A stretch of 64,000 nt of DNA, from NCBI GenBank assembly GCA_963924565.1, contig OZ004607.1, positions 12,834,001 to 12,898,000 on the forward strand, read 5' to 3'. The translations under genes were made by a program, and so were the position numbers. Below the pieces are notes generated by a model. That model had not been told where the DNA came from and did not search any database. It saw only the letters and a list, made by a program, of their open reading frames with translations. Each line of letters opens with the position of its first letter. The stretch's first letter is position 1. Of the stretch, positions 1-64,000 are shown piece after piece. The stretch is from Ascidiella aspersa. Its lineage: Eukaryota.

Positions 1-67
1 TAAAACATGCATTAGTTAAAATCTTAAATACCACATATATAAGCAACTTTCACTGGCTTTCTAACAG

Positions 68-1352
68 CAGCGAAATCCTAAGCAAGCAACACAGGTAAGA
101 TGTGATTTGAGGTGACACCACTTGGCTTCCAAGGTGGCATGGCAAATACCCATAAAATAGAAATGATGCTTAGACAACACAAGTTTTAATAGCTTAGTAA
201 TCAGTGTACACTGAGTTCTTGTGTGACCAGCAAAATGTTTTTTTTTTAAATATGCTGGTGCATTAGTCAGCCCTTTTCTAGGTTTCCTTAAGCCAAAAGT
301 TGTATGTAATTGGGTGGGGTTTTATAAGGCTGAAAGTGATAGCATTTTTGACAATGAAGGCAAAAGATTTCCAAAAAACTGAGTTAATGTAATGTATGTC
401 CTATAAAGAAAAAAACAGCATTGATGGTTTACACTGCACTATTACCTTAACCAAAAATATACAGTGTTTAAATTTTGTGTACAGTATTTGGACTTTATCA
501 TATTTCAATTAAAATAACACATGTTAGGATCAATAGCATTTGAATTTCATAGTTTTTTTTATATAAATATCTGTAAGAACCTATTTTTATTTGGCAATAT
601 AAATTAATTAACCATATTGAATCATTTAAAATTTTAGTTAATCATTTGTTAAAGCTGTTATGAGAATACAAGTTTATGTTTAAATAAGATGTAGATTGAT
701 ATAGCAGATTCAGTTATTTATACATCTTTGTTAATAAGTTTAATATGGTCAACAAAGATTGTGAAAATCATTTCCGACATCATTTGAGGCCAGCCTGTAA
801 TGGTGTAATTTTGCATGTGCAAACATCAAAGAATTTTACCACTATCATTATATTGCATGACACAAGCCAATATATAACCTTTAAAAATGACAGCAAAATG
901 CATGTTATTATTTCGTAAAACCATAATAGTCCTCGATTAATTTATAACCAAATTTTACTTTACTTACTTTAAAATAGGAATAAACCATGTTTTTACTAAC
1001 TTTTGTACATTGATTTACATGTTTTGTATTTGATTTTAACAAATTTTAAAATTATTAATCTTTTAGTAAAATCAATTCAAACAATGGAGTTTTATTTAGT
1101 TTGTAATCCTGTGTTGTTTTTGTGTTAGTTTTATTTCTGTTAAAAAAAACACTTAACCAAAAACTAAGAATGTTTAGAAATAACTTCTTCACCTGTGACT
1201 GTAGTCCTAAATTTGTACATTTAGAAAAAGATGTTGTACCTTCCGCCACCCACAAATCTTCTCATTCAACCACAAAACGAGGAATCCTAAAAAGGTTTGG
1301 AAGTCGACCAAAAATCCAAACAGCTAGAGAAGAGCAGTATGGATTAATTTAA
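68..1352 (+). CDS. Probable last two coding exons (68-94 micro-exon; 1205-1352) of an unidentified gene entering from the left edge
   Basis: ctaacag|CAG...ACAG|gtaaga defines a 27-nt (or 24-nt, NAGNAG) phase-2 exon. It joins in frame to tgtag|TCCTAAA at 1205, giving SEILSKQHSPKFVHLEKD...EEQYGLI*. No family recognised. Confidence 0.45.
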
Positions 1353-1844
1353 AAGTTTTTTTTTCATTTTATTTGCACTTTATTGTTCCTTCATTCCTGT
1401 TTTTGATGCTAGTTAAATTTTGTTGTGTTTTAATATATCTATATTCTCAAACAATTGTGCTTTAAAGTAAATATTTTAATCATTCCACTGTCCTATAGAG
1501 CATAACATGTGTATAACTGTCCTTTAATGTCAACAAATAACTTTTGTTAATGGCAACGCAATACTCTACATTGCCACCATTTTAAATCTGACAATAGTAT
1601 AGTTTTTTATATATTAGTTTATTCAAGTGATGAAATATTAATGGTGCTACATTTTTTACTGATACCAATTTTATGCTATTTTTGTACTTGATAATTTCCA
1701 TTGATAGATTATGTTTCTGTCAATCACATAATTCTCTTGAAAAAAACAAGCCAATATTCAAACAATATTACCTTACCTAGACTTGATTTGACAAGAGTTT
1801 GATTTAACAACTTTTGCACAGCAACCGCATATAGAGCTATATTA

Positions 1845-1959
1845 CAAGGGTGTTCTTAAAGTGGTAGGCTCAGTGTGAGCACATGTGTTTTGTGTCTCCA
1901 AAACATAATATTCATAAAGGATGGGTGTAATGTGAGTTTTGCTAAATTAAGAACCCTTG
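1845..1959. mobile_element. Decayed mini-MITE (hAT-like)
   Basis: Termini caaggg(t)gttcttaa / ttaagaacccttg; flanks ctatatta / ctatgtcc (5/8 match). Confidence 0.4.
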
Positions 1960-3902
1960 CTATGTCCTATCACACTATATAACAACTATGGCAGACACAA
2001 CAAACCCTTGGTCAATCTGAGTTTGTACTGTAAGTCAATCTGAGTTGTACTGTAAGCGCATTTTAAACTCTAAATTTATTGTACTTTTACAGATAAAAAA
2101 CATTTAGGTTACCAGCATTTTTACATGTTTTAATTTTGTGTTTTCTCATGAATCTTTATGTTGTTGTGCGAATGTTCACAAATTTGCAGTTTGAAAACTT
2201 TATTTTATATTTGTTATGGTAAAAGGAACAATGCTTTTCACTAATAACATTGCATCACATTCGTGTAACAATAGATTAATTATTTTCAAAATATTGTTCT
2301 CCAACAGGGAAACCTACTTCATTTCGATTTCCACACAAAGTAATACTTTTGTATGTAATCAAAACTATTGGATTTTTTATACCTGGTTTGTTCACTAAAC
2401 CACATGAACTTTATGAAACAGTATATTAGAAAAAAATTTAATAGAGTGTCCTGAGTTGTTGTAAGTTATTCAATAAAATGTGTAAGATTACAACAATTTT
2501 TTTTAATAGATAAGTAAAGTTTGGTAACAAGTAACAAAACATTTTGTTTTGATTACATTGACTCGAAAAAGTGATTTATTTTCTAGAGTTGAACAGTAAA
2601 GCAATAAATAGAACTTTTTAAGCTTATGGGAGCCAACTACTGCAGTATTCTTTCAGTTAGAAGAAGTAGGTAATCGGAACGACAAATCTTGCTAATTGTA
2701 AAAATTTACATAATTGGAAACAAATTTGTCGTACTTAGCAATAAGAAATATCGCTGTCTGTTAAAACCTGTATAAAATTTATTTTCAATTTTGTTTCTGA
2801 AAAATTTAAATAACAACCAACAAAAAATACGATTTTCACAGATGTACCTCCTAAATGTTTGCATACTATGTGATATGTACTAAAATAAATCAAGCTTTAA
2901 AATAATTGATTTACTCAAGAGGGTTCATTGTTTTACTGTACTGGTATTTAATTATCATGTAGCTTCTCCTACAGTGTCCGGAAGCTATTCTTTAAATTTT
3001 CATTGGGTCCTGAAGAGTCCTAAGAGTATTTTTGAAGGTAAATACAGATACCTTTCAACTTTTAGTGCTAGACTTTTTATGAGGACTAAACTATTAATTT
3101 TTAAAGCTTTACTCAAGTGATTTATCCCAAATAACTTGATTAGAATCAATTCTAAGGAGAAAAAATTAAAAGGTGGCAATAGCCTTTTTTGTTTTGGATG
3201 TTGTGCATCCCAATAATTTATCTGAATGTTTTAATTTTGTGCTTAGGTAACAAAATCTCTATAACAATTTGTACTGTACAAAGAAAGTATAGAAGATTGA
3301 TTTTATTACAATCTTGATAAAGATATAATATTTATCAGTTTTATGCAAGTGTATAAAAATATTCACTTTTCTCAACAATTGAGGCAAAATAATTTTGTAG
3401 AATCATATTTTTATACCCCTAAAACAACAAAATCTACTGACTATAAAAAAATTCATACAGCAAAAAACTGTTTTGCCAATCTCAACTGGTTTTGTTGAAA
3501 GCAAAACCCCAAAAACGGCATGGCTTTTGGTAAGTCTGAAAAAGTGCTCTTATAAGGTATCTGTTAGTTGTTTGCATAAAAATGACAGGAAAATAGTATT
3601 TGTCTGTTTTATGTATTTGTCTCCCAAAAACAAAAAAAATTTATACAGAAGAAAACAAATATTTTGCATTACCTACAGTTAAAAAACTTATTGCTGAAGG
3701 CCAAAATATGTTTGCATCACAAACAACATCTGTGTAGCATTGTCTTTGGCAGATTTGTGTTTAAATATTACAGTTGTTATTCTTTTATTAGCAAAATCAT
3801 AATAAAACTTCGATTAGTTGATATATTTGCTGAATGAAAAAGATCTTACAAGTATGCTGCATAAAAATAGAATTTTAGTTAAACACAAAATGTGCACTAT
3901 AG

Positions 3903-4891
3903 CAAGGCTCGGCAACCGCCGGTCAGCGAGGAGTTTGTTACCAGTTCGTAGCAGGGTTGCCAGATCAAAAAATTTTGACTTAAACACGAACTGTGCAAAA
4001 AAAAAGCCGGACAAAAGTCAAAAACAATTAAAAGTATTTTTATATTCCAAATACATTAACTTTTGTTTAAATATGCTCCATGGTTGATTGGTATGATGAA
4101 AAATAACAATTAGTATCAAATTCGCGTGATGTTCAAAACAACCAGTGTGCTGTGGCCATATGAGTTACATAGCTAAAATATCATGTTTTTGAATGTTCAA
4201 GTGAAATAGAATAAATTCATGCAAACAATGTCACATAATGAAATGATTTATTATTTTGATATTTAAGCAGAAAAGGTTAAATAAAAAAAAACATGTATGT
4301 ATTTTTATTAGTTTTGGCAAACCTCGGCCAAAATGCTGAATGAATTTTGTGACATTAACCATGTTGAAAAAGCAAGATTTTTTTTTAATTTGGTGTAAAA
4401 AATCTGGCAAGCTTTTTATGAATGTCTATCCTATACTTATCATGAGTCAGTCTGTGATTATATTTTAATATTTAGTCTTTTCGTCTACTATGGAAACAAA
4501 AAGTGTTGTGTGGGGCCTGTACAAAAAATAGGTCCGAAATGTGTGACTTTCATTTAAAATTTAAATGAATGCTTTAATTATCCTTATTCTGATAAGCTGG
4601 TAAGAGTTGGAATAGGTGATAATGGTATACAAGTGTAACTTATTCAATAAAACATTTTAAGGCCTATAAAAGTGGCTTGAAATGAGCAGCAGCCTGGGTT
4701 AAATTGCTTGACGGGCTGAAAAAAAGCCGCATGCGGGTTTCATTAAGTTCAATAACTCCTATAGATACAAGCATCATGTTTCCGCAAAAAATAAAGTTCG
4801 CATTGTAATAAATGTTATTTTTTTTAAAGGCCAGTGACAAAATTTCAGATTTAAAACCGGTCCACAGTGCAAAAAAGGTTGCCGACCCCTG
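3903..4891. mobile_element. hAT-type MITE, 989 bp
   Basis: TIRs caaggctcggcaacc / ggttgccgacccctg with a perfect 8-bp TSD cactatag (3895-3902, 4892-4899). Confidence 0.85.
3952..4415. mobile_element. Decayed TIR element nested in the 3903-4891 MITE
   Basis: Left end cagggttgccagat; partial inverted copy atctggcaa at 4402-4410; no TSD visible. Confidence 0.45.
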
Positions 4892-5713
4892 CACTATAGA
4901 ACAGCCATTTTAATTCTAATCTGATTGTTTCTATACAATTATCATTCTAAACTGGGGTGGTCAATCTATGACCGAAAACAACATTACCCAATTTTACGCA
5001 GCACTTTCATTCACATCATTTTCAAAAATACATTTGTTAGTATATGCTGCCTGGGTCACCTACTTTTTTGTCTTTACTCACATCTTTTACTACTCTTGTA
5101 GAATCGAGTCATTAGGTCATTAAGGCTTGATGGCATTGGATTTTTTCCACAGTGAATAATCATTAGTTTTTATATAGCCTTTTCATTTTTGTTTGTGAGC
5201 AACAGTATGTGTACAATACATGTTACGAAGAAACCAGTAATAAAAATTATTTCCTTGTGTAAGAAGATATGGCTCGCTGTTGTTCAGACACTAAATATTA
5301 GTAGGAAACAAGTCTTTTGGTTCTAGCTGGTTGATACTTAGCAAACATTTTACCTTTGGTCATAATGTAAAACATAACATCCATTCTGTAGGTAGCTTAA
5401 CATTTATTTTTCTATGATACACACACAAAAAAACAATGCACAAGTAAAAAAAATCACAAGTTTGATGAGAGAAACTAAAACAGTGAGATACAATTCTAAG
5501 ACCAATAATCTGTTTCTAATTTTGGCAAATTTGGTTTTAACCACTACTTACACCTAAAAACAATATAAAGCGTGTAAAAACATGGAAATATTGCTTGCAA
5601 TGCACACAATTTCTTTGGCAGCTTAAATAAAATTATTGCAACTTTAATAACACAATAAAAGGTAAACATCAGTAGAGATTGTACAGTGAGTGTACCACAC
5701 TATTAGGTTTGTG

Positions 5714-8700
5714 TCACTGTTTAAAACATCTATGGAGAAAAATTAACCTAATGATTGAAATAATTCTTTTATGGAACAATACAAACAAGGAAATTGTGCT
5801 TAATGCAACAAAATACACAAAAAGTTCTTTCGGTATGTAACCATGGAATGCATACAGGCTCCATACTCTTTTTTGCATTGGATCTAACATTCTACTTTTG
5901 TATACTGGATCAAAGAAAAGTCGCAAAGCTGTTCCATAGAAGCATGCTGCCACTGCTGTCTGGTGAGTACTACAGCCATCTTTGAGGTGAAATACATAAA
6001 ACAATTTTTTGTTAAATTGTACAATAAAAATTTTACTTCAAATATAGTTTACTAGACGAAATAACCGGTGTTGCCCAGGTTAAATAGAATATTTTCCAGT
6101 TATTTTAACTGGGTAAAAGTTAACTACACCACAACATCACAATATTGTAGGTTTCCTGTTGATTATTCAAAGTATGTTTAAAAAAGGTAAAATTTCTATA
6201 AAACCCTAGCTCTAAACGCCAAATTACGCTGTGTCCAACGTCAGACAAACCCATAACCCATTGAAAAATATAAATTGCTTACTGTTGAAACTGCGACAAC
6301 AAACGCGATATTTTGCGAACTCTGCCTAAATTTGGAATTGTTAAACTTAATTCTTTACTTGGATTCGTTAACATGAATTATAACATGTGATGTGCTTTTT
6401 ATGTAATCCCAGTACCATACTTCTTCGAACATGAGTAAAATCCCGCTTGAAACTGAAAATTGGTTACCATTAAAACCGCTGCAAGGACTAAATAGCCAAC
6501 GGCAAGCATGGCAAACATCTTTTAGTTAAAAACATTAAAATTTATTTTTTATTCGTGCAATATACTTAATTTGATTTTTTATGTCGACGCAGGTAATTGC
6601 GCTTAAAAAAAAGCTTTTGCGCGGTTACATTTACGATTTGTCACGCGCAAGACTCCCCACACGACGGGGAGTCGCCGGTTATTTTGTTAGTCGACGACGA
6701 CGTTGCTCTGCCAGCAAACATATTACACACAAATAATCTCACAAATCTTCGTTTTTATATATATAAAGATTCCATTCTAGTACAACATTTTAAAAGGCCT
6801 TTATATGATTTTACCAAATTAAGGAAATTTATACAGGTTTGAAATTGAACTAAAATTTACACTCTTTAGTTGGACATATGTCTGCCGATAGTGTTAACAC
6901 TAACTAACCATTTTCACATACCAACAAGTCTCCTAAATTACCTGGATTTTGAACTATTTATTTATCCTTGTTATCAATTTACAGATTAATATTCATTACA
7001 GGCAGCCGGGACAAAGTTTTTTTTCTGTGACCGTTTGGGTTATAGAGCTGCCGTGAACACAATGAACACATAAAGAATGAATTTTGAATCATTTTCTGTG
7101 AGTGAACAGTATTTAAAAAAACATTTGCCCCTGTGATCAGGGCTGTATTTGAATTCCGTCTAGAACAGTGGTTCTCAACCTTTTTTCTTTTGTGGCCCAT
7201 TTTTGTTGCACAAAAATTATGTGGCCCAATAAATGTTTTTAAAAAAACAACTATGAAATAGGTTTAGAACAAAAAACAGCACAACAAGCTTCAAAAAAGA
7301 TTATTTCTTTAACCGTGCATTATTAAGATATTAGCTGCTGAACAATAAATTTACATTCCTTCTAAATTCCTTCCCAAGCCATTACTTCTGTAAAATTAAG
7401 TGTAGTGACACAAATACAACTTAATTCTTCATTAAATCTAGCTTGATAAAATTGGTCTGTGGCCCACTCAAAATATTCCCTTGGCCCACTAGTGAGCCAT
7501 GGCCACTGGTTGAGAACCGCTGGTCTAGAAAAAAAAAACAGTCCTGAGAACTAGTTTTTTTGGGTCCATAAATGCCTAATTGAAATATTAGTCTATATTC
7601 AAAGACCGAAATCAGCAGATTTATGAAGTCTATTTGTATTGTGACGTCAATTTAAAACGTCATTTTTTCATTTTTTTGCCTACTGTGGTCCATGCGAAGC
7701 AAAAAAGAATTTTAGGGTTTCGCAGTAAAAAAAGTTTAAGAACCCCTGATGTAACTAGAATAGAAAAAGGATATAGCAATCCACTGATACATATGTTTTA
7801 TACGTCACTCACATATATTTTACCTTTCTGATGTACAAAGTGTGTCGTAATAGGTTCTAAACATGGTACTGAGCCAGCACATAGGAGTTTATCGTCTTAC
7901 TACCAAGTCCACTTCAACCAAATAAACCTACTTTGCTGAGACCAAAATCCAGTTCTGCAGCCCTGCCTGTTACTGAATGCAGCAAGCAAACCATCTCTAC
8001 TTTTGTAATTAAATCCAACTTCAAAACTGAAACAGGATAAAATGGACAGCTATGTGGAGCAATTGTGCCAACGATGAGTTTCCATTTTGACAAAAAGTGT
8101 GTGTTATAAGCATGTTGCCATCTGTTTCATTTTAATTGGTTCCTACAAACGACTATTATTCAGCAACATTATGACATATCAACAGCGCAACATCTCTCCT
8201 AACAAATATTATTCAACAAACAGATGCTTAGCAAAATAAGTATTTTTGACTAATCTGGAGACTGCTTTGATCGTTTACCAGACAGACTATTGAATGCGTA
8301 GGACTTTTTGCCACATATGATGTGTTTGGTCAAGTCCTTACTATACTGTGCAATTGTGTATCATAAGCGATTAAACAAAATCAAACCTTGTCACCGTTTA
8401 ACAAATTTCGACTGCCAGAGCGTTTGAAAACAACAACAATATTTGCTTAAGGACACTTGGTCAAGTGGGTGTCAATTAGCTTTTGCCAGGAGCAAATTGC
8501 AAAAAATCTCAACTCTGCAACAATTACCTTCTAAAACAGAATCCATGTGCAATTTTCTGGATATCCACCGGCTTCTAGAAACACAAGTAAACAAATTGAG
8601 TTGACATTTTGTACATCTTTTTAAATTCCTATTTGTTGAATAAAATAGAGAGATACCTCGTCAATGAGAGCTGCCTAAAAAATTCCGGGTTAAAGTTATA

Positions 8701-10832
8701 TTCAGAATCATCTGCCATTAAACATCCCACTTTGTTATCCATCCACTGTAGCGCCTCTCGTAACCACTCTGGCCTTACTGCATCCATAATTCCAATGCTC
8801 CCACAAACAAATCCTTACAAAACACAATTTATATTTACATATTGAAAAGAAAAAATATATATATTTAACAAAATGTGACTTATAAGGGATCTGGGTAATA
8901 CCTTTAATTTTGTTATGTTAAAATTTATGTTAGTTTTTCCTTTATTTATATATGTATATTGCAGGTCAGTTTATTGTTGGTTTGGTTTAATATAGGCCAG
9001 TTCATTATCTTATCCATAATTTTAGGAATAATTCTACAGTTATACAACAGGCCTGCAACTACATATGAAAACCTTTTAATGTTGGCCACAATGTTATAGC
9101 TTTTTTAGGTTTTTCATTTTTAAATAAATGTTGACTTGCTAGTAATTGGTGTAATAAAATAATTGCTGTAATGAATGGAGAACAAAATTAAGGCCCATAG
9201 TTTAGTAATTCATATAATAGCTAAATAAAAGACCTTGTTCAAGAAATATATCTTGTGCAGTTTCATCCACACCATTTCTGGCTAAAGCCTCCATTTCTGT
9301 AACAACTCCAGCACACTTTTGCTCAATTAACTCGTCAAAGCCACCTTTGTACCCATCTTTTATTGCAGCCTTGTTCATTGCAGGTCGGCAACCCATCTGG
9401 TAATATAACAAAAAATAAATATATAAAGTTTCTGGGGGTCTAAGTGCACCTCAGACCACAAAAGTCATAATCTCAAACTTACTTTAACACCTAGTTGCAG
9501 CCATATCAGTTGATGAGTTGGGGTGTATAAGCTGTAGCCATTTTGTGTCATATTTTTCCAGCAAGTATCCAAAGGGCACCTATTGCTGCTTTCAGCAATA
9601 AGTAAAGATTTCATGCAGTAATCGCTGGATTCTTCACTGAACATTTCACCAGCTGTTTGAATTATATTAACCAACTATAATCTCCAAAATAAAGCATGCG
9701 AAAAAATGAATGTATACCAATTTTATTAAAGCAATAAACAGCAATGGTACTTTTTGTAAAAGCCACACAAGAGTAAACTATCGCAATGATAGTCAATCAT
9801 TTAATTAACAAATGTTGTGAGGCTTTGGGTACACTATGCACGGATCTGTAATGTAGCTTGATAATAAATTACAAAGCCAAAAAGGTCGAGTAGATCGACA
9901 GTATCTAAGATGCTGTCGATCTACTTGACCTTTTAGGCTTTGTTTTAGAAAAGTTTTTTGTTGTAGTGAGCAATTCAATTGTTAAGAAAACTGAATCAGG
10001 AAAATTTTAGATGAATTTAGAACAAAATACTCAACTCTTTACAGGAATCACTTCTATCCGTTTAACATCTGATATCTGTGGTGGAACTTCATAGGAGTTC
10101 CATGGACTATCAATCACAAAGTGGAGTTTGTCATAATATCTGGAGAAAAATAAAGAAACAAAATTCAGAAGTTCAAATCACTTGTATTTTACATACTCTT
10201 TGTCGGCTTTTATAAGAAATGGCACGGATTTGCTCATAGCTGCATTGGTCATGTTAAACAGCCTCATAAAACCTAATTGAATTTCAGGTTTTTTCCATAC
10301 ATTAGTTTGCATATTGTTTTTTGATATTCTCAAAGTTCTTTCCAGTTCACCTGTAAAATATAAAGAGAATGAACCTATGTCAATTTTTGTTGATGACTGC
10401 TAAACTGAGCATATTTGTTTTACTGTGAAATTTTACTGTACAATGTTATTAACCATCTTTAATTTAATATTAGAAGATTGACTTTTCGCACACATGTTCA
10501 GCTAACCTATAAAAAACTTTGGAGAACATGTTTTGGTAATGCTACATTTGTATAACTAAAGTGTACTTATAAAAAGAATTAATAAATAAAAAGGCAGAAA
10601 CTTGTATAGCACCTTGAAGAACTCTGATACCAAAACTAAAGTCTAAAGTTATATCCTGCATATGAGTTGAATAGTATAAAACAATGTTTTCCAGGGCCGC
10701 TAGTGTTTCCTCGGCTGTAACAAATGGCTGAACAAACTGTTTTCTTGTCGAAGTCGTTTTACTGAAGACAGTGGTAAATAAAGCGAGAAACAGTATAACA
10801 TATGCTTCTTTTAATGTTGACATTAAATTCAT
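5714..10832 (-). CDS. C16orf89: UPF0764/C16orf89-like protein, ~431 aa, 8 exons, signal peptide plus C-terminal hydrophobic segment
   Basis: Exons (minus): 10832-10613, 10350-10197, 10139-10043 (donor uncertain), 9674-9483, 9396-9234, 8813-8657, 8574-8528, 5979-5714. All introns are GT-AG and phase-compatible. Motifs FSEESSDYC, GYSLYTPTHQLIW, DIFLEQGFVCG, EWLREALQW...GC and DGCSTHQTAVA resemble the C16orf89 family as recalled. Confidence 0.85.
6052..6769 (-). mobile_element. Non-autonomous Helitron, 718 bp, in the last intron of the C16orf89-like gene
   Basis: On the minus strand it starts A|TCTTTATATATATAAAA and ends CTAG|T. An imperfect subterminal hairpin (aaccggtgttgcccaggtt, 6063-6081) is present. 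Inserted between A and T with no TSD; CpG-richer than the flanks. Confidence 0.8.
7166..7522. mobile_element. hAT (Charlie-like) MITE, 357 bp
   Basis: TIRs cagtggttctcaacc / ggttgagaaccgctg; perfect TSD gtctagaa. Confidence 0.92.
9871..9943. repeat. Near-perfect 73-bp palindrome in C16orf89 intron 3
   Basis: 36-bp arms acaaagccaaaaaggtcgagtagatcgacagtatct / agatgctgtcgatctacttgaccttttaggctttgt with 3 mismatches. Confidence 0.9.
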
Positions 10833-10841
10833 TTTTAGAAA

Positions 10842-10852
10842 CTGTAAAATTT
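10842..10852 (-). promoter_or_regulatory. Unpaired 3' splice acceptor (candidate SL trans-splice site) 9 nt upstream of the C16orf89 ATG
   Basis: aaattttacag|tttctaaaaATG, ~300 nt downstream of the EFCAB11 stop. Confidence 0.55.
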
Positions 10853-11140
10853 CAGTTGATTTAAACATAAAAGCAATGATATATTTATGAAAGTAGTACA
10901 CTTGACTATTAATTATGTGTTGGTCAACATTTTTGTTTTATATCTAGCAACAGAAAACCAAAAAATGAAAAGAACAATACAAAGTCAAACAATGAGCTGA
11001 AATAAAATATATAACTCTAAAAGCCTAATATTAAAAAACCAATGATATTGACCTCAAAAGTCAATAACTATTTCACAGCACTAATAATAGAACCACAGTG
11101 TTGCAAGCGTTTCAGTGGTGGAAACAAATAAAATGTATTT

Positions 11141-11620
11141 CTAAAACACACTGTTCATAATACAAAAAGATTGCAAGTCCAGCTTGTGCATCATAGCAGC
11201 TTCAAAGTCTCTATAACTAATCCTGCCCATTCCATATGGTGAGCACATTTCCTGAAAGCAGGATATTACAGTTGACTCAACAATGTGTGGCGCCACAAGC
11301 CTAAATACTTGCTTGATGTCGCCAAGAGTAAGAAATCCTTGGCACCGGATGTCAAGCATGTAAAACAAATGCCTTATTTCTTGATGAACATCTGTTGCTT
11401 CCAACTTGCTGGCCATTGTTTTCAAAAATGTTGGCAGTGACATGCCGGGGCCCTGCTGGGAGCTTTCATAATTCAATAGCTGGTCTATTTCATAGCTTGA
11501 TGGTTTGTAACCAAAAATGTACAGCATTGCAACTTTCAAGTCCTCTTTAGAAAGATAGCCTTTCAGCGTCTCATCAAAAATTCCAAATGTTTTTTTGAGA
11601 AATTCAACATTATCAGACAT
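11141..11620 (-). CDS. EFCAB11: EF-hand calcium-binding domain protein 11, 159 aa, intronless CDS
   Basis: KGYLSKEDLKVAMLYIFGYKPS, EIRHLF...GFLTLGDIKQVFRLVAP and ISYRDFE align with the recalled EFCAB11 sequence. Confidence 0.9.
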   Translation of the reverse strand: MSDNVEFLKKTFGIFDETLKGYLSKEDLKVAMLYIFGYKPSSYEIDQLLNYESSQQGPGMSLPTFLKTMASKLEATDVHQEIRHLFYMLDIRCQGFLTLGDIKQVFRLVAPHIVESTVISCFQEMCSPYGMGRISYRDFEAAMMHKLDLQSFCIMNSVF

Positions 11621-11651
11621 ATTTATGAATTTGTTTACAGATAGAACAAAC

Positions 11652-11684
11652 CTACAAAACTGGAAAGAAAAGTTTTTTTTTATT
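11652..11684 (-). promoter_or_regulatory. Juxtaposed SMC6 poly(A) signal and EFCAB11 splice acceptor(s)
   Basis: Minus strand AATAAA (11684-11679), A-run, then cttttctttccAG (11661-11660) and ttttgtAG (11653-11652), upstream of the ATG at 11620. Confidence 0.65.
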
Positions 11685-12001
11685 TAAATGGCATCACAAA
11701 GTGGCAATAGCAAGCGAAAGAGAGTAGAACAGCAAAAACTTAAAAATACATTACATAAATGGGTGGTAATTTGACAATAAAAAACTTGAACATGCTATAT
11801 GTTTTTTTTATTGTGCCAAGTGTATGAACTTTAATTTGTCAAAACAAATGATTTAGAAATAACACATTAAATTTTGGAAAATACTTGTACTGTGTACTGC
11901 AACACATTTATAACATGTCGCATAAAAGCATCGGTTTTGATAACAGCCCCAACACAAAACAATTAGGGTCAAACTGCATTTTTACAGAGAATACATATAT
12001 T

Positions 12002-15000
12002 TCAGAAAGGTAGGGTTGTTTGACCCCTTTCAGGGTCAGCCATCTTCCACACATGAATGGATTTTGATTTAGGCAATGCACTGATGTCATGCGGTGTCAA
12101 GAATATGAATTGCTTGTCAGTTCTTAACAAAGCAATATCCACCATCATGTCCATGGCAACTCTCCGGTTGGCCATGTCCATGAACACATCAAACTCATCA
12201 AGACATCGCAACGGGGAATGCATTGCCTCCCAAAGTGCCAGCACAAAGCACACTGTAGAAAATGATCTCTCGCCGCCTGACAGTGCCTTTAGGTCTTTTG
12301 TCAGGGACGCACTATTCTCATGTGGTTTAACACAAATAGAAAGGGTATTATTTTCATGATCAAAGGTTAAACTGCCCACAAAACCTCTCATTCGAAGCAG
12401 GACATCAAAGTCAAAAGCACAACGTGCTGATAGTAAACGTCGCAGTTGAGAAAAGGCAGCTTCTCTTTCCTCCAAATAGTTTTCAATTGCATCTGCAAGT
12501 TTTCTTGACATTTTGATTTGTCTCTTTATGTATTTAAACTTCTCCAACACTTCATTGTATTCCCTGACAATGACCTCATGATCACCATGTGTTGTTTCTT
12601 CTTGGCTGATACGACGATTGATTTGTTTTATTTCATTTTCTATGTTATTGGGGGTTCTGCGGGTGCTAATTTTTTCTGGACAAATCTGAGCTGCCTTTTT
12701 GGATTCTTCTTCAATCCGCTCTGTTTCGTGCTTTATACTAAGTTTTAATGCTTCGACACTTTCCAAATGCTTTTTCTTTCTTTCTGTGAAATGCTTTTTT
12801 TCTGCCTTAGCAGTTTCTAGGTCACTGGAGGCCTTGTTTATTTTTTCAGTCAAGTCCTCTGCACTGTCACAAATGTGTTTTACCGATCCAACACACTTGG
12901 CCAAAGCTTGTTGCTTCTCCTTTGTATGCTTGGCAAGGTTTTGGCTATCTTGTGTTTGTTGTTCGATAAGAACATCCAGTGAACCAAGCTGTTGTGTGTA
13001 GTGAGCAACTTCATCTTCCAGGTCCTTTACATCCAATGGTTGTGGATCTTCAATAGCTTCCAAAGACTTTATTTCAACAGAAATCTTTCTCAGTTTATCC
13101 TTGGTAGCAGCTTTTGATCTTTCATAGCGGAGTTGTTCTTGATCGCTGGACCTTAGTTCCTTTTCAGCCTTATTTAGATTTTGCTTTATATTAGTGAACT
13201 TAGATTGCAACATTTTCAATATTTCCTTGTTTTTTTTAATTTCATCATCAACATTAACTTTAAGAAATTTTGATACAGCATTTTTTTTGTTGGAGTAGAA
13301 TCTGTCAATTAATACCTCATCGCCATTTCCTGTAAATGCTTTAATGCAGTTGGGTGGTGGACGATTGCATTGAATTGTTCTTAGGGCATCTTGTACATCA
13401 GGAATAACAAGAATACATTCTATGCCAGCCATATCAATTAGAAGGTTAGCAATAACAGGATCATCAATTTTCAATAGGTTTAGAACTGAACTAAACTGTG
13501 GATGTTCAACTTGACCTTTTGAGACATCATAAACTCGGCTGCTGTACTCCATTGTGTATATTACAATTCTGGATCTCTCATAAATGGAGAATGTTGAGTT
13601 TCTCAAGGCTTCAAGTATTTTTTCATCTCCATGGTTATCCACAACAAAGCTGGTCATAAAACCCCTAATTGCACACTCAACTGGTACAACCAAGTTTGCA
13701 TCCTTAACGGTGACACAAGTTCCGATAGGACCTCGTGGTTTTTTTGAGAATCGTTTTTTGTTCCATGCATCTTCAATTTTTTGTACAAAATCTGGCATTT
13801 TGGAACCAAAAAGCTGAAGTCTATTTTTTCTACCCAAAGACAAACTGTTAATAGCGTGTTTAGCTCTTCTTTGCTCGTGTTGCAATTCTTGTTCTTCCCG
13901 TTTCTCATTGTGTATATTTTCCTTGAGGCGTTGAGAAGCCATTGCAAACTGCTCAACTTGGTGGGATAAGTTTTTTACCTGTGCTTCTGAAGATTTGTAT
14001 TGTTCCCGCAATTGTGCAAGAGATTCTTCCCTTTTTTGCTTTTCATCTTCAATGTCGGTTTTTGCAGAATTCTTTAGCTCCTCAATCCTTGTCTCCAGCT
14101 CTTTTCTATCTCTAATAGTTTCCCTCTTTTGTTGCTGTGTGCGACCAAGGACGTTTTGAGAGCGCTTCTCCTCCATTTTGGCTTCATCAAAAGCTTTTTT
14201 TGCTTCTTGTTTCTTAGGTTCCAACTGTTTTACTTGGCGTTGAAAGTCTTTGACTTTCTTTTGGAGATCATCTAAATCATGTTGAGCCGCCATTTCTTTT
14301 TCACGACATTTCTCCAAAGCAACATCATATTTTGGAGTTTTTAAGTTTTCCCTCTCCAGTTCTCGTTTAGTTGGCTTAAGAAAGTGTTGCAGCTGAATAA
14401 CCTGAGACCAAGCTAATTCTGATTTTAGTTCATTTATTTTAGTTTTCAAATCTTGAATTTGGGCTAAATCTTTGAATTGCTGTTCCTTCTCAAAAACCTC
14501 TTTTTCCAAATCAGGGATATTTTTCTGCTTTCGGTTTATGATTGTTTTAATTAGAACGCCATGGTCCCTTATGTACCGATAATCATGGCTCATTTGTTCA
14601 AGCTGCGTTGCCTTTAGGAAGAACTTGTATTTGTCAGATTCGTTTTTTGAATGTAAAAAATTTTTGCTCATTTCTTGGTTAAGGCAAGTAAGGGGATTAT
14701 CGACATGTAGGTTGATTTCATCCAATATCGTGAGAAGATCATCCTTTTTTGTTGATATGACTTTGTTGCTGTCATTTTTAATCTTGTAAGAAGACTGGCC
14801 ATCACAAGTAATTCGGCGTTCCACAATAATTTTGGAACCATAAATTTCTGGTCGTACAGGTTCTGCTCCATTGTTGCGTAGCACAATTTCGATGGTGGCT
14901 GAAGTGCTGCCTGTTTTGATTAAGGTCTTCAGGGAAGTTCCCCTACTGGTATTACTAGTTTTTCCACCCAATCCAACAATGAGTGCAGTTAAAACTGCAC

Positions 15001-15196
15001 TTTTTCCGCTGCCATTGTGCCCAACTACAAAATTTACGCTGCTGGTAAAACGCATTGTCAGTCTACCGTGGCACATAAAGTTTTTTAAAGAAATGCTTTC
15101 AATAATACCGAAACCATTGGTTTCATTTTCCTTATTGGACCTTTTTGGGGTGGATGTTCCAGAAAGCGGGGTTGATGCTTTTCGTTTGGATGCCAT
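12002..15196 (-). CDS. SMC6: Structural maintenance of chromosomes protein 6, 1064 aa, intronless CDS
   Basis: Walker A GHNGSGKS, Q-loop LNQEMSK, coiled coils, hinge PRGPIG, signature LSGGERS, and the SMC6-type Walker B/D-loop CLDEFDVFMD. Confidence 0.97.
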   Translation of the reverse strand: MASKRKASTPLSGTSTPKRSNKENETNGFGIIESISLKNFMCHGRLTMRFTSSVNFVVGHNGSGKSAVLTALIVGLGGKTSNTSRGTSLKTLIKTGSTSATIEIVLRNNGAEPVRPEIYGSKIIVERRITCDGQSSYKIKNDSNKVISTKKDDLLTILDEINLHVDNPLTCLNQEMSKNFLHSKNESDKYKFFLKATQLEQMSHDYRYIRDHGVLIKTIINRKQKNIPDLEKEVFEKEQQFKDLAQIQDLKTKINELKSELAWSQVIQLQHFLKPTKRELERENLKTPKYDVALEKCREKEMAAQHDLDDLQKKVKDFQRQVKQLEPKKQEAKKAFDEAKMEEKRSQNVLGRTQQQKRETIRDRKELETRIEELKNSAKTDIEDEKQKREESLAQLREQYKSSEAQVKNLSHQVEQFAMASQRLKENIHNEKREEQELQHEQRRAKHAINSLSLGRKNRLQLFGSKMPDFVQKIEDAWNKKRFSKKPRGPIGTCVTVKDANLVVPVECAIRGFMTSFVVDNHGDEKILEALRNSTFSIYERSRIVIYTMEYSSRVYDVSKGQVEHPQFSSVLNLLKIDDPVIANLLIDMAGIECILVIPDVQDALRTIQCNRPPPNCIKAFTGNGDEVLIDRFYSNKKNAVSKFLKVNVDDEIKKNKEILKMLQSKFTNIKQNLNKAEKELRSSDQEQLRYERSKAATKDKLRKISVEIKSLEAIEDPQPLDVKDLEDEVAHYTQQLGSLDVLIEQQTQDSQNLAKHTKEKQQALAKCVGSVKHICDSAEDLTEKINKASSDLETAKAEKKHFTERKKKHLESVEALKLSIKHETERIEEESKKAAQICPEKISTRRTPNNIENEIKQINRRISQEETTHGDHEVIVREYNEVLEKFKYIKRQIKMSRKLADAIENYLEEREAAFSQLRRLLSARCAFDFDVLLRMRGFVGSLTFDHENNTLSICVKPHENSASLTKDLKALSGGERSFSTVCFVLALWEAMHSPLRCLDEFDVFMDMANRRVAMDMMVDIALLRTDKQFIFLTPHDISALPKSKSIHVWKMADPERGQTTLPF

Positions 15197-16175
15197 TGTC
15201 AGTTCCCGATATTACAGGTGGTTAGCATTCAAGTCATTTATAAACCTAAATTATTTTCAAGAACATAAACAATTATTATCAATTAATAAAAATTAACTTT
15301 AAACACAAAGTTTGTCACCAACCAATTTTATCACAAACTAATGTAGAAAGTAAGGCATGTGCATGTATTCTTTTAACAGATATTTAAATGTTGAATTTGC
15401 ACCCTAATTCTTCAAAATTTGAAACTTTTGATATTACACTGGGGAGAGGGTTTTGTAGTCTAAAATTGTGCGGCTGCAATAACATTATTTTTAATGTTTT
15501 CAGAAAATGAAGTCCTTAACTGAAAACTGTTAGTGCCAAAAATTTTGTGTGTTTAATTTTATTGGCAGGGCACTTGCAAGATCTTCCATACTTTGCAGAC
15601 TGGGTGTCAGGGGCAGCATTGAAAAAACTGTATGACCAGTCTGCATTCTGCGACAGATGTATATTTGACATATTTTAAGAGAAATTTGTGTGCATACCTA
15701 TTGTCAGAAAAATCAACACTTAGCTTGTTTCAGTATATTTTTATATTGCAAAACTAAAACATCAATCAGAAATAAAAAAGTACTTAGTAACAATCTGCAA
15801 TCCGTTAAGCATGCATGCCGAAATAGCTATCAGAGTAAGTCAACGTGACCATAATCTGAAATAATAAACAAAAAGCTAGCTGCTGCCTGTCGCGTTTATT
15901 GCTTGCCCAGGTTAAAAAGTTTGACATGCGCGGGGATTTATCTCTTTTTGACACACATCTGTAGTGACAAACTCAGACGCAGCTATGAAATTAGTTCAGT
16001 CACAAAAACTATGGGGGCAGTAAACACGAAAAGCTTTTTTTTTGTCTTTTTAAAACCATCAGTAGTAATTTACTTAGAGCTGCGCAAACTTTAGAAGTAT
16101 CGTTATTACAGTGCAGGCGAAACCTTGAGAGTGTTCATATTACAGCCGCGCATTTTCAAGCTGCTTAAATATCTC

Positions 16176-16371
16176 GGTGCTGGTCTACAATCCTACTACA
16201 ACGATAATTATTTGGGTTTGCGTAGGTAAGGCAATATTATTAAATAATAAATATAATAGTACTTGGTCCACCCCCACGTAAACCACTAACCGACATCCTA
16301 ACCGAAATATTGTGCGTTGCTTTAGTTATTGTTTCAACGCTGTGCCTGTGGTACGGTTCTATACCAGAGCC
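16176..16371. mobile_element. GGCGCT-terminus TIR element (family copy 1)
   Basis: ggtgctggtctacaatcctactaca ... tgtggtacggttctataccagagcc; internal cctaaccgaaatattgtgcgttgc is shared with ~51729-51752. Confidence 0.6.
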
Positions 16372-17048
16372 ACGCAATCAAACCAGCATACGTATGGTGT
16401 AGATGTTGCTGCATTTAAGCAGTCGACGGGGGGTGTACGTATTATGCATGTGCTTTTTCCAAATAGCGCCGAAAATTATCTTTAACCAGGAACGCTAGTC
16501 GTACTTGGCGCTAAAAGCTCAAATACAAACATCACAGGAACCACAGACAGTGTGTTGCGGTCAGAGATGTTAAATAGAAACGTTTGCGAGAATCTGCTGG
16601 CTGGCGGCTGACAAAAGTAATAAAAAAGTGTAATCTCGAAACTTTTCTTTATTTTTACGTGTGAGCTTTCCTTTTTTTTTAAAGTCAAATTTATATTAAA
16701 AGGTCGTAAAATATAACAATGTTTCAATGAATAATTTTGCCTAATTTTTAACTGATAAATATTACAAATAAGCAAAATCAAATAAGTTCGGAAATAAAAA
16801 TTTCTGAACTTCGTTTAAACTGGGTAATTTTTTATTTAGTTAAACATTGCTTAAAAAGTTTGGCACCAGAGGGCACAACCCATCCATCCATGCATATCTA
16901 AACAGGGTGCTTCAAAACTTAAATGACAGACTATGCTCTAAAAACTGACATACTTTTCGCTGTTAAAACTGATAGGAAATCATATATATCGCTGCATTCT
17001 CTGCCAAAATGATTGACTTAAATTTAAAAAGTAAGTGCGCTTTAGTAG

Positions 17049-17256
17049 GGCGCTGGTCTACAATCCTACCACATTTAACAGTAACGAAACGAGTCGTCAA
17101 AGTTGAAATTGAAGAAAGGCATAAATATGTAACAATAAATATAATACTAATACTTGAACCACTCAAAGGTTAAGTTGAACCCTAAACCCTAACTCAAATA
17201 TTGTCAACAATATAAACCCTTGGACGAAAATGTGGTAGGATTCTAGACCAGGATCA
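17049..17256. mobile_element. GGCGCT-terminus TIR element (copy 2)
   Basis: ggcgctggtctacaatcctaccacattt ... aaatgtggtaggattctagaccag. A sister copy lies at ~17590-17765. Confidence 0.7.
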
Positions 17257-17295
17257 GATTTTGTTCTTTAGCATAGGAAAAATATAGGATTTTTT

Positions 17296-17567
17296 GGCGC
17301 TCTTTCACTATTGTACGTAAAAATTAATAAAAAAATTTTTTTCTTCAAATGCCGCATACCACAACACATATAACTTGGGTTAGGGTGCGGGTTAGCGTTT
17401 GGTTGAGGGTGGGTCAAGTTATTATCAATAATAAACATAAAATTACTTGACCCACCCTCACCCAAACGCTAACCCGCACCCTAACCCAAACAATATGCGT
17501 TGTGGCATGCGGTATTATTATTTTTTGTTTTTGCATAACTTTTCATGTACAATAGTGAAAGAGCGCC
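17296..17567. mobile_element. ~270-bp foldback element with GGCGCT ends and telomere-like GGGTTA/TAACCC motifs
   Basis: ggcgctctttcactattgtac ... gtacaatagtgaaagagcgcc, with inner arms gggttagggtgcgggttagcgtttggttgagggtgggtcaagt / acttgacccaccctcacccaaacgctaacccgcaccctaaccc. Second copy at 51199-51448. Confidence 0.85.
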
Positions 17568-20499
17568 GATTTTTTTACTGTACGTTTTGTGGCGCTGATT
17601 TAGAATCCTATTAGAATACCAAAATGAGTCAACATTGAAATTGCTAGAAATAAATAAACATTGGAGAAAAATATAATAATAACCTTTACCAAATCAAACA
17701 CTAACTAACTCAAATAATGTTAGCAATGTAAACGCCTGGACAGAAATGTGGTAGGATTCTAGACCTTATTCTTTGTATTATGTGGCATGCTATATTAGAA
17801 GTTAACATCTATACAAAATAGGTGTACTCTGGTTGTAATGTTGTTTTTAACTGGACAGTTCAGCATACAGCTTGTTTGAGAAAATCCATTGGATTTGGGT
17901 ACTCATTGGGTACTGACAATATGTAGGATGCATGTAGTGCTGTTGATAAATAAACCAGTCCAATATTTTAGTTAATTATTTCTAGTTGTACAACCTCAAA
18001 ATCTGATAAATAAATGCAATTGTGCTTTTCAAATTGTGGAGAATTATTACTTGTATTTCATGATAATGTTCTTGCTTAAAGCTTTATCATTTTCAAACAT
18101 ACCCTAAGAGTTAGCAGTTTTTTAAATTATTAACATATTGTTCTTACACCTTTAGTAATTAATTGTTCTCAGATAACTTATGTCACAAATATTTAAAAGA
18201 CTTGGATTTATTTTAATACACATTTGCCACAAATTTTAATTGCATTTGTGGAATTATATGTTAACCATGTTTTGTAATACTGTAAGATATTTATATAGTA
18301 TGGAAGATTTATCCTGATATTTTACAACTTACAACTTTGTAATGTTTTAAATGGCTTAATTTTAACGTTAAGCATTTTTTTTTTAATTTTTTTTCAAATG
18401 CACCACCGTCGATGCGAGCATAGAGCTTTGATTTAATTTAAAAAATAAATTTGTAAAAATTAATAAATGATTGATTACTATACATCAACTTTCTTGTTTT
18501 TTTTGTTATATCAATATTTTTTTAATTGCAAATCATATTTGATTGACTTGATTGCAAAGTTCACATTTCTATTTGTTTACTGGTACTTTCTTGCATAGAA
18601 CTTCACCTCCAAAATTCTTTGGCATTTAATGTTTGCTCAAAACACGCCAGGCCAAGTAAGTTTACAATGAAAAATACCCTTTCTGTTATATATATTTCAG
18701 TATTTTAGTGCAGTATACCAACAAAACAAATGTTTGAGTATATCTTTGGCTGCCACCATATATAAAATGTAGGTTACACCTGACTGTTCCCTGGGTACTT
18801 AGACAGACATTGTTTAAATTAATAACCTATGTTGGTTCAAATAAAATGGACAAAACCAAATGAAGCGTTTTGGTAAACTTTATAGCATTTTTATGTGAAT
18901 TATGAGTACGTAACACTGGCAAAATGTGGTAATTAATAGGTATATAAAAATATTAACTGTTATTGCTAAGTTGACAAGACACTGTAAAGTGTATATCTGC
19001 CCTGGTGGACAACTAATGTCAATTTTTTGTGGGGCCCATGCACTCTTCTTAAAATTTACTGAAATTTAGAAAAAAATGTATTTTCTATTTAAATATGCTT
19101 TAACACTGTATATTTTCTCATGTTTTATTTCAAAAAAGTAAATTGAATGAAAAAAAGCTTAAAAAAAAGAAAAGAAAATCTTCCGTCATTACAATGAAAC
19201 TCCATATTTTTCACTGTGACAAACTAAAAGATTTTATAATTAAATATGAATAACATATTAAAAATTATTCAACCTTTTTTAACTATAATATATGAAGAAT
19301 AATTCTATGAAACAGTACAATAATATTGTGACCATCCTACTGGTTTAATTTTTCTTTTTTTTTATAAATTTTAATTTGCAAATACGTTTTATTGATTTTG
19401 AAATCAGAATTTATATAACAAAAAGCCATCGTACAAACCTGGCAAAGGAAAGTTATCATATTTACTTTACTTTCTATTAATTTTAAGTTTAGGTGAAAAA
19501 AGTAAAATATTGTTAGTATTGCTTTGCTCTTGTTTTTTTGGAGACCTTTGTTATTGATTTTTAATTAAAAACCAATCAATGTTTATGGCAGCATGTAGTA
19601 TTACTAATGTTTTTAAAAAGTTGAACTTTCTGCAGTAGCCTACAGGTCTTACTGCGCTATGTTGTCTGGTCATGCTTTATCAGGTGTAACAGAGTTGGAC
19701 TTGTGAATGCTTCACAGGTTTGAGAGGCTGCATTTTGCAGGTTTCCCTTACCGCATGGTTCCTTTATACGTTTTAAGGTCCATGTTAAGATTGTTTAAGC
19801 TTTTATTCTTTTTAAGCTTAGGTAATATGCAGTATTGCTGCTGCAGCAAACAAGAATTATTTTGCGCCACTGGATTTTCTAAATGTTACAATGAATTATT
19901 AATTACTGAAATGATGGCATCATTTAAATGTTTGGTTGGATGGCGCTCCATAAGTAAATTAATATTGATTACAATCTACAGTTTGCAGGTAACTGCTTTT
20001 GTAGCGTGCTGTAATTCTTTGAAATATATATATTTGAAAGAAAATTTCCTTAAAACATATTATTTTTGACAAAAGGAATATTTATTTGGCTATAGAAACT
20101 TTTGTATATATGGTATTTAAATATTTCCTGCTTCTATAAAAAAGGCCCATGTCCAATTTTAAAAGGAAAGTATTGCATAATATTAAGGTTAATAATGTGG
20201 GATAAAAATTGCTATATTAAGTGGACACAATTCATTGATGCTGTTATTTTTTTTAATAAATTAATATTGTGTAATACTTTCTTCATTGATGATGTTATTT
20301 TTTTTTAATAAATTGATTGTTTGAATGTTGAAGAAATTTTTATAACAACAATTCTGAAATTGTATTAATTCAGTACATGTGTTAGTTGTAGTACTTGTAA
20401 GATGTATTGGCATCCTGGCAAAGTGTTTTCTATGGGCACCCGCTCAAAACACAACCTTTCTTTTGACTGGCTGTTAAAACAATGTGTAACACTCCCAGA

Positions 20500-23400
20500 A
20501 CGCTTGTCCTCTGTATGATCGCCTGGATACTTCAGTTACAGTGTTACAATCAAATCCGCTTTGTTTGAGCGTTGATTCCTGATCACGTGTGTTGTGTATC
20601 CGATTTAAATACTGTGCCCACTCGCTTAGTACAAATCGATGCTGCTGGTTAGGGGGCTGGCAGCATTGTCGGCAGAGAAAAGTGTACATGGATAGAGTGC
20701 GGCGCCACAGACATTTCTTCCAAGACGTTTTATTGCGAAAGGACGCCACAGTCCTGTCTATCGTGCTTGTCTTGCGCACACTGCTTCTTTTCGCGGTGTT
20801 TCCACATTAACGTAGCGCGAACCGCATGAGTGGGCTTCAGGCTGTCTGCTAACTGGCGGCGTTGCTTCAGGCTACGCGCGGTGGTTATTGCAGGAGCGCC
20901 ATCAAAACACATGCAGAAATTCGAATTTTGCGGTTGCTAGGTGAGGCGCCGCATTTCTCGCTTGCAACCTTTCCACATTTCTGAGGCGACAAAATTTAGA
21001 TCTTTTGGAAAGAAATGTTTAAATGCAAGTCGATTGCGAAAACCGAAAATTTCAGCCAAATACCCTTGTACCTCGGTTTTCTCCCGCAAAACAACGCGTT
21101 TTCCTTTTTAAAGAGGGGTGTCGAATTACGGATTACGGTCTTTTCACGCCGTGATTGTTGAAATTATCTTCGATTTCCAAGCAGAGGGAGAGACACGCGC
21201 AAAACCCGCTAAGGGAAAAGAAACGAAACTAGCGAGAATGGAATGGCCAACAAAGCGCGACTGTCTCCAACGCCGCTGAGCAATGCCGTCGAAAAAAGGG
21301 CAAGGAGCTCGGTGGCGCGGCGCTCGGGAGGGGAGATGCCTCATTGAAACCAGTTACGCATTCGCAAGCAACTGTCCAAGGCCGGTGTGTTCCCATTCGG
21401 TCGGGTTTGCCCTCAGCGAGAGAAAGGCCGGCGCGAGGGTTGACTCCGCTCTTCTAGCATTGATTGTTTTTGCTACCGCTTTGGGGAGCAAGTCTTAGCT
21501 TGATTCCTCGCACGCGCGCGCGCTCTCTCTCTCTTTCCCAGGCGCTTGTGTGTGCCTTTCTGGGGCGCGCGAGCCACCGGCGGCGGCGACGACGGCGGGC
21601 AAGAATGGTTGTATATGTGCGCGTATGGATGCGTGCGGCGACTTGCTCCTGCGATGCGACTCGAACTTTTTTGACTTGCCCGTTTCTTTTTCCCAGGCGC
21701 GACCGCGCTCGATTCCTGCTGTCGTCTACCTCTTTATGTCGACTTCATTCTTTTGATTACAATTATGCCCTCCCGCCCGCCGCCAGGTTTACTTACTATG
21801 CACGCATCGTCGGTTCGCTCTCGCGGGCCGCGCGTTATTAGCAAAAGATTTTTTTCGCCTTTTTGAATAGCTGCCGTCCGTTTGCTGTCCGGTCACGCCT
21901 CAGCGACGTCGGCGACACGGCCTAGGTTTCTCGCTATGTAAGTTTTGTGTCGCTTTAACACGCGCAACCTGTTTTGTCTTTGCCGATAGTCGTCTTTTAA
22001 AAGGTGTCCCCGAGAGGCGTGTGTTGTCGTAAGCAGACATGAAACATCAGATCGTAATGATTTGGAACGCCTCGTTGTTAGCGTTGTGCTCAGGGTGTGT
22101 TAGCGAATCTTGATTTGTGTTTGGGCAGTTTGCTATCGCTGCGATTCAAAGCGGCAAAAATCGAGGCGCGCGTGCCGCCAGAGCTTTGGACTGCTTCGCA
22201 ATAATGGGTGCCGATTGATGCCTGGAGAGGCCGGCGTACACATATCGAACCTGATTGACGCCGTCAATCAAAGGAGACGAGCAGTTGGCGCGTCTAGTGC
22301 TTGCTAGCAGGGCAATAGCAGTCGCTTCACGGCAAGCTTAATCAGCAGATCGGTAAAGATAAATGTTTCCCCCGAGATGTGTCAGATTCGAGTTGGTGTC
22401 TTTCCATAACCGCGTGTTTAATTAGCACGGTTGCAAACTGGAATGTTGTCGGATCAAGTAATAAGCGATCTTAATTGTAGTTGTGTATCTGAGATATATA
22501 AGAACACGTGGTACACTCAAATGTTGATTTGAAAACAATTTTATTAATTTGTTCTCCAAAGTGGTTTATAACAATTCAGACTTTCGTTTTACCACATAGT
22601 TGTAAAAGTAATAGTTAGAAAGGTATTCTGTGACATTACTCCACATTCGCAACAGAATACACAAAACCAAAGAAAATGTCGATGTTTGTCGTTTTTTAAA
22701 CGCTTGAAAGTAATGAGGAATTAAAAATGAGCGCGGAAGCACAACTCACTCTGTGACGTCGACGGCGTGGTCGCCACTGGACCTAATGTTTTATGCAACA
22801 CAAATGTCTTTGCTTTCTTTACATTGGTATTGATTTTTCTTGTGATATAATTCTCCCGGGATGCGACGGGCAGGTTCTTGGTGACGCGCTACAGAAAACT
22901 CGCAGTTATTCTTAATATGGCAGCGTTTGTTAAGTCGTAAAAGTGTTTAACTGGCGTATTTTGCTTTATTGGGATGTCGTTTTCGCGCTGTTTTGTTGCC
23001 GCGCAAAATTTCGGAAGTGTATTGGCGACAGTTGAAATGTCTAGCCGTGAAAAGTTTCTGTCGACTTTAAACCGGTGGCCCGTCCCCCCTGAGCAGCAAA
23101 TTATTTACCTTTTGAATGGGTGCAGCCAAGGAAAGGGGCGGTCGACAAACAGCGATCGAACAGGGCGCATGATAACCGTTAGTTTTCTACCTCGTGGTGT
23201 TTAAAAGTGGACAAAGTGTTTGCAGAGTTTGTAACGGGGAGCCAGGCCGGGTCTTACTTTTCTTCGTCGTTAGGTTGCTTGCCCCCAGCCCATAGCCCAC
23301 CATATCACGTTTGCCCTGCGCAAAGCAAATACCGCGCGCTTTGTCACTCGCTGCAGTACTGTTTGTTTTTCTCGTTATAATAATTATGTACTTTCCATGT

Positions 23401-25200
23401 TGGAGGAATGTCAGGCAATATAATAGATATTTGCCTTGTCCAAGGAATCCCGAGACAGTCAATTATTAACCGGCGCTGCGAAAGATAGGCGCGCAATGTT
23501 CTGACGTGCCAAAAACGTTTTACGCCCGGTTTGGAAACTGCCATAAAACAGAAGCACGTCGATGCCGCCAAGGTAAACGATGTTTAAATTAATAGCCCAA
23601 TATTTCGCCGAGGTGCGATAATGGGACAGGCCCGGGTTGCAGCATCAAGTAGCTGGTAAGAGACTTATCCGATTTGTGTCGTCGGATGTGATTAGCCTCA
23701 ATATTCAATGATTGTCTGGCTTCTTCATTCCCTTCTCGACTCGCTTACGGAAAGTGATTGGTGATTAGCACACTTTGATGTTGTTTGAGTATTTTGCAGC
23801 TCGTCAAACTATTGGCACCAATCTAATTTCTGCTAGTACACTTTTAAATACACAGGAATTGTTTATTGATCCAAGGGTGCAATAAATAACGATGTGCAAT
23901 GTAACTTACATTTTTTTTATAAATGTTTATTTCCATGTTACTATTTTTTATTATAGACAAGTGACAAGACTATTTAGTATACCTTGAACGAATATTGTGA
24001 TTTTATAACGTGCTACAAAGTTTAGACACGCCCGAATGACATTTTTATGATTTTTTGAACAAATAATAAAAAAGCGCTTCTTACTTATTCAGGTTTAGAA
24101 AAACGGTCACCCATAACTGAACCAAACGACTCAATGATATATTTACTCAGTGATTGATTTTTAAAATTTATCCAAACAACAAATGTGTTAATAGGTTAAT
24201 TTCCAAGTTTAGTCGTTGCGCAATTTAAAACTCCCTTCCTCGTCACAAGACGTCACAGTTAGAGGCGCGACGTTACTCGATGAAGAAAAGCTGTTTTCGA
24301 TATGCGACGTGATGCTAGTGTGACGCACGCCCTCCGTCCCTCCAATTCCCAAGTTAGCCTTTCTAAATTTGGAAATCCACATCGGTCACCTTCTGTTGTG
24401 TTTCCCTCACGACAGGGATGTGTGTTTTTTGTTCACTGAGGCGCTGCCGCTAAGTCAGTGCGAAGCTTAGGGTCCGATTCGATTGCACTGTTTTCAGGCA
24501 AGAGACGGCATCGTGCCAAGGTGATGTAACTTTTCGGGAAAAAGTTGCGAAAAAAATGCTGTCGCCGTGTGCTGCTCGGTTGATTGCCGATGTACTTGCT
24601 CTTCGCGAACGTGTTACCCGCCGTTTTCGGTCGGTCGCCGAGAGTTGTACCTTGCGCGTTTTTCCCTCTGCCGTCTTTTGTCTTTGCTATTGTCATCCAG
24701 CGACTCTCCCCCCTCTCTCTCCATGCTCTCGCCCTCCCGTCGTCTGCACACACAGCAGCGCACAGGTCGCTCTCGCCTTACTTGCCTTTCTCGCGGCGGC
24801 AAATCGCGCTCATTCGCGTGTGTGTGTGCGATCGAGTGCGCGCGCCAGCATAGAGTCGCCGCCGCCGCTCGCTCGCTCGCTCGCTGGTTGAAAACGCTTC
24901 GCTGTCCATTGTGTTAAGCGAATTGGACACTGTTAGAGCTGTTGTTTTGTTCTGGCGCGAGGGACACCACGACTTACGTTCGGTCTTGGCGAATATCTGA
25001 TCGCTGCCAAGCGATTCGTCGCGTGTTTCGTTCGGCCAAGAGGCGTGTATAAAGCAGAGGTAGTGGCCGTGGTACAACGGCGCGAGAAACAAGGACTTCT
25101 GTCCAATATTGGCTTTAAAAAATTAGTTTCCATGCGAAAGACATGCCGCATTAAGTGTTGTTTACTGTACCAGCCTAGCCGCTTTGAGGATTAATTTATT
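20500..25200 (+). promoter_or_regulatory. CpG-rich promoter / 5' regulatory domain of BCL9 with two GC peaks (~21.2-21.95 kb and ~24.25-25.15 kb)
   Basis: Abrupt rise in GC and CpG, with (CG)n, (CT)n and (CGCT)n runs. A strong donor tat|gtaagt at 21938 suggests a non-coding first exon; candidate 5'UTR exon at 25258-25391. Confidence 0.6.
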
Positions 25201-26008
25201 GTTGGCATAGGTAATTTCATTAGGTCTAGAAGACAAGTTTTAAAATTTATTTTGCAGGTTTTTGCTGATCATGGTAGATTAAATAAGAAATGACCCATTG
25301 TGTTATGTTGAACTATTTAGCATTTACCATGGATGAACAAAACTTCCATTCAGTTGCATGGTCGTGGCAAACATCACAGGCCTTGTAAAAAGTAAATATT
25401 TTATCTTATGTTTGTCTACGTTTTTAAATTAAATTTAACTTAATTTTATATTGTGTATTTATTCACACTGAGAGTATTGCTGTATATAGAAATTAAAAAT
25501 TTGTCCATTATAAACAATATATCATACTTTTCTTTTCTGGCATTTTTCAGTAAACATTTTCTTTTGTTGCCTATAGGGATTGTTTAACGGTTTCTAGCAT
25601 GTAAAACTAACACATCTTGGCTTGTTGTACATACAACCATTAGATTTAAACTCCCTAATTGTCAGTGGTTTAATAAATGCTTAATCCAAATTGTTAGTTG
25701 TACTATAATAGCATGTAAAGCTGAGGTAACAAACGTAAGGGCAAGGTAGTCCTCGAAAACTTTTTATAAGATGTATACACCATGAAAATATTCCTACAAT
25801 ATTTTTGATTATTTATTTTTCAAAAGCACAGTTTAAATTATACCTGTGCCTAAATTTTCCATGACACAAATCAAATATTTATTATGACCCACTATTTATA
25901 TCATGAACCTAATTCACAAAATGGAAAAAAAACATTCTCCACAGACTTTCTGTTTTATTTATATGGCAGTTGTTTTCTTTCACAGGTGGAGGGACAAAGT
26001 AATCTGCT

Positions 26009-29000
26009 ATGGATACAAACCACTTGAAATCTGTGTCTTCTGTAATTGGAAAGGCTAACACTGGATCTGGGTCGAAGTTAAAAGGTGGTAACTCTTTAGG
26101 ATCTTCTCCAGGGAACACCAACTTTAACAATTGCACAAAAAGTACCCATTCTATGATTAACAACAATGGCAGAAGAAGCGCATCTCCATTTTATAGTGCA
26201 GATTCGAAATCAGACGAGTTACTGTCAAAGAAAGGTTAGAAATTACTGAACTATGTTGAAATACTAATAGTGGAATATTAGTGTTATTTTTATATGGTAG
26301 AGTTTTAGTGACTAATGGCCATACAATGACTCAGTGGATGTTAGAAGTGACTGATGACTTTGTCTTAATAGAAATTAACCATTTTACTACAAGTTGCTGA
26401 AATGTAATATTTTCACTTAAAATAAACTTTTAAATGGACTTATTTTTATATAATAACATATTTATTTTTGTGTTCAAGAGAGAGCGACCGATATCACTTT
26501 TTTGGACCGTTTTTTTTTTTTTTTATATAAACTTGAATTAATTAAAAATAAAATCCGAATAATGTTTTAGTTTATATATCTTTATTACCTATTAAAGTAT
26601 TATTGAGCAAATTAACTTGGCGCGATGCTACACCCAAATTTTTTTAATCAAAAGATGGGCAAGTTGTTTGTTGTACAGTAAAAGTATATCATATTTTCGT
26701 ACTAAAATATCAGCAAAAGTAGTGGCCTACATTTACCGATGTCTATCTCTAGGGTTCAGTTTATTTCCTACCACAACCCTGATCAACAGGATCAAATCTG
26801 TAAAAGTCATTTTCTTCTTTATTGCCATTAAGAAATGTTTGTTTATAATACCCTGCATGGTTGTCTAACAATATTAATCCAACCGCCACAGGATGGAATG
26901 CAATTGTGTTTATTTGTGCCAAAGGTCAATCGGCAAGCATTCCAAGTATTCACGCAAGTGGCTTTCCTGCTCTATCATCTTCCCCACCTATCAGCACGGC
27001 ACCATGTATTCCACCCCTGAGCAACGCTGTCCTTTCAAAGCGCGATGGTAGTAAACCCAATACAAATGTACCAAGTGAAACAAGGTACAGAGCATATTTT
27101 GCTCCAAAAATTATTTTGGTAGAGGTTCAATAGTTTTTTAATGTAGCAAACATTAATTTCTAGAAATTAATGAAACCACCGATTTACATGATAAAATTGT
27201 TTGTTGTTCAAACCTGACTTGAAGCTATAATATATTAAATATTGTCATATTTACATTTGATTTGCTGTACTTATATAGTGTAACTTTGTTATAGTTGCTT
27301 CAAAATTGCTTTCTATATTTTTTCTACTTTTACTGCAAATTTAAGTAAATCAGGATGGAACAAGAGGCTCTCGTTGAATTTAATGTTTTTATACAGTTTA
27401 AATATAAAACTGATTGTTGAATAAATAATTTTATTATAAATGAAAAAATAATTTGCTAAAAATGTCTCAAAACTAATAAGAAAGTTTCCCTTTCCATTAA
27501 ATACATTGACATGCAAAAATTACATTTATTGACAAATCTAGCTTTTTTTTTGCATTTTTAACAGCTATCTGTTTTATTACTCTGTTAAATTATGTTTCAA
27601 CAAATAGAAAAATTGATTGTTTTACAACTATGTATTTCTTTTAGGCACACAAACAGCCCTTATTTGCGATTGCCCAGTCCAAATGAAATGAAAGGAAACA
27701 CCCCTTCCTCAAGGAAGGAAATTTTGGCTAATCGTTCTGAGAAGTCTTTACCAGCTAACCATGTTGCATCAGGCGATAGAAACCAAAGCCTAAGAAATCC
27801 TAACAAAAGAAATACCTTTATGGCGCGACGGCACAACTCAGTTGAATGTCCTGGCGGCTTCAGCCCAACAAATTCTTTCAAAAACATGAAGGGTCCAGAA
27901 AAATCCAACCTCCATCAAAGTCCAAGAGGGGATTTTTTTAGTGATTCAAGTGGGAGAAACCAGGCGGGTTATCAATCGCCATCACTGTCTTACCCATCAC
28001 CATCCTCAAGTGAAAACGCACTTACCCCAGGTGCGATCAGCAGAGGTAAAAACAAAACAGGCCTAGCTCAAGACATTGGGCCTGCCACTCCTGCCTCTAG
28101 CATTGCACCATCCCATATAAGTAATCACCTGAGTCGAACATCATCAAGCAATAGCATTTCCGACTTGAGCCGCTGTAGTGAAGTTGCTGACGATGTTACA
28201 CATACTGATGGAACAACATCACTGCCAGGGGACAGTCAAAGCGCACGGACTACAACTTCACCTGGAAGGAGCGTCTGTCAGATGAACATAGAAAGCACAA
28301 TGCATTTTACGCAATTTGATGACGATCGAGCCATTGTTGATGCCCTTGGTACGCTAACAGATGTCACAGAGCAAAGTCATATCGACAAGACAGAAAATCC
28401 TACTGCCATAAATGCTGGGGAAAGTATTCCAACAGAGAAATTGGAGCTTAACCTAGATGGAGACTTCCAGTTTCCCGATGATGACAATGGACCCGCAGAC
28501 ATTGGCCAAAAGGCTCTTAATCTATCTGCAGAAGACGTCAGACAGACCTTGAACTCTGTTTCGGCAGAATCAGACTTGCCAGACCTGGGCACCGATGCAA
28601 ACGTGTTCGAGGACAATTCAGCAATGCTGATGAGCAACAGCACGGATTTTAATGCATCAAGTGAGAGTTTTTCTACAGGGGATGCTAGCAGAGTAATATC
28701 TCCATCAACAGCTGTTTCTGTTGCAGTCTCTACCTCACCTACCACCAGTATTGTAACCACTGCTGTAAACTCTGTTCCCACAACACTACCATCCACTTCT
28801 TCCACCCTGGTAAGGACTGTTGGGTTTTCCAAGCTTTCTACTATGTAGTAAAGTAAAACGAATACAAGTTTTCAAAAATCTGTTTCCAATTATCTGTTAA
28901 AAAATAAGAATTCATGAAGTTTTATAATACTGGATTTTGAATGCAAGTTCATTCTAAAACTAGTTATTACACCAGATTAACTATAATGATGTTATATGTT

Positions 29001-32000
29001 GTGGACTACCAAAATGTACAGTCTTAACTAAACTAAACTAAAATATTTTTTTAACTAAATAAGATATTAAGTTTTGGAAAATTTATAGATTTTGTGCGAG
29101 GTTCAAAGTTCTGCTATAGTTATTTAATAGAACAACAAAGCATATTGGTTAAATATTTTCTCAACATTTAGGATATATATATATATATCCATAACTTGGT
29201 AAACAGGATGCAGACACTGACAAAATGTCTCCTGTAGGCTCCTAACGCTGGATCATTTGGAAGCGATGTATTTCCATCTGGTAGCAGCGGGCAATCTTTT
29301 CAGTCAACCCAAAACTCCTCGACCATGTCTTCGACATCGGTGTCATTTTCTGGAGCCGGTGCACCTGGATCTGGGATGAGATCACATCTTCAAGACATCC
29401 TTGGTGTTACAGACACTGATAGGTAAAAGATAGCTTCTAAATTTTCAACTTTTGGATTGAATCGCAACAAACATATATATTAAAAACACATGGCCACTGA
29501 TTCTTAACTTTTTATACTATGTGGCCACCTTAAAAAGTCTCTCAACCCTTGTGTCCCCAGCTAATAAAAATGCCTAGCATTGTAACGAATCCAGAATATT
29601 AAATCCTAATATTTTTGAAATAATTGTTTGACATTTATTTTTTGTGGGATTAAAAGCAATTCTTCGTTTCTAATTAACATATATGTTTTGTGTACTGGTA
29701 TCAAACATATGTATAATGTAATCGAAAATTTAAATTACAAATTATTAACATTATAAACAACTGCCACATTGTTGCCAAACCTATTTTTTCCCATATAGTG
29801 AGTGCAATGCTAAACAATGTTATTTTTTAGTTCTACTTCATTATAAATTTGATATGTTAATTGGCAGTCAAATAATGTGCTGCAAAGAATAGAAAGCTAT
29901 ACCACTGCCAGTAATGCGTTACTATTACAATTACGTGAGGTATTATCTTGCTGAATATTGGCCTAAAGTTAACCTTGAGTAACACTGTAGCGCACTTTGT
30001 GCAATTTTACGATGGAAAGTTTCTTTTGTAACTTAACGCCCTTTAAAAAAATAAAAAAATTTATGCACCTGGCATTTCAAATTAGTTACTCGCCCAATAG
30101 CATTTGATAGATATTTAATAATTTGGCAAGGGGTATTGACAAGTATTTGGTCACCCTATAAAACACTAACCCCACAAAAAGTGCTAACTATATGGCTACA
30201 CAAAGTGGCACAGTAATTATTTCACCAGCACAACGATAGGCAGCATTAATCCAAACTTGCCACTTGCGTATGTAAAATTAAGCGTAAACTTTCCATAATA
30301 ATTTTCAGATATATAAACAGTTAGAATTGGATTCCATTTCTATTTGAAACTGGCAAAGTTTGAAAATAATGACACTTGGATAGTTGGGTTTTGCAACACT
30401 ACAACCTAGCTAGAGAGTTATGCCCGTGGCCCCCCAATGACCGCTCATTATTTTGAGTAAATATTCAAATTTAAAAACAAGGCATAGAATGTGTTTTTTA
30501 CAGTATATATACAAAACTATAACATTTCTGTATTGGCTAAATTGTTTATAATACAAAGCCAATCATGATTGCTATTTGTTTTTATTTATATTATAGTTAA
30601 ATTGTATCTTCTCTTTTATGAAGGTTAAAGAAGATGGGGCAGCCTGTAGATTCTTCCCAATATGTTGCGACAACTACCTCATTCAACCCCAACATCCCAC
30701 AACCTGGCCAAGTGATGCCCAACAGCTCCACAGGCCCAGTCCAAAACTTACCCTCCTCCCAATTCAATCGACTTACCTCTCCCACAGGCAACAACAGCAA
30801 CATGTACCAACGAAGTCCCGTATTTCATCCAAGGAATCACCCATACGGTGGCCAACCCCACCCTATGATGGGCTATGATCACCCAGGCATGCACCCGGGA
30901 GCGTTTATGGATGGGCCCAGAACAAATATGCCATATGACCCAAGAATGTCCCCACATCACCACCCCGGTCCTGGCAATGTTCCATTTGGACAGGGTCCAC
31001 CATGGCAGGGGCCGTCACCTGGTAGTATGATGCCCCCACCTGAGGGAAACAAAAGCCCCAGAGGCCAAATGGGCCCATCGTACGCTCATAGACCAATGAA
31101 CCCCATGACAGGTCTTCAGAGCACTGTAAATTCCATTCCAGAAGCCTTTCCAACTAGCCACGGAATAGGCTCCATGACAAAAAATAACAATAACAACATG
31201 GGCCCACCCAACTCATACCAGGGAATGCCACAAATGTCCAATAATGACTTTCCTGTATCTTTGTCGCCAATGTCAAGAACTATGTTACCTCCGCAGTCAC
31301 CTTCAATCCAATCCGACAAAATGCGCTCTGTAAGTGCAGATAGCTCTGCTAGCAATACTACTACTTCATTAAAAAGAAGCAATAAAAGGGAAAGAGGACA
31401 ATCTGTTGATTCTAAAGACGGTGAAAAACGTAAGACAAATTTTATTTCTAATTGAAAAAAATTATATGTGTTTTTTAACTATTAATAGTCTGACTCTGTG
31501 AAAAACCTTTGATGATAAATTAATAAATGAAAGCTAGCTTTTAAATATCCAAATCCTCTTTAGTTCACATATCTAACTTATCCTTTTCTTCACTAATTAA
31601 ACTTAAAGAAGTTCCATGACTTATGTGTACCATTTTTACAGAATCTGGTCCCAAGTCGAAACGTAGGAAAAGCAGGTCCAAGGATGACAGTAAGTGGCAC
31701 TTTTTTAGAATGGTGAAGAAATTTCAATTATCCACGCCCACAAAATTATTGGCTTGTAAAAATAACCAAAAGCCCTGCGCAAGCCATGTAATTGCTAGCC
31801 TTAGGGTACCAGTGATTGGATTTATCATACTGCCCAACTTCTTGTCTGTGACTAAAATACCAGTGATACCAATGCCTTGTATAAATATAGGTGTCTGCTG
31901 TGAAAATAAATCAGTGTGGATTGCAACTAAATTAACATATTCAACATTTTTGCCTATATTCAGTTAATCACAAAATTCAACACAGGTAAAAAGACATCTA

Positions 32001-35000
32001 CAGAATCAAAATCAAATTCAAGATCCAACAGTGTAAATGAAACACAGGTAAATATATTAAAGCATGTCAATGTAATTTAATGTATTCTTTATGTGCATCA
32101 ACCAATTAGAAACAATCTCTCAAAATAATATATGATTTTATGTTGATTTGCAGGCTACTGATTAAAAACCAAAATTACTGAAGGAATTCTGTTTTACAAA
32201 TACTATATAAATTTAGTATAACATTTAAAAATCACCGTCTTTAGCCTATAAGTAGATTGTACATAGTGCCAAGTCTTTTTCACTATCTTTTCATTGGGTA
32301 ATTGTTAATAAAAATCCACAAATTCTAAGCATTTATCTAATGTAACAAATGTCCTCATTTTTGTAATTTCCGTTATATACAACACTTTTCAGGCAAACAA
32401 CCAACTAGTCTACATTTTCAATTCGGAAGTTGCCAATGCAGCAGCTTCAATGATATCGCAGGGCAAGGCCCCAACCATGGTCTCATATCACCAAACGTCT
32501 CAACGAAATTGCCGCCTAATGCCATCGAACATTTCAAGTCTTCCAAATACCAAGATGCAACCTCAAGATGGACATCCAACACGCTCTGGTGTGGCAAGAG
32601 GAAACTCTCAAGCATTCATGGGACATCCACAAAACCCTCAAATGCCTGGGCACCATCTGAAGTCTGAAGCCAACCTTACTAGTCCTCGTTCTGCAAGAGA
32701 AAATGGAAAAAGCAAAGATTCAACTCAAAACAAGGCTGAATTTGAAGCTTCAGGCGATTCTAATATTGCCAAGCCATCACCCCCTGTTTCTAAACAAGTT
32801 AGTATTTTTACTTATTTGGTGAAAATCTAAAACGTGAGACTTTAGCTGAATCATTTATATTGGCAATTTTTAAATCCAGTGAAAAGTATATACTTATCAC
32901 CTTTTGGTATATATACTTATCACCTTTTGGTAAAATAATAATAATTTTGACTGTTCTTATTTGCTCAGATTTTAACATAATCATTAATATGTCTTTCAAT
33001 TACCATATAAAAATTGTCTAACATAATTGTACTAGTTTGTTTCATGATTTGTTGAGCGTTACGACTTGGCCACCTCTAAAAATAGCCTAGATCGTTAGTT
33101 ATGCTTTGTTCCCAAATTTTTTTGCAATGCCTTTGCAAAAGTTTGTTGGACTTGTATTGCACAAAGCAAAAGGGCTTCACAAATTTTCATTAAAATTAAT
33201 ACACCATCGCCAATATATTTATTTTATTACATTAAAAAAAGTTTGAATGCAAATGTAAGGGGTTTAAAATTAGAGAGCGACCATTATCAATTTTTTGAAC
33301 TGATAGCAATATCCTATTTTTTATATTTGTGCCTATCCATACTAAATGTTGATAAACGTTTTTTTACAAACGTATTAAGTTTGCCTTTAAAGGATTAATT
33401 TACATTGTAATATATATATACATTGTCACCTTCCTATTAAAGTAAAAAACTTACCATGCCTAAAAAAAATATATAGTCAGCTTTTTGAAATTCGTCGTTC
33501 AGTTGTTTTGAAATTTATCGTACAATTTTATCAAAAAAATTTAGTTTTGATTTGTGTTCAAAGTCATTTTAACCGTATTATATCTTTATTAGAGCAATAT
33601 ATGGTATAAAAAACGCGTGATTAATGTCGCCTAGCTGATTTAAATCAATGTATTTCTAACAGGTCAAAATGTCCTATTTTTTAGGTCAAAAAATATTCGC
33701 CCTAGTTATAAAGAATCAACTCTTGCCATAGATTTAAAAAATGGGCGCCCGGCTCATTGTTTTGCACCTTCTTTTACCGATTCATTTAACTTCAACTAAT
33801 TTAGTAAGAAAATATTTATGTCCATGGCAAAGTATATATCATGTCAACTGCTCTTTTTTCACGGATTTACATTGTGTTAGGTGTTTTAACACTATGTCTT
33901 TACCGCTTTACTATTTCAAATAGAACGCAACAGAAGAAACCCTAACGGAAGAACAGATGCGACATAGACAAGATTCCCTTAATAAAATCAAGACAATCGG
34001 AAATATATTTCTTGGCCAAGACTCAATCCCCAATCCTGGTAAAAAACTAACTAAATGTGAATTACATTAAATAAAATACAATATTTCCCAGTAACTTAAG
34101 TTTACTGCTGATAGCAAGCCATATGTACCATTTGCCCATCTTGATTGTTCAAATATATATATTTATTCTTTAGCTCAAATGCCACCAGCAAACAACCGTG
34201 GACAGGATCATTATGAAATGACGCGCCATCTACAAGAGTTCCAGAAAAATAACCCAGTGAGTGCCCAATCAGTGGGGCCTCAGGACCCCTCCAAGGAGTG
34301 GTTACGACTTGTCCAAGTACGTGGGTTAAATGCTCACGTACAAGCCACAAATTAACCCCATAACCCCATTCTGAGGTGCACAATAATAATTTGGGAAAAC
34401 TGACGTTTTACATGAAAATATCACAAAATATTTTACTTCTTCATACTTCATTTGCTATATATTTGAATTTATTGTATTCAAATATATATGTATAAATATA
34501 AATGTTTGCCATGTAAGAATGGTATGATAAAAAATTCCTTGTTTTAAATTCTTTAGTCACTAACAAAACATTTGTTTTGTTAGCTGTTGGTACTGTAAAA
34601 AAAATTCAATTTCTCATAATTCATGTTAAACATGAATGGCATTTTTAATATTGTGCATCCTCTTTCCTTCATTAATAGCTGTCAATGAAATTCTTTACAA
34701 CTAACTCAACTCCTTGGATTTTGTTTGTAATGCATGTTGATGTGCTAACAAGTGTTGTTTTACTGAATGGTTGTATTGTATTATACTCCATCGTTTTCTA
34801 AATTGGGTTGGCCCAAAATTTTCTGGCAAAAAATTTTAAGGTCACCAAAACTGGCCTGCTGCCCAGATACAGTCCATCAGTTCCATTGCTCCGACCATCG
34901 GCATAGTTTGTTACCACAATTCGCCCAATTAGAGAACTTAATTCTTTACATTTAAATCCAAGATAAATTTTGATGACAACTTTGTAAATCATTTTTTTAG

Positions 35001-38000
35001 CATTTTTGTGTTTTATAAGTAAGTTAAATAGGGTCAAAACCAAATGTTGTAATGTAGGGCGTTATCTGTAATCCTTGCGGTTATAGGCCCGCAATCGTCA
35101 GTCTTTATTAACCAGCTGCTTGATTTAAAGTGTTTCTGGCCATTATACCTGTCTAACAGTATTAATTGCAGACAAAAAATAGCTAGGTTTATTTTATAAA
35201 GATTTTGTTCTGGTAATACAAGTTTAAAAACCTGCTATCGTGCTACAAACAACTGGATTTTAATAATAAAAAAAACTAAGGAATGCATGCTGTTAATTTT
35301 AATGGTGTAAACAATTTAAAATATTTCTGACTTTCTTTTTTTGCAGGCGTACAATGAACACAAGAAGCAAATCCGCCACATTCATCACATGAAGCCAGAT
35401 GGTCAAGGTGTGGATCTGGCTTCACCACCACCATACCACCCAGGTGGCAACAACCCCATGTGGATGGGTCCTGGGCCAGGGCCGGGCATGAGGGACCCGA
35501 ATATGCCCATGGGCCCTGGTCACGAGATGATCAATCCGCGTTTTCCCCACCACATGGCAATACGTCCAAACAACCCCGTGCGCATGCCCTATGATGGTGG
35601 TGCTCCTGTACCTCGCTATGTGCGAACGCCCCGCGGTTACATAGGCCCAGGTGGAGCTGGTGTGAGAATGCCAATGTATCCAGGTGGTGGAATGCCACCT
35701 GGTGGTGTAATGGTTGGGTCAAAAGGACAACGGCCACCGGTGACCAGGATGCCGCAACACATGAGTCATTCCAATGAGGCCTACCCGTTTTCGGAGAAGC
35801 TTAAGGAAAAAGCCAGCCTATATCGAACTGACGGAATGCACGCAGGGCAAGGCGGAAATGTTCCTTTTGACATGAATAATCCTGATGTGCCAATGGGTCC
35901 CGAATGGTCCCAATACAGTGGCATTGGACCCGTTCCACCCGGCCCTGGGGGTAGACTGTCACACATGTCTGAAACTGTTTCCCCGTCGCACATGCCTATT
36001 GGACCTGGGATGATGATGTCATCAGGTGGTCCAGTACCTGGCGGCCCGCCCATGGAGGAGTCTCGGTTGACCCCAGGCATGGACCCGGGACTGCGGATGG
36101 CCAACCCCGCCATGGCTGGTCCCAATTTCCCCCACCCCTTGCCAAACTACACAGACTCCCCTATTCCTGGTATGGCACCCCACTCCATGGCTTCTACCTA
36201 TGTGTCGCAAGAAATGAGGCCACCGAGCAATCCATTGGGCAGCATGCCACAAGAGCGACCCACTGGCAATATGGTGGATGCCATGGAAAGAAGAGGTGAA
36301 CCAAGACCGCCTGACCTTAAAATAAATGCCTCGACTGTTCCAAGGTCTCCATTGTCATATGCCGGAGGTAAACTAATACAATTTTCTTGCTTAGTAGGTT
36401 GTTTTAAACTTAATTGCTGAATAAATGTATTTACATATTTGCTTTACTTGATTTTGCTTTATTGGTGTTAATGTCAAATTATTCTATATTCTATTCCCTC
36501 AAACATTCATCAAAGCAGTGATTTACATGTTGAACATATTTCCCGCAGCCCGTCACCCCCTTTTGTCACCCGGAATGGCCAACCCCGCCATTATGGGCCC
36601 TGGGTCCCAGCCGCCATTCATGCACAACGAGTTCGGACCGGCCAGTCTACCTCAGGTTTCACCTCACCCCAACTCGGTGCCCCGATCACCCATGAACAAC
36701 AATTCTCCTGGCGGGGCGCAGTTCTTGGGAATGGGGCCTGGTGGACCCGGGCCTGGGCCCATGCAACATCAATTGAGTGTTGATCATCCCAATATGATGC
36801 CACCTAGTGGCCCGCTATCCTCAGAACAAGGCCCAAATCCTGACTGGGTTCCTCCAGCATCTATGGCTGTAAGTTTTTATTGCTGTATAAAATTGATATA
36901 TATTTAATATACGTAAACTCAATCGAAGTTTTATTTCAGGAAAGGCAGTCATTTGTTGGTATTATATTATGCAAAAATTAACCCAATTTACCTGATAAAC
37001 CATCAAGGTTTCTCAACATACTGGGGTATTTAATTTAGTTGGAAATGCATTATGTCAAATGTAGACATTGCGTTCAGTTAGAAATCTTTGTCTGGTTTAA
37101 AAAAAAAAAAAAAATTATTTTGTTACAGCCCCCAAGAACACCATCTAGCGCTGGAGTTATGATGCCTAATCAAGGTCCAAGGCCACAGTCTGCCATTACT
37201 GAGATGATGCATAAAATGAGTTCCTTTCCACTTTCTATGCCCTCGCCGCTCTATCAGGATGCCGTAAGTCATTAAATTAAATACCATTGCTGAACAGTGA
37301 ACAAAGTACAATTTTATAACACTAAAAACATGCAATCATTTTTAGGAGCAATATAAAATGCGTCCTTATTAACGAGAGAGTCAAGTCTTAGAAAATACGA
37401 AATTCGACAAATAAAACACAATTTTTTAAAAAACTAAAAACAAGTGACACTGTGTAGACTAACTGTATTTTCAAGTAGACGAGATTGTCACAGTAATATC
37501 ACAAACAATTACTAAATTCATTAACAATTAATTTTTTCTCTACTTTTTGGTCTTCATGGGCAGACCTTTTAAATAGCCCAACAAAAACGAAATTGATGCT
37601 AATATGAAGATTGTAACTTGAAATAAGCATCATTACAGAGATATTTGTTTTTATATTAACAAATCTAAAGTATTTTTGCACATAAAATGAAGTCATTGCC
37701 CACCTAAACACCTGTATCAATAAGTAGTGAAGATTTTAGCTTAACCACCCTGCCTAATGATAAGTATACATCTGCAGATAAAAGACACCAGTCCACCACC
37801 ACTGTCACACTTGAATGGAAACACGATTCTCTCCCATGAGCCTCCCCCACTCACGCACAACCCCAACGCTGACCCTGGGGCAATGATGCCGAGTACAATG
37901 GGTCCAACCATGATCCGGACGCCTGCTCGGCAAATGATGTCCCAAATGCCCCCCGGGGGTGCCCCGCCAGGGTACGATCCCGGTATAGCAGGTCCCAGAT

Positions 38001-38748
38001 CAGCGGGTCCGAGGCAAATGGGTCCTCACCCTGGCGACGGTTACATGGGTGATTATCACAGACCTCCATCACATCCATCCATTTGTATGTCGCCTTCGAT
38101 GCAGCCTTCCCAACAAGGCATGATGGGGCCTAATCCCGAAATGGACATGCGGAATTACATGCCGCACAATAGCGCGATGGCCGGTCCGCCGGGCAATATG
38201 CAAATGATGCCCGGCGGAATACGAAGGATTCCCGAATTCGATCTGACTCATATAATTCCAAGGGAAAAACCCTCGGAAACTTTGTCGTATTTCCCGCCGA
38301 ATGACCGGGGTGGCCAGGAAACAAGCCAGGCTGACCCTGGTGCAAGTAATCAGCCGCAACCTGGCAGGAGTCCAACTGCGATGCAACCTCCAATGCCAAG
38401 GTTGGTCTAAGTTCGATTTTTAAAGCATAATTAACAATACCCCTTTCCTACTTAAAGTATCAGACTTGGCATTGTTTAATCACATCTAAAAATATCAAAA
38501 TACTTTATTGCAGGTATCCTAATAGCAGTGGAATGAGTCATAGACCAGCGACGCCCGGCAGCGGCGCGTATCCCGGAAACCCCTCCATGCGCCCCATGGG
38601 TGTTCCGGGAAACTTCGGGCCGTCGAATCCCCCGAACTACCCCCCGGAGTCCTACATGTACCACATGTCTGGCAGGCCGCCCATGATGAACAGTGGCCCT
38701 GGTCCTGGTATGCATTCGGGCTACTCAGGCGGCCGGACGTTGATGTGA
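26009..38748 (+). CDS. BCL9: BCL9/Legless beta-catenin co-activator, ~1880 aa, 15 coding exons
   Basis: Exons 26009-26234, 26925(or 26892)-27084, 27645-28809, 29238-29422, 30624-31429(or 31420), 31642-31689, 31986-32047, 32393-32797, 33924-34038, 34174-34316, 35347-36367, 36549-36868, 37129-37263, 37778-38400, 38514-38748 join in frame. Motifs: HD1 VYIFNSEVANAAASMISQGKAPTMVSYH, HD2 LTEEQMRHRQDSLNKIKTIGNIF, HD3 EWLRLVQAYNEHKK, and C-terminal blocks MSSFPLSMPSPLYQDAIK and IPEFDLTHIIPREKPSETLSYFP. Confidence 0.92.
26477..26751. mobile_element. Decayed hAT-like MITE in a BCL9 intron
   Basis: Left end agagagcgaccgatatc, also seen as tagagagcgaccattatc at ~33271; right end accgatgtctatctcta. Confidence 0.4.
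29745..30285 (+). repeat. Old interspersed repeat, homologous to ~59915-60370
   Basis: Shared collinear blocks ttataaacaactg, ttgttgcc-aaac, gttaacctYgagtaac, atggctac and caaacttgccacttgcgtatgta. Confidence 0.7.
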
Positions 38749-40560
38749 TTCGGTCGACTGCAGAAAAATACGTCGCCCGGAGGCAAGAAATTTAGTTCCA
38801 TGTGTCTCGTTCATTTTCACAAAGTCTTTTTTTGGTGATCTGTTGACGTATTCGTTCTCTGGTCGGCGTATGCCAAACACGCCTGCATAACACTTAAGGC
38901 GTTGGTTGTCAATCATTACTCCCTGCTCGTACGATATACATCGTTGAACTACGAGGCTATTGCATTTCGATTTTTGTTGACAAAGGTAGAACTTTAAAAT
39001 TAGATATCTCTAAAAACAAACCTGATTGAAAATCACCGCGCCTTCTGTGTGTCTCAGAATGCGACCAGGAAACTTATAACCGTTTCTTAATTCTACCGCA
39101 GTAAAAATGAGTATTGCATCGCACCGTTTCCTTTTTTACAAACCCGCTGTCGGTTGTCACACGTAGCGGGCGTCGTCCGCCATTTATCGATATTCCTCCA
39201 CCGGTTGAGCGATCCGCTGTCATCCACTGTTGCTGTCGAGTCCTTCTACTCCTCCCTTATTGCGTCATGGTGCACATCCGTTTGTCGCGCTGTATTTTCG
39301 AAGAGACGCATCGCATCGCGCACACGTTCCTTTCTATCTCACAACAGCAGCATCATCCTTGTTTCCCAATCGTTGCTGTCGCCCTTTCAACTTTTTTATA
39401 CATATTATTATTATTACTATTATTATTATTACTTATTCTATTATTCTATAATAAATCGTCTTCGCCGTTTCCACTGCGCCCCCGCCCCACATTGTTACCG
39501 CGCGCATCTCGCCTGAGCAAAAAGAGTCGTGTTGTTTTTTTCCTGGTTGTTTTCTTTTTTTTTGGTGCTCGCCTTTTTCTCTCCCTGCTATAAAGCCGTC
39601 GAAGTCGTTTTTCTTGCACTAACCTATTATGTACTTACTGAACGTTCAGCGATAAAGTGTTTCTCGTCGTTTCTTTTCGACAGAAAGCGCGTCATCAGTT
39701 GCATCGCTATTTTTTCCTTAGTGTTCTCCACTTCTTTCGTTTGTACGTTTGCGCGAAAAGCGGCGATTACCGCTTTTCCGTTTTTGTATCTTCCCTTTGC
39801 GCGGAGCTTTTTCGCAAATGAGCACACGAACTGTTTTCTCGCCCGCCGTTGCTGTTGTCTTTCTGGACCTTGCGCCTTTGCGTCGGCCGCTGTCTGTCCA
39901 AAGTGTTCCGCCTCACGGTGCCACGGAGCACACCTCGAACGAAACGTTTCTCTCCTTTTTATATATTCTACGTGCCGCTGTTTTTTGCTGCGTCGTTTTT
40001 CTACAAGCGTTTATAAAATTCGGTGCAAACAACTCGACAGAGACGAAGGAAGAGTCCTTTCCGGTTGTCACCGGCCACTGACTGATAAAATACCCCCGTC
40101 ATATATATCATGTCGTTTCCATACTATTTAGCATCTATTGCAAATCATCGGCTATCCACCGTGACTGTTTAACCTCTTGCCTTCCAGCAAATGTCGTCTT
40201 TCGACCAGGTGCTTATATTTAAGTTCATTCAGCCAAACCACGTTATATTATTAAATGCAAACGCAGTCCCTTGTAACATGTCCGCCCGGTTCTTCGTTCG
40301 TTTTTGCGTTTTTTCAGAGACTATGTCTTAAAATAAATCTGCGATGCGCGTGAGCAGTATATAGAACGCTCTTTTTTGTGGAAAATAATAGTTTAGCAGA
40401 TGTTGATATCAGGTATTCTGTTCATCGTTCAACATACCTGTTTCAAAAAGATGATCCTAAGACTGGTTGTTTTTTCTCTGCAGAAATCGTGGGATAGTTA
40501 TGTCATTTCATCCTGACAGTTGTTCCCATGCATAAGAAAAGCACAATAAACGACAAATCA
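38749..40560 (+). other. Probable long 3'UTR of BCL9
   Basis: CpG- and pyrimidine-rich sequence after the stop, a (TAT)n run at ~39403-39440, and AATAAA at ~40332 and ~40546. Confidence 0.5.
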
Positions 40561-42742
40561 ATGATTGGCACTTAAACCGCGCAAAAAAACAAGTGTCGCT
40601 GTGTTACTGATAGCAGTAGTTGACACTTCGGCTGTATCTTTGCATTATTGGTCATTGTGTAGTGGCGGCCAATCGATAAAAAGGTAAGTTAAACATTAAC
40701 AAAACTAATTACCGGATGTGATTTAATTGGCGCGCATCGCTTTATTACTTTTTGTGTCGTCATAGGAAATTGTGCGCATTTAGTAAGACGCATGTCTCCC
40801 ATTTTTTTAAATAGCTGGAAAACTCTTACAAAATCATGCCAAAGAATAAAATATTTATTTATACGACTTACTAAATATTTTTTTCTTGACAAGCTTTTCC
40901 GTTTTAATCTTGGGATGTACAACCCTAAAAATACGAACTAGATTTAGAAAATTAAAAACGTTGGTGTGCAACAAATTAAGTATATAGAAACAAGTTAAGG
41001 GTCCAATCCCTTCATTTAAAATATGACGTTTCAATTCTGCTAGTACAAAAATGTTGTCGAATCACATAAAATGCAAAGCACCTTTATATGGTTTAGGTTG
41101 CCCAAACTTTTTTTAAGGCACACGGCGTCTTTGTGCTACACGGACTTTATAAAATTGGCTTATACATAGGCCTACTAGAAACGTAATCCATGTTCGCAAA
41201 ATTTAGCATTTGCGTAGTTAAAAATATAAATTTTTGCATTTACGTAGTTAAAATCGGCTAAAAAACAGTTTGGAGGGTATGGCCATGATTTCCCTGGGAT
41301 CCGCCATTGGCTATGACTAGTCTGGTATAATGTGTCTAAGCTATAATTTAGATGATATAGGACAGGTTTAGGAATATCAAAAGTTTTTTTTAGTGTATGT
41401 TTCATCATATGAAAACTTTAAATACATTTTAAACATTCACAGTCACACAATGTGACCTAATGCTATTTGAATCAATCAGCATTGTGTTTTTGGACAGATT
41501 TGCACGATTTGAAACGGGTGAACGGAAAGCAAAGCACGGTTAGGCTACTTAGTTTTGGTTCATTTTGCAACAAATTTGCATATAAGAAATTTATTTCGTG
41601 CTCACAACCTCAATGAGTCTTTCTGGGTACAGATAATCTTGGTAGTTCGACTAACTTCAAACTGCCCCTCCAGCCCACTAACTGTGTAAATTGTTTTTCA
41701 TAATAAGTGTAGGGTACTGAATTTATGGAATGAGATATTGGTTTATAAAAGGTTTATAAAACTTTGTCGAAGTCGAATTGCTTGAAAAACATTTTTTTGC
41801 AATCTTTACTGACAAAAAGCGTATTCTGCACTGTGGCACTCTATCCAACTAAAGTCTAACAAACTTAACCTTTTATATATTTTTTGCGCATCGGTCGAGT
41901 GTATTCCGTCTTTGCAATATGGCTAATGTACCGCAAGTAACACATCGGTAGCTTAAAGCCTCAAAAGCCAAAAATGAGGTCATATTGCGTTCATTTGAGA
42001 TCCTATTTAGACACGGCCCGCCACAAAATTCAAGTTTCTCATGCGGCCCGCGGTTGCCCACCCCTGGTTTAAAGAGTCATTCCAGTCCACCAGTCCCATG
42101 TGTTCAAATCGACAGTTCTAATCGAATCCATATATAAAGGCACGTCATAACTAAAATGTTCATGCGTTCCAAAAAGAAAAACATTCGAATTTCTCTCTTG
42201 GTTAGAGGTCAATAATGTCACTGACGAATTAACAGAGGCTACATTTCTAATGCCAATCACCAGGCGCGGATCTAGGATTTCTGTTTTGGGGGCATGAATT
42301 AAGTTACGTCATAACGTGAAGAAACAAAGTTACGTCAAAATGTGACGTCACAAAGTTATATCTAAGTGTGACGTCATAAAAAGTAACCTGCAGAGCATCA
42401 TACATTTCGTTAATTTTGTTAGTTTAAGGTTGGAGGGACGTTACTTTTAATACAAAAGCTGTCTTGATTTTGGTTCAAAAGCTTGAGCCTATATTAGAGA
42501 TGTCTGATACTTGACATTTTATTTCGATACCTATACCGAGTATTTGGGACAAAAAGTATCGCGTTCCTGTACGATCCTCAACGGCGTTATTATAAAATAA
42601 GCGCAATATATTAAATTAAAACGTTTGAAAAAATGATCCGGTTATTAAGTCACAATTTCCATTAGTCCTAAGAAATTTAGATAGCCTGCGGTTGTTAACC
42701 TACTACTGTATATTTGAAAAAATATCTTTCAATGAAAAATCG

Positions 42743-43318
42743 CAGGGAGTCGAACCGTTTGACTTTTCTGGTTCAGGTTCGGTTCGGGTTCAAGGATTTT
42801 TTCGGAATCCGGTTCAGTTCCGGTTTCGGTTCGGAGTAATTTAAAAGTTCCGGTTCAGCTCCGGTTCTAACATCGTTATTTCGAAACCGGTTCATAAAGT
42901 TCCGGTTCAGATACAATATAATTTGCGTTAAATCTCAAAATGTGGGTCGATAAATGTAGGGAACAATCTTTGAATTGTAAGTCATTTAATAAGTTCCGTG
43001 ACTTATTAAAAAAACAGAAGCTCAATATTGAAATATCTAAAAAATAAAAAATGAACGATTTTTTTATTCAATATTCATATTTTTTTCATAAAATTTCGAA
43101 CATGGCGTAACTTGACTTTGTAAAAGTTGTGACGTCATGCTGGAGCGTACCGCTTTTGTTTACAGGTTCGGGTTCGGTTAAGGTTCAGATACTTTCAAAT
43201 TATTCGGTTCAGTTCCGGTTCGGCTCCTTAAAATCTTATAAAAACCGGTTCAGGTTCGGTAATGGTTCGGAAAGAATTGACCCAAAACCGGTTCATAAAG
43301 TTCCGGTTCGACACCCTG
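42743..43318. mobile_element. hAT MITE with many GGTTC subterminal repeats, 576 bp
   Basis: TIRs cagggagtcgaaccg / cggttcgacaccctg; perfect TSD aaaaatcg; the block aaaccggttcataaagttccggttc occurs twice. Confidence 0.92.
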
Positions 43319-45047
43319 AAAAATCGTTGTGATTAATCGCAAATCACATCTTGATCCGTGTATTAATTTGGTGTAGGATCGGCAACAAAACGCCAATAAA
43401 GCAATCATGTGTCCTTAACAAAGTAACCTACTGCTGTGAGGGCCGTCCCGGGTAAGGATTATAGCATGTTAACAGAAAGAAATACAGAGCACAATTCTTT
43501 GTTTCTATACTGATACTAGGATTCCCTGGGCAATATTTTTTGTGTCAGTCAAAACATAATCCTAAAATGGCATTTACGTTGGTTCCTATTTCAAGTAGGT
43601 TGGTTTGGCTTGGTCGATGAAAAATATTACAATCGCTGTTCAGCAGCAGCTGTCGGTCGGATTAAACACACGCAACAGTGACACGTTTAGATACCCTTAT
43701 TTGGCAATGTGTGATTTAACTGTAGAACGGAGTTAAGACATAACTACTGAAATACGTAGATCGAGCCTCTTAATGTTGGTTTATATATCTTATGGGAGGT
43801 AACTTTCATTCGTTACAACATTGCTTATCCAATCAGTACTTAATCACCTGAGAATTATCACCTAAACAAAAATAGACACACTTGTCGCTTACGTTAGTTG
43901 AGTTAGAATCAAATTAGGTTATGACGCTATGTTGCCTGAGGCCACCTCTTTTAATTGACCTTTCAGTCAAATGTGACTACCATTACCTGTTCTGATATGA
44001 GGATCGTCGATTTACCTATACTTAATGTTTCAAGGCCAAACTCGATAACGTATCCCTTATGTGGCAATCTGGTTTATGCGGTCCTGGGTCAACGGTCTAA
44101 CATGCCAGTTAGTAAATGCGACTCGTTGTATAATTGCGACACAAACCTACACACGCCTCTAAAGGCAAACACTCAACTCTTGCTTCGTAAGGTGGCACAG
44201 TTAACTCTTTCGCCATTTGCAAACAGAAAGTGCATGTATATCCCATCGTGTTCTGGTAAATCAAAGTGCAATAAACGTGTGAGCGGTCGATTGCAATAGG
44301 ACGGTTAGGCAAACGCAGTAGACTGCCACGCTATACACACGGTTCTGTGAAACGTGAACAACAAAACTAAACTTGACGGTAATATACGCAGGGTAATATG
44401 GAAACTATAGTATCACGATAAAAGCCACGGGCATCACACAACAAGTGCGACTGCCCAGGCAGTGCATTGATAGGCCACAGTTACAATGGAATTACTGGTA
44501 AACTCAAAACAAGGTACAACACGCGCATTTTACACAGTAGAAACTGAAAAAAGGTCAAACACATTCAAATTGCATTTCTACGCACGGGCACAAAACATTT
44601 GCATTCTGTATTGCGATTAGTTAACGATTAAAGCAAGTCTCACGTTCTGAATGTCTTATTGCCCTTTGTTTTTTTGCTTTTGTTAAATTTACAGTACAGT
44701 AATGTGTTTTGGTTGATCGGAAAATCGGAATGTTTGAACTTACGATGTGGTAGTCTGCTGTAGTAAACAAATCGTTCTTTGTACAACGCAAAAGAAGCAC
44801 CAACGACTTTTAAAATGCTGAACATTTACATGATGCCGCACAATATAAAAAAACGCTTTATGTAATTTTGAATTGGCCGAGGAATGATGCTGGCTTGAAC
44901 GCGCGCTGGTCGTTTGATCAGGACGCGGATTGAAGGGCAAAACAACAAGTAAGCGGAGTTTTCTCCTCTCCAGGTAAAGCAAACAGATTTCTAGGCTATT
45001 TTTCGACGCTACACCAGCAGCCAAACAACAAACGAGGTCTGTCACAA

Positions 45048-47309
45048 TCACTTAGGCTCCACGCCTCGAGCAAACAAGCGAACCAAGCCCCGGTGAACGA
45101 AAAGTGAAATGTTGGGATCGCTGACCAGCTCGCCGTCCGTATTCCAGCAGCCTGCAGAATCACCGGCGTCGCTGGGCTGCGACTGGTCGGCAGACTTGGG
45201 CGAACTGCAGTCGCCACTGGCGACGGTTGTGGGTGGATCTGGCAACGCAACGCACCGGAAGGCCTTGACCCGGTGGGCTTCGACGAAGGGGAACTGGAAG
45301 CGGTCGGCCTTACCTACGTGCGCTAGCATGTAGCGGATGAAGTCGGCCCTGGGGCAATCGCGCACCATGATTAGGTCTATGTTGCCGTCGGCCAGATGCG
45401 CGCTCGGCGAAAGTCCGCGCGGGCACTTGGCGCACGAGCACGACATGAGCGCCGAGTTGAGCATGATGAACTTGCCCCTTGCGACCTGCGTCAAACAAAA
45501 GACGATGTTTGTTATTTGCAAGTTGCGCGCGCAGTGCTGATCAGAGTGCAAAACAAAGGATGTGGCGTGCTATACCCTGGTTTGATACTATTTACTGACT
45601 CAGCAGCCCTTATTATTCATAACAGCACTAAGGCTCATTAAGACATTTTCTACTGCTGGCATGTCTATAAATAGCAGAATGGAAGTGAACTATTGATCCA
45701 AACAAGCCTCCAAAAGGACAGCAAATTTTGTATTAGCAAACCATTTTTTAATCCTGTTATGATTCATGTTAAGCAAACATTTTCGAAACACAACATTTTT
45801 CGTTATTTTAAGCCATGTTTGTAGCCTACCAATATGACTATCAGTTATGCAAAAAAATAGTGATGATTTTTTACCTATTTCTAAATTTAGTTTAAATTAA
45901 TTTATTTCTACCTTCCAGCCTTTGGAGGTTTCCGAAAACTGGGTACTTGTTGTTGGCATGCTTAGTTGGTCACATGTTAATCCCTCTGAGCCCAATTGAT
46001 CACCATTAGAGTTGGTACTGGATACAAATCCTTCACTGCACATGTTGTTAGAGTTGACCTCAATAGTGAAGGCTGATTCTGAATGGAAATCTGGCTGTGA
46101 CCTACTTTCAACAGAAGACAAATCATTTGCTCTATTTAAAGAACACTCATCATCTTTCTGGTTACAGGTCTTGCAGGGAAATCGACAACATGCACGATCT
46201 GCAGTAGACACATCCATAAAGTTGTGTTCATAAGTGGGCAGATAGTTCACTTCCATGTTGTATGACTGCAAGTTCATGAAGGCATGGATTCCTGCCACGT
46301 CATACCTACTTGGACCAAGTTGTCGCATTCGTTCACTGACCTTTAAAACGTTGCCATAGAACCCAAAGGAAGTCATTGAACATGAAAATCTCTGAAACAT
46401 GCCCTGGCTGTCGTAGATGGAACAGAGATCCAAAGGGTTGTCATCACCTAAAACTATGTGCAGTGCAGCAGTTTCGGCATCATCAATTCCTTGGGTCACA
46501 TAGCTCAAACAATTTGTAGAACCAGCTGGTATGACCCCAATCTTTATATTAGGTTTTACAAAGGTGGGCAACTCTGCAAGATCTACAGCTTTGTCCATTT
46601 GGATTCCTTCCTGCTTTTGGGCTTGAATAACTACACCATTAAATATTTCATTAATCATGCCATCACCCCCAACTGCTATTATACCATCATATTGTGAAAT
46701 GTCTTCATTCTCAATGTACTCTTTAGCATGGTTTTGGAATTTTGTGATTATAACATGTTGCTTAACATTTGCAATGTCGAAAATTGGAGTAACAGTTTCC
46801 TTGTGTACTTGCTTTGCTTTGTGCCTTCCACCAAATGGATTGACAAAAACAAGTAAACATTTTGGTCGTTGACATTTTTGCTTTTTAAGGTACAATTCTA
46901 ATGTTTGATTGAGATATTCTGACCACTTGCGGCAATCAAAAAAACTTATGGAACGTAGTTTTAAATACTGTAGCTTCCACAAATGACCTTTTGTTTTCAG
47001 CCCAAAATTAATTTTGAGAAGATGACATTTGGCAGTTACAGAATGCAGCAAACTTGTAAGGTTTGCTGAACTGAGTGATTCTGTTTTGCTGGCTACCCGC
47101 CACTCAGAAGTATACACCGTTGATGAAATGACATTTTTAAGATGAAAAGTTTGATTGAATGATACAATTGGCCTTGGGTTGAGTGGGTTTAGCTTCTTGA
47201 GGCAGGTAATATAAAAATGGTCATCTTTTACAGACAATGTGAAGACACCTTTGCTTCCTAGGAATTCTATTGAACCATCAGGTTGGGGTAAAGTAAAAAC
47301 TTCATTCAT
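45048..47309 (-). CDS. CERK: Ceramide kinase, ~611 aa, two coding exons (47309-45912, 45485-45048)
   Basis: PH-like N-terminus; RPKCLLVFVNPFGG, AVGGDG, IPAGSTN, GFYGNVL...RYD, CRFPCKTC, CSCAKCPRGLSPSAHLADG, WNTDGEL and VRLFARGVE. Intron AAG|gtagaa...gcag|GTC, phase 0. Confidence 0.93.
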
Positions 47310-47594
47310 CTAAAAAGCAAAGATTGTAAAGAATATTTTACCAAAAAATCACCAATGGAAACATTACCTTTTTCTCTAAATTTAACAATATAATGAATGA
47401 CAAAAACCTTTACACACAATTCATGATCTAGGTAAACCAAAAATTTAGGACCATAATAAAAACAAAAGTTGTGTAAAACAACACAATAAACATTTGTTAC
47501 ATTTTAAGGGTCCATAACACAAAAATCTCATCTTAAAAAAAATCTTTTTTAAAATGTAAGAGCATTTTTGTTTTGTAGTAACATTTGGTAGGAT

Positions 47595-48077
47595 TGTAGA
47601 AATCGAACAGAAAATGGGTGAGATATTACCAAAAACATAAAATACATATCGCCACCTAGTGACAAATCATGCCAATTTAAAGTGCGATATGTCAGAAAGT
47701 ACTTGAACAATTTTTATAAAATGTGAAACTTATGGTTATTTTGTCATTTATTTAAGATGTGATTTTTTTGTTATAAACCTTAAAAGATATAATTTTGTTT
47801 ACTACATTCTAAATACAAATTTATTGGGTAATTCTGTAAATTACAAGTATAAATAGTTTAGCTTTACCTTAAGCTTCAAAAATGGCCTAAAACTGTAGAA
47901 ATCGAATAGGAAATGGGTGAGATATTACCAAAAACACAAAATACATATCGCCACCTAGTGTCAAAAAAACAATTTCAAAGTGCAATATCTCAGAAAGTAC
48001 TTGAACATTTTTCATAAAATGTGCAACTTATGGAACATTTTTCATAAAATGTGCAACTTATGGTTATTTTGTCATTT
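47595..48077. repeat. Two direct copies (~155 bp, ~299-bp spacing) containing tcgccacctagtg
   Basis: tgtagaaatcgaa...gttattttgtcattt at ~47595-47750 and ~47894-48077; the second copy has an internal 30-bp duplication. Confidence 0.85.
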
Positions 48078-48422
48078 CTAAGCTGCTACGTAAATATCTA
48101 AGTAAATCTCAGCTTTATGGCAAATATCCAAGTAAATCTCGGCCTTATGGCGCGAAAAACTTGAGTTTACATTTACATGCTGTATCATACCATGGTACAA
48201 CATCTTTGTGCTGATATATTTCCTTAAAATGGTCCGCAAAAACAAACATCTTGCTTAACAATGCTGGGAATATAAGATTAGGCCTAATTCAAATACTGCG
48301 CGTTCTACTAGACCTTTTGATGTTAGTAGAAACAATTGTTTTAAATAAAGGCTACTGAAAGTGAGATTGAGTGGTGGGCCGCACATAAACATCAGGCGGG
48401 TCGCGTGTTCGACATCCCTGCT

Positions 48423-49583
48423 TAGGGTTGCAAAATTACCGGGAATTTTCAGAGCGGAAACTTTCCATGGAAATTTTGGGAATTAACAGAGATTTTGGGA
48501 AATTTTCGGAAACTTTTAAAACAATCTTAGTTTAATATTGAAACAGGAAAATAATGGCCTTATACTGTGAAAACAACACTGACCAGTTTGGGCCAAAATA
48601 TCCCCAGCTTACGGTAGCTAAATCTTTAACATTTGTTGTTTTGTGAGTTACAAAGTCGTTGTACTAGTTCAGGAGTCGGCAACCTACGGCCCGTCAAAGT
48701 AATTCATCCGGCCCGCCGCCTATTTGACAAAATAGACACGAGTCTATTTCACATACTTTTTGACTATTTTAACTACGTAAGTTCGAAAAATTTTCCAAAT
48801 GATCTTCATACATCCGGTTGGTTTACATTTTGTAATGTCATTTCAATAGATTAAAGCTTCTTTATCGTTGCGGCGTGGAAAGCTGACAAGTGCGTCACGA
48901 ACAAACGGAAAACGTATTTACATTTTTTTGTCTTTTTTTAAACATTTTATTATTTTCGGCAGCGTAATAAAAACTGGAAAGAAATACCGGTATACCAAAA
49001 AAAACGTGCTCACTTGGCTCGCCAGGCCCAGACTTTTAAAAACTTAGCAAATATTGAATTAGACTAACCAATAAAGTTATCGCGTTTCTTCAAAGTAGTT
49101 TCATTACACTTTTCATTAGTAGTATGGATGACGACGTGTGGACTCTAATTTTAACCAAACAAACGCTTTTTTCTTTTAGCGCTTTGCGCCAACACTTTAC
49201 TGCCTCCTTAAATGTAATTAAACATGTCTTTAAGTGCAAAAACACGATACCCGCCTGATTTACAGTTGTTCTAACATTTTAATAACACATTTCTTAGTTA
49301 ACTTATTGTGCGGTCCGCAGAGATCTTTCTAGTTTGGTTTAGGCCCGCGACTAGAAAAAGGTTGCCGACCCCTGTACTAGTTGCTGCCGGATAGCATCTC
49401 CTTCTGCTCGTCTAGAAATGCTCAAGATAGGTTTTTAATAATTAATAAAATATTTAACAAATGTTTTAAACATAATAACTGCCAAATTTAAAAATTTCCA
49501 ATATTCCCATTATTCCCGGGTCCTTCTAAATTCCCGGAAAGTTTCCAAAATTCCCGGAAACTTTCCACCCCTTTACAACCCTA
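48423..49583. mobile_element. hAT MITE (TAGGGTTG termini, CCCGGGAA-type subterminal repeats)
   Basis: tagggttgcaaa / tttacaacccta; perfect TSD tccctgct. Confidence 0.9.
48670..49374. mobile_element. hAT (Charlie-like) MITE nested in 48423-49583, 705 bp
   Basis: caggagtcggcaacct / aggttgccgacccctg; perfect TSD tactagtt. Confidence 0.93.
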
Positions 49584-50334
49584 TCCCTGCTCTAGAGCAA
49601 TATACAGTTTACACAACCTTGTCAAATTAACCACCCAGGCCTAATTTATCACATTAGATTGAGCTCGAATTTCGTTTTTGCATTTTTGTTTATCTCTGAT
49701 TTGAACAAATGTATTGAACAGCATTTGCTGTCTTTTTTCGTTTGTGATTTGCAATTATCACATTTCCTATTTCGATAACTAAGTCTTTGTTAATTTTCTG
49801 AACTTGCTTTTACGTTGCATTTCAACTGCTTACACAACATTTTTTCTAAAAAAAAGCGTCTTGTTTATTTGTCTTTTTCAAATAACAAAAATACCAACTC
49901 AGCATTTTCATGAGTTTTGTATAAACCCCCAAAAATAACTGATTTATGTTTGACCTACATAAAAACGTGTGGTTGATGACGCTAAGACATTAATGCAGTA
50001 TATATTTCAAACAACAATATGCTTTTTAAATCAATGTATTTCTAATGGGTCAAAACATAATTGCCCCTTTTATAACATATAAATATCTTGACAAAAAATT
50101 TGCATTTAATTGTTGTTTTGAAATCAAAACGTATGCAACGGTCTTCTAGTTTAGTTTGTCATAAATTAGTATATAGGTTAAAAAATATATTCTAGTTTTT
50201 ACAATTAGTGGATACCATACAAACATCACTCAAATAGATTCTGGGTAAACTATCGCAAAAAATATAACATATTTCTTAGATATCATGCTATTTAACCACC
50301 AGTCTCATATAAAGTCCACTAGTTTTTAAACCAA

Positions 50335-50932
50335 AGAGAATGAGGTTGCACTTAGGGTTCCTCTCCAGGAATGTTGCAACAGGAAATTCCCGGGATTTCC
50401 TGCGAATTAATCATCCCGAATCCCGGAATATTTTTGTTTTAATCCAGTGTATTTGGCAACATAGCAAAACTTGCTTTATTTGCGCTTATCAGCGGAAAAA
50501 AAATTGATTAAATTCATTCTACCAAAAAATAGTGTTTTTTTTAAATAAAAACAAACAAGGGTGCTGACTTTAATACGAGAAGGTCTTGTAAGATTGCAGA
50601 AGCAAGACTACAGAACATAAATGAGCTTAATTAAATCTTTGAAGCTAATATAAAATAATTTTAAACGTCATAATGACATAATTTTAGGAATATTTTTTTT
50701 TGTCGGTAATACGGGGATTCCCAGGAATTTTTATTTTTCAATCCCGTTTCCCGGAGTGGAAAAATCCAGGAACAAGAGGAACCCTAGCATGAAGACAAAT
50801 TGTATTGAGTTATCGACAAGCTTTCGCATAACCGTGCTTCATTTATACTTTGACATGATGAAGCAGGGTTGTGTGGAAGCTTGTCTATAACTCAATACAA
50901 TTTGTCTTTACACAGTGCCACCTCATTCCTCT
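50335..50932. repeat. ~75-bp-arm palindrome whose left arm is split by a MITE
   Basis: The left arm (50335-50352 plus 50787-50842) pairs with 50858-50932 across a 15-nt loop. Confidence 0.85.
50353..50786. mobile_element. TAGGGTTCCTCT-terminus MITE, 434 bp
   Basis: tagggttcctct / agaggaacccta with cccggga repeats; a 5'-truncated second copy lies at ~51097-51621; no 8-bp TSD visible. Confidence 0.85.
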
Positions 50933-50985
50933 ATTTAGAGTTAGACAAATACGGCCATTTACATAGATAGTTTAAACAAATATTT

Positions 50986-51795
50986 GGCACTGTTTTAAAA
51001 TCCTACTACAATGCACATTATTGGGGTTGCGCAAGTTAGCGTTTGGGTTTATCATAATTATTAAACAATAATTATAATTCGTTGCCTGAGTAGTATTATT
51101 TGCGCTTACCAGCGGAAAAACCTAATTCAATTTATTCTAACAACAAAATGCGTCATGCATGCACAAATAAGGGTCCTGACTCGTATTAGAGGAGGTCTGG
51201 CGCGTATAAATTAATAAAAAAAAACGGTCTTTAAATACCGCTTACCACAACGCAAATTATTTAGGTTAGAATGTGGGTTAGCGTTTGGGTGAGGGTGGGT
51301 CAAGCGTTATTATTAATAATAAACATGATATTACTTGACCCACCCTCACCCAACGCTAACCCGCACCTTAACCCAAACAATATGCGTTGTGGTAAGCGGT
51401 ATTTCTTTCTTTTGCATAACTTTCCACGTACATAAGTGAAAGAACGCCCATAAATGAGCTTAATTAAATGTTTGGAGCTAAAATAAAAAAAATACAAACC
51501 TTAAAATGACGTAATTTTATGCATAATTTTTTCGTCGGGATCCCGGGATTCCCGGGAAGTTTCATTTTTCAATCCCGTTTCCCGGGAGTGAAAAAATCCG
51601 GTAAAAAAAAGAGGAACCCTAATCCTAACCTCCAAAATAATTGTTTGGACGCTGTGGTAGGATTTTAGACCAGTGTAATAAAAAACGTAATTTAATTCAC
51701 CAACCCGGACCCAAACAATAACCGACACCCTAACCCAAATATTGTGCGTTGCACTATTATTTATTTGAATGTGTGGTAGGATCTAGACAAGCGCC
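50986..51795. mobile_element. Nested cluster: GGCGCT-family element (~50986-51677) > truncated TAGGGTTCC MITE (~51097-51621) > foldback (51199-51448), followed by a further half element
   Basis: Direct similarity to 16176-16371, 17296-17567 and 50353-50786. Confidence 0.75.
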
Positions 51796-52689
51796 TGATG
51801 TTTAACTTGTGCCATTTTTAAACAATTTAACTACACATCCTTAACCAGTCAGACACCAAGAAAAGGCCTCGCTAGAACTACTAACCTAACAATAGGCATG
51901 CAGTAAGGTCGTCAACATTCATTGGAGCTACTCTTTGTTTTTTTCTTGTTTTTAATGATTCGACAAGGTTGAATAGGTTTCTTCACAGATGAGTAAACAT
52001 TACGTGTTAGACTATTGCAGTGGAACGGGATCCAACTTGCAACGGCTGTGTAATCCATAAAAATAAAGTTTTTATAACTTACGATATTTAAATGTAAATC
52101 TACTCCTAAGAGCTTATTAATACTGAATACACAGTACAATAATGAAATAACAAAATAAACTATAGATAAGTAAATAAGTTAAAATCGAGTTACACTTTGT
52201 CAGCTTGCGACGTACAAAACATATATATTATTGTGAAAATTGGGAGTAGAATACCAAGAAATTACATCTATTTTTGAAACAGTAATGATCTACTTAGTTG
52301 CCAAAGCAACGAGTGGAATGTAACAGCGCAGATCTACTTGGCAGATAATAAATTTACATCACCACAGCAAGGATTTTAAAAGCACTAAATAAGAATACTT
52401 CTATTCTTATGTTGTAAAAATTTATTTACTAAACAAAAATCGAAAAAGAAAACATTTTAATTGGTTATTTTTAATAAAGGTTTAAACTATTTTTGTGATC
52501 TTAGATATAACTATTACGGACGAAATCTTTTTTATTATATGATCGCAAGCTTGACGTATTTTTATGGACATCGAAACTTTACCTAGCTAACTAAAGAAGT
52601 TATCTTATTACCGGTTATTAAATGTTATTATCCTGTTGTGAACTGAGAGTTGTTAACGACAATATAACAAGTTTAAGTTGACGTACATA

Positions 52690-54447
52690 ATGAGTTTACA
52701 CCGCAGACTAAGCATACATGAGCTTTCTTCACCCAACAAAAACGCCAATGATATCACAGAAAATTTGTCAACCTTGAGTTTTGAGCACGCCTTGTCAACA
52801 CAGGAAAAACATTACCTTGCACTACGGACACGATATCATGCATTCACAGTGTCCTCATGTGCACATGCCACTTTTATTGTTGCAGCACTTAATGAATTAA
52901 GGTAAGATAAATCTTTAATTTATTTAAAACCTAAAAACAAAGCTTGGTTTTACAGACAAGTTCTTTCTCAAATTCGAAATCCTATAAATCAAAAAACAAT
53001 CAAATTTTTAAATCAATCAGCTCCAAGAAACCCTATCAAAGTGGGTTTTATTGGGTGTGGAAGGCTGGGAAAACAGATAGTTACTTCTCTCCTAACATTT
53101 GCTGACATCAGACCACAGGAAATTATCATTTCAACTCGAAGACCACATGTTCTAGGTACAAGTTTACATTAACAACATTGGACCCCACTTGATTAATTAT
53201 ATATTTTTTGTTGTAGAACATTTTCAAAAGGCAGGGTTGGTTTGTTTACATGACAATAAGGAGGTGGTAGCAACATCAAACATTGTGTTTCTTTGCTGCC
53301 TTCCATCACATGTACCTTCTATTGCTGAAGAAATAGCTGGATATATATCAGCTGATTGCCTGTTGTATAGCTTTGTTACTGGCTTATCGATTTCTAGGTA
53401 ATCATTCTTAAACATAAACTTACATTAAAGTGTGTGTCTTTTTTAATACAATATGATTGTTTATAAGTATGTTTATTGACCTGTTTTTGGTCTTTTAAGA
53501 CTTCGCCAAACTTTACAACACACCAACATTGCAAAAATGGACTTCACATGGTCATTAAAGAACTCAACAAAACTGTGGTGCATTGGAAATGATGTAGTTA
53601 ATTCACTTAAGATGCCCAACATTGCATTGCTTACATGTCCTCTTAGCCCGGAATCAAAAATAGGTATGTTAAGCATTATTACTTTGGTATATTATATATT
53701 GGTGTTTCCCAACCAGGATGTTGTTTCCTTATGGAGTTGATTGCGTTGTTTCAGTATCGCTTAAAGTAAAATTACGGTAAATCACTTAAAGTACATTCTT
53801 CACACTATTTTTTATTGTTTATGGCAGTGCCCTTAGCCATCAAAGGTTGGAAACCACTGTTCTATATCATATTTCTTCAACCCTTTTACTTTAGATTTAT
53901 TTTTAGTTTATTCTTCTCAGCTCTTTGTGGTTGAATATTAATATTCATTACAGTTTAACTTATTTGTGTTTCAGGTAGTCCAGTATGGTCAAGTTTAAAA
54001 ACTTTTGAAACAGTAGTTTATGCTGCACTTAATATGTGCCCATCATTGGGTGTCACCGTTGAAGAAACTTTAGAGCTTTTAAACATTGTTTTTCTTGCAA
54101 AGTCTAATGCTGACAAGTCAAGTTTTTCTTGGAAACATTTCCTTGATGAAGAATCTGCAAACTATGTGGAAAAGGGGTAGGACAAGCTTAGTTTTTTCCA
54201 TCTTGTATTGTGTAACTTTTGTCGTAATAGCAAAATTTAGGTTGGTATCTTAAAAATTGCATATTATGTTACGTTACAAATTTATAGTAACTGATTTTGC
54301 TTTTTTAGCAACCTTCCAGTCTTTGACTTATTTCACATTGCAACTCAAGACACTCCATTTACTACATTTTTACAATCAACAACAGAGGGAGCTTTACATG
54401 CGATGCTGATTAAAAAGTACCTTGCAACATTTAACACCCTACAATAA
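52690..54447 (+). CDS. NOXRED1: NADP-dependent oxidoreductase domain-containing protein 1, ~365 aa, 6 exons
   Basis: Exons 52690-52901, 52956-53155, 53217-53397, 53500-53663, 53975-54176, 54309-54447. Motifs LSTLSFE, CAHATF, Rossmann KVGFIGCGRLGKQ, ISTRRP, VFLCCLPSH, LYSFV and PVFDL...TPF. Confidence 0.92.
53700..53859. mobile_element. Short hAT MITE in NOXRED1 intron 4
   Basis: tggtgtttcccaacc / ggttggaaaccactg; TSD ttatatat / ttctatat (7/8). Confidence 0.7.
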
Positions 54448-54669
54448 CTGCTGTGTTTTTATTTTTCGCTGAATTCTTTTTTTAAATTCTTTTTTCCTAA
54501 AGATGTTTTTATTGCTCTGTATCACTGTAAGGGGTGCAAATGTTTATTTGGTATAAAAAAAGAAGGAAAAAAACGAAATGTTACTTTTGGAAGGATTTGT
54601 GATAAAAAAATATGCAGGTAATTTTAATATTAATTGCACACATTATATAAACAAAAAATGCAATTGATT

Positions 54670-56125
54670 TTATTGAGGAGGTGGAAGCCCATTGATAGCT
54701 GGAATGGTACTGGGTTCTGCTGTTGAAGTATTCTTTATAGGAGCATCTGTTGTATCAATATTGTTTTCTTTATTTGAAGGACATGTTACTAAGGTTCCAG
54801 AATTTGTAATGTCACGTTTTGTCCATGGTGAAGCAATGACTTGCTTTCCAGCTGGATTTGTTATTACATTGTCCCATACAAAACTTCCGTGAAGCTAAAA
54901 TTTAAAATAAATAGTTCATTGAATGTAAAAAGTAGTGTTTTTTTCCCTAAAAATCTAACTCACCTTTCCTCTGATAGGCTCACTGGGATCAGAACGACTA
55001 TCAAAGTTGTGTGTGTATGATATTTTTTCCAACAAAATGTCACCAGGATCTTTTTCTTTTTTAGGTGTGGTGACTGGTACTGGAGTTAAATTAAAGCAGG
55101 TGTTAATTTCAGGCTAATTTGTTTGTTTTTGTATTAACACACCATCCAGTACTTACATATTCCAGAGGCAGGGTTAACTTTTGGATTGCTTGTGTGCCTG
55201 GAAGTTCTTTTTAGTGGTTTACTAGCTTGGTAGTCAGATCTTTGGGTAGTGCATTTAGTGAATGGGGGTTTCACCAATGGTGCCTCACCAACGTCAGATG
55301 GCCACCAATCATTTTGCTCTGTATCAGTCTCAGTTGTTGCAATGGAACAGATTGGTTCATTCAAAATTCTTTATCAATGTAGAAAATATTAGATTAATCA
55401 AAACAGAAAAAAAGATGAAAATTCATTTATACAACATAGTTAATTAATAGGTTATCAATTTATTTGCTGTTATTTGTTTGTTACACTGAATATGGTATAT
55501 TGGAAATCACCTTGACCCTTGCAATATTAATGTGTAACTTAATTCCTGATAAATCAGTAACAGCAGAATAGTCTAGCAAAACTAATGATTCAAATTAAGA
55601 TAAAGGCTTCTGACAACGTCGCAAAGCATATATATATTTATATACATATTTTTTAAGATATTTTGATAGTGTCCGACCTGAATTGCTAGACTATTCTGTT
55701 TCGTTATTTGTTTGATTTTATTTGAATTTTACTAAATATGGTCAATTTTATCGATGACCAAAATAGGAAAAGAACTTACCGTACATTATGACGCAAAAAG
55801 CGGCTATGCCAGGGATGCGGACAGTTTCTTCTTTCTGGCTCTCTGGGATGGGGCGGTGGAGGGTCTCTCTTCCTCTCGATGTGGGCCTTGTTTAAGCGAG
55901 AATCACCCAGAGAGTCATCGGTTACACCACAGTCAAAAATTCGGTTTGAATCAGGACTGAAATATTATGTTTCTGTTCAATGTACTATCAAGTATCAACC
56001 TCCCAAATATTAGGCCTATTCTAAAATTCTCTAAATACAACTTTGATCGAGTAAACGGTAACTTACTTGTAGTACCCTGGGACGCGCTTTTTCCTTGCCA
56101 TGTAGATTTCCATTGTTTGATTCAT
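54670..56125 (-). CDS. CIMIP6: C2orf73/CIMIP6-like ciliary microtubule inner protein, ~262 aa, 5 coding exons
   Basis: Exons 56125-56067, 55956-55780, 55368-55157, 55079-54964, 54894-54670. SRFLRHNVRILNEP, QNDWW, TTQRSDYQ, PASGILP and EKISYTHNFDSR...EPIRGKLHGSFV match recalled C2orf73 motifs. Probable 5'UTR exon at ~56871-56678. Confidence 0.82.
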
Positions 56126-57900
56126 ATTGCGTATCGAGTATCTTTATATGTGGCGGCAGTCCACGCTCAAGGAGACGCTTCTCTGTATCCATTGGATACA
56201 AAGTGGTAAAGTCCCCTTGTGGCGAAATGAAAAAGGTTTTTCTTAAACGAAAAAGTTTTTTTGCTCGATTTATGACGTTATTTTTAAATGCAGATAAAAT
56301 TATAACAAAAAATTCAAGTTGCTATTCTAGTTGAATTGTACTATATAGTGTTTAAGTTTTCGCATATTATTTTGGTGAGTTTCACGGAATCCTTTACTTA
56401 AGCCAAAGCTTAAGCATAATAAATAAATAACAATACAATTAAATTTGGTTGTAAAACAGTCAAAATGCTGACATATCCGTATTTATTTACGCTGTTTATT
56501 ATAGCTTTACCAAGGATACTATACTATAGTGTACTGTAAATTATCTTTGGTTTTACCCAAAGAGATTATCTTTTACCTTTATATTTTACAAGTATTACGT
56601 TTTACGCGAAATATTGATACGCTTGAGAAACCCTGGGTTTTTTATTTGTTTACTTTTTTGTGATACTGATGAAGCACCTCCTTGTCACCCGATCCGACTC
56701 GTTTGGGTCGCTTCAAGCCGTCTTATAATTTCACTTCTTCGGCCTTAAAGCAGTCCCGTGGATGTCCACTGACCCACTGGTGGGTAAACTTGCCTGCTTT
56801 ATGCCAACAGCTTATTCCACTCGGTTCACAGCACTCACGAATCTTCGTGAATGTGATTTACTGGCAAGCGGCTATAGAGAAACGCAATATTTTGCTTTTT
56901 TATTACACAAAGGTAACGATTTCACCCGAGAATGATGCAAAGATGAACTGCTTAAGTAATAACGAATAAAAACAGCAAAAATATATTTAGTTTACGAATA
57001 ACTAGGAAATACGAAAATGTAGAATTTTTAATATTTTTTTTAAAACTTATACTCTCGTATAAGGGGACTCCCCATTGTAGCGACCGTAACACTAAAAAAC
57101 TTCAATTCAGCTTAAAAAGTTGTCTTTCTGTCAGCACGGTTTTAAAAATTATGAAAAAAGGCAAAAAGTAATTACCTGATCAGTTAACATTTCCTGTCAG
57201 CTATGTTTTAGTCATGATAAAGTGTATTATATTCGGCCCTGAGGGTGTCATGTAGCCTGCAGAGCCACTGCCTGTACACGTAGCTTTCCCTGTTATTGCA
57301 TTGCAGCAATAATATATTGTTGAAAATGTTAGGCGCAATCTAACCTATAGAAGATGGTTGCTTACTAGTCTTTACTACCGTTTTGGGCAGCCTAACGTAT
57401 AGTAAAGGGCTTTGTTACTCAAATAACGCTATACCTGCAGAACGAGTCTGTGACCCGACTACCGCTAACATTCGGTCACATTTTTATTAGTATTTAACTG
57501 TTTTCACTAGTCTGGACCTATCACTTATCAAGAAACACAGTCGTTTAAGCAATCATTTTTTGTGGCTTGTCTAGTTGCCCAGGTCTAAACATGTAGCGAG
57601 CCAACATATTTGTAATTATAACTTGTGCGCTGTGCGTAAATAGACCAAATCTTAGTTTAAAACTGTCCTGGCATATTTCGTTTTCCCCCGAACCAAAGTC
57701 AGCAACTGACTAGCTTACCCGCCATCGCCCTTGTCCCGTATGGAAAATATGACAGATTGTGATGAAATCGTGCGATTGCACTGCCAGAAAATTTGGGGTG
57801 ACCTGATGCAACTAAGGTCAAAACTGCACTCGCCAATATAATTTGTTGAAAAACTGCTATTATGCTATTATATTCATTTTCAAGGGTTGAAGGTCTAGTC

Positions 57901-58108
57901 CAGTGTTTCTTAACCTTTTGACTTGGTGGCACACCTATATGAAAACGTGGCGGCGCACCTTGTGAGCGAAGCGTGCGAGAATTTTTTTAGGTGTACCCGG
58001 TATTTCTTTTACTGCAATTTTTCAAATATTGTTTAATAGTTGCATATCTTTAAAGGGACTCCAGTGTTTAAGACTGAAAACGCCGGGCGCACCGGTTGAG
58101 AAACACTG
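57901..58108. mobile_element. hAT (Charlie-like) MITE, 208 bp
   Basis: cagtgtttcttaacc / ggttgagaaacactg; perfect TSD gtctagtc. Confidence 0.92.
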
Positions 58109-58450
58109 GTCTAGTCTGTTAAAAATAATTGTGGGTGCACTTGTCATACTTTCCATGATGGACTCTTGTGCTATAATATAGTTTAACACAGCTACTGGAA
58201 ATACACCCAACCATACACAACAATCATATTGCAATACTTGCGAGACATGTTCTTGCTGCACTGTGAACTGTATTTATTAAAAGCAGAGCTATGCTGAATT
58301 TTTTAAATTTACATATTTTCAAGAACCTGACTATCGCTACACTGACAATATGCACTTTAAAACACTGAGGCAGTTTCTTCCGTTTTGATCTTTTTTGTGT
58401 TGGCTCATGGACTGCCTCCTTAAACGACTCTTGATAACTTTCACATTCAC

Positions 58451-58542
58451 TGTAATGTTTTAAAAAATGGTGTGCTTACACTGTAATCTGTAATGTTTAA
58501 AAAAAATGGTGTGCTTGTAATGTTTTAAAAAATGGTGTGCTT
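58451..58542. repeat. Short tandem repeat, 3 copies of tgtaatgttttaaaaaatggtgtgct
   Basis: Directly visible. Confidence 0.85.
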
Positions 58543-59140
58543 AGGAGTATTTTTTTACTTTTGCTCATTGTAGCATCATAGTGCCACCGTGCTATACATC
58601 CCCCAAAATCTATACTGCATTAAACTGTTTATGCCCCAAATGCTGTGCATACTATCGTATGTTGAGCTGTGTGACTTATAAATGCTACAAAGTAAATTTT
58701 TATTAAATGAAACTATAAACTTTTTGCACTAAATGTCTAATTATTAGTATTAAGTGTTTTATGACAAAAACTCTGTGATATAATTCGCTTAATGTGCTGG
58801 GCCTTTAAAAGCTCTTGAAAGAGCATTTTGGGCAGCGACAAAAAAGTTTGTAGGCCACTGCTTAAAGAACATTGTACCCAAGTTGGAAAGTTTGCCTTAT
58901 CTTATGCAGTTGCACTTTGTGCATTTTATGGAAATTTACTGTGGAATCAGATTAACTCCACAATCACAATATAAAACCCCTAGTACAGTTTTCAGTTGAA
59001 CTTTATCTAAACTAGACAAATTGCATTTGTAAGGTTATTACAGCCTATTCTGTTCTCCAGGACAGGTGCACACCCAAATTAGTGAATTATAGAAAAAGAT
59101 TTAGTTGTGGTTGGATTCAGAACTTTAATAAACATTAAAC

Positions 59141-59683
59141 CAGGGGTGTCCAACTCAAACATGCCAAATTTTTATCTTATAACTTCTTCCCGTGCCAAAG
59201 CGTGCCAATTTTTATCTTATAACTTCTTCCCGTGCCAAAGTATCGTAACCGAACCAATTCTTTTTAATCATAAAAGCGCTTTTTTACCAATAATCAGAAC
59301 GTTTATTTAAACTTGAAAATAACTATCTAGTAGAAAGGCGCATCCCTACATCAAAGTGTCTCTCGGTGAGCTGACTTTTGTTTCTTTACACCAAGCTATA
59401 TAATATTATGTGAATGCTAGCCTCCACACAGTATAATGTTACTATATCAAAAGTAATTGTTGGTTGTCGTGATTGCCGCGATTGTTTTATATTGTGAACA
59501 AACAATGGCAATTGGTTGTATAACAAACTTAATATTTTCTGAAAATTGGCTCTATAACAAATTGAGCTTTTTTGTCAATTGGCTAAATAACAATTTTAGT
59601 GTTTTTTGGGCAGGGCTTGCGTGCCATTTTTTATTAGGTCACGTGCCACATTTGGCCTGAGTGCCGCTTGCTGGACACCCCTG
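59141..59683. mobile_element. hAT MITE, 543 bp, with an internal ~40-bp tandem duplication
   Basis: caggggtgtcca / tggacacccctg; perfect TSD cattaaac. Confidence 0.92.
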
Positions 59684-60352
59684 CATTAAACCTTGGCCCA
59701 ACTGAAAATTTGATGCCACTCACCTGAGGTCTTGACCAAATGTGCCATGAAATGCTGACTGAAAACAACACATTTAACGGTTACTAATACTAGCAATATA
59801 GTAGAGTCAGAGCTTTATTATTCACGATATACTTTTAAAAAGGCAATACAGCATTCAACCGCAAAACTATTTGCTAACATTTATATTAATATCATGAAAT
59901 TAAAACAAATATTCAACATTATAAACAACTGACATTTCAAAAAGTTGTATAAATTGTAGTCCATAACTACCAACAAAAAATATCATAACAGAAACACCTG
60001 GTTGTTGCCCAAACTTAATTTTTTGTTTATTTAATGAGTGCGGTGCAACACAATGAGCTCTTTACAAAGGGGGGGAACTGTTGTATTGTATTTAAGTTTT
60101 GCTACAACTGATCTGGTTAATCAGCTGAATATGATGCTGAAAAGAACATGTTACTATTTGCCATTAATATCTTATTATCACTGGGTAAAGTAACCTTTGT
60201 TAACCTCGAGTAACCCCACGCAAATATTATTATTAGGCGAAGGTTAACAGCAAATAATTAGAAAAACGCTGGTGTCGCAGTACATGGCTACCTTTATAGC
60301 AAGTACAGTAATTGTTTCGCCACTGCTACAGACCTTTATTCAAACTTGCCAC

Positions 60353-60787
60353 TTGCGTATGTACAATTAGGAGCAACTCTTTGCACTCCAAACTCAACCT
60401 ATACTTCAAGCTAAAAACTATATTGGTTCCAACCATCAAATACAGCAAAATTAGATACAATATAAGCTTAAAGATTCTCTATTAAATATTGAATATCCCT
60501 ATGTTTAACCCACTCTTCAGCTAAGCATAATGGGTGCAACAAATTCAGTCTGCAATTTCATTAATATTTTAAATTGCGTATGTACAATTGAGGCAATTTT
60601 TTGCTGTAAAACTTGAACTATATTGGTTTCAACAATCCAAAACAGCGAAATTAGATACAATATAAATTTGGATTTGAATCTTAAGATCCTTTATTAAATA
60701 TTGAATATCCCTTTGTTTAACCAACTGTTCAGATAATCGTAATAGGTGCAACAAATGTCCATCAGCAATTTCATTAATATTTTAAAT
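60353..60787. repeat. ~220-bp tandem duplication
   Basis: ttgcgtatgtacaatt...gcaatttcattaatattttaaat occurs twice (60353-60573, 60574-60787). Confidence 0.85.
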
Positions 60788-63700
60788 ATACTAAAATTAA
60801 ACAAATTATTATAAGAATGATTAGTATTTGATTACATTCCATAGGATTTAATACATTTTTTGGTATTAGTTATATGTAGGGCGATTACTTTTTGATAAAA
60901 TGTCCATTACAAATCAGTTATTTTTTCGGGTTTACAGATCTCTTTAATGCATAGGTGATATTTTAGTTATATCTAAATAACAAACAGCTATGAAAATGCC
61001 TCAGAAAAACAAGACGCTGGTTATTTTAGAAAAATGTTGTTGGAAATATCTCTTATTGCAAGACAGAATCACAATTATGTTTAATGTTACTTTATACCGC
61101 TGGATTCTAAATAAAAAATTATATGTAATTTTTTGTACTGACAATATTTGAGACTACTAAATTATTTTCCCTGGATTTTTACACATTATCAGCAAAGATG
61201 TACAGTGTACTTTATACTTATTTCTTATCGATAGATAACTTTAAGTATTTCAACCAGCACTTCTGCTAAACTATGTATTGTCCTTCAAACTTCATGAGCA
61301 TTTTGAGGCATTTTGCTAATAAAGTGTATCTGTACTGGTACAACATTCTCAATTACTAGATAATATAGGTATTTTGGAGTTCTAACAACCTGTTTATATT
61401 TGTGTCATTAATTGGAAAATACCAATCAAATTTTAACTACACTTCTGTTTTAATTTATACATATTTTTAATAAACAAATCCTATTAGAATGTTGACTAAA
61501 AAAAACAACATGACTAGGCATTTGTTTAAAGAATTGCTTTGCCTGTATTAAAATTTGGGTTTGAAGGCATAGATTTAAACAAAAAAATCAGCTTCCAGAC
61601 ATTTTGTTAGATAACAGGAATCCTAGTTCATTTTTTTAGCTTTAGGAAAAATTAATTACAAATTGGTTACTTGCTTAAATCCTATAGATGACATGTGGAA
61701 CAGTTTAACATTAGTTTTTTAATTAGGATTGTTTTTCTTTAATTTGTTTTTTAGATTTCAGCAATAGTCTATCAAAATGTACAGTTGCTTTTCTCTGAAA
61801 AGAATGATACCAAATGATGAACATGCTATTATTATACTACATGTTATAAAAAAACAGATGAGATGAATATTGAGGATACATCATTGTAAAAGAATTGATT
61901 GATCAATGTAAACAGGTATTTTAAAATTAAAATGACAAATTTCATATTTCATAAAACAGGGAATTTCAGTGTTGACTAAAATAAAGCAAATGGTATTTTC
62001 AAACTACCTATTCTGTTTATAAATTTACATATACATTCAATGGGTATCTTACAGTCCTACAGTTTGTTGTAACTTAGTAACGGTAAGAGGGATTTTGCTA
62101 CGACTAGCACTTGAACTATTTATTTTACAGTTTTAGTCAGATATTGAAACCTTTGCACACTATATACTTTGATATTTACTGTCAGATATTAACAACTTAT
62201 GTATATATATACACAGAGCTACTTTCCAAAGTCAACTACACAAAGACAACTGCTTGTAAGTTAAACACAACAGGATTTTCAACACTAATGTTGCTTGATT
62301 AAAGATTTACTCAAACGTTCCAAGAATGCTACATAGTTCTCTATGGGCTTTGATTTTGTTTAAAGCCAACTACAACCTCTAGTTTGTGTTCCAAACTCAT
62401 TGGCCAATTTGTTAAAAAAACTAATTTGTTTAAAACCGCCATAATTTGTCACTCCTATTACAAGTGCAAGTATGTTTAGTTATGCGTTTGTTTTTATACA
62501 TTGTTTTTCATTTTTGCTACATGACGTTAATTAATTAAAATTTCCAATAGTGCATGATGTTTTTAAGGGGTTAAATAGCAATTGTACGAATTCGTTAACG
62601 GTTTGTTAAGTTGAACAAAGGTTAACCACCACTTATTTACCCCGATATCCCTATTCCAAACGACACTTTAACCTAACCCTTAGTTTGATAAACAAACAGA
62701 CCAGTGCCCAATCGTTCCATTGCTCTCTAAGCTAAATATTTTGATGTTTTGATTTCAATGTAAGGGTATTCCGGTTGGCCACGGTCTACTCCGTCGTAGG
62801 ATTACATTTGGGTTTCATAAAAACGTTATTTTATTGCTATTTTGCGCTAATGGTGCTTATTCTCGTTACGCTTTTCTATTACGCTGTGTAATAATAAGCT
62901 CATCTGTCATTGGTTTATGTTTTTCTACTTAGATTTGTGACTCTTACTCACTAATTGGCTCACACTTTTGTTAAGAATTGCAACTTTCTTTTCGTCAATT
63001 TAGAACAAACTACTATGCCATGTGAAAAGTATCTGTTTTGTGTTGCTTTTGGGTAATATTGTTTATTTTTTCCGTATTTGTCTGTGTTTTTAACGTTCTA
63101 CTCTGAAATGGTAAAAAACAGTTATCAATGTAGGGCGGCCTTCTTTTTAACATTGTTTTGAATATGCTTCTGTGCAAAAAAACAAATACTTTTGACCGTA
63201 GTCATTAACTTGATCGATTAATATTGTCATAAATCGTCATCTCCTGCGTAGTATAACTTGCCAAGAGTAAAATTTGATTGTGCCTAATAATATGAAATAA
63301 ACAAAACAGTTGTTAATAAAATACGATTTTAATGCTGTTACCAAGTTATTTAGAAATGTAGTGCTAGTTAAATCAAGAAAACTATTACGTGGTAAATAAC
63401 GTGTTATTACAAAATATTACTAAATAACGTGTTATTACAAAAAAACTAAAATTTAAGTGCACTTTATCATAGAAATACATTGTTGAGGAAAAAACAGCTC
63501 CATGTTGTGTAGTGTAGTGATCTTGTGACCTTGTGGGCAACAATTAAGTTGTGCGAGCCAAGTTTAAAAACGACTTCGATAACTTATTGTTATCTAATTC
63601 ACTTTTAATAAAAGCAAAGAATTCAGTGTAAAGCAGGTTTAGTCACGTTCTTTTAAAATATAGTGTTAAAATTTAACATATCACATATTTTTTCCGCTTT

Positions 63701-64000
63701 TGTTTAACGTACACGATGGAAAAAATTCATCACTCTACATCTATGCCTATTAATTTGGATATTTGCACTGGTGTTTTACCAATTTTTATTAAGAATGGTT
63801 TAATCTTGTTTTGAAACAAATCCGGTCAGCTGGGTTGTGGTGTTTCAGTGCAGACGACGTTTAATTCGCCTTTGCCAATTGTACAAACGACCTTGTTATT
63901 GCGGTGAATTCTATCGCCACCTTGCGGATTACATAATTCTGCGATTTCGTCAATTTATATAAAATATTTTAGTGGAATTTTATGCCTAAGCTCCAACAGA

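Follow-up and report, generated by a model that had tools for sequence, protein, structure and literature searches.

The operons of the ascidian Ciona intestinalis/robusta consist of same-strand genes with transcripts <100 nt apart, have no intercistronic DNA, and were defined by the addition of a spliced leader (SL) to the downstream genes and by polyadenylation at the G of the acceptor (Satou 2006, PMC1488885). No AATAAA lies nearby at 16 of 18 junctions, and a competition between 3′-end formation and trans-splicing has been proposed (PMC1488885). Genome-wide, 1,310 operons were reported; 185 comprise three genes, and in 60% the first gene has a single exon. Such operons take in about a fifth of Ciona genes, and the cause of the frequent single-exon 5′-most genes was left open (Satou 2008, PMC2760879). 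The SL1-type operons of C. elegans have little or no intercistronic DNA and, like the first junction of the locus described here, a canonical AATAAA just above the acceptor, but in this nematode, which uses SL2 as well, they are a minor class, whereas a single SL serves all here (PMC1488885). Oikopleura dioica, likewise a tunicate, resolves its operons with a single SL, but this leader is different from the Ciona-type SL found here and the intercistronic spacers are 23–30 nt long (PMC1488885).

A window of 64,000 nt from Ascidiella aspersa (contig OZ004607.1, positions 12,834,001–12,898,000) holds SMC6, EFCAB11 and C16orf89 (Table 1), and these three genes probably form one ordinary tricistronic operon of the Ciona type. 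As in Ciona, where the three-gene form is common, the genes are unrelated and lie on the same strand, the genome has the identical 16-nt SL, the 5′-most gene has a single exon, and the second junction is without AATAAA. Unlike in Ciona, where SL joining and polyadenylation at the acceptor G are established, trans-splicing at this locus is deduced from sequence and coverage, as SL-bearing reads were not seen at the low depth covered; further, the first junction has an AATAAA 19 nt before the AG and the second may leave a gap of ~100–150 nt. The original prediction of an operon gained partial support from the SL arrays, the sense RNA across both gaps, the CpG domain and the single-exon first gene, but SL joining and a spanning molecule were not observed.

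Table 1. Features of the SMC6–EFCAB11–C16orf89 locus (positions within the window)
Feature	Position	Strand	Description
Putative unmethylated promoter region	15751–16700	minus	CpG o/e 0.99–1.19, TpG/CpA 1.1
Possible 5′-UTR intron or outron of SMC6	15697–15246	minus	452 nt; donor-like GT 15697, AG 15247–15246; read from sequence alone
Two short uORFs	15237–15229, 15228–15199	minus	between AG 15246 and the SMC6 start
SMC6 CDS	15196–12002	minus	one exon, 1064 aa, single copy
SMC6 3′ UTR	12001–11661	minus	AATAAA at 11812–11807 and 11684–11679
Tandem acceptors, candidate SL site of EFCAB11	11661–11652	minus	G11660, G11652
EFCAB11 (EF-hand ORF) CDS	11620–11141	minus	one exon, 159 aa, single copy
EFCAB11 3′ UTR / C16orf89 leader	11140–10833	minus	candidate acceptors G10997, G10944, G10842
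C16orf89 (DUF4735) gene	10832–5714	minus	ATG 10832, stop 5714; 8 exons, 426 aa
C16orf89 exons 1–4	10832–10613, 10350–10197, 10139–10036, 9652–9483	minus	predicted model, partly RNA-backed
C16orf89 exons 5–8	9396–9234, 8813–8657, 8574–8528, 5979–5714	minus	borders predicted

The head-to-tail order on the minus strand, with 381 nt (SMC6/EFCAB11) and 308 nt (EFCAB11/C16orf89) from stop to start, was borne out by the open reading frames, Pfam and ascidian homologues. In a profile search the SMC6 frame matched Pfam SMC_N/AAA_23, and its best named relatives were those of Phallusia (67% identity), Clavelina (60%), Ciona (57%) and Styela (48%); the EFCAB11 frame had 57% identity to an EFCAB11-like protein of Phallusia and 49% to that of Styela. 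The third gene is the sole match to PF15882 in the genome, and while the searches give the Pfam family alone, we take this DUF4735 gene to be C16orf89. Its model has an open frame, GT-AG ends at 7 of 7 introns and a hydrophobic stretch at the C-terminus of the protein, and RNA supports intron 1 (a joint of 4 reads) and intron 3 (a loose end of 4 reads). Across the 308.6-Mb genome there was one full match for each of the three genes, the second-best being a distant EF-hand for the EFCAB11 query and, for SMC6, a short SMC head exon that is probably SMC5. Two consecutive same-strand gaps of <400 nt have a chance of P ~0.0003–0.001 under rough random placement, for an assumed 15–20 thousand genes and an assumed genic fraction. 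Both upstream genes are without introns, a point absent from the original prediction. An Rfam search of the window returned no matches.

Elsewhere in the window, a ceramide kinase gene (45048–47309, minus strand) has only two coding exons, the first AT-rich and the last abruptly GC- and CpG-rich, and F420-oxidoreductase-like exons at 52906–54250 (plus strand) are presumably NOXRED1-like. At 20500–38400 (plus strand), a 4.7-kb CpG-rich region (o/e 1.32) precedes a multi-exon gene rich in proline and methionine; this gene is divergent from the candidate operon, has no Pfam match and, we presume, resembles BCL9. Left of the window are a weak KRIT1/FRMD8 FERM exon (plus strand) and a D-glutamate cyclase gene (minus strand).

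The Ciona 16-nt SL followed by GT (≤2 mismatches; leader sequence from PMC7986045) had 884 matches in the genome, compared to 55 for the reversed control. Many copies were exact and lay in tandem arrays of 584-bp units on contig C3, with GTAA directly after the SL in 13 of the 14 copies printed. Given this excess of matches, the tandem arrays and the GT donor, the organism has Ciona-type SL RNA genes. The arrays, at 5.22–5.45 Mb of the contig, are broken at intervals of about 8 kb. Behind the SL donor, no fewer than three distinct sequences occur, corresponding to several SL RNA intron types with one common exon. Genome-wide, the 16-nt SL exon also occurs in 173 exact copies that have no G behind them (control, 1), and among the 20 of these inspected (L098–L117) the SL heads several repeat families. 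Behind the SL at one such locus (L108) come a leader of 81 nt and an ORF of 287 aa that contains a Baculo_FP_2nd domain; we take this ORF to resemble a LINE ORF1. These insertions suggest that trans-spliced retroelement RNAs were re-inserted together with their leader. No paper on such re-insertion was found in the ascidian literature by title, and the dispersed insertions are possibly of greater interest than the operon finding.

In the proposed operon, transcription would start from the predicted promoter at about 15.75–16.7 kb and RNA polymerase II would read through, with the 16-nt SL joined to the EFCAB11 mRNA at AG 11660 (or 11652) and to the C16orf89 mRNA at one of the AGs of the second gap. 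The gaps would be UTRs rather than spacer. With the 3′ end of each upstream mRNA placed at the acceptor or close to it, every transcript would be subject to competition between 3′-end formation and trans-splicing. The T-rich AGs named in the original prediction are all present, but T-rich AGs alone are near chance: in the flanking non-coding DNA, 20–29% of positions have a T-rich YAG within 60 nt, and the chance that a piece of background as long as the gap contains a site equal to the gap's best is P = 0.46 (gap 1) and P = 0.21 (gap 2). By an ad hoc score ranked against background, 11660 fell at the 97th percentile and 10842 at the 94th; the AGs at 15246 and 10842 fail a simple T-rich YAG filter. 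G11660 is preceded by 77 AG-free nt, and no upstream ATG lies between it and the EFCAB11 start. Within gap 2, G10944 scored best, G10842 next and G10997 fourth, and the C16orf89 ATG would come first, and cleanly, only with 10842, since 10944 or 10997 would place a 5-codon uORF (10930–10913) ahead of it. The distal AATAAA of gap 1 (Table 1) is the one that ends 19 nt before G11660, while gap 2 has neither AATAAA nor ATTAAA, and a limited pattern found no consensus donor in either gap. The two AATAAA, the competing acceptors 10997 and 10944, and the two upstream ATGs after AG 15246 had all been missed originally. AG 15246 is a weak site, with two uORFs after it and a donor-like sequence (AG/GTATG at 15697) 452 nt upstream, so it may be a cis acceptor, or be unused with SMC6 starting elsewhere.

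In Ciona, broadly expressed genes carry methylation in their bodies, and promoters are unmethylated (PMC3827831); Ciona promoters have high CpG scores (PMC3333190). Against the use of CpG as a promoter mark, one TSS-seq study saw no CpG difference among Ciona promoter classes (PMC4691747). Between 15750 and 8400, the unique stretches of this locus had a CpG o/e of 0.19–0.51 and a TpG/CpA of 1.3–1.5; CpG o/e was 0.19–0.29 across EFCAB11 and gap 2, and TpG/CpA was in excess, at about 1.5, in each gap. The depletion is continuous through both gaps, and the nearest upstream promoter-like DNA lies at 15.75–16.7 kb, inside which a dispersed repeat begins at about 16229 (repeat depth in DNA runs). 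The earlier description of the gaps as AT-rich and CpG-poor held (GC, 0.29 and 0.26; 4 CpG compared to 13.1 expected), but CpG poverty in the gaps is weak evidence by itself, because 29% of 345-nt windows reach an o/e ≤0.39. Overall, the CpG profile fits one transcription unit with a promoter above 15750.

The RNA evidence came from about 6% of one stranded run (X5) carrying the same species label; its two alignments used the same portion and are not independent, and one was swamped by repeats. A total of 375 reads were placed on 9930–16200, and minus-strand RNA alone occurred in every 210-nt bin from 9930 to 15179, with no empty bin in either gap. There was no coverage at 15180–15809, including the 5′ end of SMC6. 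Upstream of SMC6, a few plus-strand reads at 15810–16200 (depth 1.2) may represent divergent transcription from the putative promoter. Depth was 1–20 in SMC6, 5.6–8.7 in gap 1, 25–27 in EFCAB11, 2.4 in the bin 10770–10979 and about 9 in exon 1 of C16orf89. In this one run, the change in depth at each of the two junctions thus points to three distinct mature mRNAs. A depth of 10 at 11869 and 3 at 11758 shows that part of the SMC6 RNA continues beyond the first AATAAA (11812) toward the second (11684), extending to within ~100 nt of the EFCAB11 acceptor. Across the 11661–11652 zone depth rises from ~3 to 27, and the bin mean fits an EFCAB11 mRNA start near 11660. No SL tail was present in the two of four loose ends inspected, at low depth, which does not amount to negative evidence. 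Also speaking against an operon, the depth of EFCAB11 is 2–3 times that of the adjoining genes, as a promoter of its own would equally produce, and an AATAAA near junction 1 is atypical of Ciona operons.

At the second junction, depth was 16 at 11039, 13 at 10996, 4 at 10967 and 3 at 10959, then ~2 on average over 10781–10958 before reaching 7 at 10780 (7–8 below). Because the EFCAB11 drop (10996–10960) lies 120–150 nt above 10842, this junction may not be abutting. Such a profile would fit a locus with one operonic junction, at which SMC6 and EFCAB11 make up a dicistron while C16orf89 is served by a separate promoter or outron that lies within EFCAB11 or the EFCAB11 3′ UTR, but the trough sits in 25% GC sequence where coverage drops anyway. 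Ciona outrons average ~440 nt, which makes a hidden internal TSS possible (PMC4691747), and 1,079 of the 1,310 Ciona operons are dicistronic (PMC2760879); however, gap 2 is without a poly(A) signal and the low CpG o/e over EFCAB11 and gap 2 is unlike promoter DNA. A single operonic junction is judged unlikely, and its variant with SMC6 apart from an EFCAB11–C16orf89 pair less likely. Two other signals in this gap carry little weight. Five molecules end at 10996, one base beyond AG 10998–10997, and this pile was downgraded as a poly(A) or acceptor site as it is one base off, the 4 reads shown have adapter rather than poly(A) after their ends, and the SMC6 ORF contains a comparable pile at 13478 (6 of 7 ends); random priming or duplicates can explain it. 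A joint between 10925 and 10819 (2 reads, one extra base) has no GT-AG ends and short microhomology, and may be an RT jump, one molecule or a deletion allele; the joined form would bring ATG 10930 in frame with C16orf89.

Three independent genes, with compact promoters overlapping the upstream 3′ UTRs and with the downstream genes trans-spliced from short outrons or not, are a decidedly improbable alternative. The depth steps and differing levels would be natural for separate promoters, but the methylation signature is unbroken and such spacing twice running is improbable in a 309-Mb genome. Likewise, the two AATAAA could end SMC6 normally, yet its RNA comes within ~100 nt of the EFCAB11 acceptor, and the lack of linkage in Styela and of SL reads has to be set against Ciona, where 12 of 12 close same-strand downstream genes in an unbiased sample were trans-spliced (PMC1488885). 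It is very improbable that the AGs are cis acceptors of 5′-UTR introns, for which the donor-like site at 15697 is plausible in the case of SMC6 only, or that the unit yields a stable read-through mRNA, as no joint of ≥3 reads into 11660, 11652 or 10842 was found within 9930–16200 (EFCAB11 depth ~27), the gaps are without consensus donors, and the sharp depth steps speak against one mature mRNA.

The tricistronic operon remains the preferred reading, and the cluster looks lineage-restricted, because the genes are unlinked in Styela, the neighbours are missing from the 1.8 kb next to SMC6 on a tunicate-like contig (L013) and no common contig was found elsewhere. Synteny, offered with the original prediction as a check, was not conserved in Styela or on this contig. 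In Styela, SMC6 is on a contig of 32,746,820 bp and EFCAB11 on one of 31,344,463 bp, which places them apart assuming one assembly and true orthology, and the two Styela EFCAB11 isoforms have only the first ~109 residues in common, suggesting introns. Among the screened contigs, only L013 (61%) and L014 (53%) were close enough to be tunicate-like; L014 is almost without flank, and L013 has an intronless SMC6 whose following 1.8 kb contains neither EFCAB11 nor C16orf89. Neither gene was near SMC6 in the 80 best of 469 metagenome SMC6 loci, for a C16orf89 query model with two wrong borders, and a one-exon query gave no C16orf89 homologues. From Ciona and Clavelina the only EFCAB11 relative found was a C. 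savignyi UniRef entry, and no contig was common to the SMC6 and EFCAB11 relatives compared, a weak comparison. A literature search for the three-gene combination found no paper, and SMC6, EFCAB11 and C16orf89 were not found in the examined supplements of PMC7986045 (KH IDs), PMC6952182, PMC10810493 and PMC11555436.

A young, lineage-specific origin may tentatively be considered, in which already intronless copies of SMC6 and EFCAB11 landed before a resident, intron-rich C16orf89, the parent copies were lost, and competition between the older poly(A) signals and trans-splicing now sets the ratio of the three mRNAs. In favour are the intronless SMC6 of L013 with no EFCAB11 behind it, the lack of linkage in Styela, the single copy of each gene here, and the 173 dispersed SL-headed insertions, which suggest re-insertion of trans-spliced RNAs. 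No retrocopy of either junction was found in the genome. Retroduplication has reportedly yielded intronless genes in Ciona.

The functional coupling of a genome-maintenance ATPase, an EF-hand protein and a surface or secreted protein, as first proposed, found no support, the genes being unlinked in Styela and their mRNA depths differing ~3-fold; the grouping likely reflects promoter sharing among housekeeping genes. Beyond annotation, the operon adds little, as one among more than a thousand expected. If the locus is an operon, the regulation of SMC6 would also set that of its two neighbours, which matters for gene models. The locus provides one data point on why 5′-most genes in operons often have a single exon and, having AATAAA at one junction but not at the other, could be used to test the competition between 3′-end formation and trans-splicing.
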